From positions 1-64,000 of the forward strand of contig NIVC01001313.1 in the NCBI GenBank assembly GCA_002269645.1: a stretch of 64,000 bases of DNA, in the 5' to 3' direction. Of this stretch, positions 1 through 64,000 are shown piece by piece. The notes beneath the pieces were generated by a model that was not told the origin of the DNA, did not search any database, and saw only the letters and a list, made by a program, of their open reading frames with translations. Position 1 is the stretch's first letter. The number at the start of each line of letters is the position of its first letter. The position numbers were made by a program, and so were the translations under genes. The stretch is from Macrostomum lignano (taxonomy: Eukaryota).

Positions 1-185
1 TCTCAACTGTTTTCATTACCTATCTTTGCTTATAAAGAAGCGTTTATTGGCAAAGTGCATGAAGGCTTAATATCGGCAGTTAATGCGCACGACGTGGCAA
101 AAATACGTGTCAGTACGAGTTAGTAAGTGTCAATTGATAAGACCTAAAGTATAATTATATTGTCTGGGTTTAATAAGTCTAAAAC

Positions 186-1186
186 CAGGTAATGAGACTG
201 TTAGGACCAGTAATGAGACTGTTAGACCCGGTAATGAGACTGTTAGACCCGGTAATGAGACTGCGAGGACCAGGTAATGAGACTGTTAGATCAGGTAATG
301 AGACTGCGAGGATCAGGTAATGAGACTGCGAGGACCAGGTAATGAGACTGTTAGATCAGGTAATGAGACTGTTAGGACCAGGTAATGAGACTGTTAGGAC
401 CAGGTAATGAGACTGTTAGATCAGGTAATGAGACTGTTAGGACCAGGTAATGAGACTGTTAGGACCAGGTAATGAGACTGTTAGATCAGGTAATGAGACT
501 GTTAGATCAGGTAATAAGACTGTTAGATCAGGTAATGAGACTGTTAGATCAGGTAATGAGACTGTTAGATCAGGTAATGAGACTGTTAGATCAGGTAATG
601 AGACTGTTAGATCAGGTAATGAGACTGTTAGGACCAGGTAATGAGACTGCGAGGACCAGGTAATGAGACTGCGAGGACCAGGTAATGAGACTGTTAGATC
701 AGGTAATGAGACTGTTAGGACCAGGTAATGAGACTGTTAGGACCAGGTAATGAGACTGTTAGACCAGGTAATGAGACTGTTAGGACCAGCAGGTAATGAG
801 ACTGTTAGGACCAGGTAATGAGACTGTTAGACCAGGTAATGAGACTGTTAGATCAGGTAATAGACTGTTAGATCAGGTAATGAGACTGTTAGATCGGGTA
901 ATGAGACTGTTAGACCAGGTAATGAGACTGGAGGACCAGGTAATGAGACTGGGAGGACCAGGTAATGAGACTGCGAGCGACCAGGTAATGAGACTGCGAG
1001 GACCAGGTAATGAGACTGCGAGGACCAGGTAATGAGACTGCGAGGACCAGGTAATGAGACTGCGAGGACCAGGTAATGAGACTGTTAGATCAGGTAATGA
1101 GACTGTTAGACCAGGTAATGAGGCTGTTAGGACCAGGTAATGAGACTGTTAGACCAGGTAATGAGACTGTTAGGACCAGGTAATGA
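186..1186. repeat. Minisatellite, 21-22-nt unit (GGTAATGAGACTGTTAG(G)ACCA / ...AGATCA)
   Basis: Directly visible tandem array downstream of the SLC22-like gene; explains ORFs 450-1032. Confidence 0.95.
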
Positions 1187-1279
1187 AAAAGTGGCAGACA
1201 GTGCTAGACAAATAATAAACAAATACATAACCTAATCAGATCTACAAGGTAGCAGCATACATCAATAGACAATAGTTAA

Positions 1280-3566
1280 TCAAGCCCGCACCTCAAACTC
1301 AATCTGCGAATGACCAACCGGGATAACCATCTTCTCCATAGGCGCCGAGGAGTCATTCTGACTATTACTAGACTCATCTTTATCCTCATCGTTACCAAAT
1401 AATCGACAGCCGAATTGGCGAGCGCAGCTGCCGCTCAAAGCGAGTCAAGCGGCAGGGAGGAGAGCAGCAGAGGCCAGCCAAGCGCCATGGAGCGGAGCAG
1501 GGCTCCTGGCAGGTAGTTAATCAGCGGCGCCAATGTGGAGCCGCAGCGGAGGCAGAAAACGCAGACACCCAGCCCGGTATTCCTGATGCGAATCGATAAC
1601 TTTCCGCGCTGACCGACACCAGCAGATTAAAAGCCGACGTGGAGCAAAAGCTGCCGAGGACGCCCAGGCCGGCTAGCAACGCGCTGCTCCAGCCGCCGCG
1701 AGCGAGCGAACCCTGCGGCAGGAAGTGAGCAGCGGCCCCGAAGCCAACGCTGACCAATCCGGACAGGACGCTGCAAGCCAGAAGGCCCGGCCGGCGAGGC
1801 ACCAGGTTCAACAGGAAGAAACTGGGCACCTGGGTAGAGCCGAGCAGCACAGCGTAGAGACACACATCCGGTATGACGCCGCTCATGACAAAGTAGAAGC
1901 CGTAGCAGTTCATCCCGAGGCACACACCGTGGAAGCCCAGCAGGCAGGCCAGTCGGAGAAGTCGCAGTTCCAGCCGCTGCCGCCGCCGCCGCTGCCGCCG
2001 CTTCCTGTCGCCATTGTCAAAGCCGGATTGGACGGCAGCAACGACGGCGTCCTCGATGGTTGTCGATCATCCCCTGATCGGCGTCGACCGTTAATAACGT
2101 CGACGCGTTTCAGGGCGGCCAGCGATTCGTCCACTCGCCGCGGGCGGCCAGCCAGGCCGGACTCTCCGGCAGCCAGAGCGCCAGCAGCAGGTTGACCGGC
2201 GCCAGGCAGCAGGAGACCAGCACGTACAGCTGGTGGTCTCTGGTCAGGTGCGCCAGCAGGCCGCAGCCCACTGTCCCGATGGAGACGCCGACGCTCCAGA
2301 TGGCCAGGAAGCGGCCCTGATAACGCGAACTGTGCACCTCGCTGCCGTACACCTGTACATGCGAGGTTGAGGGAATGTCAGGTCATCCTAGCAGGATTGG
2401 TCATAAAAAATATGGGCTAGGAGGGTCAGGGAACATTGTATGATCAGGGAACATTGTCATTCACTACTGTATGATCAGGGAACATTGTCATTCACTATGA
2501 CCCGGGAGAATGGTTACCTAAAATGATCTTGGCGAATGGTCATCCACAATGACCAGGGAGAATGGTCACCCACAATGACCAGAGAGAGTGGTCATTCACA
2601 ATGACCAGGGAGAGTGGTCATCCACAATGACCAGGGAAAATGGTCATTCACAATGACCAGGGAGAATGGTCATCCACAATGACCAGGGAGAGTGGTCATT
2701 CACAATGACCAGAGAGAGTGGTCATTCACAATGACCAGGGAGAGTGGTCATCCACAATGACCCAGGAGAATGGTCATTCACAATGACCAGGGAGAATGGT
2801 CATCCACAATGACCAGGGAGAGTGGTCATCCACAATGATCCAGGAGAGTGGTCATCCACAATGACCAGGGAGAATGGTCATCTACTATGATCCAGGATAA
2901 TGGTCATATACAATGACTCAGAACCCCGAGAGGAAGGTGAGCCTGGTGTAAGCACCAGCCGCCGACTTGAGCTACCTGAATGGCGCACTGAGCCACCACC
3001 ATGAAGCAGCCAGCCAGGCCCCGACAAGAGAGATGAAGCCACAAGCTGGGCGCGTAGTTGCTTGCCAAAGTGACCAAGGTGGCGACCACCACGCCGACCA
3101 CAATGCAGGGCTTCCGGCCGAGCCTGTCGGACACGGGGCCGGTCAGCAGCGAGCCTGCGATGGTGCCAAACATGTAGGCCACGTTGGTGAGGTCCCCGGT
3201 CGCCCGGTCGCACAGACGGTATTGCCGACTCAGCGACGAACGAAAGCCCTGATGCTCCGACCACGACAGGCTCATGTCATCGTCCTCAGCGGTGACGTCT
3301 CCGTCTGAGTCGGTCGCCGCCGCGGTGCAGTTGAATGGCCTGATGTTGAGAAACATGCCACTGAGAATCAACAGCGTGCTGTACAGGAGCACCATGAAAC
3401 CCAGCAGGCAGGTCAGGGCGTGGAACCGGGTGAACTTCTCCAAGGACTCTTCCTTCTCGTCCATGCCGGGATCGTCGCGACCCGACTCCGCTGGCGGCGG
3501 CGGCGGCGGCGGCGACAGAGCCTGCCGCTCATCCTCCGCAGCTGTGGAGGCTAAAACGTCAGTCAT
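1280..3566 (-). CDS. SLC22/organic cation transporter-like MFS transporter, frame-disrupted in this sequence
   Basis: Exon 1 is 3566-2976 (ends CAG|GTAGCT, phase 0) and exon 2 starts at 2352 (TACAG|GTG). Motifs: FGTIAGSLLTGPVSDRLGRKP (MFS motif A), LPESPAWL, several hydrophobic segments. Exon 2 homology jumps frame at about 2134, 2060 and 1535, with another shift near 1440 before an acidic tail ending at TGA 1282-1280. The 3' end is tentative. Confidence 0.75.
2505..2900. repeat. 26-nt minisatellite in SLC22 intron (CAATGACCAGGGAGAATGGTCATCCA); each unit has an ATGACCA/TGGTCAT stem
   Basis: Tandem units at 26-nt spacing (e.g. 2547, 2573), no spacers. Confidence 0.9.
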
Positions 3567-4009
3567 GACTAATTATTACAGTTTCGCTAGGCGGATTCTA
3601 TCTGTTGAGCAGTTTTAATCTGAGAGTCACTCTCTGTCCTCCACAGCTTTTGATCTATGGAGGCGGGTCAGAAGTCCATTGTAGTGCAAAAGATAAGCTC
3701 TCATTTTTAGCTTAGTGGAAAACTGCAACTTAACCAATAAAGTTACACGACAAATGGCTCTTCATTTTCGGGTTAAAACAAAATTATTACGCCAATATAC
3801 ATGTAGATTGTTGAGTGCTTTATCTAGGCCACCGGCATAGATTACTCGCGTTTTACGTTGTTTTATTGTGGCTAAAGAACAGTTTTAATGGCAGTTTACC
3901 TGAGTATATGGAATATGGGGCAATCAATTGAACTAACTATAGGTATGTTATAACTGTATAGCATTAGTAATACTGTGAATAGGCTGTATTATTATTCACA
4001 TAAGAGTAC

Positions 4010-5058
4010 TATGATCTCTATGAGCTAATCTATGATCTGTATGAGCGAATCTGTATGATCTGTATGAGCTAATATATGATCTGCATGAGCTAATCTATGA
4101 TCTGCATGATCTGTATGAGCTAATATATGATCTGCATGAGCTAATCTATGATCTGTATGATCTGTATGAGCTAATCTATGATCTGTATGAGCTAATCTAT
4201 GATCTGTATGAGCTAATCTATGATCTGCATGAGCTAATCTATGATCTGTATGAGCTAATCTATGATCTGTATGAGCTAATCTTTGATCTGCATAAGCTAA
4301 TCTATGATCTGTATGAGCTAATATATGATCTGTATGAGCTAATCTATGATCTGCATGAGCTAATCTATGATCTGTATGAGCTAATCTATGATCTGTATGA
4401 GCTAATCTTTGATCTGCATGAGCTAATCTATGATCTGTATGAGCTGTATGAGCTAATCTATGATCTGCATGAGCTAATCTATGATCTGTATGAGCTAATC
4501 TATGATCTGTATGATCTAATCTATGATCTGCATAAGCTAATCTATGATCTGTATGAGCTAATCTATGATCTGCATAAGCTAATCTATGATCTGTATGAGC
4601 TAATCTATGATCTGTATGATCTAATCTATGATCTGCATAAGCTAATCTATGATCTGTATGAGCTAATCTATGATCTGCATAAGCTAATCTATGATCTGTA
4701 TGAGCTAATCTATGATCTGTATGAGCTAATCTATGATCTGTATGATCTAATCTATGATCTGCATAAGCTAATCTATGATCTGTATGAGCTAATCTATGAT
4801 CTGCATAAGCTAATCTATGATCTGTATGAGCTAATCTATGATCTGTATGATCTAATCTATGATCTGCATAAGCTAATCTATGATCTGTATGAGCTAATCT
4901 ATGATCTGCATAAGCTAATCTATGATCTGTATGAGCTAATCTATGATCTGTATGATCTAATCTATGATCTGTATGATCTAATCTATGATCTGTATGAGCT
5001 AATCTATGATCTGTATGATCTAATCTATGATCTGCATGAGCTAATCTATGATCTGTAT
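4010..5058. repeat. 21-nt minisatellite (ATGATCTGTATGAGCTAATCT)
   Basis: Directly visible tandem array. Confidence 0.95.
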
Positions 5059-5789
5059 GACAAACGCATTATGATTACTTACCAGTCAGCTGATGCGCAG
5101 AACCGTTTAAAACAGACATGACGAACTATTTTCTACTCTAGTCTATTGTGTATATATTGAAGTAGCGAACTTAAACACACTTTTATAACTAATGTAATCC
5201 AGAAACTGTCACTGTTGACATTTAATATAAACTGGCTTAGCTGACTGACAGAGAAGCAAGTTCAGAAACCGGTTTGAAAAGTCTGGATGAAACGAACTGC
5301 TTCTGCTGCTGCCGAGGGTAAAAGGTCACGGAGTAACCCCAGGGCAAGCTAGTATTCGTGCAAAATAGAAGTACAGACAGTCTTTTGCTTTTTTTTTCAT
5401 GCTGAAATCCTGCAGCAGTTTGTCTAAATTTGTCGGAAAAAAGACAATTAAAAGGTAAATATAATTAATGATCGTTAAAACCTGATTAAGTCTGCCAATT
5501 AGCAAAGAAGCGATTGCGCTAGATGTATATAAAAATGGAGCCAAAAGTATAGAAATCAATGAAATAACTCTTAACATTAACACTATAAAATTAATTACAA
5601 TTGAAAAATGTGTGGCAAGATTAAAATAGTGAATAGAGTTATTGTATAGGTGCATAGAAGGTCGAGCAGACAAATAGTTTAGGCAAATCATACCGAGGCA
5701 GCAATGGTAGTTTAAGTAGCGATTAATAGGTATAAATTAGATAGGCAAGGCAGGTTAAAGTTGGCAAAGTAGGTTAAGGTACCTTAGGC

Positions 5790-6419
5790 GCATAAACAGT
5801 AGACAAGGTAGGTAAAATAGACAAGGTAGGTAATGTAGGTCATGTAGGTAAAGTAGACAAGGTAGGTAAAGTAGACAAAGTAGGTAAAGTAGACAAGGTA
5901 GGTAAAATAGACAAGGTAGGTAAAGTAGACAAGGTAGGTAAAATAGACAAGGTAGGCAAAGTGGGCCAGGTAGGTAAAGTAGACAAGGTAGGCAAAGTGG
6001 GACAGGTAGGTAAAGTAGACAAGGTAGGTAAAACTGACAAGGTAGGTAAAATAGACAAGGTAGGGAAAGTGGGACAGGTAGGTAAAGTAGACAAGGTAGG
6101 TAAAGTAGGTCAGGTAGGTAAAAATAGACAAGGTAGGTAAAGTGGGCCAGGTTGGTAAAGTAGACAAGGTAGGTAAAGTAGGTCAGGTAGGTAAAGTAGA
6201 CAAGGTAGATAAAGTAGGTCAGGTAGGCAAAGTAGGCCAGGTAGGTAAAGTAGGTCAGGTAGGCAAAGTAGGCCAGGTAGGTAAAGTAGGTCAGATAGGC
6301 AAAGTAGGCCAGGTAGGTAAAGTAGGTCAGGTAGGCAAAGTAGGCCAGGTAGGTAAAGTAGGTCAGGTAGGCAAAGTAGGCCAGGTAGGTAAAGTAGGTC
6401 AGGTAGGCAAAGTAGGCAG
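5790..6419. repeat. 18-nt minisatellite (AAGTAGGTCAGGTAGGCA / AAGTAGACAAGGTAGGTA variants) starting at the amidase 3' end
   Basis: Directly visible; two sub-variants form separate blocks. Confidence 0.95.
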
Positions 6420-8973
6420 AAGCCGCCGCACAGCTGTTCGACGCCGAACGCGGCGTCCAGCAGTTGGCCGTCGCTGAACCTCCTGCCAACCAGCATAGCG
6501 CCGATGGGCAGCGGAGGCTCCCCGGCGGTGCGGCCGCAGTTCAGCGTGATGGCTGGATGCCCGCTGGCGTTGAACGCGGCGGTGTTGCCGATCATGCCAA
6601 GGCCGTGGTTGAACACTTCAACAACGCTGGCCGATTCGTCCAGAAGGCGAGGCGGTCGCATCGGCAGAGTCGGCATCAACAAATAGTCGACGCTATTTAG
6701 CGCGTTGTCATAGCAACGACGCAGCTCGCGTATCCAATTAGCCGCTTGGCTAAAGTGCTTCAAGCCGTAGTTACTGGAGAGAAACTCCGACATCAGCATC
6801 ACCACCTTGACGATGTGCTGATTGTCGGCAGGAAAAGTACGTCGACCTTTGAACGCGGCGTCGACAGCGTCGGGATCGACGTAGGCGTCGTCTAACGGCA
6901 AGGCGCCGTCGGTCAGGTAGGTGGCTCGGAAGCCGTGCAGCAGGTAGGGCAGGTAGAACGCGCCCGACTGGCTGTGCAGCGGCACCGACACCTTCGACAC
7001 TTTCGCACCGGCGCTTGCCAGCTTGCCGGCCAGCTGGCGGACGGCCTCGTCGACGTCCTCGTCGACACCGTGGAAGCCTTCGACAAGTAGGCCGAACGAA
7101 TATTTTGATAGGTCGCCGCGCAGCGACTCGGAGTAGTTGTCGACTCGCAGGTCGGTCGGCTGCCGGCGGTCAAGGCCGTCTCCGTCCAAGCCGGCGATGG
7201 CCTGCAGCAGGCGGGCCGCGTCCGTGACGGTGCGCGCCATCGGGCCCAGGTGGTCGATGCCGCGCATCATCGACAGCGCGCCGGTGTACGGCACCAGGCC
7301 GAATGTCGGCTTCAGTCCAACTATGCCGCACCAGGCGCTGGGGATTCGAATCGATCCGCCCTGATCCCCGCCGATCGCCATGTCAACTAGGCCCTTGGCA
7401 ACCAGGTAGCCGCAGCCGGAGCTCGAACCGCCGGCCGAGTGCAGCTCCGAGTGCGGATTTGGCACCGCGCCTTTGAAGGTGGTGTGGCTGGCACCGCTGG
7501 AATTTTAAAGTAGGTTTTTGAGTAAACGATGAAATGCTTAAATCACTACTTACAGTAGTCTGAAAGACTATTCACCGTTAAATTTTGAATTGGAAGCAAC
7601 GAAAATTAAGTTGGATAGGAAATTTACGAAGTTTTTTAAAAAAAATATTGAGGGTACTGGGTGAGAACAATATTCAGTGGCCCAACAACTGAGGATCTGC
7701 GAAGGCCAGCAACTGAGGATCCGGGAGGCTGCTCCAGCAACTGAGGATCTGGGAGGCTGATTCAGCAACTGAGGATCTGGGAGGCTGATTCAGCAACTGA
7801 GGATCTGGGAGGCTGATTCAGCAACTGAGGATCTGGGAGGCTGGCCCAGAAACTGACGATCTGGGAGGCTGGCCCAGCAACTGAGGATCTGGGAGGCTGG
7901 CCCAGCAACTGAGGATCTGGGAGGCTGTGGCCCAGCAACTGAGGATCTGGGAGGCTGGCCCAGCAACTGAGGATCTAGGAGGCTGGTTCAGCAACTGAGG
8001 ATCTGGGAGGCTGGCCCAGCAACTGAGGATCTGGAAGGTTGATTCAGCAACTGAGGATCTGGGAGGCTGGCCCATAACTGAGGATCTGGGAGGCTGCCCA
8101 AGCCGCACCTGAAGCACATGTCCTCGCAGACGGCCTTGCCAACAATCCGGCCGCCAGCAGCCAGAATTCTGGTGACCACGGTGGCATCTTCGGTGGGCAC
8201 GAAGCCCTCCAGCAGCTTGGAGCCGTTCATCATGGGTACCCCAGCCACGCTGACACTGTCCTTCAGGGCCAGGGTTTTGCCGGCAAGCGGCAGGCTGCTG
8301 TCCTGGGCCGCCGCCGGGTCCTTCAAGTCGCAGCGCCAGTACCAGGCATTGCCCGGATTGTCCGCGGCGCTGGCCCGCTGCCCGCAGCTCCTTGGCGGCA
8401 CCGGCTGCGAGGCGACTGTCGACGTTGAAGATCGCATAGGATTTTCCAGTCTGTTGTGTTGTGGGGATATTGAAAATCTGTTAAAAAATCAATATTCGCG
8501 GGAAGGACTGTGGGGCACTCTGGCGTAACGCCTTCGGCAACATCGCCCCACAACCAGCGCTGACGGCAATTCTGTGGGAATGACAAGGCCGCTGTACACC
8601 CTGTGTGAGCGTGTGCCTGCTTAACGGGTCATCGGAATGGGCACAACGGCTTGCCTGCTTGCTGGTTAAGATTCAAATTTCGCCTTGATCCGGCCCAACG
8701 CCAAAAAGAACCCTGAACCAACTGATAGACATGCTACAAACATTGACACATCAGCAATCACCTATCCAAAGAAGTGAGCGAGGCTGAGAGCTGGCCAATA
8801 AGCTCCTTGTAGGCTGTCAGCTCGTCATCGCTAGAACTGAAGCCGAACCGGTCAGATAAGCGCCGGAGCTCCTGCAGAGACGGCTGACGAAAAGCCTGAC
8901 GGCTGTACAGCGACAGGTGGCGGCAGGCGGCGGTGGCGGGGCGGAGCGAGGTAAGTCGGCGAACAGCTTGCAT
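6110..8973 (-). CDS. Amidase-signature family enzyme (bacterial-type amidase-like) with a putative mitochondrial presequence
   Basis: Exons 8973-8762, 8450-8109 and 7496-(6416 or 6110); GT-AG introns with consistent phase 2/2. Motifs LKDS (catalytic Lys), GGSSSG and [10 protein letters not shown] (Ser-cisSer-Lys triad), [17 protein letters not shown]. The N-terminus is Arg/Ser/Ala-rich with no acidic residues. Amidase homology ends at about 6419. Confidence 0.92.
7681..8100. repeat. 28-nt minisatellite (CAGCAACTGAGGATCTGGGAGGCTGGCC) in amidase intron 2
   Basis: Directly visible; same unit as 9058-9968. Confidence 0.95.
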
Positions 8974-9057
8974 GGCTTCCCGCTCTGAGGCTATGGCTCA
9001 TTAATCAAGGCAATCGTTTATTTATTTTTTAGTCCCTGTTGCCTACGGCAGGAGGAC

Positions 9058-9968
9058 TGCGGATCTGGGAGGGTGCGCGGTGGTGGCCCAGCAACTGAGG
9101 ATCTGGGAGGGTGCGCGGTGGTGGCCCAGCAACTGAGGATCTGGGAGGGTGCGCGGTGGTGGTCCAGCAACTGAGGATCTGGGAGGCTGGTCCAGCAACT
9201 GAGGATCTGGGAGGCTGGTCCAGCAACTGAGGATCTGGGAGGCTGGTCCAGCAACTGAGGATCTGGGAGGTTGGCCCAGCAACTGAGGATCTGGGAGGCT
9301 GGCCCAGCAACTGAGGATCTGGGAGACTGGCCCAGCAACTGAGGATCTGGGAGGCTGGCCCAGCAACTGAGGATCTGGGAGGCTGGCCCAGCAACTGAGG
9401 ATCTGGGAGGCTGGCCCAGCAACTGAGGATCTGGGAGGCTGGCCCAGCAACTGAGGATCTGGGAGGCTGGCCCAGCAACTGAGGATCTGGGAGGCTGGCC
9501 CAGCAACTGAGGATCTGGGAGGCTGGCCCAGCAACTGAGGATCTGGGAGGCTGGTCCAGCAACTGAGGATCTGGGAGGCTGGCCCAGCAACTGAGGATCT
9601 GGGAGACTGGCCCAGCAACTGAGGATCTGGGAGGCTGGCCCAGCAACTGAGGATCTGGGAGGCTGGCCCAGCAACTGAGGATCTGGGAGGCTGGCCCAGC
9701 AACTGAGGATCTGGGAGGCTGGCCCAGCAACTGAGGATCTGGGAGGCTGGCCCAGCAACTGAGGATCTGGGAGGCTGGCCCAGCAACTGAGGATCTGGGA
9801 GGCTGGCCCAGCAACTGAGGATCTGGGAGGCTGGCCCAGCAACTGAGGATCTGGGAGGCTGGCCCAGCAACTGAGGATCTGGGAGGCTGGCCCAGCAACT
9901 GAGGATCTGGGAGGCTGGTCCAGCAACTGAGGATCTGGGAGGCTGGCCCAGCAACTGCGGATCTGGGA
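9058..9968. repeat. 28-nt minisatellite, same family as 7681-8100, upstream of the amidase ATG
   Basis: About 32 units at 28-nt spacing (9361, 9389...). Confidence 0.95.
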
Positions 9969-10354
9969 AGGTAGGGTGATTGCCCAAGCAAAGGAAAATA
10001 GCTTTTATGAGAATTATGAAGATAAAACCCGACAGACAATAAAATATTAATACAAAGTGGCCGAGAGTGAAGCCTATAGTTATACCAAAATAACAAAATT
10101 CAGTATATTATTTAACAAAAACCAATGATTGCTTATAGAATGGAAAACACGCAGTAGTTTTAGGCCGCTCCCGAAATAACGCAATTAAGCCGGTGTGCAG
10201 TTTAACAAAATAAACAGAGAATTAGCTGAAAATTTCTACATTAATTAGACAAAAGAATTTTGTAAACGATAAAATCCTTTCCGTCCATTCATCCAGTTCA
10301 TAGACAACATCAAAGGTTGGTTGATTTTGGATCATTTTTTCCATTCATTCTGTG

Positions 10355-11135
10355 CAGTTTAGATTCATTTTGTACAGTTTAGATTCATTTTGTACAGTTT
10401 AGATTAATTTTGTACAGTTTAGATTCATTTTGTACAGTTTAGATTCATTTTGTACAGTTTAGATTCATTTGGTACAGTTTAGATTCATTTTGTACAGTTT
10501 AGATTCATTTTGTACAGTTTAGATTCATTTTGTACAGTTTAGATTAATTTGTACAGTTTAGATTCATTTTGTACAGTTTAGATTCATTTTGTACAGTTTA
10601 GATTTATTTTGTACAGTTTAGTTTTTTTGTACAGTTTAGATTCATTTTGTACAGTTTAGATTCATTTTGTACAGTTTAGATTAATTTGTACAGTTTAGAT
10701 TCATTTTGTACAGTTTAGATTCATTTTGTACAGTTAAGATTCATTTTTTGCAGTTTAGATTCATTTTGTACAGTTTAGATTAATTTGTACAGTTTAGATT
10801 AATTTGTACACTTTAGATTCATTTTGTACAGTTTAAATTCATTTTGTACAGTTTAGATTCATTTTGTACAGTTTAGATTCATTTTGTACAGTTTAGATTC
10901 ATTTTGTACAGTTTAGATTCATTTTGTACAGTTAAGATTCATTTTGTGCAGTTTAGATTCATTTTGTACAGTTTAGATTAATTTGTACAGTTTAGATTAA
11001 TTTGTACACTTTAGATTCATTTTGTACAGTTTAAATTCATTTTGTACAGTTTAGATTCATTTTGTACAGTTTAGATTCATTTTGTACAGTTTAGATTCAT
11101 TTTGTACAGTTCAGATTCATTTTGTACAGTTTAAT
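10355..11135. repeat. 20-nt minisatellite (AGATTCATTTTGTACAGTTT)
   Basis: Directly visible. Confidence 0.95.
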
Positions 11136-11682
11136 TAACTGTTCAGAGCTAAAAAATAACAAAGATAAGATATAACATTTGTTCTAGGTTAACCTATCTA
11201 AAATGATAACAATACCACCTGATTTATTACTTACAACATTATTACTTAACATTCAACATAGAGAGGAGTGCTTTGACAGTTAACTGCAGTACCAGAATTA
11301 GCATGCAGATTCCCCAGGAGCAACTGCAGCATGAAGAGTTTAGTCAATCCAATGCGATCTGAAAACTATCACCCATCCGAATATTTGATTACGACTAACT
11401 AAAATCGAATGTTAAAAAGCGGACAAATAAGAACTCGATGATCTATGATTAATAAAACACTACTTCCACATAGAATACTACTTATAAATCAGTAGCAAGC
11501 AGAGAATATAGCGAATCAAGGTATCAAGGTAATACTTGAGATAGTAACGGATCAGCGCAAGTAAACTGTAGGCTTAGCAAATTGGGAGTCAGCTAAATGT
11601 GACACGACAAGAGTAAGCGGCCGCACAGGTGCGTATGAGAAAGGTAAACCAATTTATAGTCACGGGTTGTTCGGCTCCAGTA

Positions 11683-13590
11683 GGTTTAGGGAAATTCCTG
11701 ATGAAGTTTAGGGAAATTCCTGATGAAGTTTAGGGAAATTCCTGATGAAGTTTAGGGCGATTCCTTATGAAGCTTAGGGCGATTCCTGATGAAGTTTAGG
11801 GAAATTCCTGATGAAGTTTAGGGAAATTCCTGATGAAGCTTAGGGAAATTCCTGATGAAGTTTAGGGAAATTCCTGATGAAGCTTAGGGAAATTCCTGAT
11901 GAAGTTTAGGGAAATTCCTGATGAAGCTTAGGGCGATTCCTGATGAAGTTTAGGGCGATTCCTGATGAAGTTTAGGGAAATTCCTGATGAAGTTTAGGGA
12001 AATTCCTGATGAAGTTTAGGGAAATTCCTGATGAAGTTTAGGGAAATTCCTGATGAAGCTTAGGGCGATTCCTGATGAAGCTTAGGGCGATTCCTGATGA
12101 AGCTTAAGGCGATTCCTGATGAAGCTTAGGGCGATTCCTTATGAAGTTTAGGGCGATTCCTTATGAAGCTTAGGGAGATTCCTTATGAAGCTTAGGGACA
12201 TTCCTGATGAAGTTTAGGGAAATTCCTGATGAAGTTTAGGGCGATTCCTGATGAAGTTTAGGGACATTCCTGATGAAGTTTAGGGAAATTCCTGATGAAG
12301 TTTAGGGAAATTCCTGATGAAGTTTAGGGAAATTCCTGATGAAGTTTAGGGAAATTCCTGATGAAGCTTAGGACGATTCTTGATAAAGTTTAGGGCGATT
12401 CCTGATGAAGCTTAGGGAAATTCCTGATGAAGTTTAGGGAAATTCCTGATGAAGCTTAGGGAAATTCCTGATGAAGCTTAGGGCGATTCCTGATGAAGCT
12501 CAGGGCGATTCCTGATGAAGCTTAGGGCGATTCCTTATGAAGTTTAGGGAGATTCCTGAAGTTTAGGGAGATTCCTTATGAAGCTTAGGGAAATTCCTGA
12601 TGAAGTTTAGGGAAATTCCTGATGAAGTTTAGGGAAATTCCTGATGAAGCTTAGGGCGATTCCTGATGAAGCTTAGGGCGATTCCTGATGAAGCTTAAGG
12701 CGATTCCTGATGAAGCTTAGGGCGATTCCTTATGAAGTTTAGGGCGATTCCTTATGAAGCTTAGGGCGATTCCTTATGAAGCTTAGGGCGATTCCTGATG
12801 AAGTTTAGGGCGATTCCTGATGAAGTTTAGGGAAATTCCTGATGAAGTTTAGGGAAATTCCTGATGAAGTTTAGGGAAATTCCTGATGAAGCTTAGGGAA
12901 ATTCCTGATGAAGTTTAGGGAAATTCCTGATGAAGCTTAGGGCGATTCCTGATGAAGCTTAGGGCGATTCCTGATGAAGCTTAAGGCGATTCCTGATGAA
13001 GCTTAGGGCGATTCCTTGTGAAGTTTAGGGCGATTCCTTATGAAGCTTAGGGCGATTCCTTATGAAGCTTAGGGCGATTCCTGATGAAGTTTAGGGCGAT
13101 TCCTGATGAAGTTTAGGGACATTCCTGATGAAGTTTAGGGAAATTCCTGATGAAGTTTAGGGAAATTCCTGATGAAGTTTAGGGAAATTCCTGATGAAGT
13201 TTAGGGAAATTCCTGATGAAGCTTAGGACGATTCTTGATAAAGTTTAGGGCGATTCCTGATGAAGTTTAGGGAAATTCCTGATGAAGTTTAGGGAAATTC
13301 CTGATGAAGTTTAGGGAAATTCCTGATGAAGCTTAGGGCGATTCCTGATGAAGCTCAGGGCGATTCCTGATGAAGCTTAGGGCGATTCCTTATGAAGTTT
13401 AGGGAGATTCCTGAAGTTTAGGGAGATTCCTTATGAAGCTTAGGGCAATTCTTGATGAAGCTTAGGGCGATTCCTGATGAAGCTTAGGGCGATTCCTTAT
13501 GAAGTTTAGGGAGATTCCTGAAGTTTAGGGAGATTCCTTATGAAGCTTAGGGCGATTCCTGATGAAGTTTAGCGCGATTCCTGATTAAGC
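11683..13590. repeat. 22-nt minisatellite (TGATGAAGTTTAGGGAAATTCC and variants)
   Basis: Directly visible; variant blocks recur, suggesting higher-order duplication. Confidence 0.95.
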
Positions 13591-13732
13591 ATAAGAACGA
13601 TTCCTAATGAAGTTTGGAAGAGGGGTTCTTTTCCAAGGGCGATTTATTTTCGAAACAGATTTGACTAACCAGACTTCTAGGGTGATTCGACCGGCAAAGA
13701 AGACGACTCAAAAATTTGCGATCAATGTTCAT

Positions 13733-14250
13733 TCACGCAAACGCCAATCCAATAAAGAAGCCGCCAACAAAAGTGGTGCCGAAGCAGGCATTGGGGCCCG
13801 CCAAGAAATGGCGCGCTCTGTCTAGCAGGCCGCCGCCACCGCGGGCCCCGCCGCCCCCCATAGCGCCGGCCGCAGCGGCAACCTCCGCCTCCTGTACAAA
13901 CTGGCGTCCCAGCTGATTCAACCGGGTCCAATTCACCGTTACAACTCCGCGCTGTTGAGCAATCTGCAGACAGATGATGCCGCCGCCAAGCACCAAAGCG
14001 GCTGTGCGGCCAACCCGGCCAACCAGGTAGCCTGTCAGGCAGCCGCCCGCGCCACCGATCATCGCCTGCTGGCCGGGCGTGGCGTCAGCCAGCCTGCGAG
14101 AGGCTTCGGCGGCCGCCGTGGCCAGCTGACTGCCCACACCGCCGGAGCCGTCGCTGCTGCCGCTGCCTCCCGCTGAGTCCGACGCCGACGGCGGCGAGAG
14201 CAACTCGTCGGCCGGATCGGCCGCCTCCTGACCGGAGTGTGGCTGAGTCT
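13733..14250 (-). CDS. FUNDC1: FUN14-domain mitochondrial outer-membrane protein (main exon; 5' end not located)
   Basis: QAMIGGAGGCLTGYLVGRVGRTAALVLGGGIICLQIAQQRGVVTVNW...FGTTFVGGFFIGLA matches the FUN14 pattern of FUNDC1/2. The ORF N-terminus (14250-14542) is a 33-nt repeat. FUNDC1 and FUNDC2 cannot be distinguished here. Confidence 0.88.
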
Positions 14251-14530
14251 GCAGTGTTTGGTTTGCACAGTGTGGCTGAGTATGCAGTGTTTGCTTTGCA
14301 CAGTGTGGCTGAGTCTGCAGTGTTGAGTTTGCACAGTGTGGCTGAGTCTGCAGTGTTTGGTTTGCACAGTGTGGCTGAGTCTGCAGTGTTGGGATTGCAC
14401 AGTGTGGCTGAGTATGCAGTGTTGGGTTTGCACAGTGTGGCTGAGTCTGCAGTGTTGGGTTTGCACAGTGTGGCTGAGTATGCAGTGTTGGGTTTGCACA
14501 GTGTGGCTGAGTCTGCAGTGTTGGGTTTGC
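14236..14530. repeat. 33-nt minisatellite overlapping the FUNDC acceptor region
   Basis: Unit TGCACAGTGTGGCTGAGTCTGCAGTGTTGGGTT, about 9 copies. Confidence 0.93.
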
Positions 14531-15116
14531 ATTATAGAGCAATACATTTTAGAAATGCAAACTACAACGAAGCAAATAAAAGCAAGAATTTAGAAAATTT
14601 GTGCAAAACATAACGCACAGAAAAATGTATATTTGAAAGTCTAAATTAAAACTACTGCAATGGTTAGCAAAATTTTTAAACTAATTATTAGTACATATTT
14701 GAGCTAAGTTAAGCCGCTTTAGATCGAGTGAAAACTAACATGCAGAAACGATTGACCGCAATCACACAGATACAAAAATTGCATTGAAAACTTTATAAAG
14801 AACTTGGATTTAGGTAACTCTTCGAAAATTATTTGCTAGTTTGATGCGGACCTTAATCAACTGGCAAAATAGATTAAAGATTGAATTATAAAACAGTTAA
14901 TAATGTGAAAATACTGCAGTTGCATTATTGCAATTAAATGTTTGAGAAGCCCGACTAAAAACAGACAGACTCGAACTAAACTGAAAAAAATTAATTAAAA
15001 ACAATAAAATACTTTCAATTGCACAAAAGCGAGGCTGCAAAAATGTTGGAGATTGTTATTTGGATAAAATCCACCTTGAAATCAACTTTTTCAGAGATAC
15101 CTTGAATTGAATGACA

Positions 15117-15806
15117 GCGATTCTGTGTGATGGTTGGGGGCGATTCTGTGTGATGGTTGGGGGCGATTCTGTGTGATGGTTGGGGCGATTCTGTGTGATG
15201 GTTGGGGCGATTCTGTGTGATGGTTGGGGGCGATTCTGTGTGATAGTTGGGGGCGATTCTGTGTGATGGTTGGGGGCGATTCTGTGTGATGGTTGGGTAC
15301 GATTCTGTGTGATGGTTGGGGCGATTCTGTGTGATGGTTGGGGGCGATTCTGTTGATGGTTGGGGGCGATTCTGTGTGCTGGTTGGGGGCGATTCTGTGT
15401 GATGGTTGGGGGCGATTCTGTTGATGGTTGGGGGCGATTCTGTGTGATAGTTGGGGGCGATTCTGTGTGATGGTTGGGGGCGATTCTGTGTGATGGTTGG
15501 GGGCGATTCTGTGTGATGGTTGGGGGCGATTCTGTGTGATGGTTGGGGGCGATTCTGTTGATGGTTGGGGGCGATTCTGTGTGCTGGTTGGGGGCGATTC
15601 TGTGTGATGGTTGGGGGCGATTCTGTGTGATGGTTGGGGGAGATTCTGTGTGATGGTTGGGGGCGATTCTGTGTGCTGGTTGGGGGCGATTCTGTGTGAT
15701 GGTTGGGGGCGATTCTGTGTGCTGGTTGGGGGCGATTCTGTGTGATGGTTGGGGACGATTATGTCTGCTGGTTGGGGGCGATTCTGTGTGATGGTTGGGG
15801 GCGATT
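15117..15806. repeat. 23-nt minisatellite (GGCGATTCTGTGTGATGGTTGGG)
   Basis: Directly visible. Confidence 0.95.
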
Positions 15807-16491
15807 CATTGCGATTTCAGAAGCAATTAGCATGTTGAATTTAATCCAAGGGGCCAAACAGCTGCATCAAACAGTGCAAAGTTATTATAACAAAAACTAC
15901 ACAGTCAGTGCCTGTTTCCAGTGGTGCTACAGGAAGCCATACGATAGCTGTAAGCCAATCGCTGATGATGCAGCGCAGACTCCCGTTTCTCGTTTGAGTA
16001 GCGCAGCGATGAACTAACAGCTCTCCAAGGTGTTGTGCTGTAATAATTATCTAAAAAATGTAATTAGAAGTTTGGTTGAAAACGGGTGGCTAGTAACTAG
16101 CTCGGCCTAAAAAATCTTGGACGACGCCAATCAAACGAATAATTTTTTTAACAATTTGAGTGAAAATCGGTTTAATTTGAAAGAATCTCCAGATATTTAA
16201 AATATTGATTAGAAATCTAACCCGAATATTGCTTATTTAATCAAAAATTACCATAGACAACAGATTCCCGGCTCAAAATAGTACAATTTTTAACGATTAA
16301 ATAAGCAATCGTATTTTATATAACAAGACAATAAAAAATACACTTAGATTGGTTGCTCCACAGCCCCCCCCCCCAATTTTCATAGACAATGAAAAGCATT
16401 TTTTCAAAGGCTGGATCAAGGAGTTCTATAACTAACATCTGGACTGGAATACCGGTATGTCTGCTCCACGACCTGCTCGCTCTACACAATC

Positions 16492-16789
16492 AATAATAAT
16501 TGATTACACCTGCCCTAATAGGCAGATGTGCAACCGACAGCTCAGCCGCAGCTATTGCGCGGTGCATCTGAAGGCTGCGTACGGCTGTTCATTCCAAGGA
16601 CTGGGGGGTCGCCACACACACCCTTAATTACCCCAGCTAATGCTGGCACCCATTTTACAGCTGGGTGAACTGAAGCAATGCAAATTTAAGTGTCTTGCTT
16701 AAGGACACAAATTGTTCCTGTGGGATCGGGAATCGAACCCCCGATCTTCCAGTCGTGAGTCCGATGCTCTGACCACTGGGCTACAACCC
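16492..16789 (-). mobile_element. tRNA-derived SINE with a CORE-like central domain
   Basis: Minus strand reads GGGTTGTAGCCCAGTGG (box A)...GGTTCGATTCC (box B), then GCAAGACACTTAA...TTCAGTTCACCCAGCTGTAAAATGGGT and an (ATT)n tail. A second copy lies at about 45337-45640. Confidence 0.82.
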
Positions 16790-17574
16790 AACCCCTTAAG
16801 TTGTAGCTTTCAGCAGAAAGCCAAACGCAAACAAACGAATAAGTACACTTTTCTGTAACTATTGGCTGGTTTAAGTTGCTTAGTTTGTTTGCTTTTGTTC
16901 CCCACCGAGTTTTTTGCCGTTGTGCTGGTTTTTTGTTGATAAATTTCTTATTCTCGGTTCCACTCCAGATGCTAATTATAGAACTCCTTGGCTGGATTCT
17001 CCCACTAAAAATTGAATTGCTTGCCACTAGGCCAATTGGCTTGGAAAATGCTCTTCGATATCATTATCTACACATGCAGTTGTCAGTTCGAATTTTGAGG
17101 TCCGCAGACACAAGCAAAATGATTGGTGATCGAATCAAGTTCCTAGTTCATTATTGAACTTATCGAATAATGAAACCGGATTAGGTGAATCAGCTGGTAC
17201 ACTGGAGATTGAGCAGGCACAACAAACTTATACATATATACGCACTTCACCTTGTAATCGATATGGGCAATATATCAATCAAATCAGAACATCCGAAGCT
17301 TCAATTGAAAGAATTGGGTAAAATTAAATTTTATAAATAAAGGGAAGCATATTTAAACAGGGATAATACTGTTTTCTATTATATTTTACCCAGCCAATAT
17401 CAGACTACTCGCGGGTCAGTTGAATAAAGTTGAATACAAGCTAACTGGCCTGAATACTGTATGACATCCTTCTTCCCATCAGTACAGGATGGAGCATCTT
17501 GGGCTTGCTCTTCATCAATTTGAGGAGCACCAGCTCCATCTGCTTCCCACTCTCTGCTGCCGCCTCCACCTCCG

Positions 17575-17810
17575 TCTCCATCCATTTATCTCCCTTTCAT
17601 CTATCGCTTATCTCCGTCTCTCCCTCTCCATCCATTTATCTCCCTTTCATCTATCGCTTATCTCCGTCTCTCCCTCTCCATCCATTTATCTCCCTTTCAT
17701 CTATCGCTTATCTCCGTCTCTCCCTCTCCATCCATTTATCTCCCTTTCATCTATCGCTTATCTCCGTCTCTCCCTCTCCATCCATTTATCTCCCTTTCAT
17801 CTATCGTCTA
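17575..17810. repeat. 50-nt pyrimidine-rich tandem repeat
   Basis: TCCATTTATC recurs at 17581, 17631, 17681... Confidence 0.9.
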
Positions 17811-17855
17811 TCTTCCTCTCCTTCCCCGCCTATCTCCCTCTCTCCATCTCCCTCT

Positions 17856-19779
17856 CTCGATGCCCCACACCGCAGTACTCCCAGCCGCACTCACTGTCTC
17901 TCCGATGCCCCACACCGCAGCACTCTCAGCCGCACTCACTGTCTCTCCGATGCCCCACACCGCAGCACTCTCAGCCGCACTCACTGTCTCTCCGATGCCC
18001 CACACCGCAGTACTCCCAGCCGCACTCACTGTCTCTCCGATGCCCCACACCGCAGTACTCTCAGCCGCACTCACTGTCTCTCCGATGCCCCACACCGCAG
18101 CACTCCCAGCCGCACTCACTGTCTCTCCGATGCCCCACACCGCAGCACTCCCAGCCGCACTCACTGTCTCTCCGATGCCCCACACCGCAGTACTCCCAGC
18201 CGCACTCACTGTCTCTCCGATGCCCCACACCGCAGTACTCCCAGCCGCACTCACTGTCTCTCCGATGCCCCACACCGCAGCACTCCCAGCCGCACTCACT
18301 GTCTCTCCGATGCCCCACACCGCAGTACTCCCAGCCGCACTCACTGTCTCTCCGATGCCCCACACCGCAGTACTCCCAGCCGCACTCACTGTCTCTCCGA
18401 TGCCCCACACCGCAGTACTCCCAGCCGCACTCACTGTCTCTCCGATGCCCCACACCGCAGCACTCCCAGCCGCACTCACTGTCTCTCCGATGCCCCACAC
18501 CGCAGTACTCCCAGCCGCACTCACTGTCTCTCCGATGCCCCACACCGCAGTACTCCCAGCCGCACTCACTGTCTCTCCGATGCCCCACACCGCAGCACTC
18601 CCAGCCGCACTCACTGTCTCTCCGATGCCCCACACCGCAGCACTCCCAGCCGCACTCACTGTCTCTCCGATGCCCCACACCGCAGTACTCCCAGCCGCAC
18701 TCACTGTCTCTCCGATGCCCCACACCGCAGTACTCCCAGCCGCACTCACTGTCTCTCCGATGCCCCACACCGCAGTACTCCCAGCCGCACTCACTGTCTC
18801 TCCGATGCCCCACACCGCAGTACTCCCAGCCGCACTCACTGTCTCTCCGATGCCCCACACCGCAGTACTCCCAGCCGCACTCACTGTCTCTCCGATGCCC
18901 CACACCGCAGCACTCCCAGCCGCACTCACTGTCTCTCCGATGCCCCACACCGCAGCACTCCCAGCCGCACTCACTGTCTCTCCGATGCCCCACACCGCAG
19001 TACTCCCAGCCGCACTCACTGTCTCTCCGATGCCCCACACCGCAGTACTCCCAGCCGCACTCACTGTCTCTCCGATGCCCCACACCGCAGTACTCCCAGC
19101 CGCACTCACTGTCTCTCCGATGCCCCACACCGCAGTACTCCCAGCCGCACTCACTGTCTCTCCGATGCCCCACACCGCAGTACTCCCAGCCGCACTCACT
19201 GTCTCTCCGATGCCCCACACCGCAGTACTCCCAGCCGCACTCACTGTCTCTCCGATGCCCCACACCGCAGTACTCCCAGCCGCACTCACTGTCTCTCCGA
19301 TGCCCCACACCGCAGTACTCCCAGCCGCACTCACTGTCTCTCCGATGCCCCACACCGCAGCACTCCCAGCCGCACTCACTGTCTCTCCGATGCCCCACAC
19401 CGCAGTACTCCCAGCCGCACTCACTGTCTCTCCGATGCCCCACACCGCAGTACTCCCAGCCGCACTCACTGTCTCTCCGATGCCCCACACCGCAGCACTC
19501 CCAGCCGCACTCACTGTCTCTCCGATGCCCCACACCGCAGCACTCCCAGCCGCACTCACTGTCTCTCCGATGCCCCACACCGCAGTACTCCCAGCCGCAC
19601 TCACTGTCTCTCCGATGCCCCACACCGCAGTACTCCCAGCCGCACTCACTGTCTCTCCGATGCCCCACACCGCAGTACTCCCAGCCGCACTCACTGTCTC
19701 TCCGATGCCCCACACCGCAGTACTCCCAGCCGCACTCACTGTCTCTCCGATGCCCCACACCGCAGTACTCCCAGCCGCC
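17856..19779. repeat. 45-nt minisatellite, about 42 near-identical copies, each with a GTGAGT donor on the minus strand
   Basis: Unit TCCGATGCCCCACACCGCAGTACTCCCAGCCGCACTCACTGTCTC. Confidence 0.97.
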
Positions 19780-22700
19780 AATCAAGGCCGCAGGCTGCAG
19801 CAGCGGACGAGCTCCGCCTGTGGAGACAGAACCCAACGAAGGAGACGCAGTCGTCGATGCCGATAGTCGAAGCTTATCAAGCAGTTCGACAGCTCCGGCT
19901 GCTACGGCAGATCGTCTAGACCGAATTAAACTGGCCAGCGCGGCGAGAAACTCTGGCTTGGCAGCAGCAGCAGAGGCGGCATCGGACAAGGCAGCTAGAA
20001 AAGCCAAACCGACCTCCTGAATCTCTTCGGCACTGATGCCTCCGTCCGGATCGGATAGCCCGCCACCCGACAGCCGCCTGCCGCAGGCGTCGTACTCGTC
20101 GGCATCATTGGCCAGCCGGATCGCTGCGGCGGCCAATTCGACAATTCCACCATTGACGAGGGCAACGCGCCAACGGTCGGCCAGAGCGACCAGGTTGCGG
20201 CAGAGGCCCAGGCTGGCCTTCAATAGCGGACGGCCGCACGGCAAGCCGTCAGCAGGCGTTGCTGATTTTACTGGACGACTCAACAGGCGAAGCAGCGCGT
20301 TTGGGCCGTCGCAGTTGAAGAATTCCTCGGCTGCTTGGTCCGCCTTTAAAGCGATTTTGGAACATTGTGAGAGGATAATAAAGATGATGATGAAATGGCA
20401 TTCCAAACTGACGACTGGGATCAATAATACAGACAGGATTTAAGATTTATAAATATGGAATCACGATTTGAGGATCAGAGATATGGGGTCACAATTTGAG
20501 GATCAGAGAGATAGGGGATCACGATTTGAGGATCAGAGATATAGGATCACAATTTGAGGATCAGAGAGATATGGAATCACAATTGAGGATCAGATATCAG
20601 ATAGGATACAGTTAGCGGGTTAGAGCAGCCACACAACCAACCAGCGGGTGGTCCCTAGTCACGTGACGCAGAGCGCAAACTAGCGGCTCGGCGAATTCCT
20701 CGCGAACGCCTGGCCGAATGGACAGCAGCGCCACAGTCAGGGCGGCTGATCCTCCAGCTTGAACAACGGCCCGCTTGCAGGGCCGGCTGCCGCAGGTGAG
20801 GTTGCACAGCAGGCCGGCTGCGCAGGTGGCCGTGTCAGCGTCTGGCGAGGTTAGCAGCCCAGTAAGACGGACGAGCAGATCGATGATGAGGCCTGCGAGT
20901 AGGGAGGGGAGGAGGAGGTGCCGAGTAAAGAGCGGGGTTCAGCAGAGGGCCGACAATGGATATAACAATTTTAATAATGCTAATGTCAATGCTAACATTA
21001 ACAATGTTGTTAATATCTAACACGTACTCTCACACACGCTCACACAGGGTGTACAGCGGGTTTTTACTGACTTTCTAATCATCAGGCATGTACACTCTGT
21101 GCCTTGGGCGCTGGCCCTCACGGGTTGTGAATCGCACAACATATCGGCTGGCACACAGCAGGCACCATGGAGACCTTACTAACAGAAATCCTCTTACCAG
21201 ACGCCAGCGAGCCTTCAAAGCAGCAGCAGTTGCTGAGATTGCGCAGCGGCCACAGGCAGCTGAGCAGTAGGCGAGGAGACGCGCCTGGCAACACAGCCTG
21301 GCCGGCCAGAGCTTCAAAACAGCCGGCGCGAATCACGGCCGACTTGCCGTTGGGCTCGACAGTCAGGGAGCGAAGCAGGCGAGCCGCGGCAACCAGCAGG
21401 TTTTGAACGTCCAGCTCCAGCAGGCGGCGCTTGGTTGCCGAATCACCTGCGGCACGAAACCAGTAATTTGCATGCTATGAAGACCTGTAGCTTAATGGTG
21501 CGGATTCAGTGGCACGGAGGTAGCGGAGAGGCAGATTTAGGACAGTGAAGAGGCAGATTTCGGACAGTGAAGAGGTAGATTTCGGACAGTGAAGAGGTAG
21601 ATTCGTACAGTTAAGAGGCAGATTCGGACAGTGAAGAGGCTGATTCGGACAGTGAAGAGGCAGATTTGGACAGTGAAAAGGCAGATTTCGGACAGTGAAG
21701 AGGCAGATTCGAACACAGGAGAGGCAGATTCGGACAGTTAAGAGGCAGATTCGAACACAGGAGAGACAGATTCGGACAGTTAAGAGGCAGATTCGGACAG
21801 TTAAGAGGCAGATTCGAACACAGGAGAGGCAGACTCGGACAGTTAAAAGGCAGATTCGGGCAGTTAAGAGGAAGATTCGGACATTTAAGAGGCAGATTCG
21901 GACAGTTAAAAGGCAGATTCGGACAGTGAATAGGCAGATTCGGACAGTGAAGAGGCAGATTCGGACAGTGGAGAGGCAGATTCGGACAGTTAAGAGGCAG
22001 ATTCGAACACAGGAGAGGCAGATTCGGACAGTTAAGAGGCAGATTCGGATAGTGAATAGGCAGATTCGGACAGTGAAGAGGCAGATTCGGACACAAGAGA
22101 GGGAGACTCTGCCCAGCTGCTCACCGAATGCCAGCAGCTGCAGGCAGTCAGCAGCGGATGCCAGCAGTCGGACATCGGCAAGGCCCAGCAAACCGGCCAG
22201 CAGCGGCAGGCCGGGCCTGGCGGATCGGCGCGCCTCCGGCACGCTGGCCAGCAGCCGGCGAAGGCAGGTGAGCGAGTGACTCAGCGACTGCGGATCCGTG
22301 ATGGCGGAGAGAAGCAGGGCTGGCGCAGACCTGCAAGAGTGGGTTTTAGTCAGTCAGGTATGTTTTACAGAAGGATTGGCTGCTTTGGGGCCGTGGGCAC
22401 AGGCCCACGCTCACACAGGGTGTACAGCGGCCCCAACTTTCTCATCGTCTGTGCCTTGGGGTGTTGGTGGGCTCATTGGTGTGAATGGCCCCGAATGAAT
22501 GTGGAATCAAACCCTCAATTGTTGTGGCGCGAGGATCAGCCTTAAGTACTTTACCTGCCACACACTCTGCCGCACCGCCAGATGGCCAAGCAGCCCCGCT
22601 CCGACTGGCTAATATGGCACAGTGCCGTCGCCGACAGACGCTTCGCCTCCTCGCCGCTGCTACTGCTGTCATCGTAGCGACAGTCCAGACGGGCCAGCAG

Positions 22701-23039
22701 AGCAGCCAGGAGATCCGGCTGGTCAATGAATGCCAGCCTACAGGCCTGCTTGCGGCTCAGCAGAGCGGCCAGCGCGGCGGCACCGTGAGCGGCGGTTGTC
22801 GACTCTGCCTCAGACTGAGACGGGTCGCCAACAAGCAACGCGGCCAGGTGGCTAGCGGCGTCGGCAGCGGCATCAGCGTCGATCTGATAATCAATCAGCA
22901 GCTCTACGGCGACTGCCAGGGCAGCCGACGGCGCCGACAGGCGGTTAACGCAGCTAGCGGTGGTCGTGGCATCGGCGGAGGCGACGTCTGGAAAGAAGGC
23001 CTGTTGGAGTCGAGCTGCCCGGCTGCCGCAGGCTGGCAT
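19740..23039 (-). CDS. CTNNB1-like: Highly divergent beta-catenin/armadillo paralogue
   Basis: Exons 23039-22555, 22330-22125, 21446-21198, 20892-20642 and 20343-19740, all GT-AG with phases 2,1,1,0. Colinear with beta-catenin: RAARLQQAFFPD (RAQRVRAAMFPE), LLIDYQIDAD (LINYQDDAE), LSRKQACR (LSKKEASR), DCLQLLAFG (DCLQILAYG), CLWPLRNLSN (CLWTLRNLSD), TCAAGLLCNLTC (TCAAGILSNLTC), EPLVCALRHVT (EPAICALRHLT), PLLKASLGLCRNL (PLIKATVGLIRNL). A last exon at about 17540-17400 is possible but uncertain. Confidence 0.9.
21530..22095. repeat. 21-nt minisatellite in beta-catenin-like intron 2 (GGCAGATTCGGACAGTGAAGA)
   Basis: Directly visible. Confidence 0.93.
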
Positions 23040-23109
23040 GCTGGCTGGCTGCAGATTGGGGTGCGGGTCGAGGAATTTTGGAAACAATCTGCTTTTAGTG
23101 ATTTGACAG

Positions 23110-23945
23110 AGCCCCTGAATCCTTCCCTGAGCCCCTGAATCCTTCCCTGAGCCCCTGAATCCTTCCCTGAGCCCCTGAATCCTTCCCTGAGCCCCTGAAT
23201 CCTTCCCTGAGTACCTGAATCCTTCCCTGAGCCCCTGAATCCTTCCCTGAGTCCCTGAATCCATCCCTGAGTACCTGAATCCTTCCCTGAGCCCCTGAAT
23301 CCTTCCCTGAGTCCCTGAATCCTTCCCTGAGTCCCTGAATTCTTCCCTGAGCCCCTGAATCCTTCCCTGAGCCCCTGAATCCTTCCCTGAGCCCATGGAT
23401 CCTTCCCTGAGCCCCTGAATCCTTCACTGAGCCCCTGAATTCTTCCCTGAGCCCCTGAATCCTTCCCTGAGCCCCTAGATCCTTCCCTGAGCCCCTGGAT
23501 CCTTCACTGAGCCCCTGAATCCTTCACTGAGCCCCTGAATCCTTCCCTGAGCCCCTGAATCCTTCCCTGAGCCCCTGAATCCTTCCCTGAGCCCCTGAAT
23601 CCTTCACTGAGCCCCTGAATCCTTCCCTGAGCCCCTGAATCCTTCCCTGAGCCCCTAAATCCTTCCCTGAGCCCCTGAATCCTTCCCTGAGCCCCTGAAT
23701 CCTTCCCTGAGCCCCCGAATCCTTCCCTGAGCCCCTGAATCCTTCCCTGAGTCCCTGAATCCTTATCTGAGTCCTTGAGTACCTGAATCTTTCACCGAGT
23801 ACCCGTATATTTTACTGAGTACCTGAATCTTTCACTGAGTCCTTGAATCTTTCACTGAGTATCTGAATCTTTCACTGAGTATCTGAATCTTTCACTGAGT
23901 ATCTGAATCTTTCACTGAGTATCTGAATCTTTCACTGAGTACCTG
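23110..23945. repeat. 20-nt minisatellite (GAGCCCCTGAATCCTTCCCT) between EXT2 and the beta-catenin-like gene
   Basis: Directly visible; drifts to GAGTATCTGAATCTTTCACT at the right end. Confidence 0.95.
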
Positions 23946-24297
23946 AGTTCTTGAATATTTTTACGAGTCACTGAATCAGCCCAAATCTCCGCTCGAAATC
24001 AAAGCTATTAAGACTATATTTAACTATTAATTTAGTTTAGGATATAGCAGGAGTTAACAAAAATTATTCATAAACACAGAAACTTCGATAAAAAAGGAAG
24101 CATGCATATGGACTCGTGTAGAGTCTGATGTAATTGTATCATAAACTTCATTAAAATAAGCACTAACAACTTTGACAGATATCAATATCGTATTTACACA
24201 AAGAAATGCACATTGAATGTACTAGGCACATACAAATACTGTTGTAATGAGATTCTTCGAGATTTACGACAAGAAAACAGAACGGTCAATTATAAGG

Positions 24298-27200
24298 TCA
24301 CGTGACACTGTTGAACCCGAGAAAATCGGCATTCGCAGTCCAATTAGCGTAGGCAGTTCCATACAGCACCGGATCGGCTTTGAATGCCATCCAAACACGC
24401 CGCGGCGACTCCAGCCCGACGCTGCCCAGATACCGGCCAATTTCGGACAGACAGTCGGCCGCTAACGCTGTCCGATCTCGGCCAGGGCCAGCGGCAACCG
24501 ATTTGAGGCTTGGCTGTCCAATTTTAACTGCGCCTCGGCCAGTAAGATTGGCAACCATGCAGTTCATGGCAAAGTGCTCGCAGTCCCCAATAGAATCTAT
24601 GTAGTCCAGCAGTTCCGTGGGCAGGGTGTCGTGAAACAGGGCTCCGTACTGTTTGTGATAGAATGCGGCACCCGCTAGAAGAGGGGACACGGACGGCTGC
24701 TGGCCTCCGGAGCTGCTGTCGGCTCCCAGTCCGACCAGTCTGTCCGGATTCTCCAGCCACACGTGGTAGGCAAGTAGTACCTCGCCTGCGGCAAGGAGTT
24801 TTTGTTTCCAATAATAATTAATTTAAATAAATTTATACACGCTTAGATAATAGTCCTGGATATACTCGGAAGAGTTTGAACAGTCTCAGAACATAGTCTA
24901 GGAAATACTACAGCAAATTATCAGACAAGCTCGGACACATTCGGACATATTTGGACAGACTCGGAATGTTCGGACAGGCTCGGACATATTTGGACAGGTT
25001 CCGAAAACGCTCAGAAATATTCATACATATTCGGACACACTCCGAAAAGGCCCAGAAGCTCGGACACATTCGGACAAGGTCGGACGTACGAAAATAAGCC
25101 GAGATATTCGTACAAACTACTCGGACATACTCCGAAAAGGCCCAGAAACACTCGGCCAAGCTCGGACACATTTGGACATGCCCAGACAAGCTGAGATACT
25201 CTTAAAAAACTACTCGGACATACTCAGAAAAAAACGTAAAGATAATCAGACAAGCTTGGACACATTCGGACAAGGTCGGACATACACAGAAAAGCTCAGA
25301 AATACTCGGATATACTCGGACATAAGAAAAATCTTACTAGGCACCAGTACGTCAACATCATCGTCTAGCAGAGACAACACCGCGTCAGTTTCAATTTGAT
25401 CGTACGGAAAAAATCGATTAGTAAGCCGATCGTCTCCTGTTTGGACAATCTCCAAGCCGACGCCTGGAGGCATCGCGGGCCAATGGCCGCCCAGCAGAGG
25501 CGGCGGCGCTTCAGTCAGGCCGTTCCACACTATCAGAATCTTGCGCAGATGAGGCGGCCGCGGCGAAGCTGAGCCAGTCGCACCGCTAGTTACTAGGCTA
25601 GCCAGAGTGCGAATCAGTTTGGAGAAACTGCCCCCTCTGGTGAGCACAACGGCTGTGTAGCCTTGATTAGAGTTCAATGGAGCCGTGTGAAACAGAGGCG
25701 GAGACGGCGAGACGGGCAGGCCGGCAACAGACTGGGGACCGTTGGACTCCTGGGGTAGGCGGAGAACTCAGCTCAGTCAGTTTTGTGTGTATTCAGCTGA
25801 GTCAGCTGCGTGAACTGAGAACACAGCTAGATGGAGTGACATCACGCGGCAAGCCGAGTGACAGATTCGATAAACTGAGAACACGGATAGATGGAGTGAC
25901 ACTAAGCGGTAAGCCGAGTGACAGATCCAATCAACTGAGAACACGGATAGATGGAGTGACACCAAGCGGTAAGCCGAGTGACAGATTCGATAAACTGAGA
26001 ACACGGATAGATGGAGTGACACTAAGCGGTAAGCCGAGTGACAGATCCAATCAACTGAGAACACGGATAGATGGAGTGACACCAAGCGGTAAGCCGAGTG
26101 ACAGATTCGATCAACTGAGAACACGGATAGATGGAGTGACACCAAGCGGTAAGCCGAGTGACAGATTGAATCAACTGAGAACACGGATAGATGGAGTGAC
26201 ACCAAGCGGTAAGCCGAGTGACAGATTCAATCAACTGAGAACACGGATAGATGGAGTGACACTAAGCGGTAAGCCGAGTGACAGATTCAATCAACTGAAA
26301 ACACGGATAGATAAAGTGACACTAAGCGGTAAGCCGAGTGACAGATTCGATCAACTGAGAACACGGATAGATGGAGTGACACCAAGCGGTAAGCCGAGTG
26401 ACAGATTCGATCAACTGAGTCGCTCACCTGCATAGACGGAGCCATATACGGGAAAACTCGATCATTAAGAATCTGCAGCACGGCCAGAGCCACAGCAGCG
26501 GGGCTGGCAAAGTATCGCTTATAAATAACGCGCATCTGATAGCGCATAAAAGCCACGTATTGGCGAGAAAATTTTGTCAACATTCGAAACAAGCTGCCAA
26601 CGTCAGCTTCCCGATTTAATCGAATACTAAATCGATTCCATTCAATTAGCTCGTGAAATGGAAACACATTAGTGTTGGTGAGAATCACCGGGATGCACTG
26701 ACGGCTGACAGCGTCTAGGAGGGCAGCGGAGCCAGTTAACTGGGTGTAGAACACTAGGCAGAAGGTGGCCTTGGACAGCACATCTGGATAGGCGTATCTA
26801 GTACCGTTTCTAGCGCAGCGAGACTCCTCAGTTGCGGCCGAGGCCGACGGGCAGAAGTTTAATTGTAGGAAGCGTCTGTCGCCGAGGCTTCGGCGGAGTC
26901 GCTTCACCGGTTCGGGTGCGCTGGGTGGAGCGGATGCCAGCAACACGGGGCGCTCGGTTGAGTCCAGAGAGTCGTCGCTAAACGACTCCGTCTTGAGTTG
27001 GTTGGGAAAGTTGATTCAGAAGAATCTATTACTGCATAAGAATTTCCAAGCAAATTTTAAATGTGATGTAGAGGGCAATTCTATGGACAAGCGTCAGAGA
27101 GAGTCTATGGCCAATATAGGTACGACTGTCCGGGAGAATTCATAAGAATCTAGATGGGCGATTGGCAGGGAGAATTTAGAAGAGTCTAGGGGATTGCCAG

Positions 27201-28459
27201 GGATAATTTAGAAGAGTCTAGGGGCGATTGTCAGAGAGGATTCAGAAGAGTCTAGGGGCGATTGTCAGAGAGGATTCAGAAGAGTCTAGGGGCGATTGTC
27301 AGAGAGGATTCAGAAGAGTCTAGGGGCGATTGTCAGAGAGGATTCAGAAGAGTCTAGGGGATTGTCAGGGAGAATTAAGAAGAGTCTATGAGCGATTGTC
27401 AGGGAGAATTCAGGGCAAATAGAGGTGCAATCGTCAGGGAGAATTCACAAGAGTCTAAGGAATTGTCAGGGAGAATTCAGAAGAGTCTTAAGGAATTGTC
27501 AGGGAGAATTCACAAGAGTCTAAGGAATTGTCAGGGAGAATTCAGAAGAGTCTTAAGGAATTGTCAGGGAGAATTCACAAGAGTCTAAGGAATTGTCAGG
27601 GAGAATTCAGAAGAGTCTTAAGGAATTGTCAGGGAGAATTCACAAGAGTCTAAGGAATTGTCAGGGAGAATTCAGAAGAGTCTTAAGGAATTGTCAGGGA
27701 GAATTCAGAAGAGTTTATGGGCGATTGTCAGTTAGGGTTAAAGAGAAGGCAGCAAACTCTCACCTGATCGTCAGGCCGCCCAGCAGCCAGGGTAGGCAAA
27801 GCAATATCAAACGTTGACCGATAGGTTCGCTCAGTAAAACTGGCGCTGGCCACCATAGCCTTAGACAATGGCAGACGAATTATGGTGGGTCCCGGTCGCA
27901 CTAGAGCTACGCGTACCGGATAGGCCTCTAACAATAAATGATTAACGCCATTGCCCGACCATTTGGGCAGGTGATAGAGATACTGAGGCAGCCAATCTAG
28001 CTCATAATTACTGGGATTCAGCGTGTCAATATCTGGCAGAAATACGCACGCTCTATCCGGATCCTCAGTATAATATGGCGAATCTCGAATCGCTCGCATT
28101 AAATTATCAAATTGTCTACTGCGAAACTGAAACAGCCGGTGCCCGCCGGGTGTATAGTAGCGACGCCTAGGATAGATGTACACCCCGATACGGTGCTCGC
28201 CAACCAGACGACAGGCGTCAATGTCAAAGCAGGCGTGATAAGTGCACTTCATGTTGCGCAGACTGAAGTTAAAACCTGGCACCGGGTGTATCACTAAGCT
28301 GGGAGTGTTCACCTCATCTGAGCCCGTGTCCAAAACCAGCCTAGTTGAGCCAACTGGCGGAGGGGGAACTCTCTGACTCACTAGCCAAGCTAGGTAGGCC
28401 AGCCATAGCAGCGTTACTATGGCAACAGTGCCTAGCATTGTTCTAGTGGATTCCGCCAT
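24298..28459 (-). CDS. EXT2: Exostosin-2 heparan sulfate co-polymerase (GT47 + GT64)
   Basis: Exons 28459-27764, 26991-26428, 25749-25338 and 24785-24298, GT-AG with phases 0,0,1. Type II TM anchor at the N-terminus. Motifs YPDVLSKATFCLV, QILNDRVFPY, QGYTAVVLT, NRFFPYDQIETDAVL..DDD, PDRLVG, GAAFYHK, ADPVLY are EXT2-type. Confidence 0.93.
24920..25320. repeat. Degenerate short-unit repeat (CTCGGACA/TATT) in EXT2 intron 3
   Basis: Recurrent CGGACA motifs, irregular spacing. Confidence 0.7.
25805..26420. repeat. 60-nt minisatellite, about 10 copies, in EXT2 intron 2
   Basis: Line-periodic 60-nt unit (ACAGATTCGATCAACTGAGAACACGGATAG...). Confidence 0.96.
27170..27735. repeat. About 30-nt minisatellite in EXT2 intron 1 (GATTGTCAGGGAGAATTCAGAAGAGTCTA...)
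   Basis: Directly visible. Confidence 0.9.
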
Positions 28460-29523
28460 GTTTTGTTTAATCCACTTCTTCCATCAAAAATTTGGCATTC
28501 TGAGATCAACTTTTTTGGGATTGGGTAGGTTCAAGACTAAAATTTTTGCTGGTATCCTATGATTTCAAAAAAAATAAGATTGATATTTGGATATTATCAT
28601 ATGTACAATTATTTAGTTTGCTATATAGAAATGCAAGCTACCTATGATATCTATCTGACATAAATAAACAAACTTAGGCTAATTGAAACAGTATAGTGGA
28701 TAGATAATAAAGCCATTTAAAAATATCTGTTTAGAATTTTCCTCTATATAGATTAGGATATAGAAGTCAAGGCTTTTGACTTATAAACTTTTATAAGAAA
28801 AGAGAGGACTAAGCATCTTTCTATGCCTCCCCCTTTTCTATAGGTCTTGAACCATTGACCTTATTGTAGGCCTAGCCAAAAGCCATTTTATATTAGCCAC
28901 AATGCATCTCAATAATTACAACAAAGTTGGCATATATATAAGTGGCACTTAGATAATATCAAAAATAACTAATGATAACAAAGATTGTAGTTTTATAACT
29001 ACGAGTATCTAATACATTTGACCCTTGGCTATACATACTCTTTAAAGAACTAAAATTAGTATTAGTTAAAAGTGAGATTTTGAAACTTCTAATTTTCTAA
29101 TTTTTTATTATATAGTATGATAGATCTTGTTTATATGAGTAAAAAGACACTTCATTTTTGAATTTTGGTCGAGTAATAAAAAAGTTATAGAATTTTTCCC
29201 ATAAGGTACTGTGATAATTTTTCTTCAAAATGTATGATTTTCTGAGTTATGGATAATATAACTTTTGAATTATCCAAAGGATTTTTATGCCTAATATGCC
29301 AATTTTTAGCATTTTTCTTGTAGATTATTTTGCATTAGTGCTTTGAAAAATACAATTGATAGTTTTTCTTCTATTCTCAAAATAATGAGGTGCCATAAAT
29401 GAAATTTTAATCCTCAGACCACAATTATTCCATTTTTATCCTCATATAGATCATCCAGGTGCTACACCAAGCCAATCTAGCTGTCGGGCAAGGGGCCTAG
29501 CCAAGGTAAGTTGCAAAAATGCC

Positions 29524-29568
29524 CATCTAATTAGTACTCTAAATTAGCAAAGGAGTACTAATTAGATG
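29524..29568. other. Perfect 16-bp inverted repeat with a 13-nt loop
   Basis: CATCTAATTAGTACTC (29524-29539) and GAGTACTAATTAGATG (29553-29568). Confidence 0.9.
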
Positions 29569-30401
29569 ACGAGGTATTTACTCCTGCTGTTTACCCAATC
29601 ATTGGTACCATTATTGGAGTTGTGGTAATATCTGGCAATGAGATCATTGTTTCCTCTTGTTTGTATGCCATTTTGGATAATAAAACAGAAGAAAAAAGAA
29701 GAAGAAAAAAGTCCATTTGCTCCTAAATGGTTATGCATACATATTGTTGGGGGGTCATGTTTAGACCACTATGTAGGTAAAAGTGGGGACCAAAAAGTAA
29801 AAAAAATACAATTAAATTCTATGAAAAATTCTACATCAAAAAACAGGTGCTGGCAATTGGGTGCACTAGATTCATTAGTAGAAATAATCGTTAAAAAACT
29901 GGTTAAAAAACTGCATGATAACTCAGAGTTCGAAAATTATTTAGAAACAAAACTTCACACACTAAAAGTACCTATCCTAAGGTGGTGCAAAAGTCTTAAA
30001 CTTCCTTAGTTTCAAATAAGTATCTGGGTATAGTAAGCAATAAGGTGAATATTTAAGCTTTTTTTCAATAATTTTGTCTATAAGTGCAGCATAACTCAGG
30101 CTTGGAAAAGTAAATCAAGACAAAATTTCAAGTACCTATTCTAGGGGGTACAAAAGCTGCAACGTTTTGTATTTGAGAGATGCATGTGTGCATATAAATT
30201 AAGGGATAATGTCAGTATTAAATGATTTTTTGAGTTTCTTTTATAAGTGCATTTTAACCTAGCCTTGAAAAATAATTTAAAGACAAGACTTCTCTTCAAT
30301 AAAGTAGCTATTAAATGTTTTACCATTAAATATAACTACTATGTTAATGCTACTGCTAATCTTCATATTATCTAATGTAAATACATTTTCTTCCTCAGTC
30401 A

Positions 30402-31915
30402 ATGGTCTTTAGCAGGAAAAAGAAGGAAAAGAAAAGGAAAGAAAACTAGCACTTTTTGAATAAGAAGATGGAAGAGGATCCTGAAGGATTTAAGCAGTAT
30501 AAAAGAGCAAAAGCAAATGAGTCGTACAGACAAAGGGCAGGAGTTTGCGTTGAGGCTCAGGCTTATGATCAGGCCGAATTTTGAGCTGAAGCTCCAGTAG
30601 ATGTTTGTGTAGAGGCCCAGGCTGAAGCTCAGCCTAAAGCTGCTAAAGAAGTTATAGACCCAGAGATAGAAAGAATATTGCTGCTTTGGTGTCTGTGCTG
30701 CAAGAAGAGAGTCCAAGAAAAAAGATGAGCATTATGCTCGTCTTTTAGCTCAACATATGACCCTAAGCATACAGCACACATCTTTGAAGTTGAAGCACTG
30801 CTTGCTGCAGCAAAAGGTTAGGCGAATTAGTTCACAAGAGTGTCCCAGGCGATCTGATGCTTCACAATCAGCAATGGTTGAAGCAACCACTCATGTAGTA
30901 GAGACCATAATTGCACAGAAGCGGAAGCCAGAAATGCAACACCTTGTGTGTGAGATGGTCGAAACCACTAACAATCCTCGTGCAGCAATGAAAGCTTTGA
31001 GATGTACACCAAAGGTGCTAAAGACTAAGCCACCACCAAAGGAAAATGCCAGGCGCAATGCAGTTATAATTTTTTTGTGATGACAGCAACACGTGCAACT
31101 GCTGGCAGGAGGGAGACAGTTGGTTGAGGCAACCAGAAAAAGCAAAAAAGGATCCTGCTCTACAGCATGGAAGTTCTTCTTTGGAAGTTTAGAGCAGAGC
31201 ATCCATTCATGACCATCAGTCTAGCCACATTTTACTGACATAGAACAGCATATGTTGTTTATCCAAAGCTGTCAGACTGGCATCAGTGCCTGTGCCCAAA
31301 GTGCAAAAACCTTGACCTGTTAGTTGAGGGTCTCTACTTGTTGGGGCCTGTCAGAACTAATGACAAGCACACTCTGCTCCTAGAAGTTATTTGCTCAGAA
31401 GAATCAGCCGCCTGTCTCTGCCACCAGTGCCTAAAATGCCGCTATAAATCTCCAGTTGTCATGGAAGTCACTGCTGGTCTGTCGGAGGTCACCTACTGCA
31501 AGTGAGAACTAAAAGGGATTCAAGCGGCATGGAGATTGTGCACCTGAAAGTCAAGTGCAAGGTGGCCATCTGTGAGCTTCATAAACTGCTTTGAGATTAC
31601 GGCACCCACTTTATGCAGTTGCGGCACCAGTACCGAGCCATTTGTGAGCTGATATCCAGTCTTGGGCCGCACCATTTGGCCCTACACATTGACTTCAGTG
31701 AAGCGTATGGTGCAAAGTATTTCAGGGAAACCCAGTCAATGCATTTCGGAAACCGCGGCCAGGTAACAATATATCAGGGCATTGCCTATGTGGAAGACCA
31801 TGCACTGCAGTTGTTTGCCTCCCTGTTGGATGACAAAAGCAAAAAGGCTAAAGCCATTGCTGCGCATCTAGAGCCTGTGTTAGATCACTTCCAGACTCCT
31901 TTACAACTCTATTGA
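30402..31915 (+). pseudogene. Decayed DNA transposase, Sola2-like
   Basis: Fragments across stops and frameshifts: QKRILLYSMEVLLWKFRAEHPFMTISLATF, HQCLCPKCKNL, CLCHQCLKC, LHIDFSEAYGAKYFRETQSMHFGNRGQVTIYQGIAY. These resemble the QKRxL, ISxxxF, CxCxxCxN and DF(A/S)ENY..QSxH(W/F)..QxT motifs I recall for Sola2 DDD transposases. Element ends not identified. Confidence 0.72.
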
Positions 31916-32068
31916 GCAAGTTTCAATCATTTCGGACTTGCCAAGTAGTCAATATTGCAAACAGAGGATGCTCTATATCATCAACTGTCTATTATGCCTG
32001 AGAAATATCTTTTGGTGGGAGTGGCTTTATATTAAACATAATTAAACATTAAACATTAAATGTTATAT

Positions 32069-32105
<37 letters not shown>

Positions 32106-33830
32106 TTTAATATTAAACATTTAACATAACATTTAACATTATAACATTTACTTTAAAACGAAATTTCATTTATTAGATTTAGGTTATATAATTTGGAATC
32201 ATGATTTTTTACAGTGCAAATAAACAAATATCGCTAATGGATGCTTTTTTCAGTGTTTCCTCTGCTTTTATCTATGTTTTTGCAATGTAGAAACACTACT
32301 CTTTTTATTGAAACTGCTAGTTTACTGATTTGCTCTGCAAAAAAATATTTTCATTACAGTGTCCCAAGTTTTGAGAATGACCCTTTTATGTGTTGCCACT
32401 TTTTAGAAATATACACTTATGAAAAAAGCACAAACATGACATTTAGGGAAAATGAAATCTTTAAACATATATAACTTTTGTCAATATTGACCGATTCTCT
32501 TATAAAAACATTTATTTGAAGCAAAATTTTATAATCTTTTGAACCCTTCCATCTTTATGCCATGAATGAAAACTTCTATTTTTTAGTGTTTTTCTTAATC
32601 AAACATACTACCCTGTTTACTGATTTTCTAATTTTTCTGCTTTTCTGCATTGCTCAATGGACCCACTACTATTGCAAACAAGTTTTAGTATTGTCTATTA
32701 GGAAGCTAACTTTTCTTTGTAAAAAGGGTAAAATATTTAATTCTGGTAAAATTAATAAGTCATTGCCATTGGTAGTTACAATTAAAATTGTTATCTAGGT
32801 TTTATTTATGATATTATTATTTATTTACAAGCAAACTAGGCCCTAAATTGTAACAAACCTTTTGGCTATTATTACAATCCCTATTGGAATAAATGTTGAA
32901 AACTCACAGACACATGCTTTAGAAAAAGAGTCAGTCAAATGATTGAGTCAAATGAACAAAGTTTAGTATGACCAAAACTCACTTTTTTACTTTTGATTTA
33001 CTGCTTATAGAAAACAAAATACATGTATATGTAGCACAAATTAGTTTATTTTAGCCACTTTTTTACACACTTCCAAAATTTTGATTACCAATTTTTTTCA
33101 AAATAAAAATTCACTCTTGAAAATTTCAAACTTTTGAATATCAAAATTGAAATTTTGGAACATCTCTAAGCATTATATTAGAAATTATGAGTATATAGGC
33201 CCCTTCAACAAAGGTTAGACCCTTTTTCATATATATATTTTTTGCTAGAGCAGCAGCCAGCAGGGAAGGGCAGTGCACACATGCAGGCACTGCGCGCCTA
33301 TGCATGCACTGCACTTTAAAAAAATTTCAAAAGTGCCCCAGATGCTATTCATAGTTCTATAACTTTTTCCTATAGGGATTACAATTTAATATATTTTAAT
33401 ACTAATAATTAAATTATTAAGTTGTTAGGACTATATTAAAGTAGCTTTTTAAAGTTCTATGTCTATAGAATCAATAGACTTCTTTATATTAAGCCTTTGG
33501 AAAAGCTTAATTCTAGGCCTATGCTATGAGATGTCTTCCAGTCAATCCGGCAACAGACAATCTAGCAATAGATTTTTTGTAGATTTTATAGATTTTAGTA
33601 CTGCATCTAATGCTTTATATATGTGTAGTGCTCTTGTTCTAATCTAAGATGAGTCAATCCTAATGTAAGTTACTATTAAGGTTTTTTTCTTTTAACAAGA
33701 TTTGAGAATCAAAGAACCAAAAAATTGCTAGTTGCATTGCAATTTCCATGTATTTACCATGCTAAAAAAACAAAAGAAAATGCAATATATAGTCTTAACT
33801 ATTCCATTTAATTTAGTAAATTCTGCACCA

Positions 33831-35250
33831 TAGTCCAGATCATGCTAAGTGCACACCTAAACAAAAATCAATAATTATAAATGCACACCAAAAAAATTGA
33901 GTGCATGCCCATTCTTAAAACGCTGCTAGTGTTGCAACAATAAATGACCTTTTTTATGTTGTGACAATAAATGACCTTTTTTATTGCATAATAGACATTT
34001 TTAACAGATATTTGGTTAATGTTTTTCTGCTTTTTTGGTGATACTATTTATAGTGGAAAATTGATACACACAGGTTGTTTAAATGCCTTATTATGAGCTT
34101 AAAAACCCAGAAAGTGGGAAATTTATGCTTAAAAATGAACTTTTTTCACCTTTTTTTTCTACTTCACAATAACTCTTCTGCATGATTCTATTAAGTGCAT
34201 GCTAGGTATATTTTCTTAAGAGTGATTCACGCCAACTATGTATGCCTACTTTTGGCATACAAGGCCAATGCACACCCAAATTTTCGGGCATATACTACAT
34301 GATCTAGAGTGTGGATTCTACATAAATAAATGTTTGCAAAATTAAATAATAATAAAAATAGAATACTATATAGCCTCAATAATCTATATAAATGCTAAAT
34401 CATACATGCGCAACAGTTGGCCGAGTTGGCCGATCTGGCTGACCAATTTGGCAGCCAACCAAGGAAGTCACAAATATGCCCACCTGAAAAAACACCCAAG
34501 TAGTAGTACTAAGTAGCTGACAAGGCATTTTGGGTTAATAAGACAGTTATAGTTACTCTTGCCATTTACCCAAAGTTGCGTTAATTTTGCTTTAGGGTTT
34601 TTTACATGTAAGTCGCATTTTTGGCCAAAAACTACGTCGCATTTTTGTTAAAACTAAGTCGCACAGCTGACTAAATTTTGGAGGTTGCGCATGTATGTGC
34701 TAAATTATTGATTTAAAAGCTTTTACTCATATTACACATTGCTGCTAGATTGCCTGTCACTTAATTGACTATTATCTATACTCTAGATAATGTAGTATAC
34801 ACCAAAAAATTTGGACATGCATTGGCCTTGCATACCAATAGTAGGCATGCACAGTTGGCATGCAGCACTCCTAAGAAAATAATGTGCATGCACACCTAGT
34901 GTACACTTTATAGAATATAAAATAATATGGAAATATTTTAAATAAATAAAAAAGTTCATTTTTAAACATAAATTTTAAGCTTACTAGGTTTTTAAGCTTA
35001 TAATAAGGTAATTGAACAAATCTTTGCATGTATTGATTTTTTACTATAAATAATATAGGCAAAAAGCATAAACATCAACCAAATTATTAGCCAAGAAGGG
35101 TATCTTTATTCAACCTAAAAAAGGTCAATTATTATTGCAATACTGGCATACATTTGAGAGTGTAAATATGCACTTAACTTTTTTGGTATACATTTGTAAC
35201 TATTCCATTTTTGTTTAGGCATGCACTTTTTCCTAGCATGATCTAGACTA
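33831..35250. mobile_element. Non-autonomous foldback element with about 580-bp diverged TIRs and TAG...CTA termini
   Basis: TAGTCCAGATCATGCT at 33831 versus AGCATGATCTAGACTA ending at 35250. Inverted similarity is traceable inward to about 34413/34684 (e.g. GCATACAAGGCCAATGCA versus TGCATTGGCCTTGCATAC). No TSD seen. Confidence 0.8.
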
Positions 35251-35860
35251 TAGACTATTACCCTTACCAGATTCTCTATTACTAGATTGACTGCATATGA
35301 TAGTATAGATACCTTGTAATATGATAAAACATCATTTATTTTATTTAAGACAATTAAAATATAGGCCTATTAATATCATGTGCATAAAAAATATCTGCAA
35401 TCTTCTGTTTCTAATAAGGGTAATAACAATTTTATGCCAATAATAGTAGGGCCTAGTACTAGTAGTAGGCCTAAGACTAAACAAGCCCTAGGTTTATTAC
35501 TTTTTATCTATTGTATGATTGTCTTGTTTTGTATAAAGAAGTGCTTTTTACCATGGTCATGCCAATAATTCTATTTTATCTATATGGATCCATGTCAATA
35601 ATTTTCAACTTATCCCCATAGCAGCTTATTGAAATAGCTATCACCATTCAAGTCTAAAGGCTGTGTCAATAATTCTAATTTTATTCATATGGATCTGTTT
35701 ATAATTTTCAGCTCATCCCCATAGTAGCTTAGGCCCTATTGAAATAGCTACCACCATTCAAGTCTATAGGCTATGTCAATAATTCCAATTTTATTCATAT
35801 AACTTCCACCATTGGATTGGATCTAGTCTTAATTGAATTCCTATCTATGCATAAAAAGTA

Positions 35861-36435
35861 GGCTATCCTACAGAATTGTTTGTTAAATTCACTCATTATC
35901 AATCACTGTACATACATTTTTTTAGCTATTGATGTGAAACTTGCCAAAAATGAATACTTTCATTATGCCAACATTTTAGAAGTGTTTTGGCATTAAAATT
36001 CCATTTGTGGGCGGTTGTAAGTTAAATTTTATTGCAATTTCTGGGTTTTTCCAGATTTTTTCAAAATTTAATGACTATTAATAATTATGTAATTTTGAAT
36101 TTGTGTGCTGATGTCACTGGCAAAAAATGTATCTATGGTCAAAATTAGTTACAAACTCTGGGGCTTGAAGGAGAGGGACCGGGACGCTGCTAAGCTGAAA
36201 ATACTGTGAATAAAGTGCTTTCCAATTAAAAATGGCTGGTGGACAACCTTCTGCCCCAACATAGATTGTGCCACCTCAAGAGTTTCGCCCAGCCCTTGAA
36301 CTAACAAATATGGACACTTCTAAACACTTCTAAAATGTTGGCATAATTAAAGTATTCATTTTTGGAAAGTTTCATGTCAATAGCTAAAAAAAATATGCGT
36401 ACAGTGAATTTAACGAACGATTCTGCAGGATAGCC
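35861..36435. mobile_element. MITE with about 130-bp TIRs (GGCTATCC...GGATAGCC) and an 8-bp TSD
   Basis: AAAAAGTA at 35853-35860 and 36436-36443; TIR similarity includes AAAAATGAATACTTT.ATTATGCCAACATTTTAGAAGTGTTT. Confidence 0.9.
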
Positions 36436-36701
36436 AAAAAGTATACTATGCTATCTTTTGTATTAAAATAGTATTGTAGGCTTTTGCTATCAGTTTAAAA
36501 ACAGTTATCTATTGTACTCTTTACTATTTATCGCTGATAGTGATAGTATAATAATAGATCAAGTTTGACTGTTTTTGCACTGTTCGCAGTCTGCAATAGG
36601 CCCTATTTTCACAAAAAAATCTAAATTGAAAGTGTGCATATTCTGGTCTTTAAAAATCTGAGTGAGTTGGGTTCGCAGTAATCACTACAGCTCCGAGCCT
36701 C

Positions 36702-39700
36702 CCCGCTGGGAAAAAACTGACTTACTGCGCCAGGTCGAAGAGCCAAGTAACCTGGCGCATTTGTCACCAACTTGGGCCATGGGTTGTTCGTATGTAAAAA
36801 AAACAAAGTTTTAGTGGTATGCTTTTATGAAAGTAATTTATTGTTCTGTAACAGTTATAAGTAAATAAAGATGTTTATTACATTTTACCTTCCAATAGGT
36901 AAAATCAAATAATTATCCAGTTACTGAGATCGGTGAATTTTTTAAAAAACTTAATCGTGCAAGTGATTAACGCGCGCGCGCGATTTGCGATCCGAATGAT
37001 CAATGAATATTTTATAGCTAACTTAAATTAAGCTTTGATTACTTGAAGAGTGTAATTCCATACATAATTTTGTTGTGAAATACGTAATTTGACAATTCAT
37101 GAAAACTGAAAAGCACCATTTTTGTCTATACTGTCTACTTTTATGTATATATAATACATTATTTATTGTTCACATCATTATCTTATTCGCAAAGCTGACC
37201 TAAAGACCCTATGCATATAAAATACATCTTAAGTCTGTTAGCTTTGTCTCAAGATGCAAATATAACATTGCATTTAAGTATAATTGCAAAGCTGATTGTT
37301 CCTTATAACCTCTAGACAGAGTAATTTAATTTCATTACTGGGATAGATCATTGGAGCTGTTTATTCTATGTCATGTGTGTGAACCTAATGTATTTGATAT
37401 GCTTTTAAATTTTGAAAATATAAACCAGAGTAGATTTAAAGTGTAGGCCCCAAATGTTTAGATACTCGAATATAATTCAGTGTTGCAAAAAGATAAAAAG
37501 TAATTTGAACCTAAAAAGTGAAAATGAAATGGAAATGAAAAACTATATCGATGATAATTGTGGTATATATACATATATATGTATTATTAGTACTAATTTA
37601 CTACTAATATTAAATTGGGGCCTATTATTATTAGTATTAGTATTTATATATTTGGATTTACTATTATGTAGTGTTGCTGAGAAGTTGCTATTAGATATGC
37701 AATAATTATGTATTGCATTGCTTATTGTATTGCAAATACTTTAGACACATTAGGACACTTTAATTAAAGCTATACTAGTTTGCCTAATCTTGTTCTTTGC
37801 TATATGTCGATATTTACAACGAAGTGTTGGTATTTATTGATGAATTCAAATTAGCTTTATGAAATTTTTAATACTTTTCTTAATGTATTTTAAATGCTAA
37901 AAGTAATGGCTTAACATGTTTAGAAGTTTAACATGTTTCTGTCTGTCTGATTATATGTTCATTGTCAAGTTGTGCTTCCTCTTTATTTTTTGCAAAAAAT
38001 TTTTTGCTAAATATATAATTTAATATAATAAACAAATTCATCAGATGCAAACATTGTACAACCAATTATTTCCTTTAGATGTATACTATTCATTTGCTAC
38101 AATTTTATATTGAAACACAAGTTTGATTTATTCACTATATTAATGTATGAAATGTCACATACTACCGCCAGATAATGTTTCATGGACGGTCAGTTCCAAC
38201 TGACAAGAGAGTCAGCTACTGGAGACAAACTGCACCAGTGCATGGTGCTTACCGAGGCGCTTCCGACAACTGAGTTGGCAAGCTCCGTGGCCAGCACTAT
38301 AAGCAAGGTGAGAAGCTTCTGTTAAATGATGTTGACATTACAATGCATGTATTCATATATGGATATTATAATTGCATTATATAATTATAATATGCATTGC
38401 TCCTACGTTCATATAATCAGGTTTGCAGAACGAGCAGCAATGCCGGCCAGCCTACAAGACAGGTGCCTCTGCCACAACAGTGCAGGAGGTGCCAAGTGTT
38501 GGACGCGGAGGTGAAGCAGCTACAGACCGAACTCGACGAGTGCCACAGAGAGATGCGCAGGGAGCTCAGCGTGCTCGAAGAAATAAGCAGGCACAATCTC
38601 CTGGGCAAGGTCGATGACATCTGGAACGCTGTCAGATCAGGCTCGTCAGCTCAGGCTACAATATCAGGTGCCATTGACCTGCAACGTAGCCCATTGGACG
38701 GCAACAGAAACGACGCCGTGAACGAGGCTGTATGCACCACCGAGGCCAACACCATTGCTTTAAGCGACCATCTCCCGGTGATCAGAATTCAGTGCAGTCT
38801 ACTGACCGCGGCAACTGCAAAAGTCGTCGGGATGCCGGTTGCTAAGGCGTTAGACGCATTGACGCGATCGCTTTTAGATGCTCTTGTCCCAGTAGAAGAG
38901 CGCCAGACTAAGTCATTGCTTCCTGTTTGTAAAGTTAAGTGTCAAACGATATATTCAACAAAAAAGTTTACGAGCGTACATGCACATTTTTTATTTCACA
39001 CTGCAATTCCTACAACCATCCTTGCCAAAATTATCATCCCACCTTTCCCTAGAAACCAAACAAAGAAATGCATTTCATAAACTTAAAATCAACCTTCAGG
39101 TGGAAACCCCGGCAGGAGTCCGCGCCTCGAGGATGTCATCGCTGACAGGGCATACGACCCTAGAGCTACGGCGATTGCTGCATTCGTTATCAAGCAGCTG
39201 GATGGGGTCACCCTGGCCGACGGATTCAGGGCGGTGAGAAAAGTTCTCCGATACGATCGCAAGGCGAGAAGTCGAACGATACGGCTGCAGGCAGTTTCTG
39301 CTATACCTACATCCTCAGCTTCTGCTGCAGCTGCATCCTCAGCTTCTGCTGCAGCTGCATCGTCAGCTTCTGCTGCAGCTGCATCGTCAGCTTCTGCTGC
39401 AGCTGCATCGTCAGCTTCTGCTGCAGCTGCATCGTCAGCTTCTGCTGCAGCATCCTCGATGGCCCAGGCCAACTACTGCGAGTCGACAAAGCCCAAACAT
39501 CCTCGACTGCTGCATACACAAATGGGCAACATTTCCCCAACGCCAACAAACGACAGCTTCACGACGTGCTTCAGCCAAATCGATGGAGAACTTATCAATA
39601 TGATAGAATTGTGAGACAATTGATTTTTTACTAACAACTTTTTGCCTCTTATCGTTAAGTTATCACGAATTTAGTGCTGTTTGCAGCCACGCACTAATTG

Positions 39701-40696
39701 CTTTTTTGTTTTGTTTTTTTCTGTTTTTTCTTTTGTTCTTCATGTTTGCTTCTTTACATATACATAACTGCTGTTCACATGGTGACCGCGGTCAGTGAAA
39801 GTCTGTGAAAGTAAAAAGCAATAGAAAAAATAGGGAAGCCAGATAAACTGAGAGCACAATCAGGGATTTTTTCTTGCGTTTCACACATTTTGTAAATGTT
39901 GCGTTTACAGCCATTCTCATACATGTAGAGTTATATTGCAATAGTTACGTCAATGTTTATTGAATTTTAAAAATCCTCTTCACAAGTGGCCACTGTTTCT
40001 AGAGCCACCCTCCACAAGGTTTTCAGCTGATTAAGCAAAGCGCGTATCCATTGTGAAAGTATACTAGCTGTAGATCCAGAAAATTTTTTCACATTGTCTT
40101 GAAAGTACAAGTTCGCATGTATCTCCTCTTTGCAATCAATGTATGCTCGTGTATACTTTTTGAAAAGGTTTTAAGATGTGCGTAATTTACATGCGCACCA
40201 CAAAAATATAAAACGATTTCTTTTGCCGTTACATAACAAAAAATTACGCAAAATTATGAAAATGCTACTGCTATTTTATTAACAGTGATCTTGCATTGCA
40301 TTGTTTGTCTTTTTAGACGGAAGGAGACGTTAATTATCTCTAATTTATAGCGCCTGCCTATGTACATGATGCAAATTATAAACTGAGCGCGTAATCAAGT
40401 CGTGTTTGTGTACACATACAAGGGAAAATCATTTAGTTTGGAAAAAAATCTATGCAACTAAATTTATAGTAGTACAAATTTCATACTTGCTACTGACGTT
40501 CAGTAGTTTGAATAGTATGCTGAACTGCTTTCTGTGCGCGTGCAAAATTCTGGGTCACTTTATGCCACGTCGGCGCCGCGTTGCCAAGTTGGTGCCGAGT
40601 TCTTAACGGCTTCCGATTGGTTGGTCGTCGTGGCGCTAACCTGGCGCAGACTGAGCCGCTCAACCCGGCGCATCCACCAACATTTTTCCCAGCGGG
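36702..40696 (+). mobile_element. 3995-bp TIR element (left palindrome arm), possibly CACTA/EnSpm-like and non-autonomous
   Basis: 14-bp TIR CCCGCTGGGAAAAA...TTTTTCCCAGCGGG. Subterminal TGCGCC(A/G)GGT motifs and ACCAACTTGG occur near both ends. Internal spliced gene, no transposase. Confidence 0.85.
38182..39614 (+). CDS. Three-exon, 382-aa CxxC + coiled-coil + BEN-like domain protein with an Ala/Ser repeat
   Basis: Exons 38182-38307 (AAG|GTGAGA), 38421-38928 (CAG|...|GTAAAG) and 39100-39614 (CAG|); total 1149 nt, in frame. CRRCQVLDAEVKQLQTEL; LTRSLLDALVPVEERQTKSLL..GNPGR...YDPRATAIAAFVIKQL...FRAVRKVLRYDRK follows the BEN helical pattern (my alignment by eye). Confidence 0.72.
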
Positions 40697-40708
40697 AGCG
40701 GAAGCGGA

Positions 40709-43700
40709 CCCGCTGGGAAAAATGTTGGTGGATGCGCCGGGTTGAGCGGCTCAGTCTGCGCCAGGTTAGCGCCACGACGACCAACCAATCGGAAGCCGTT
40801 AAGAACTCGGCACCAACTTGGCAACGCGGCGCCGACGTGGCATAAAGTGACCCAGAATTTTGCACGCGCACAGAAAGCAGTTCAGCATACTATTCAAACT
40901 ACTGAACGTCAGTAGCAAGTATGAAATTTGTACTACTATAAATTTAGTTGCATAGATTTTTTTCCAAACTAAATGATTTTCCCTTGTATGTGTACACAAA
41001 CACGACTTGATTACGCGCTCAGTTTATAATTTGCATCATGTACATAGGCAGGCGCTATAAATTAGAGATAATTAACGTCTCCTTCCGTCTAAAAAGACAA
41101 ACAATGCAATGCAAGATCACTGTTAATAAAATAGCAGTAGCATTTTCATAATTTTGCGTAATTTTTTGTTATGTAACGGCAAAAGAAATCGTTTTATATT
41201 TTTGTGGTGCGCATGTAAATTACGCACATCTTAAAACCTTTTCAAAAAGTATACACGAGCATACATTGATTGCAAAGAGGAGATACATGCGAACTTGTAC
41301 TTTCAAGACAATGTGAAAAAATTTTCTGGATCTACAGCTAGTATACTTTCACAATGGATACGCGCTTTGCTTAATCAGCTGAAAACCTTGTGGAGGGTGG
41401 CTCTAGAAACAGTGGCCACTTGTGAAGAGGATTTTTAAAATTCAATAAACATTGACGTAACTATTGCAATATAACTCTACATGTATGAGAATGGCTGTAA
41501 ACGCAACATTTACAAAATGTGTGAAACGCAAGAAAAAATCCCTGATTGTGCTCTCAGTTTATCTGGCTTCCCTATTTTTTCTATTGCTTTTTACTTTCAC
41601 AGACTTTCACTGACCGCGGTCACCATGTGAACAGCAGTTATGTATATGTAAAGAAGCAAACATGAAGAACAAAAGAAAAAACAGAAAAAAACAAAACAAA
41701 AAAGCAATTAGTGCGTGGCTGCAAACAGCACTAAATTCGTGATAACTTAACGATAAGAGGCAAAAAGTTGTTAGTAAAAAATCAATTGTCTCACAATTCT
41801 ATCATATTGATAAGTTCTCCATCGATTTGGCTGAAGCACGTCGTGAAGCTGTCGTTTGTTGGCGTTGGGGAAATGTTGCCCATTTGTGTATGCAGCAGTC
41901 GAGGATGTTTGGGCTTTGTCGACTCGCAGTAGTTGGCCTGGGCCATCGAGGATGCTGCAGCAGAAGCTGACGATGCAGCTGCAGCAGAAGCTGACGATGC
42001 AGCTGCAGCAGAAGCTGACGATGCAGCTGCAGCAGAAGCTGACGATGCAGCTGCAGCAGAAGCTGAGGATGCAGCTGCAGCAGAAGCTGAGGATGTAGGT
42101 ATAGCAGAAACTGCCTGCAGCCGTATCGTTCGACTTCTCGCCTTGCGATCGTATCGGAGAACTTTTCTCACCGCCCTGAATCCGTCGGCCAGGGTGACCC
42201 CATCCAGCTGCTTGATAACGAATGCAGCAATCGCCGTAGCTCTAGGGTCGTATGCCCTGTCAGCGATGACATCCTCGAGGCGCGGACTCCTGCCGGGGTT
42301 TCCACCTGAAGGTTGATTTTAAGTTTATGAAATGCATTTCTTTGTTTGGTTTCTAGGGAAAGGTGGGATGATAATTTTGGCAAGGATGGTTGTAGGAATT
42401 GCAGTGTGAAATAAAAAATGTGCATGTACGCTCGTAAACTTTTTTGTTGAATATATCGTTTGACACTTAACTTTACAAACAGGAAGCAATGACTTAGTCT
42501 GGCGCTCTTCTACTGGGACAAGAGCATCTAAAAGCGATCGCGTCAATGCGTCTAACGCCTTAGCAACCGGCATCCCGACGACTTTTGCAGTTGCCGCGGT
42601 CAGTAGACTGCACTGAATTCTGATCGCCGGGAGATGGTCGCTTAAAGCAATGGTGTTGGCCTCGGTGGTGCATACAGCCTCGTTCACGGCGTCGTTTCTG
42701 TTGCCGTCCAATGGGCTACGTTGCAGGTCAATGGCACCTGATATTGTAGCCTGAGCTGACGAGCCTGATCTGACAGCGTTCCAGATGTCATCGACCTTGC
42801 CCAGGAGATTGTGCCTGCTTATTTCTTCGAGCACGCTGAGCTCCCTGCGCATCTCTCTGTGGCACTCGTCGAGTTCGGTCTGTAGCTGCTTCACCTCCGC
42901 GTCCAACACTTGGCACCTCCTGCACTGTTGTGGCAGAGGCACCTGTCTTGTAGGCTGGCCGGCATTGCTGCTCGTTCTGCAAACCTGATTATATGAACGT
43001 AGGAGCAATGCATATTATAATTATATAATGCAATTATAATATCCATATATGAATACATGCATTGTAATGTCAACATCATTTAACAGAAGCTTCTCACCTT
43101 GCTTATAGTGCTGGCCACGGAGCTTGCCAACTCAGTTGTCGGAAGCGCCTCGGTAAGCACCATGCACTGGTGCAGTTTGTCTCCAGTAGCTGACTCTCTT
43201 GTCAGTTGGAACTGACCGTCCATGAAACATTATCTGGCGGTAGTATGTGACATTTCATACATTAATATAGTGAATAAATCAAACTTGTGTTTCAATATAA
43301 AATTGTAGCAAATGAATAGTATACATCTAAAGGAAATAATTGGTTGTACAATGTTTGCATCTGATGAATTTGTTTATTATATTAAATTATATATTTAGCA
43401 AAAAATTTTTTGCAAAAAATAAAGAGGAAGCACAACTTGACAATGAACATATAATCAGACAGACAGAAACATGTTAAACTTCTAAACATGTTAAGCCATT
43501 ACTTTTAGCATTTAAAATACATTAAGAAAAGTATTAAAAATTTCATAAAGCTAATTTGAATTCATCAATAAATACCAACACTTCGTTGTAAATATCGACA
43601 TATAGCAAAGAACAAGATTAGGCAAACTAGTATAGCTTTAATTAAAGTGTCCTAATGTGTCTAAAGTATTTGCAATACAATAAGCAATGCAATACATAAT

Positions 43701-44703
43701 TATTGCATATCTAATAGCAACTTCTCAGCAACACTACATAATAGTAAATCCAAATATATAAATACTAATACTAATAATAATAGGCCCCAATTTAATATTA
43801 GTAGTAAATTAGTACTAATAATACATATATATGTATATATACCACAATTATCATCGATATAGTTTTTCATTTCCATTTCATTTTCACTTTTTAGGTTCAA
43901 ATTACTTTTTATCTTTTTGCAACACTGAATTATATTCGAGTATCTAAACATTTGGGGCCTACACTTTAAATCTACTCTGGTTTATATTTTCAAAATTTAA
44001 AAGCATATCAAATACATTAGGTTCACACACATGACATAGAATAAACAGCTCCAATGATCTATCCCAGTAATGAAATTAAATTACTCTGTCTAGAGGTTAT
44101 AAGGAACAATCAGCTTTGCAATTATACTTAAATGCAATGTTATATTTGCATCTTGAGACAAAGCTAACAGACTTAAGATGTATTTTATATGCATAGGGTC
44201 TTTAGGTCAGCTTTGCGAATAAGATAATGATGTGAACAATAAATAATGTATTATATATACATAAAAGTAGACAGTATAGACAAAAATGGTGCTTTTCAGT
44301 TTTCATGAATTGTCAAATTACGTATTTCACAACAAAATTATGTATGGAATTACACTCTTCAAGTAATCAAAGCTTAATTTAAGTTAGCTATAAAATATTC
44401 ATTGATCATTCGGATCGCAAATCGCGCGCGCGCGTTAATCACTTGCACGATTAAGTTTTTTAAAAAATTCACCGATCTCAGTAACTGGATAATTATTTGA
44501 TTTTACCTATTGGAAGGTAAAATGTAATAAACATCTTTATTTACTTATAACTGTTACAGAACAATAAATTACTTTCATAAAAGCATACCACTAAAACTTT
44601 GTTTTTTTTACATACGAACAACCCATGGCCCAAGTTGGTGACAAATGCGCCAGGTTACTTGGCTCTTCGACCTGGCGCAGTAAGTCAGTTTTTTCCCAGC
44701 GGG
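40709..44703 (-). mobile_element. Second, inverted copy of the 3995-bp TIR element (right palindrome arm)
   Basis: Mirror coordinates sum to 81405 at the ends, the centre and all paired ORFs. Confidence 0.9.
41791..43223 (-). CDS. Mirror copy of the BEN-like gene (exons 43223-43098, 42984-42477, 42305-41791)
   Basis: Same as the left copy except at least one substitution (DHLPV versus DHLPA; 38779 T versus 42626 G). Confidence 0.72.
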
Positions 44704-45336
44704 CGCTGGTCGATCGATGCAGTCAAAATACGCTTTATAAGAAATAAATATTTTTGAAATCGCGCGCTAAAGCATGCAGTTATCGAGAAACTTTCGGCAC
44801 AAGACGTACTTCTATCAAATTTATCTATTCCGCCACTTATATTTAGTGAGATGACTCCTCATTAGAAGTAAAATCTATACATACTTCTAAGAAAAGCATG
44901 ACCGAGCCATGCATGGTAGCATGACAGTATATATTGCTTCTGTCAACCAACAAGTTGAGAATTTCAATTTGGCAACAGTAGATTTGGTCTTGCCCATAAG
45001 ACATGCCTGCAGTAGACGCAGCGCCTTGCCCACAGATAGAAAATGCCAGACCAAGTTGATAAGCTAGCCAAGCTGAGAATTGGCCGCAGTCGTGCGGCTT
45101 AACGCAGAAGGCCTGTCGCAACCTCGCTCGCAGATCGCCCAGCGTCTGCATGATTGCTGCAGGTGTCGACGTGGCAGCTATATTCAGCATCTACCTGAGT
45201 CAACCGTGATTTTGTCATCTGTCATTTTTTCATCTACATGTAGGGGTTTTCTTTTCAGACCTCGACTTTGGTCACTCGTCATCTTAATCTGTAGCATACT
45301 TGAAGATTGTTTGTAGCTATACTAGATACATAGTGT

Positions 45337-45640
45337 GGGTTTAGTGTCGCGGACTCACGACTGATGTTCGGGGGCTCAATTTTCGACTCACTTGGAAAAA
45401 TTTGTGTTGATGAGCAAGACACTGAAATCTGCATTGCTTCAGTTCACCCAGCTATAAAATAGGTACTTACATGCAATATTTGTGTAGCATGCAGCTGGGG
45501 GCTTAGGGGTGTGGGGCGACTTGGCCTGCAGTCTTGGACTGAACAGCCGTACACAGCCTTCAGATGCGCCGCGCAACAGCTGCGGCTGAGCTGTCGGTTT
45601 GCACCAATACATCTGCCTATTAGGGCCTATTAGTGATCAT
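45337..45640 (+). mobile_element. Second, more decayed copy of the tRNA-derived SINE
   Basis: GGACTCACGACTG...GCAAGACACTGAAATCTGCATTGCTTCAGTTCACCCAGCTATAAAATAGGT...CTTCAGATGCGCCGCGCAACAGCTGCGGCTGAGCTGTCGGTT matches the reverse complement of 16520-16770. Confidence 0.8.
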
Positions 45641-47157
45641 TTTTATTAATCAGCATTACTACACTATTCTGAAGGGAGTCATTTCGTTACATACCAATCA
45701 GTGTCAATTCCAAGTAAAATGTGGAAAATTTGTGCATAAAGTACATAATGAAGTGCTATAAAATGAATTTCAGCCAATTTTGAATTTTATCTGCAAATTT
45801 TAATATTAAAAAACTTAGCGTCCATTTTTCTGTGACAAGTCTATATCTTTTACTGGAGTGATAACGAACTGTCCAAATTTCCAATTTAGTTTTGTTTGCA
45901 TTGCTATCTCTGCTGAAATGAATTGTCATCCACCATTTCTCACCATATTGCATGTAGTTGGTGTCGAAATATTGAGTACTCGTACCCAGTAATTGGTGAA
46001 GAATTTTGGTCACTTCGGCATATTACTCTACAAGGCTACTTTGCTCCAGGTCATGCTCTTTGTTGATCATGCTACATGTATATGATGAAATGATGGGTTT
46101 CGGCCTTTTCGGCCCCTTTCGGGAAGCCTTCGGGCCTCAGGTCTCAGAAATAAATCAATTAGAGACCTGGCCCCCCACTCCTGTCAGATGGTCAGCCCCA
46201 TGTAGCTTGATCTTTTGGCGAGCAGTCTAGGTCCTATAGCTAAGAGAAGGACAGCGAGAGACAAGCAGGGAGAATTTTGAAGGTAGAAATTAGTTAATCC
46301 GCAGATTAGCTAACCCGCTGCCACCAGCCCGTGCGTCCTGGCTCACCACACCGGGACTCTCGAAATCGGGCTTCCGACTAGAGGGGGGCTTAGCACTTAC
46401 CTGCCAACTAGTGTTTTTTTGCTGTCAATCTCGAAGTCATAGCCGATGATAAGGGACACTGCTGGGACTAGATCGCATTGGCCATGCAGGTACAGAGGGG
46501 ACTTGTGCAGGGGATTCTTGCAGTGGCGAGACTATGGGGTAGCTACATGTACTATTACATTGCTAAATACGAGGAATTGTACTTTTGGCCTTCAACGCGC
46601 CAACTAGCCTCTCGTAGCGCTGATGATAGGCTATAACTCGATCGAACATCGGAGACTGCATGATTCATTACCCGAGCCGCTTGGCAAACCTAGAGTGCAC
46701 AGAGTACATCTCTAGCGCCGATTCTGCACTACTGGCAGTTTCGCTAACTGATTCGATAGATTGATCGACTGAGGACTGCCTTGCCATTGGTCCACTGTGA
46801 CCAGCGCCTACTAGCTTAGCTACTCATCTGAGCCATTGGCGAAAAAAGAAACAAAACCGATAACAATAACTGTCAGATTTAACCTTCTCACTAAATCACT
46901 TCACACTTCAGATTGAATTGGAGTGTCAGACTACTATCAGTATTATTAAATGATTTCTGCCTCAGTAACAGCACCACTGGAGGGGGGCATAGCCCAGCGG
47001 TCTAGGGCAGGCTCTGGTGTGCCAGTGATTCAAGGAAAATTACATAAAGAGAAGAAAAGATGCCCATAGCCTATTGTAAGTAGGCTAGTAAGTTTGGAGC
47101 CCATGTGCGAGCGTGAAGTTTGGAAAAAGTGCGTCCTCATCAGAAATAGAATATATA

Positions 47158-50100
47158 CTAGCAATCTTCGCCCCCCCCGATGGGGGACATCTGGATAGAA
47201 CTTCTGTTCTCTACAAGTAAAAAAACCGCAAAATAGAGTCTTCATAAAGACAACAGAAAAACTGCTCAAATGAAGCGCAATGCAAAAAGAAAACATCCCA
47301 AGACAGCAAGCATCCCCCCTCCTCCCAGATAGCAAGCACCCCCAGATAGCAAGCACCCCCAGATAGCAAGCACCCCCAGATAGCAAGCACTCCCAGATAG
47401 CAAGCACCCCCAGATAGAAAGAACCCCCAGATAGCAAGCATCCCTCAGATAGCAAGCACCCCAGATAGAAAGAACCCCCAGATAGCAAGTATCTATCCTT
47501 TAATAGCAAGCATCCACCAGACAAAAAGTATATAGTGCAACATTTCCTTTTAGCTTTCTAGGGGCTTCTTTATGATTGGCATGACGCTTCTTATTACGTT
47601 TGAAAATTTCTCTCCTGTGTTTGAAATGGTGGCTATTTTATGTTTGAATTGGTGGCTTTTTAATGTTTGGCATGGTGACTCTTTAATGTTCTACATGGTG
47701 GCTCTTTAATGTTTGACATCGTGCCAGTTTTATGTTTGTCATGGTGGCTCCTTAATGTTAGAAACGGTGGCTCTTTAATGTTTGACATGGAGTCACATAT
47801 ATGTTTCACATGGTGGCTCTTCTATGTCTAACTTGGGCGCTTTTTTATGTTTGACATCGTGGCTCGTTAATGTTCGACATAGTGGCTCTTTACTGTTCGA
47901 CATGGTGGCTCTTTAATGTTTGACATGGTGGCTCTTTAACGTTCGACATGGTGGCGCTTTAATGTTCGACATTGTGGCTCTTTACTGTTTGACATGGTGG
48001 CTCTTTAATGTTCAACATGCTGGCTCGTTATTGTTTGACATGGTGGCTTTTTAATGTTTGACATGGTGTCTCTTTAATGCTCGACATTGTGGCTCTTTAA
48101 TGTTCTACATTGTGGCTCTTTAATTTTCTACATTGTTGCTCTTTAATGTTTGACATTGTGGCTCTTTAATGCTTGACATGGTGGCTCTTTAATGTTCAAC
48201 ATGGTGGCTCTTTATTGTTTGACATGATGGCTCTTTAATGTTCGACATGGTGGCTCTTGAATGTTTGACATGGTGGCTCTTTTATGTTCGACATGGTGGC
48301 TCTTTAATGTTCGCCACGTTTGTCATCAGGTTTTTCATGTTTGAGTCACGTATATGTTTGACATGGTGGCTCTTTAATGTTTGGCATGGTGGCTCTTTAA
48401 TGTTTGACATGGTGGCCTTTTAATGTTCGACATGGAGTCATGTATATGTTTGACATGGAGTCATGTATATGTTTGACATAGTGGCTCTTTGATGTTTGAC
48501 ATTGTGCTCTTTAATTTTCGACATTCCGGCTCATTAATGTTTTACATTGTGATTATTTAATGTTTGACATAGTGGCTCTTTAAAGTTCGACATGGTGGCT
48601 CTTTAATGTTCGACATGGTGGCTCTTGAATGTCTGACATGGAGTCATGTATATGTTTGACAAAGTGGCTCTTTAAAGTTCGACATGGTGGCTTTTTAATG
48701 TTTGACATGGTGGCTCTTTTATGATTTACATGGTGGCTCTTTTATGTTTGAAATGGTGGCTCTTTTATGATTGACATGGTGGCTCTTTAATGTTTGACAT
48801 AGTGGCGCTTTAATGTTTGACATGGAGTCAGTCACGTGTATGTTTGACATGGTGGCTCTTTTATGCTTGACATGTAGGCTCTTTACTGTTCGACATGGTG
48901 GCTCTTTTATGTTTGGCATGGTGGCTCTTTATTGTTCGACAAGGTGGCTCTTTAATGTTTTACATGGTGGCTCTTTAATGTTTGACATAGTGGCTCTTTT
49001 ATGATCGACATGGTGGCTCTTTTATGTTTGGCATGGTGGCTCTTTAATGTTCGACATGGTGGCTCTTTAATGTTCGACATGGTGGCTCTTTTATGTTTGG
49101 CATGGTGGATCTTTCATGTTTGAGATGATAGCTCTTTTATGTTTGAAATGATAGCGCTTATATGTTTGACATGGTAGGTCTTTATTGTTTGACATGGTAG
49201 CTCTTTTATGTTTGACTCGGTGGCTCTTTAATGTTCGACATGGTGGCTATTTTATGTTTGGCATGGTGGCTCTTTTATGTTCGACATGGTGGCTCTTTTA
49301 TGTTTGGCATGGTGGCTCTTTAATGTTTGACATGGTGTCTCTTGAATGTTTGATATGTTGACTCTTGAATGTTTGACATGGTGGCTCTTGAATGTTTGAC
49401 ATGATGCCTTTTTTATGTTTGACATGGTAGCTCTTTTATGTTTGACTTGGTGGCTCTTTACTGTTTGACATGATGCCTCTTGAATGTTTGACATGGTAGG
49501 TCTTTAATGTTTGACATGGTAGCTCTTTAATGTTTGACTTGGTGGCTCTTTAATGTTCGATATGGTGGTTCTTTAATGTTTGATATGGTGGCTCTTTAAT
49601 GTTCGAAATGGTGGCTCTTTAATGTTCGAAATGGTGGTTCTTTAATGTTTGACATAAAAACACCTATATGTTTGACATAAAGTCACTGATATGTTTGACA
49701 TAAAGTCACTTTTACGTTTGACATAGTGGCTCTCTAATGTTTGACATAGTGGCTCTTTAATATTCTACATGGTGGCTCTTTAATGTTTGACATAGTGGCT
49801 CTTTAATGTTCGACATGGTGGCTCTTTAATGTTTGACATGGTGGCTCTTTAATGTTCGACATGGTGGCTGGTTAATGTTTGATATGGTGGCTCTTCTTTT
49901 GCGCTTCTTTTATGTTTTGCAGTTTAGTGTTTTCAAGGTGTTTTAATAAAAAAATTATTTTGCACTAATAAGATTCGAACCCAGGTCGCTACGTTGGCAG
50001 TCCAGTCTGTTCGTATCTAAGCTATCTCTTCTCAATTGGAGTACATGAATTGTGGCCCTTATAATTCAATTCTTACAGCAAGTCAATTAAAGTAAAAAGT

Positions 50101-50496
50101 TATGACATAATCAATTTCCCAGTCAGCCAGTATCAGTCTCAGTTCAAGTTAGCAATATTGGTTACGCAATTTAAATCAAGTCGTGTGTGCATTTCTTCGA
50201 CACTGTTTTCAACTTGTTGTGATGCAATCCTTATCAGAATTGAAATTCAGTCAGTCAGGTTTTTCTCTAGCATTCTTACAATGCATTTCAAGTCGAAAAT
50301 TTTGCTTGACCTTTGCAAAAAAGCATGTTTTTCGAATATTTAATCCCTTTAACATTGAGCAATTTCTTAGCCAGGATGCATGTACCGTCCCAGGAAAATT
50401 TCTGATCAAATGGTGAAAGTTTGAAGAAAATCGGTTGAGCCATTTTTTCTGAAATCTATCGCATACCGACAGACAACTCATTTTTAGTATATAGGA
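47158..50496 (-). mobile_element. Non-autonomous Helitron family A, copy 1 (Lep1-like architecture)
   Basis: Minus strand: 5'-TCCTATATACTAAAAA with GTCT microsatellite; 3' C-run/ATC/G-run hairpin, then CGAAGATTG-CTAG|T. Internal 23-nt (GACATGGTGGCTCTTTAATGTTT) and 18-nt (AGCAAGCATCCCCCAGAT) minisatellites. Confidence 0.82.
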
Positions 50497-52175
50497 CTAG
50501 CAATCTTCGCCCCCCGATGGGGGGCGCAAAAATGACGCCAAGTGGTTTTTATTTTGGCCAATGAGTAATCACCTTACTTATTATTCAAAATCCATTAATC
50601 AAAACTTACTTTTTCTCATTTTTGGCAAAAATAAATTGCCATGAATCAAAACCTTCACCAGCCAAAGTTTCCTTCATCAGCCCAAAACCCTTTCTCATTC
50701 AGCAAATAGTACTTATCCTTTCAAGCACAAACTCTTAGGGCATATCGTCATTGGCCTGGGCATATTCTGGTCCGCAGCAGGAGCTCAATATGCCATAAGC
50801 CTTGATAACATCTCAATAATTTCCCCAGTAAGCCTTGACATCTCAGCAATTCCTCTCAGTAAGCCTTGACATCTCAGCAATTCCCCCCAGTAAGCCTTGA
50901 AATCTCAGTAACTCCCCAGTAAGTCTCGAATCTCAGTTATTCTTCCAGTAAGTCTTGAAGTCTAAGCAATTTCCCCAGTAAGCCTTGACATCTCAGCAAT
51001 TCATCCAAGAAAGCCTTGAAATCTCAGCAATTCCCCCAGTAAGCCTTGAAGTCTCAGTAATTCCCCAGTAAGTCTCGAATCTCAGTAATTCCTCCAGTAA
51101 GTCTTGACTTCTCACAATTCCCCCAGTAGGCCTTGACAACTCAGCAATTCCCCCAGTAAGCCTTCACATCTCAGCAATTCCCCCAGTAAGCCTTGACAAC
51201 TCAGCAATTCCCACAGTAAACCTTGAAATCTCAGAAATTCCCCAGTAAGCCTTGAAGTCTCAGCAATTCCCCAGTAGGCCTTGACAACTCACCAATTCCC
51301 CCAGTAGGCCTTGACAACTCAGCAATTCATCCAATAAAGCCTTGAAATCTCAGCAATTTCCTGAGTAAGCCTTGAAATCTCAGAAATTCCCCCAGTAAGC
51401 CTTGAAGTCTCAGAAATTTCCCCAGTAAGCCTCGACATCGCAGCAATTACCCCATTAAGCCTTGACATCTCAGAAATCCCCCAGTAAGCCTTGACATTGC
51501 AGCAATTAAACTCGAGCCTTGGCATCTACGCAATTCTCCCAGTCCAGTAAGCCTCGAGATTGCAGCAATTCCCCCAGTAAGCCTTGACAACTCAGCAATT
51601 CATCCAAGAAAGCCTTGAAATCTCAGCAATTTCCTGAGTAAGCCTTGAAATCTCAGAAATTCCCCCAGTAAGCCTTGACAACTCAGCAATTCCCCCAGTA
51701 AACCTTGAAATCTCAGAAATTCCCCCAGTAAGCCTTGAAGTCTCAGTAATTCCCCCAGTAAACCTTGAAATCTCAGAAATTCCCCCAGTAAGCCTTGAAG
51801 TCTCAGCAATTCTCCCAGTAGGCCTTGACAACTCAGCAATTCCCCCAGTAAACCTTGAAATCTCAGAAATTCCCCCAGTAAGCCTTGAAGTCTCAGCAAT
51901 TCTCCCAGTAAGCCTTGACAACTCAGCAATTCCCCCAGTAAACCTTGAAATCTCAGAAATTCCCCTAGTAAGCCTTGACAACTCAGCAATTCCTCCCAGT
52001 TAGCCTTTGGCTGGTGAAGGTTTTGATTCATGGCAATTTATTTTTGCCAAAAATGAGAAAAAGTAAGTTTTGATTAATGGATTTTGAATAATAAGTAAGG
52101 TTATTACTCATTGGCCAAAATAAAAACCACTTGGCGTCATTCTTGCGTCCCCCAACGGGGGGCTTAAATTGCTAG
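50497..52175. mobile_element. Element with about 170-bp inverted termini, both being Helitron 3' ends, around an about 30-nt minisatellite
   Basis: CTAGCAATCTTCGCCCCCCGATGGGGG at 50497 and CCCCCAACGGGGGGCTTAAATTGCTAG ending at 52175. Inverted match runs over about 50497-50667 versus about 52006-52175. Internal CCCCAGTAAGCCTTGA.ATCTCAGCAATT array at about 50810-51990. Confidence 0.8.
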
Positions 52176-52592
52176 TAGTTGCTTTTAATCAAAAAATGTT
52201 CGATTAGTCCAGGCACAAGCTAAAAATAAATGAAAATTAATTTAATATATTTTTATCTCCCACGTGCATACTCTGAAGCTTGCGAATAATTTAATTATTT
52301 ATAGCTCGTAGCATCAGCTCAAGAAGTTAAAGTTTAGTCTATGGCCATAGACGTATTATTATTTTTCGAGCTCTCACTGCGAGAAAAATACACTAATTAG
52401 ATAGGGAAAATACAGTTTTTTGAATATTTAAGACCTTTAGAATTGAAGCAGATAAAAGAAATGTTAACCATACAATCCTTGGTTGAGTTGCAACTTTTTG
52501 GTGAAAACGCAATCAAAATTGGTCAAGAATTGCAGTCTGTAGAGCGTTTTACACGGACAGACAGACATAGATTAGAGATTTAGTATATAAGA
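52176..52592 (-). mobile_element. Helitron 5' fragment (related family)
   Basis: Minus strand begins TCTTATATACTAAA followed by (GTCT)n. Confidence 0.6.
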
Positions 52593-55500
52593 CGATGGGG
52601 GACATCTGGATAGAATCTCTGTTTTCTACAAGTAACAAAAAGACAGCCAAAAATCCTTCAAAAAGACAACAGACAAACTGCTCAAATGAAGTGCATTGCA
52701 AAAAGAAATCATCCCAAGACTGCAAGCATCCCCCAGATAGCAAGCATCCCCTAGATAGCAAGCATCCCCTAGATAGCAAGCATCCCCCAGATAGCAAGCA
52801 TCCCCTAGATAGCAAGCATCCCCCAGATAGCAAGCATCCCCCAGATAGCAAGCATCCCCCAGATTGCAAGCATCCCCCAGATAGCAAGCATCCCCAAGAT
52901 AGCAAGCATCCCTCAGATAGCAAGCATCCCCCAGATAGCAAGCATCCCCCAGATAGCAAGCATCCCCCAGATAGCAAGCATCCCCCAGATAGCAAGCATC
53001 CCCCAGATAGCAAGCATCCCCCAGATAGCAAGCATCCCCCAGATAGCAAGCATCGTCCAGATAGCAAGCATCCCCCAGATAGCAAGCATCCCCCAGATAG
53101 CAAGCATCCCCCAGATAGCAAGCATCCCCCAGATAGCAAGCATCCCCCAGATAGCAAGCATCCCCCAGATAGCAAGCATCCCCCAGATAGCAAGCATCCC
53201 CAAGATAGCAAGCATCCCCAAGATAGCAAGCATCCCCCAGATAGCAAGCATCCCCCAGATAGCAAGCATCCCCCAGATAGCAAGCATCCCCCAGATAGCA
53301 AGCATCCCCAGATAGCAAGCATCCCCCAGATAGCAAGCATCCCCCAGATAGCAAGCATCCCCCAGATAGCAAGCATCCCCCAGATAGCAAGCATCCCCCA
53401 GATAGCAAGCATCCCCAAGATAGATAGCATCCCCAAATAGCAAGCATCCACCAGACAATAAGTAGCTAGTGCGACAATTTCCTTAGCATTATAGCGGCTC
53501 CTTTAAAATTCGCTTATTTTTACGTTTGAAATTGTGTATCTTTTATGTTTAACAGGGTGGCTCTTTTATGTTCTACGCTCGTACATGTTAACTCTTTTAT
53601 GTTTGATACGGTGGCTTTTCAATGTCTGACATAGTGGCTCTTCTATGTTTGACATGGGGGCTCTTCTATGTTTGACATGGGGGCTCTTCTATGTTTGACA
53701 TGGGGCTCTTCTATGTTTGACAAAGTGGCTTTTTAATGTTTAACATGGTGGCTCTTTAATGTTCGAAATGGTGGCTCTTTAATGTTCAAAAAGGTGGCTC
53801 TTTTATGTTTGACATGGTGGCTCTTTAATGTTTGACATGGTGGCTCTTTAATGTTAGACAAAGTAGCTCTTTAATGTTTGACATGATGGCTCTTTAATGA
53901 TAGACATGGTGGCTCTTTAATTTTTGACATGGTGGCTCTTTAATGTTGGACATGGTGGCTCTTTAATGTTAGACATGGTGGCTCTTTAATGTTCGACATA
54001 AAGTCACTTATATGTTTGACATGATGGCTCTTTTATGTTTAACATGGTGGCTCTTTAATGTTTGACATGGTAGCTCTTTTATGTTCGACATGGTGGCTCT
54101 TTAATGTTCGACATGGTGGCTCTTTTATGTTCGACATGGTGTCGCTTTAATGTTTGACATGGAGTTACGTATATGTTTTACATGGTGGCTCTTAAATGTT
54201 TGACATGGTGGCTCTTCAATGTTTGACATGGTGTCTCTTTAACGTTTGACATGGAGTCATGTATATGTTTGACATGGTGGCTCTTTAATGTTAGACATGG
54301 TGGCTCTTTTATGTTTTGCATGGTGGCTCTTTAATGTTAGACATGGTGGCTCTTTTATGTTTTGCATGGTGGCTCTTTTATGTTCGACATGGTGTCTCTT
54401 CAATGCTTGACATGGAGTCACGTATATGTTTGACATGGAGTCATGTATATGTTTGACCTGGTGGCTCTTTAATGTTTTATATGGTGGCACTTTCATGTTT
54501 GACCTGGTGGCTCTTTAATGTTTGACATGGTGGCTTTTTAATATTTGACATGGTGGCACTTTCATGTTTGACCTGGTGGGTCTTTAATGTTTGACATGGT
54601 ACCTCTTTTATGTTCGACATGGTGGCTCTTTAATGTTTTACATGGTGGCTCTTTAATGTTTGACATGGTGACTCTTTTATGTTCTACATGGTGGCTCTTT
54701 TATGTTCGACATGGTGGCTCTTTAATGTTCTTAATGGTGTCTGTTTTATGTTTGACATGGCGGCTCTTTAATGTTTGACATGGTGGCTTTTTAATGTTTG
54801 ACATGGTGGCTTTTTAATGTTCGACATGGTGGCTCTTTTAGGTTTGAAATGGTGGCTCTTAAATGTTTGACATTGTGGCTCTTTAATGTTCGACATGGTG
54901 GCTCTTTAATGTTTGACATGGTAACTCTTTTATGTTTGATATGGTGGCTCTTTTATGTTCGACATGGTGGCTCTTTAATGTTCGACATGGTGGCTCTTTT
55001 AGGTTTGAAATGGTGGCTCTTTAATGTTTGACATTGTGGCTCTTTAATGTTTGAAATGGTGGCTCTTTAATGTTTGACATTGTGGCTCTTTAATGTTTGA
55101 AATGGTGGCTCTTTAATGTTTAGAATTTTGTGTTTTTAAGGTGTTTTAATAAAAAAAACATTTTTCACTACTAAGATTCGAACCAAGGTCGCTACATTAG
55201 CATTCCAGTTTGTTTGCATCCGGCTATCTCTTTTCAATCGGAGAACTTGAATTGTGGCCCTTATAATAAATTCTTATAGCAAGTCGGTTAGAGTAAAAAG
55301 TTATGACATAATCAATTTCTCAGTCAGCCAGTATCAGTCTAAATTCAAGTTAGCAATATGGTTACGCAATTTCAATGAAGTCTTGTGTGCGTTTCTGTGG
55401 CACTGTTTTCAACTTGTTGTGATGCAATCTTTATCACAATCGTAATTCAGCCAGTCAGTTTTTTCTCTAGCATTCTTACAATGCATTTCAGGTCGAAAGA

Positions 55501-55704
55501 GCTGCTTGACCTTTGCAAAAAAGCATGTTTTTCGAATATTTAATCCCTTTAACATTGAGCAATTTCTTAGCCAAGATGCATGTACCGTCCCAGGAAAATT
55601 TCTGATCGAATGGTGCAAGTTTGAAGAAAATCGGTTGAGCCATTTTTTCTGAAATCTATCGCATAGCTAGTTAGTTACAGACATTTCATTTTTAGTATAT
55701 AGGA
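52593..55704 (-). mobile_element. Helitron family A, copy 2 (terminal CTAG missing)
   Basis: Colinear with 47158-50496; A|TC 5' junction at 55705/55704; 18-mer expanded to about 40 copies. Confidence 0.82.
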
Positions 55705-55758
55705 TGACGATATTAACAGTAACCAACTCCACGAGTAAATGATGTGACATCTTCCTTA

Positions 55759-58700
55759 TCCTAATACTAAAGTTGGTGCGATGATTGTTTGTTTGTTTGT
55801 CTGTTTGTTTGTGTGTTGCATAACTCCTCCTAGAATACTTGCAAGTCAGCGTTGAAACTTATATGGGTAAACTGCAAATTTTCCGGGGACTGCAGTGGGC
55901 TATTTCAATTTTTTATTTTCACATTTTAAGATCCCTAAAAAAGCAGAAAACTGCAATCTTGACCTTTGATAATCTTATTTGTCCCCTCTTTCTGCTCGGA
56001 GCTGATAAAATGCATCAATTTTGATTGCTTGCGCCATAACTTTCTCCTATCTCGCCAGTGCATTTCTCTCCAGTTGGGGGATGGGGCGTTCTAAGTGGCT
56101 GCGTGTGTACAATTGGACCCTAGCTCACTGGCGCACTGTATAGATGATTGCGCAATGATTTGGCTACTGTTAAGTTGTTATGCCTTTCAATATGAAGCCT
56201 GTGTATTGTAGGACAGTTAAATTCATTGCATAACCTGCGAGTCGCTTTAACAGGCGGTGAGCGTACACTCGATATTTCAATGCTTTAAATCGGAAAGTTG
56301 TAAACGCTAACTGCTCCTCGAGTTCTAAACTTTAAGAGAAGAGACTTATATTGCCGGAAAGAGCTTGCAACACTGAGTTTGGAGGTATAAGTTGTTTGCT
56401 TTAAATATGAAAACAAAAAGGACAGCATTCAAAAACTATTTCCGAACTTTTAACTTTCTGCAAAGATTGCACTTAGTTTCGCGAGACGTAATAGATAAAG
56501 TTATGGGAAGGGTTCAACTTCTTACTGCCACTGTGTATTGGAGGGTTGATTTAGATTGCGCAATCATTTTGTTAACTTTACCTGAGCCTGAACTGACTAA
56601 ATGAGAAATCGGTTGCGCAATAAATTGATTCAATTAATTCAATATTCTCATCGGCGCCTTTCAACCCGCAGCTCTGTGCAGCTCTAACCCTAACCGTAAC
56701 CACTGATGGCACTGAACCCTGAGAGTTGAGTTCTTTTTGACGGAGAAAATTTCGATTGAGTCCAGTTTTACGGAGAGGATTTCGATGGTTTTCAGTTTCA
56801 CGGAGAGGATTTCTGTTTCGCGGAGAGGAGTTTGATGGATTTGGAGATGTTTTGATGATGGGATTCGGGTCATGGGATTCAGCTAAGGGATTTCAGGGAA
56901 TGGAATTCCGGTGATGGGAGTTCTTCCCCTTTCTCCTCCATCGGAGGAGTTGGCCTCGTCCTAATACTAAAGTTGGTGCGATGATTGTTTGTTTGTTTGT
57001 CTGTTTGTTTGTGTGTTGCATAACTCCTCCTAGAATACTTGCAAGTCAGCGTTGAAACTTATATGGGGAAACTGCAAATTTTCCGGGGACTGCAGTGGGC
57101 TATTTCAATTTTTTATTTTCACATTTTAAGATCCCTAAAAAAGCAGAAAACTGATTTCCTAACCTTCTCTGGACACTTTTTCTGCTCGGAGCCGAAAATT
57201 TGCATGATTTTGAGCGATTGCGCCACAACTTTCTCCTATCTCTGTAGTGTATTTTCTCGCCAGTGGGGGTTGGTCGCGTTCTCAGTGGCAGCGTGTGTAC
57301 AAGCGGACCCCGGCTGAAAAATTGAACTGTGTGTATTTCGTGGGGTGGTGGGTAAGTAAGCGCAATTATATGGCTATTGTGCTTAGATTCAATTGGTTTT
57401 ATTATCAGCGCCTTTCAATTGACTGCCCTGTGCATTGGTTAGACAGTGAAATTCAATGAATAAACTTGCGGGCCTCTTTAGCAGGCAGTGAACGTATGAA
57501 CGTACACTCAATATTGCAATGCTATAAATCGGCAAATTTCAAACTCAGACTGTTGCTGGAGTTTTTAACTTTGAGAGGAGAGACTTATATTGCTGGAAAG
57601 AACTTGCAACGCTGAGTTCGGGGATATAAATTGTTTGCTTTAAATATGAAAACTAAATGCTCTGCATTGGAAAAACTATTTCCATACTTTTAACTTATTG
57701 CAAAGATTGTACTCATTTTAGGAGTTCAATGGTGTTCGACTGACCCCCCAACAGTTGGGGGGGGGGTTCAATTTCTAATTGCCACTGCGTATTGGAAGGG
57801 GGTCGGTCGCTGTGTATTGGATGGAGGGTTGATTTAGATTGCGCAATATTTTTGTTAACTTTAACTGAGACTGATACTGACTGACTGTGAAATCGGTTGC
57901 GCATTCAATTAATTCAATTGGTTCAACACGCTGCTGCGTTGTAGCTCTAACCCTAACCCTAACCCTAACCACTAAATCCTGAGAGTTGATTCTTTTTTAC
58001 GGAGAAAATTTCGATTCAGTCCAGTTTAATGGAGAGAATTTCTGTTTCGCGGAGACGATTTTGATGGATGTCAGTTTCACGGAGAGGATTTCCATGGAGT
58101 CCAGTTTCACGGAGAGGATTTCTGTTTCTCGGAGGGGATTTTGATGAATGTCAGTTTCACGGAGAGGATTTCCATGGAGTCCAGTTTCACGGAGAGGATT
58201 TCTGTTTCTCGGAGGGGATTTTGATGAATGTCAGTTTCACGGAGAGGATTTCCATGGAGTCCAGTTTCACGGAGAGGATTTCTATTTCTCGGAGGGGACT
58301 TTGATGAATGTCAGTTTCACGGAGAGGTGTTTGATGGAGTTCTCTTTTACGGAGAAGATTTCGATGATGTTCAGTTTCGCGGAGAGAAGTTTTATGATGG
58401 GGTTCAGGGAATGGCATTTCAGGGAATGGAGTTCCGGTGATGGGAATTCTTCCCCTTTCTCCTCCAGAGGAGGAGTTGGCCTCGTTTAATACTAAAACTG
58501 GTGCGTTGTTTGTCTGTGTGATACATATCTCCTCCTAGACGACTTGCAAGTCAGCGTCGAAACCTATATGGGAAAACTGCAAATTTTCCGAGGATGGCAG
58601 TGGGCTATTTCAATTTTTTATTTTTACATTTTAAGATCCCGAAAAAAGCAAAAAACTGCAATCTTGACCTTTGATAATCTTATTTGTCCCCTCTTTCTGC

Positions 58701-61700
58701 TTGGAGCTAAAAATTTGCATGAATTTTGAGCGATTGCGCCATAACTTTCTCCTATCTCTGCAGTGTATTTTCTCTCCAGTGGGGGTGCTCGCGTTCTCAG
58801 TGGCGGCGTGTGTACACTTGGACCTTGGCGCACGGGCTGACTGTATAGACAATTGCGCAACGATACGTGCTCTGATTTTCAATTAGGCAGCCCGGTGTAT
58901 TTTTTGCACACTGAAATTCAATGCATCAACATGCGAGCCTTTTTAGCAGGCAGGTGAACGTACACTCGATACTTCAATGCTTTAAATCGGGACATTTCAA
59001 ACGCTAACTGTTCCTCGAGTTCTAAACTTTAAAAGAATAGACTTATATTGCTGGAAAGATCTTGCAACACTGAGTTCGGGGATATAAGTTGTTTGTTTTA
59101 AATGTGAAAAGAAAAAACACAGCGATCGAAAACAACTTCCATACTTTTTACTTTCTGGAAAGATTGTACTCATTTTGGGGTTCAATGGGGTTCGACCAAC
59201 CCCCCAACAGTTGGTGGGAGGGGGGGCGGTTCAACTTTTAATTGCCACTGCGGAAGGGGGTCAGTCGCTGTGTATTGGAGGGTTGATTTAGATTGCGCAA
59301 TCATTTCGTGTGCACTTGAACCTTGGCGCACGGGCTGACTGTATAGACAATTGCAATTCACTGTTGCAGCCAGTGAACGTACACTCGATATTTCAATGCT
59401 TAAAATCAGAAAGTTTCAAACACTAACTGTTGCTCGAGTTTTGAACTTAGAGAGGAGAGACTTATATTGCTGGAAAGATCTTGCTGCGATGAGTTCGGGG
59501 ATATAAGTTTTTTGCTTTAAATATGAAAATTAAATTCACAGCATTCAAGAAAAGATTTTCATACTTTTAGCTTTCTTCAAAGATTTTGCTCATTTTGGAG
59601 TTCAATGGGGGTTCGACCGACCCCCAATAGTTGGTGAGGGGGGGGGTTCAATTTCTAGCTGCACTGCGTATTGGAAGGGGGTCGGTTGCTGTGTATTTAA
59701 GGGTTGATTTAGATTGCGCAATCTTTTTGTTAACTTTAACTGAGGCTGATACTGACTGCCTGAGAAATAAGTTGCGCAATTTAATTGGTTCAATGTTTTT
59801 ACGGCGTCTTTCAACACGCAGCTGTGTGTAGCTCTAACCCTAACCCTAACCTTAACCAATGAATTCTGAGAGCTGGGCTGTTTGACGTAGAAATTTCGAT
59901 TTAGTCCAGTTTCACGGAGAGGATTTCTACTAGCAATCTTCGCCCCCCGTTGGGGGCCATCTGTATAGAACCTCTGTTCTCTACAAGTAACAAAAAGATA
60001 GCCAAAACAAGCCTTCACAAAGAAAACAGACAAAATACTCAAAGGAAGTGCAATGCAAAAAGAAATCATCCCAAGACAACAAGCATCCCCCAGATAGCAA
60101 GCATCTTCCAGATTACAAGCAACCCCCAGATAGCAAGCATCCCCCAGATAGCAAGCATCCCCCAGATAGCAAGCATCCGCCAGATAGCAAGCATCCCCTA
60201 CATAGATAGCATCCCCAAATAGCAAGCATCCACCAGACAATAAGTAGCTAGTGCGACAATTTCCTTAGAATTATAGTGGCTCCTTTAAAATTCGCTTACT
60301 TTTATGTTTGAAATTGTGTAAATTTTATGTTTGACATGGTGGCTGTTTTAAGTTCTACATGGCAACTGTTTTATGTTTGAAACGATGGCTTTTTATTGTC
60401 AGACATGGTGGCTCTTTTATGTTTTACATGGTGGCTCTTTTATGTTTGACATGGTGCCTCTTTATTGTTTGACATGGTGGCTCTTTAATGTTTAACCTGG
60501 TGGCTCTTTTATGTTTGAAACAGTGGCTCTTTTATGTTTGACACAGTGGCTCTTTAATGTTCGATGGTGTTTATTAGAATATTTCGATGGTGTTCAGTTT
60601 CACGGAGAGGATTTCGATAGTGTTCAATTTCACGGAGACGATTTCTGTTGCGCGGAGAGGTGTTGGAAAATGGGATTCCGCTGATGGAGTTCAGGGAATG
60701 GAATTCCGCTGATTGGAGTTCTTCCCCTTTCTTCTCCGAAGGAGGAGTTTGCCTCGTCTCCTAATACTAAAGTTGGTGCGATGATTGTTTGTTTGTTTGT
60801 CTGTTTGTTTGTGTGTTGCATAACTCCTCCTAGAATACTTGCAAGTCAGCGTTGAAACTTATATGGGGAAACTGCAAATTTTCCGGGGACTGCAGTGGGC
60901 TATTTCAATTTTTTATTTTCACATTTTAAGATCCCTAAAAAAGCAGAAAACTGATTTTCTAACCTTCTCTGGACACTTTTTCTGCTCGGAGCCGAAAATT
61001 TGCATGATTTTGAGCGATTGCGCCACAACTTTCTCCTATCTCTGTAGTGTATTTTCTCGCCAGTGGGGGTTGGTCGCGTTCTCAGTGGCAGCGTGTGTAC
61101 AAGCGGACCCCGGCTGAAAAATTGAACTGTGTGTATTTCGTGGGGTGGTGGGTAAGTAAGCGCAATTATATGGCTATTGTGCTGAGATTCAATTGGTTTT
61201 ATTATCAGCGCCTTTCAATTGACTGCCCTGTGCATTGGTTAGACAGTGAAATTCAATGAATAAACTTGCGGGCCTCTTTAGCAGGCAGTGAACGTATGAA
61301 CGTACACTCAATATTGCAATGCTATAAATCGGCAAATTTCAAACTCAGACTGTTGCTGGAGTTTTTAACTTTGAGAGGAGAGACTTATATTGCTGGAAAG
61401 AACTTGCAACGCTGAGTTCGGGATATAAATTGTTTGCTTTAAATATGAAAACTAAATGCTCTGCATTGGAAAAACTATTTCCATACTTTTAACTTATTGC
61501 AAAGATTGTACTCATTTTAGGAGTTCAATGGTGTTCGACTGACCCCCCAACAGTTGGGGGGGGGTTCAATTTCTAATTGCCACTGCGTATTGGAAGGGGG
61601 TCGGTCGCTGTGTATTGGATGGAGGGTTGATTTAGATTGCGCAATATTTTTGTTAACTTTAACTGAGACTGATACTGACTGACTTAGAAATACGAGCGTA

Positions 61701-63780
61701 AATTGCGCAATCTTTTGATTCAATTATCTCATTTTTTATCGGACCTTTTCAACACGCAGCTCTGTGCAGCTCCAACCCTAACCCTAACCCTAACCACTGA
61801 ATCCTGAGAGTTTAGTTGTTTGACGGAGAAACTTTCGATTGAGTCCAGTTTCACGGAGAGGATTTCTGTTTCGCGGAGAGGATTTCGATCGTGTTCAGTT
61901 TCACAGAGAGGATTTTGATGGATTTGGAGAACAGTTAGATAATGGGATTCGGGTCTTGGGATTCAGCTGATGGAGTTCAGGGAATGGAATTCCGGTGATG
62001 GGAGTTCTTCCCCTTTCTCCTCCATCGGAGGAGTTGGCCTCGTCTCCTAATACTAAAGTTGGTGCGATGATTGTTTGTTTGTTTGTCTGTTTGTTTGTGT
62101 GTTGCATAACTCCTCCTAGAATACTTGCAAGTCAGCGTTGAAACTTATATGGGGAAACTGCAAATTTTCCGGGGACTGCAGTGGGCTATTTCAATTTTTT
62201 ATTTTCACATTTTAAGATCCCTAAAAAAGCAGAAAACTGATTTCCTAACCTTCTCTGGACACTTTTTCTGCTCGGAGCCGAAAATTTGCATGATTTTGAG
62301 CGATTGCGCCACAACTTTCTCCTATCTCTGTAGTGTATTTTCTCGCCAGTGGGGGTTGGTCGCGTTCTCAGTGGCAGCGTGTGTACAAGCGGACCCCGGC
62401 TGAAAAATTGAACTGTGTGTATTTCGTGGGGTGGTGGGTAAGTAAGCGCAATTATATGGCTATTGTGCTGAGATTCAATTGGTTTTATTATCAGCACCTT
62501 TCAATTGACTGCCCTGTGCATTGGTTAGACAGTGAAATTCAATGAATAAACTTGCGGGCCTCTTTAGCAGGCAGTGAACGTATGAACGTACACTCAATAT
62601 TGCAATGCTATAAATCGGCAAATTTCAAACTCAGACTGTTGCTGGATTTTTTAACTTTGAGAGGAGAGACTTATATTGCTGGAAAGAACTTGCAACGCTG
62701 AGTTCGGGGATATAAATTGTTTGCTTTAAATATGAAAACTAAAAGCGCGGGATTCAAAAAACGATTTCCATACTTTTAACTTCCTGCAAAGATTGTAGGA
62801 AGATTTTAGTTGAGGGGTTGAGTTAAATTTAATGATTCCCCGAAACGGGGGGTTGGGCTTGGGCTGAGTGTACATAGCTGTTTTAAAAAGATAGAACTGT
62901 GCCGAGATTCAATTGGTTTTATTATCGGCCCTGTGTATTAGCTGGGCAGTGAATTTCAATGAATAAACTTGCGAGCTTCTCTAGCAAGCAGTCGGGAAAT
63001 CGGTAAATTTCAAACGCTAACTGTTCCTCGAGTTTTAAACTTTGAGAGGAGAAACTTATATTGCTGGAAAGATCTTGCAACGCTGAGTTCGGGAATATAA
63101 GTTGTTTGCTTTAAATATGAAAAGAAAAAGCACCGCATTTAAAAAACTATTTCCATACTTTTAACTTTCTGCAAAAATTGTACTCAGTTTTGCGAGACGT
63201 AATAGATAAAGTTGGGGGAGGGTTCAACTTCTCACTGCTGCTGTGTATTGGAGGGTTGATTTAGATTGCGCAATGTTTTTGTTAACTTTAACTGAGACTG
63301 ATACTGACTGACTGTGAAATCGGTTGCGCAATGAATTGATTCAATTAGTTCAATATTTTTATCAGTGCCTTTTAACACGAAGCTGTGCGTATAGTTCTAA
63401 CCCTAACCCTAACCCTAACCCTAACCAATGAATCCGGAGAGTTGAGTTGTTTGACGGAAAAAATTCGATTGAGTCCAGTTTAGCGGAGACGATTTCAATG
63501 TTTTAATTTTGACGGAGAGAATTTCTGTTTCGTGGAGAGGATTTCGATGGTGTTCAGTTTCACGGAGAGGATTTCGATCACGTTCATCTTCACAGTGAGG
63601 ATTTCTGTTTCGCGGAGATAATTTATGATTGATTTCTGTTTTATCGAGACGATTTTGATGGATTTAAATTTCAATGAGAGGATTTCGAAGGAGTCCAGTT
63701 TCATGGAGAGGATTTCGATGGTTTTCATTTGAACGGACAGGATTTCTGCTTTGCGGAGAGGATTTTGATGGATTTGGCAT
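55759..63780 (+). mobile_element. Head-to-tail array of five Helitron-like family B units (starts 55759, 56959, 58485, about 60759, about 62045)
   Basis: Units start A|TCCTAATACTAAAG + (GTTT/GTCT)n and end with a CTCCTCC-ATC-GGAGGAG hairpin + TTGGC-CTCG. Each contains (CCCTAA)3-5 and TTCACGGAGAGGATTT repeats. Unit 3 is diverged and interrupted; unit 5 lacks its 3' end. Confidence 0.75.
59930..60563 (-). mobile_element. Helitron family A, copy 3 (3' fragment) nested in family B unit 3
   Basis: A|CTAGCAATCTTCGCCCCCCGTTGGGGG at 59930, followed by the 18-mer and 23-mer arrays. Confidence 0.8.
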
Positions 63781-64000
63781 CTTCAGTCAGTCAGAGAAGA
63801 GAGTAAAGAGAAGAATGAAAAGAGAAGAGAGATGAGATGATAGAAAACAGAGTAGAAATGAGACGAGAGATTAGACATGACAGATGGGAGAAAAGAGGGG
63901 AGTAAGGCGGGAACGAAGGAGAGAGAAGAGAAGAGGAGAGAGGAGACGAGAGGGGAGATATGAGATAGCAGAGGGAGACAAGAGAGATGATAGGAGAGAG
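63781..64000. repeat. GA-rich low-complexity purine tract
   Basis: Directly visible. Confidence 0.85.

Follow-up and report, generated by a model that had tools for sequence, protein, structure and literature searches.

The locus and its gene model

The window, meaning the whole 64,000-nucleotide stretch of Macrostomum lignano DNA that was analyzed, encodes on its minus strand at 23048..15905 a gene of six exons, which GenBank lists as "hypothetical protein BOX15_Mlig034493g1" and which is clearly a beta-catenin homolog. By phmmer the best score is E = 1 × 10−46 to the zebrafish full-length beta-catenin 2z6g, with query residues 7-508 aligned to residues 89-571, and the first 23 PDB sequence matches are to beta-catenin and plakoglobin only, with HMP-2 coming next (PDB ID: 4r10, E = 4 × 10−23). 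Foldseek with AF2 models of the window protein and of its homeolog finds beta-catenin, plakoglobin, or HMP-2 for all of the top 50. The fold is shared with canonical beta-catenin, at an identity of 35% over ARM1-11. A coding model with GT..AG introns (23039-22555, 22330-22125, 21446-21198, 20892-20642, and 20343-19740, minus strand) has a translation 100% identical to BOX15_Mlig034493g1, which is a transcript-annotated gene; the M. lignano annotation rests on RNA-seq plus trans-splice and poly(A) reads (PMC5730564). A preliminary description of this DNA had placed a beta-catenin paralog at 19740-23039, and the phmmer, Foldseek, and GenBank results agree with that, on the minus strand. Its lower bound turns out to be the exact last base of exon 5, but it is not the end of the gene, because a sixth exon lies at 16050-15905 beyond a 3.7-kb intron. 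The product is ~646 aa, with a short N-terminal stub, an alpha-catenin-binding helix, ARM1-11, and then ~85 disordered, non-homologous residues. One UniRef model fuses the gene to EXT2, and another UniRef entry bears the name of a WAPL-domain protein. The features are as follows.

23109..23946, no strand: 20-bp minisatellite in the spacer between the EXT2-like gene and the beta-catenin gene, origin of chance DSGKDS strings
23049..23054, minus strand: CTGCAG acceptor abutting the first transcribed base, 23048; likely spliced-leader trans-splice site
22555..23048, minus strand: exon 1, first genomic ATG at 23039; RAxR/FFPD motif, alpha-catenin-binding helix (Y142 equivalent), ARM1-2; donor CAG/GTAAAG at 22554
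22125..22330, minus strand: exon 2, ARM3-4 (ADCLQLLAFG); F253S, H260R, K292R, F293L
21198..21446, minus strand: exon 3, ARM5-6; GDSATK = K312, NGKSAV = K354, CLWPLRNLS = W383/R386/N387
20642..20892, minus strand: exon 4, ARM7-8; CGSRPCK = K435, CALRHVT = R469/H470
19740..20343, minus strand: exon 5, ARM9 (PLLKASLGLCRNL = K508), ARM10, ARM11, degenerate remnant of ARM12 helices 1-2
17852..19778, no strand: 45-bp minisatellite, 42.8 copies, occupying most of intron 5
15905..16050, minus strand: exon 6, 48 non-ARM residues (NNYYSTTPW...GNRH), stop TGA at 15907-15905

The 5' end and the missing degron

Both GenBank models begin within 3 nt of the AG of CTGCAG, P0002 at 23048 and P0001 at 23045, and CTGCAG conforms to [T/C]TNCAG, the trans-acceptor motif of M. 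lignano. Read from these annotation boundaries and the motif, the position is a likely candidate for a trans-splice site. The M. lignano spliced leader is 35 nt long with an ATG at its end (PMC8629364), and that ATG would be in frame with exon 1 (M-PAS-MPACG...). The genomic ATG at 23039 does sit just ahead of the RAxR motif as had been noticed, with SRAARLQQAFFPD aligned to human TRAQRVRAAMFPE, placing the protein start at the equivalent of human residue ~89 and leaving ~1-88, the degron region, missing. With the mRNA model starting 9 nt ahead of this ATG, at an acceptor of the trans-splice type, a degron-coding exon is not to be expected, and a tblastn search of the whole 64 kb with human beta-catenin as query gives no N-terminal exon.

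Upstream on the same strand is the EXT2-like gene, with its stop at 24298 and a spacer of 1252 bp to the beta-catenin gene. The only DSGxxS matches come from the 20-bp minisatellite there, which yields DSGKDS at several places; one of them (at position 23333, with an upstream ATG at 23396) shares its frame with ATG 23039. We rejected this as a real degron and regard it as a chance product, since at the homeologous locus that upstream frame does not stay open. The earlier wording that ~1.2 kb contained no DSGxxS is literally incorrect on account of these strings, while its biological content, that there is no degron, stands; the N-terminal DSGxxS(xxxS/T)n degron for GSK3/CK1 and beta-TrCP is absent.

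The C-terminus

The alignment and the AF2 models show ARM10 and ARM11 in place, but not helix 3 of ARM12, helix C, or the C-terminal domain. In both models the array consists of eleven repeats followed by disorder (pLDDT <50); the final confident helix of the window protein ends near residue 562-564, and the Y654/F660 region is absent. A search by tblastn with human beta-catenin turned up no ARM12 or C-terminal exon across the 64 kb. The preliminary description had misplaced the lost repeat between ARM10 and ARM12; it is ARM12 that is missing. It also saw no typical C-terminal transactivation tail, in agreement with the lack of similarity past ARM11 and with a tail predicted to be disordered.

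What replaces the C-terminal domain is repeat-unit sequence plus exon 6. The first of the 45-bp units contains the end of exon 5, whose donor ACA/GTGAGT (19739-19734) comes from the repeat unit. All six frames of this minisatellite are open and each unit has a GTGAGT donor; the homeolog carries 16.8 copies. In P0002 of GenBank the reading frame continues across the repeat, giving a tail with AF2 pLDDT <35. Exon 6, with the acceptor ttttttag/AT, corresponds to P0001 residues 601-648, and an ATTAAA is found at 15845-15840 downstream of its stop. The protein ends ...TTGNRH, which is not a PDZ-type motif.

Residues of the groove, the pocket, and the alpha-catenin helix

Residue calls were made from a MAFFT alignment with human CTNNB1. 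Identical to human are K312, W383, R386, N387, K435, R469, H470, and K508, all of which had been proposed by eye, and six of these (K312, W383, R386, N387, K435, and H470) are at positions without variation across 60 aligned sequences. The one misassignment was NGKSAV, taken to be K345; it aligns to K354, which is conserved, and the true K345 is Arg. Also conserved are V122, L125, L132, V136, L139, I140, and Y142 of the alpha-catenin helix. The Axin/TCF pocket is altered by F253S, H260R, and K292R, and both acidic residues D162 and D164, which we take to be BCL9-binding, are lost (D162A, D164S). The changes at F253, H260, K292, D162, and D164 did not figure in the preliminary description. Compared with human CTNNB1 and zebrafish 2z6g, the window protein is missing ~1-88, ARM12, helix C, the C-terminal domain, F253, and D162/D164.

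Homeologous copies and selection

Exon 3 has a 60-bp in-frame deletion with its junction between 21403 and 21402, removing ARM5 helix 2; at the homeologous locus L001 (11353-11412), there are 20 additional codons, SRLAGLLRRRHQSSPTPADE, that encode this helix. The deletion is a new observation relative to the preliminary description. Over ARM5, AF2 pLDDT is 71-84 in the window copy versus 88-97 in the homeolog, and the structural fit is TM 0.54-0.67 versus 0.62-0.75. The window copy may be a weakened allele or homeolog, and with confidence and fit lowered by a deletion that adjoins K312, it may bind nothing well.

Between the homeologs, 0.68% of CDS sites differ (8 synonymous and 4 non-synonymous codons) versus 1-6% in introns, and exon 6 differs at 1/146 nt versus 13/300 nt in its flanks. 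The ORFs are unbroken in both over all six exons. Judged by this low CDS divergence relative to introns and by the conserved exon 6, the gene is under purifying selection.

Relatives in Macrostomum lignano and other flatworms

Among 1.84 billion representatives, the closest relatives are two clusters from M. lignano, P0005 (BOX15_Mlig009386g1/033977g1/011379g1, 767 aa) at E = 2.6 × 10−59 and P0006 (BOX15_Mlig026881g1/g3, 746 aa) at E = 6.4 × 10−58, with ARM-core identities to the window protein of 44% and 42%. Both share with the window gene the lineage-specific motifs KKQACRLAF, GALCHI, and GLCRNL, and also the absence of a DSGxxS degron, although the window protein begins ~60-85 residues later than they do. 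In P0006 the array runs to 12 repeats and is followed by helix C and a C-terminal tail, with Y654, F253, and D162/D164 present; the window gene lost all of these. P0005 retains H260, K292, and K345, and a long tail ending ...WYNTAKI, which were likewise lost from the window gene; its F253 position is Asn.

In a neighbor-joining tree the window gene joins Mlig009386 with 94% bootstrap and all M. lignano paralogs group at 99%; their sister, with weak support (66%), is the beta-catenin-2 clade of flatworms. Because M. lignano proteins are rich in Ala, Leu, and Arg, this tree may be compositionally biased. The window gene has the longest branch. The P0050 group was considered as a source of planarian sequences and set aside when it proved non-planarian. 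As read from these comparisons, there are three M. lignano beta-catenin paralog groups, of which the window gene is the most divergent, with its origin within that lineage. Because its closest relatives are two other M. lignano paralogs (99%), the truncation looks lineage-specific. The link to planarian beta-catenin-3/4 implied earlier finds no support in the tree as sampled, where the M. lignano paralogs group at 99% and none of the sequences was identified as planarian beta-catenin-3 or -4.

Smed-beta-catenin-3/4, which inhibit beta-catenin-1/TCF-2 (Su et al. 2017, PMC5643146), resemble the window gene in that they keep the K312/K435 groove but have neither a transactivation domain nor helix C nor the final ARM repeat(s); beta-catenin-4 also retains the alpha-catenin site (PMC5643146). 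They differ in having both the F253 pocket and GSK3 sites at the N-terminus, neither of which the window protein has (F253S, H260R), and in that their TCF inhibition has been shown, that of the window protein being hypothetical. In the tree as sampled, without named beta-catenin-3/4 sequences, the truncation looks convergent with theirs and not orthologous. The adhesion-only Smed-beta-catenin-2 (ABW79874.1, P0024) is like the window protein in that F253/H260 are not conserved, K312/K435 and the alpha-catenin helix are kept, and the DSGxxS degron is absent, but it has ARM12 (Y654), helix C, and a C-terminal tail where the window protein stops after ARM11. That tail carries a PDZ motif (PMC5643146).

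Proposed role and alternatives

The best reading, to which we assign a probability of only about 0.4, is a Wnt-insensitive, signaling-dead protein that links cadherin to alpha-catenin at junctions. Having no DSGxxS degron, the window protein would be neither phosphorylated nor degraded by way of one; its Axin pocket is altered as well. Lacking ARM12, helix C, the C-terminal domain, and D162/D164, it would not activate transcription. A linker is to be expected from the combination of no degron, no activation end, and the retained alpha-catenin helix and K312/K435 cadherin-binding buttons, and any effect on Wnt would be exerted only through passive sequestration of partners. C. elegans HMP-2 is an adhesion-only beta-catenin. 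The window protein has the features of such an adhesion type in its helix and buttons kept and its degron and Axin pocket lost, and is without a complete ARM12 and a PDZ-type motif. The preliminary description had offered two readings, an adhesion-specialized paralog and a TCF competitor that is constitutively stable; the architecture behind both stands, and sequence does not decide between them, although the replacement of F253 by Ser and of H260 by Arg, two residues also missing from Smed-beta-catenin-2, leans toward adhesion. Several points count against the linker. K312, K435, R469, H470, and K508 also serve TCF/APC, and a nuclear decoy is equally compatible with the groove. ARM12 is missing, and in vertebrates ARM12 helps bind cadherin (Y654 region). 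The window protein also lacks a PDZ-type motif like that of Smed-beta-catenin-2. Planarian beta-catenins without the last repeats nevertheless still co-precipitate E-cadherin (PMC5643146).

That decoy would be an inhibitory nuclear beta-catenin, its ARM3-9 groove occupying TCF while transactivation is blocked for want of the parts lost past ARM11 and of D162/D164, as a functional analog of planarian beta-catenin-4 made constitutively stable by the missing degron; we regard this as possible though doubtful, a decoy for TCF or APC being the chief competitor of the linker. It gains from those same five groove residues, from the loss of D162 and D164, from purifying selection, and from a C-terminal truncation resembling that of the inhibitors Smed-beta-catenin-3/4 (PMC5643146), but the GSK3 sites kept by those proteins have no counterpart here, and the tree, as sampled, gives no tie to their class. 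The alpha-catenin helix would be superfluous in a pure nuclear decoy.

A further, unlikely reading is a natural ARM-only beta-catenin evolved independently by macrostomorphs, without degron, D162/D164 site, or transactivation end, and expressed from a polycistron with EXT2 by spliced-leader trans-splicing, the leader possibly giving the start codon. It would constitutively and Wnt-insensitively buffer TCF, APC, or cadherin outside destruction-complex control, convergently with beta-catenin-4.

Decay is quite unlikely as well: a duplicate that lost both ends after a lineage-specific duplication and is drifting, so that the window copy would be effectively a non-functional allele or homeolog. 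Pfam Arm matches P0005 and P0006 but neither the window protein nor its homeolog, the branch is the longest in the tree, the ARM5 deletion removes a structural helix and lowers pLDDT and TM, and an unrelated exon joined to a minisatellite unit makes up part of the C-terminus. The counterevidence consists of the intact ORFs of both homeologs, exons less divergent than introns, an exon 6 better conserved than its flanks, transcript-based annotation, and groove hot-spots all kept despite ~55-60% divergence from the sister paralogs.

ARM-only beta-catenin constructs in Xenopus reportedly behave as destruction-complex or cadherin decoys, and a native one, titrating APC/cadherin so as to raise the signaling paralog as a positive modulator, would profit here from its lost degron and own escape from turnover, and from the residues K345, W383, and R386, presumably the APC-contact set, being kept or conservatively changed (K345R), but is very improbable given the altered Axin pocket and an argument drawn purely from over-expression in another phylum.

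Significance

Flatworm paralogs divide the adhesion and signaling of beta-catenin, planarian beta-catenin-4 being a truncated copy that tunes Wnt output (PMC5643146), and with paralog specialization of this sort already known, the present advance is incremental and not surprising. The corrected gene model serves RNAi or HCR probe design for a gene labeled "hypothetical protein" in GenBank. If independently derived without both regulatory ends, it would be a second, convergent "dead" beta-catenin, and such a paralog could help account for differences in Wnt phenotype among flatworm lineages.

Gene model and family assignment

The five GT..AG-bounded ARM exons of the beta-catenin paralogue give a translation that is 100% identical to GenBank protein P0001 ("hypothetical protein BOX15_Mlig034493g1, partial"). 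P0002, the protein of the homeologous copy on contig NIVC01000458.1, is 96% identical to P0001. Because the M. lignano annotation was built on RNA-seq, spliced-leader and poly(A) reads (PMC5730564), the gene is very probably expressed. The older UniRef models of this family in M. lignano, P0003 and P0004, are frameshifted and misleadingly named, one 'WAPL domain-containing protein' and the other, an EXT2-like fusion, 'Glyco_transf_64 domain-containing protein'.

Features of the beta-catenin gene and its surroundings (window positions)
23109-23946, 20-bp minisatellite, about 840 bp of the spacer between the EXT2-like gene and this gene
23039-22555, minus, exon 1 (coding, from the ATG)
22330-22125, minus, exon 2 (coding)
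21446-21198, minus, exon 3 (coding)
20892-20642, minus, exon 4 (coding)
20343-19740, minus, exon 5 (coding)
17852-19778, 45-bp minisatellite
16050-15905, minus, exon 6, spliced from exon 5 in P0001 (acceptor ttttttag, stop 15907-15905)
13733-14239, minus, FUN14-domain gene
6110-8997, minus, amidase gene

The encoded protein is a member of the beta-catenin family. This assignment rests on phmmer and Foldseek, because a Pfam scan gives no match for it or its homeologue even at E = 0.1. The best phmmer match among PDB sequences is full-length zebrafish beta-catenin (E = 1e-46, query 7-508 against target 89-571), and all strong matches there are beta-catenin or plakoglobin, then HMP-2. AlphaFold2 predicts an ARM superhelix for both homeologues, whose top Foldseek matches are solely beta-catenin-family structures. 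Since Pfam Arm does match the two sister paralogues, P0005 (Mlig009386 group) and P0006 (Mlig026881 group), its silence here is a measure of divergence. The composition is skewed, with Ala at 18% and Leu at 16%.

Ligand-binding residues

Residues were compared with a typed-in human CTNNB1 reference of 781 aa, in which the expected residues were confirmed at 33, 37, 41, 45, 312, 435 and other positions.

Residues of the window protein relative to human CTNNB1
Kept, alpha-catenin side: V122, L125, L132, V136, L139, I140 (helix); Y142
Kept, ARM core: K312, K354, W383, R386, N387, N426, K435, R469, H470, K508, R515, N516
Changed: K345→R, F253→S, H260→R, K292→R, F293→L, D162→A, D164→S, H578→A, R582→D, R612→A

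The preliminary description had the ligand groove as kept, which holds for the ARM5-9 core and fails both in the ARM3-4 pocket (F253S, H260R, K292R) and at D162/D164, which we take to be the acidic BCL9-binding residues. It had also read NGKSAV as K345; that motif aligns with K354, and the K345 position is an arginine.

From these residues, binding to cadherin and alpha-catenin would probably be retained, and our leading, still tentative, reading is a junctional role (roughly 40% in our estimate). The kept K312 and K435 could equally be looked at as the equipment of a decoy for TCF. The planarian Smed-beta-catenin-2 (ABW79874.1), which is adhesion-only, likewise keeps K312/K435 and loses F253/H260, and for that reason we place the junctional role first and regard the TCF decoy as rather unlikely.

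The 5' end and the degron

Just after the ATG at 23039 comes SRAARLQQAFFPD, aligned with residues 89-101 of the human protein, TRAQRVRAAMFPE. An AG lies at 23050-23049, within 3 nt of the starts of both GenBank models, and its context, CTGCAG, agrees with [T/C]TNCAG, the motif of trans-splice acceptors in this species. The M. lignano spliced leader is 35 nt long and has ATG at its 3' end (PMC8629364). If the leader is joined to 23048, its ATG opens the same frame as the ORF and the product is MPAS-MPACG..., with MPAS ahead of the genomic Met; such an in-frame leader ATG would account for the 5'-partial flag on the GenBank CDS.

The EXT2-like gene on the same strand ends at 24298, leaving a spacer of 1252 bp, or about 410 bp after adjustment for the repeat, which falls under the 1 kb operon criterion (PMC8629364). 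The homeologous gene is named Mlig023640g3, and from the naming scheme we infer that g3 denotes the third gene in a transcriptional unit. The minus-strand row at ~6110-28459 consists of the EXT2-like gene (Exostosin_GT47 + Glyco_transf_64), the beta-catenin paralogue, the FUN14-domain gene and the amidase gene, and may represent a single polycistronic unit, or several, resolved via trans-splicing. The order EXT2-like, beta-catenin, amidase is repeated on the homeologous contig, where the gene model in between has no recorded Pfam match.

That a degron is absent upstream, as first described, is borne out: tblastn with human CTNNB1 (E≤50) finds no beta-catenin N-terminal exon in the 64-kb window, matching only in the five ARM exons, and a regex search finds no extended degron. 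DSGKDS and DSGALS strings do occur, as translations of the 20-bp minisatellite. The translated unit repeats as ...SGKDSGAQGRIQGLREGFR... and so yields DSGKDS. This agrees by chance with the consensus of the beta-TrCP degron and, standing immediately upstream of a beta-catenin gene, can mislead motif searches. A cryptic degron in an upstream in-frame ORF (ATG 23396, DSGKDS) was rejected, as it lies inside this minisatellite and the frame is shut in the homeologue, the in-frame extension closing there after 48 codons. Homeologue conservation is uninformative for exons in the spacer, the unique parts of which are 100% identical.

Because P0005 and P0006 are also without DSGxxS, lack of the canonical degron may be a feature of the lineage rather than of this gene. 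At the aligned N-terminal position, P0006 has a Thr/Ser-rich YTTTTTSRTST.

The C-terminus

Both ARM10, with loop and conserved G-[IV]-x-x-EE-I motif, and ARM11 (PEFLAALASLIRSRRSAVAAGAVELLDKL) are present, so the loss begins at ARM12 and not between ARM10 and ARM12 as had been proposed. All that follows ARM11 is what may be a remnant of helices 1-2 of ARM12 (GGARPLLQPAAL). The alignment with human CTNNB1 shows no counterpart of ARM12 helix 3 (Y654), of helix C or of the C-terminal domain, in line with the preliminary description, which saw no typical transactivation tail, and tblastn (human CTNNB1, E≤50) finds no ARM12 or C-terminal exon in the window. AlphaFold2 confidence falls past the ARM11 helix, at residue ~563 for P0001 and at ~588 for P0002. 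The architecture is thus the alpha-catenin helix plus ARM1-11 only. Planarian beta-catenins without the last repeats still bind E-cadherin (PMC5643146), and loss of ARM12 is therefore compatible with a role in adhesion.

Exon 5 ends inside the first unit of the 45-bp minisatellite, which provides a perfect donor, ACA|GTGAGT. The repeat can be read in all six frames without a stop, has the consensus 5' splice site GTGAGT in each unit, and amounts to 42.8 copies in the window and 16.8 on the homeologous contig, where the P0002 model reads through it as 17 copies of the 15-aa GWEYCGVGHRRDSEC. Exon 6 differs between homeologues at 1 of 146 nt, against 13 of 300 nt in its flanks, and its frame is open in both. 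We favor the ending spliced to exon 6 because every unit carries a donor, the copy number is 43 versus 17, and both loci show selective conservation of exon 6; the read-through C-terminus is less likely, though a possible isoform.

A deletion in ARM5, and selection

Comparison with the homeologue reveals something the preliminary description had not noticed. The window copy is without 60 bp in exon 3 (junction 21403/21402; the missing piece is 11353-11412 of the homeologous locus L001), and the stretch of 20 residues thereby lost, SRLAGLLRRRHQSSPTPADE, aligns with ARM5 helix 2, directly after K312. Either the allele is real and hypomorphic, or the assembly is in error here.

Predicted structures of the two homeologues
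ARM5 pLDDT: P0001, 71-84; P0002, 88-97
Best Foldseek E-value: P0001, 5e-16; P0002, 4e-21
TM-score, target-normalised: P0001, 0.54-0.67; P0002, 0.62-0.75
rmsd: P0001, 7-10 Å; P0002, 5-9 Å, mostly 6-7

A damaged ARM5 might bring to mind a decaying duplicate. The coding sequences of the homeologues differ at 12 of 1756 aligned nt (8 synonymous and 4 non-synonymous codons), and unique intron segments diverge by 1-6%. The counts are small, but the low coding relative to intron divergence argues against a freely drifting pseudogene; we consider decay improbable.

Relatives

When 1.84 billion representatives are searched exhaustively with HMMER, the nearest matches are the same-species paralogues Mlig009386 (767 aa, E = 2.6e-59) and Mlig026881 (746 aa, E = 6.4e-58), with canonical beta-catenins ranking below both at about 1e-40. 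Mlig026881 is complete, having 12 repeats, helix C, Y654, F253 and D162/D164, and Mlig009386 has a degenerate ARM11-12 and a long tail. A word-limited search started from P0006 did not bring up another M. lignano beta-catenin of more canonical type; one may exist beyond the reach of that search.

The tree was built by neighbor joining, a distance method, from 500 ARM columns of sequences whose composition is biased; it has 300 bootstraps and included no named planarian beta-catenin-3/4 sequence. Triclad beta-catenin-1 (Bdelloura) is positioned elsewhere in it. With a DSGIQT N-terminus and an end after ARM11, the P0050/62/69/76 group resembles planarian beta-catenin-3/4; its named relatives are arachnid and other canonical beta-catenins, and it was set aside as not demonstrably planarian.

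Bootstrap values
Window gene + Mlig009386: 94%
All M. lignano paralogues: 99%
Flatworm beta-catenin-2 clade (Smed ABW79874.1, Hymenolepis, Cichlidogyrus): 100%
M. lignano clade + beta-catenin-2 clade: 66%

Other repeats in the window

Tandem Repeats Finder gives 27 rows for the whole window (score ≥400, periods 18-80 bp), some overlapping on one array. Most of the introns and spacers are filled with tandem repeats, in agreement with the 15% tandem-repeat content reported for the M. lignano genome. Where long ORFs overlap on the two strands (52549-53458 and 9018-10096 are examples), they were rejected as genes, being minisatellite products. An inverted repeat (36702-40696 / 40709-44703) is perfect over 3,995 nt, 100% complementary with a 12-nt spacer, and has a 227-aa ORF in each arm (38397-39080, plus; 42325-43008, minus). 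Since the assembly is PacBio-based, the perfect identity of the arms points to a palindromic artefact of assembly (missed adapter) and not to a real hairpin locus.

What the paralogue may do

With both ends gone, the protein would stand outside degron-dependent turnover and would be incapable of transactivation. We rank the junctional role first, followed by the TCF decoy and then decay; titration of APC or cadherin comes last as very improbable.

Shortened and specialised flatworm beta-catenin paralogues are already established (PMC5643146), and a 2026 preprint, citing Kibet et al. 2025, alludes to a Macrostomum beta-catenin expansion. Control of beta-catenin turnover in M. lignano may be unusual, unless another canonical paralogue exists. 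What looks new is the combination: both ends lost, an origin that is apparently independent, and a 5' end probably formed by trans-splicing.

Follow-up and report, generated by a model that had tools for sequence, protein, structure and literature searches.

The 8-kb palindrome found in the window, which covers the first 64,000 nt of a Macrostomum lignano contig (NIVC01001313.1 of assembly GCA_002269645.1), looks like a real structure in which two inverted copies of a non-autonomous DNA transposon of this animal are joined, as known from the assembly alone. As to its origin, the reading that we favour, at a probability of roughly one half, is that a freed second copy of the element was captured by end joining at a break made by the transposase. 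Full-length copies of the element are present on two other M. lignano contigs of the same assembly, designated L001 and L002. The structure consists of the following parts:

36702 to 40696, plus strand: left arm, a complete, internally deleted non-autonomous copy of 3995 nt running head to tail, aligning collinearly to L001 and, in two pieces, to L002 4418-5941 and 10115-12596
40697 to 40708, no strand assigned: spacer of 12 nt, AGCGGAAGCGGA, consisting of two AGCGGA units and not palindromic
40709 to 44703, minus strand: right arm, the same element inverted, the two tails facing each other
36702 to 36738, plus strand: head terminal inverted repeat (TIR) of the left arm, 14 nt exact, the similarity of head and tail reaching about 37 nt at 73%; mirrored at 44667-44703
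40660 to 40696, minus strand: tail TIR of the left arm, mirrored at 40709-40745
38213 to 38223, plus strand: internal-deletion junction CAGCTACTGGA, at which L002 5942-10114 is missing; mirrored at 43182-43192

The two arms were recovered by the repeat finder as inverted repeats of 3995 nt each, spaced by 12 nt, and their base-by-base comparison gave exactly one mismatch and no indels. This sole difference is the T at 38779 relative to the complement of 42626: the right arm retains the ancestral base, since L002 has the same C, while the left arm carries a C-to-T transition at a CpG, which replaces with Val an Ala that is found at this residue in all database proteins. The symmetry is limited to the arms and ends at both outer boundaries (...GAGCCTC on the left, CGCTGGTCG... 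on the right), beyond which the flanks of the pair are unique sequence, different from each other. No paralogue of either flank was found among the DNA sequences compared, and the neighbouring exostosin-like ORF had no homologues at E<=1e-20. Within the window the 14-mer CCCGCTGGGAAAAA is confined to the four arm ends, with one exact occurrence at each. If as many as two mismatches are tolerated, chance alone would give 0.52 matches, and four were not reached in any of 100 shuffles. The subterminal motif TGCGCCAGGT is situated inside the head TIR, and an inverted repeat of it is found at 36750. The tRNA and Rfam scans of the window gave no matches.

The two independent copies on L001 and L002 show that the element really ends where the arms end, since these copies share both terminal nucleotides with the arms and lose similarity to them at the same nucleotides (4418 and 12596 in L002, 4652 and 22514 in L001). 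The termini are 5'-CCCGCTGGG...CCCAGCGGG-3' in every copy. The first-pass annotation had claimed inverted arms with no net indel, at least one substitution between them (38779/42626), a pair of 14-bp TIRs belonging to each arm, transposon ends at all four boundaries and two converging genes; all of this was borne out, the number of substitutions being now fixed at one. It had overlooked the loss of the transposase by internal deletion, the CMC affiliation described below, the possible 2-bp TC duplication and the comparable inverted duplications known from other transposons.

The arms are collinear with the two L002 segments at about 99.1-99.4% identity. The L001 and L002 copies carry about 4.2 kb more, including an ORF of 1093 aa that has no counterpart in the arms; these full-length copies are 8.2 kb long and encode, besides this DDE transposase, a second, orphan protein. 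The arms are thus a non-autonomous derivative, in which the termini of the autonomous copy are kept and the transposase-bearing internal segment is gone, the sequence spanning the junction being CAGCTACTGGAGACAAAC. About 4.2 kb was deleted, which took away the original first exon of the second gene and all but the first 16 codons of the transposase ORF, these codons being the only transposase remnant in the window. Compared with L002 the arms have 20 substitutions, 3 small indels and the identical deletion junction in common, and since they share that junction and those 20 substitutions and differ from each other at 1 site, they are recent sisters. Alternatively, the identity of the arms could be upheld by arm-to-arm gene conversion, in which case the pair would possibly not be young.

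The 1093-aa ORF is, by its sequence, a divergent CACTA/Mirage/Chapaev-type (CMC) DDE transposase. The ORF of L002 is 26% identical to the protein P0007 over 579 aa (E 2e-33). P0007 and P0008 touch Pfam transposase models (Transposase_21 and DUF1258 in the case of P0007) just under the curated cut-offs, and the L002 ORF itself gave no match to Transposase_21, DUF1258 or DUF4218 at E<=0.1. In a four-way alignment of the L002 ORF, P0007, P0008 and the DUF1258 protein of L001, the DDE triad D517, D603 and E887 (L002 ORF numbering) is invariant, and so are the columns C622-D-N-C625 and H862-QVFH-H867, where the inner H866 yields H(3)H. A DDE domain with the C(2)C and H(3-4)H motif pattern is described for the CMCT clade, in which Transib is also counted (review PMC12730594). 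The termini of the element are CCC...GGG in place of the 5'-CA...TG-3' usual in CMC, and the comparison of the transposase with solved structures, in which RAG1 had been hoped for, gave no match. The family may still be active, since the transposase ORF is present in two near-identical copies. Altogether a two-gene CMC-type family was defined, which is unrecognised by the existing protein models.

The second gene of this family is present in each arm:

38182 to 39614, plus strand: second gene, left copy, exons 38182-38307, 38421-38928 and 39100-39614, GT-AG introns, 382 aa (our own model)
41791 to 43223, minus strand: second gene, right copy, mirror exons 43098-43223, 42477-42984 and 41791-42305, converging on the left copy
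39292 to 39451: minisatellite with a 24-nt unit, within the left copy of the second gene

The gene models mirror each other on opposite strands, and in the tail-to-tail arms they are convergent. Their product is 95% identical to the M. lignano UniRef entry A0A1I8G6W9, which is named a BEN-domain protein; this name is not borne out, no BEN match having been obtained in Pfam at E<=1 or E<=0.1. There was no significant Pfam match of any kind and no PDB relative, and among 1.84 billion representatives the only other match was P0009, confined to residues 303-360. The AlphaFold single-sequence model (pLDDT 43) was unusable.

The joints of the pair have their own features at the right outer boundary:

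44704 to 44709, no strand assigned: candidate filler CGCTGG next to the right arm, repeating in inverted form the adjoining terminal CCAGCG
44710 to 44717, no strand assigned: perfect 8-nt palindrome TCGATCGA, the first two bases of which, TC, equal 36700-36701 on the left of the left arm

Both the 12-nt spacer and the 6 nt at the right outer junction resemble the element's own terminus. Each AGCGGA of the spacer is identical to the element-terminal AGCGGG at 5/6 positions, and the whole spacer agrees with two terminal hexamers at 10/12. No longer template for the spacer was found nearby; the best was the 8-mer CGGAAGCG, which lies within each arm at 38258 and 43140 and is an uninformative match. 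Adapters were also considered as the source of AGCGGAAGCGGA: it is not known to match any PacBio or ONT adapter, and the Illumina stem AGATCGGAAGAGC agrees by hand at 9/12, which is chance level. The earlier statement that the spacer is not an adapter sequence is in line with this best value of 9/12, compared with 10/12 for the element's own terminal hexamers. The centre is asymmetric.

No target-site duplication adjoins the pair (TC versus CG) or the single arms (on the plus strand TC/AG at the left one and GA/CG at the right one). The first-pass annotation was correct in stating this for the pair, yet bases 7 and 8 of the right flank are TC. The TC at 44710 together with that at 36700-36701 is a possible 2-bp target-site duplication with 6 candidate filler bases intervening, where the chance of some TC within the first 10 flank bases is about half. 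The duplication size of 2 bp receives support from GT/GT around the L002 copy and from the proven 2-bp TA duplication of a related element nested in L001; at the three loci of the element itself the flanks are GT/GT (L002), AT/AC, that is no clean 2-bp duplication (L001), and TC/(6 nt)TC (window). Since a duplication is adjacent neither to the arms nor to the pair, in contrast to GT/GT in L002 and TA at the related nested element, the integration was probably non-standard, and this lack, together with the terminus-like fillers at two junctions, fits aberrant transposition or end joining.

According to the favoured reading, one copy of the deletion derivative would have been resident at the locus within a 2-bp duplication (TC). 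Transposase from full-length copies elsewhere would have cut the tail of this resident copy, and a second, identical copy would have been cut free, most simply from the sister chromatid or the homologue. When the break was repaired by end joining, the free copy would then have been taken up in the orientation opposite to that of the resident one, with 12 nt of filler left between the two tails and 6 nt, possibly 10, between head and flank. With the TC duplication the empty site would have been ...GAGCCTCGATGCAG... or ...GAGCCTCGATCGATGCAG..., and CGCTGG, perhaps also TCGA, would then be filler. The order of these events and the role of end joining are what we infer from the structure. Instability is to be expected of an 8-kb palindrome with a 12-nt spacer, which counts against the proposed origin, and short spacers have been reported to stabilise palindromes (review PMC8701086). 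The claim of the first-pass annotation that the locus is a biological product of aberrant or local transposition or of sister-chromatid end joining is supported in kind by the missing adjacent duplication and the terminus-like fillers, but it has to leave room for a mis-assembly.

Such an artefact, with a single copy at the locus and the second arm derived from chimeric reads or a mis-join, is unlikely. Missed-adapter reads are known to produce perfect long palindromes. The published M. lignano assemblies are PacBio-based, the genome being neopolyploid and rich in repeats, and chimeras between subgenomes have been reported to make up 36% of the assembly length (PMC10733133). A fold-back chimera, however, would break at random and mirror the flank, whereas here the flanks are unrelated and all four boundaries fall on termini; moreover, neither adapters nor nearby sequence account for the spacer, and the arms differ by a single transition, not by an indel, a substitution which means that the consensus kept them apart. 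The earlier verdict of no read artefact therefore stands as far as fold-back and missed-adapter chimeras are concerned and does not extend to mis-assembly.

Two independent transposase-mediated insertions of one derivative, for example by a local hop, 12 bp apart and in opposite orientation, are rather improbable. The spacer and the right flank would in this case be original target DNA, and the empty site would be GAGCCTC followed by AGCGGAAGCGGACGCTGGTCG and would contain AGCGGAAGCGGACGCTGG. Nearby reinsertion is frequent for cut-and-paste elements, inverted double P-element insertions are known at singed-weak, and in a genome rich in short tandem repeats AGCGGAAGCGGA could be native; but neither arm has a direct duplication, although the L002 copy and the related element have 2-bp ones, and a coincidence would be needed by which a rare derivative was inserted twice within 12 bp at a site where spacer and flank happen to be like the element end.

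No more probable is a dimer made elsewhere, either from two excised copies ligated at their tails or from one copy replicated while its tail was closed by a hairpin, which then moved in as an 8-kb composite via its two head ends. The outer ends are indeed identical heads in which the 14-nt termini and the subterminal motifs are intact, which formally makes the pair a composite transposon, and full-length transposase genes are present in the genome; nevertheless the pair has no directly flanking duplication (TC versus CG), and if CGCTGG were part of the mobile unit, this unit would lack a valid terminus on the right. A replication error by fold-back or template switch, in which the nascent strand reverses at the tail, recopies the element and switches back at the head, could draw on microhomology of the terminal inverted repeats and would yield short templated junction fillers as seen here, but it is very improbable, since both switches would have to hit terminal nucleotides, as predicted by transposase cleavage and not by random fork stalling, and since break fold-back normally mirrors the flank too, which is not seen here.

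The inverted duplication, with its 3995-nt arms, spans the whole second gene and the former 5' region of the transposase gene. Judged from the gene models, the convergent genes could give complementary or hairpin RNA that feeds small-RNA silencing of the family. Neither AATAAA nor ATTAAA is found over the 1082 nt that separate the stop codon of the second gene from the tail, and this absence is the only hint of a transcript running through the centre. The locus could be fragile and prone to cruciform formation, and the inner tails, with only 12 bp between them, would be reversed-ends substrates for further rearrangement. The first-pass annotation had proposed both the hairpin dsRNA and the cruciform, and the sequence permits them. 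Rather improbable is the idea that the locus acts as a natural 'killer' of an active CMC family in an animal, where kilobase-long read-through dsRNA would make piRNAs or siRNAs that silence the full-length copies, and where the junctions (a filled tail-tail joint, and a head-flank joint followed by the palindrome TCGATCGA) would record a CMC cleavage that frees the element ends and closes the flanks as hairpins, as in RAG/Transib. The piRNA pathway of M. lignano is functional and its small-RNA libraries are published (Zhou et al. 2015, PMC4604429), so that silencing RNAs from the locus are directly testable. If the structure is real, an animal cut-and-paste transposon has been caught making an inverted copy of itself, and a defined, near-perfect 8-kb palindrome in a tractable regenerating animal becomes available, which would be useful for the study of palindrome stability. 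The current understanding is unchanged, since inverted transposon pairs and their effects are already established.

The element shares with the CMC group (CACTA/En-Spm, Mirage, Chapaev, and the dSpm derivatives) the DDE domain with C(2)C and H(3-4)H, subterminal repeats, probable short duplications and internal-deletion derivatives, and it differs in the CCC...GGG termini, which are not CA...TG or CACTA, in a transposase that reaches no Pfam model and in a second protein without detectable relative. En/Spm has two genes, TnpD and TnpA, which parallel the transposase and the second protein described here. In RAG-mediated V(D)J recombination, RAG being a relative of Transib and the CMC group, cleaved ends are end-joined mutually or to the flank, in some cases after the addition of nucleotides; topologically the tail-tail joint described here corresponds to a signal joint linking two elements, which is a likeness of mechanism only, whereas normal V(D)J signal joints connect both ends of one excised segment. 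Multi-kb arms of near-perfect identity are also typical of sex-chromosome palindromes, but those have kilobase spacers, contain host genes, and are ancient and maintained by gene conversion, unlike this transposon pair with a 12-nt spacer.

At singed-weak of Drosophila, two defective inverted P elements, also cut-and-paste copies, stand at one site and are unstable; they are of unequal size with an 8-bp target duplication between them, that is two ordinary integrations, while the copies here are identical with no duplication between. Comparable inverted transposon duplications have also been described in maize, where such events first expose an active element to RNA silencing, as in Mu killer and the Ac/Ds composite insertions. 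Mu killer is a naturally occurring locus in which a MuDR element, partly deleted, is duplicated in inverted orientation; its hairpin RNA, about 4 kb, was proposed to silence the family (PMC3440606). Like the present locus it is an inverted duplication of a defective DNA-transposon copy with roughly 4 kb per arm, but it belongs to the Mutator superfamily of a plant, is a partial duplication transcribed from a flanking gene and has a demonstrated silencing effect, whereas here both arms are complete elements and transcription would start from their own convergent genes. In the Ac/Ds composite insertions, alternative (sister-chromatid or reversed-ends) transposition leads to inverted duplications, and the dsRNA and siRNAs formed silence the family (bioRxiv 10.1101/2020.01.07.897926). 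The likeness lies in the inverted duplication of a transposon through aberrant use of the ends of two copies; those hAT insertions consist of fractured element pieces with flanking DNA and are linked to re-replication, while the pair in M. lignano consists of two whole elements with no flanking DNA.

The dominant inverted repeat of the window, as located by the repeat finder, consists of two arms of 3995 nt each with a gap of 12 nt between them:

36702-40696, + strand, left arm, tail inward
40697-40708, spacer, AGCGGAAGCGGA
40709-44703, - strand, right arm, tail inward

Direct comparison of the arms revealed one mismatch, T at 38779 versus the complement of 42626, and 0 indels. The left flank ends with ...GAGCCTC, the right flank begins with CGCTGGTCGATCG..., and the mirror symmetry ends at the arm ends. 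The 14-mer CCCGCTGGGAAAAA was found 4 times, always exactly on an arm end, where chance would yield 0.52 matches with up to 2 mismatches. The first-pass annotation had described inverted arms free of net indels, differing by at least one substitution at this very position, bounded on all four sides by 14-nt transposon ends and lacking an adjacent target duplication (the pair is flanked by TC and CG); this observation was confirmed in every particular. The head of the element resembles its tail over ~37 nt, and the motif TGCGCC(A/G)GGT within this similarity is repeated subterminally at both ends. On folding, the 200 nt spanning the centre form one hairpin (-143 kcal/mol, z = -31), an energy that simply restates the symmetry.

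Through the members of the A0A1I8G6W9 protein cluster two further M. lignano contigs of assembly GCA_002269645.1 were reached, NIVC01004140.1 (L001) and NIVC01000421.1 (L002). The similarity to the arm in L002 extends from 4418 to 12596, with its limits exactly at the CCCGCTGGG / CCCAGCGGG termini, and this copy measures 8.2 kb because it contains a segment (L002 5942-10114) which is missing from the arm. The third copy, in L001 (4652-22514), is broken up by other insertions. Since the arm ends match the limits of these copies, they are true element ends; each arm is an internal-deletion derivative with the junction CAGCTACTGGA at 38213-38223. The target-site flanks are GT/GT for the L002 copy and AT/AC for the L001 copy, and the target duplication length of the family is determined only weakly. 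One of the insertions in L001 is itself a transposon:

L001 13462-22148, nested element of 8687 bp, ends TACCCTAGGG... and ...CCCTAGGGTA

It encodes an 805-aa DUF1258 (Mirage-type) gene with 25% identity to the L002 transposase over 137 aa, and its 2-bp TA duplication is proven, since the empty site is uninterrupted both at window position 40319 and at L002 12219.

An ORF of 1093 aa (L002 5893-9174) lies inside the segment deleted from the arms, and only its first 16 codons remain in the window as a transposase remnant; L001 has the same ORF (99.4% identity, residues 215-1093). A Pfam search with the ORF itself gave no match. It could be aligned over 579 residues with the database relative P0007 (26% identity, E 2e-33), which touches Pfam Transposase_21 (CACTA Tnp2 family) and DUF1258, and the relative P0008 touches DUF4218. 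Residues D517, D603, C622-x2-C625, H862-x4-H867 and E887 are invariant in a four-way alignment. A recent review characterises the CACTA/Mirage/Chapaev(/Transib) clade by a DDE catalytic pattern that includes C(2)C and H(3-4)H motifs (PMC12730594); since the invariant residues follow this pattern, the element was placed with the CMC group, of which it is most probably a divergent member working in the same way. The clade makes 2-5-bp duplications and its termini are mostly CA...TG (PMC12730594), compared with which the CCC...GGG termini of the M. lignano element are atypical. Near the N-terminus of the transposase (ORF residues about 70-290) there are ~28 tandem EPEREHGL octapeptides, encoded by a 24-nt repeat.

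Each arm has retained a second, three-exon gene (left-arm exons 38182-38307, 38421-38928 and 39100-39614; GT-AG introns) for a product of 382 aa, 95% identical to Macrostomum lignano UniRef A0A1I8G6W9. Among 1.84 billion representative proteins only P0009 was matched besides the query's own entry, and this match was limited to residues 303-360; the Pfam search yielded no significant domain, the solved-structure search no relative, and the single-sequence AlphaFold model had a pLDDT of 43. By these sequence comparisons the gene is an orphan. The UniRef label "BEN domain-containing" was not reproduced. By analogy, and not as a finding, its position would make it equivalent to the second protein that En/Spm-type elements encode. 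The deletion removes the native first exon and joins the gene to the 5' region of the transposase, where the second ATG (38182) is in frame with the gene. A coding 24-nt minisatellite (SASAAAAS) has an equal unit number in both arms and varies in unit number among database copies.

Compared with the L002 copy, the arms have 20 substitutions and three small indels in common (~0.5% divergence). At their sole difference the right arm carries the L002 base and the left arm a C-to-T change at a CpG (Ala to Val), and the deletion junction is identical in both. The common substitutions, junction and minisatellite units therefore identify the arms as sister copies duplicated long after the family diversified; as an alternative, arm-to-arm gene conversion may keep them identical.

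The structure is known here from assembled sequence alone, and the published M. lignano assemblies are PacBio-based with much of their length reported as chimeric between subgenomes (PMC10733133), which calls for caution. The palindrome locus was sought and not found in a second assembly; still, we regard an artefact as unlikely. A missed-adapter or fold-back read has a random breakpoint and mirrors everything up to it, whereas here the two flanks are unique and unrelated to each other, and all four boundaries fall on independently defined element termini. The 12-mer at the centre is novel and was not copied from the sequence around it; an assembler would not invent it, and it matches no adapter known to us, so the earlier claim that the spacer is not adapter sequence stands. 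Furthermore, the typical long-read consensus error is an indel, whereas the sole arm difference is a transition. Taken together, these structural features make the usual artefacts improbable.

With ordinary integration one would expect each arm, or the pair as a whole, to be flanked by a direct duplication, but no adjacent one is present (left arm TC/AG, right arm GA/CG, pair TC/CG), which speaks against two separate insertions as well as against transposition of a pre-formed dimer. The spacer consists of two AGCGGA units directly after the terminal AGCGGG and looks like filler copied from the element end itself. Beyond the right arm lie six bases (44704-44709, CGCTGG) that repeat the neighbouring terminal CCAGCG in inverse form; directly after them stands TC, the same two bases as left of the left arm (in about one of two cases chance alone would place a TC among the first ten bases of the flank). 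The perfect 8-nt palindrome TCGATCGA, which follows CGCTGG within 44704-44717, could have arisen as palindromic (P-type) nucleotides when a hairpin at the flank was opened, or could be due to chance. These junction features point to end joining, and replication template switching is considered less likely. In the simplest history a single copy with a TC duplication would have been cut at its tail by the transposase of a full-length copy, and a second identical copy, released in the simplest case from the sister chromatid, would have been ligated into the break in reverse, leaving a filled tail-tail joint and a filled head-flank joint. The tail-tail joint would resemble a signal joint, here between two elements. 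An origin by aberrant transposition or end joining, as proposed in the first-pass annotation, fits the junctions in kind; the order of events we only infer. The centre could have been tighter at first and remodelled later, which is conceivable since central breaks that destroy symmetry are known to stabilise palindromes (PMC8701086).

The window is eukaryotic, with patchy G+C and exon-like ORFs for an amidase, a FUN14 protein, an MFS transporter and an exostosin; tRNA and Rfam scans of it gave 0 matches. Its other features are:

11684-13615, minisatellite, 22 bp x 88
17852-19778, minisatellite, 45 bp x 43, 98% matches
27728-28459, - strand, exostosin (GT47)-like first-exon ORF, 243 aa
34032-35065 and 35861-36435, two older foldback/MITE-like inverted-repeat elements directly left of the palindrome
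47618-49895 and 53592-55121, minisatellites, 23 bp
50496-52176, 1.7-kb element, 172-nt terminal inverted repeats, 96% complementary

Minisatellites (units 17-65 bp; regions 184-27731 and 47283-63746) make up ~1/3 of the window; many arrays are placed between exon-like ORFs, and several long ORFs, in all frames, are mere translations of them. The 1.7-kb element contains a 30-bp minisatellite (50808-52007). Both foldback/MITE-like elements have arms 79-94% complementary and centres of 334-425 nt, and with such neighbours the dimer sits in an AT-rich (28-31% G+C), repeat-rich stretch. A ~280-nt repeat of 76% identity links the right flank of the palindrome (45350-45626) in opposite orientation with 16512-16763, 29 kb upstream. 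No protein of a 5.8-billion-protein set, which does include M. lignano transposon proteins, matched the exostosin-like ORF at E<=1e-20; this gene may be absent from public M. lignano annotations, or the window may derive from a different assembly or line.

The second gene is present in two convergent copies, and neither AATAAA nor ATTAAA occurs in the 1082 nt from stop codon to tail; transcripts may therefore run through the centre and form a hairpin, or pair as sense and antisense. The piRNA pathway of M. lignano is active, and its clusters, both uni- and bidirectional, have a median length of about 9.7 kb (PMC4604429). At the DNA level, fragility is expected of an 8-kb palindrome whose spacer measures 12 nt, although a stabilising effect of short spacers on palindromes has been reported (PMC8701086). 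With an intact head at either outer end, the pair formally qualifies as a composite element, and the inner tails, 12 bp apart, would be reversed-ends substrates of the kind that breaks maize chromosomes.

The closest known cases to the dimer are Mu killer, the Ac/Ds composite insertions and the double P elements, which occur in flies. Mu killer of maize, in which a partly deleted MuDR is duplicated in inverted orientation, is proposed to yield a ~4-kb hairpin RNA (PMC3440606), and Ac/Ds composite insertions, formed by alternative transposition, give dsRNA and siRNAs with silencing of Ac (bioRxiv 10.1101/2020.01.07.897926). Our literature search found no paper linking Macrostomum with En/Spm-type elements. 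This kind of structure is already known; new are the flatworm host, the CMC superfamily, the fact that both arms are complete, and a transposon family unrecognised by curated protein models.
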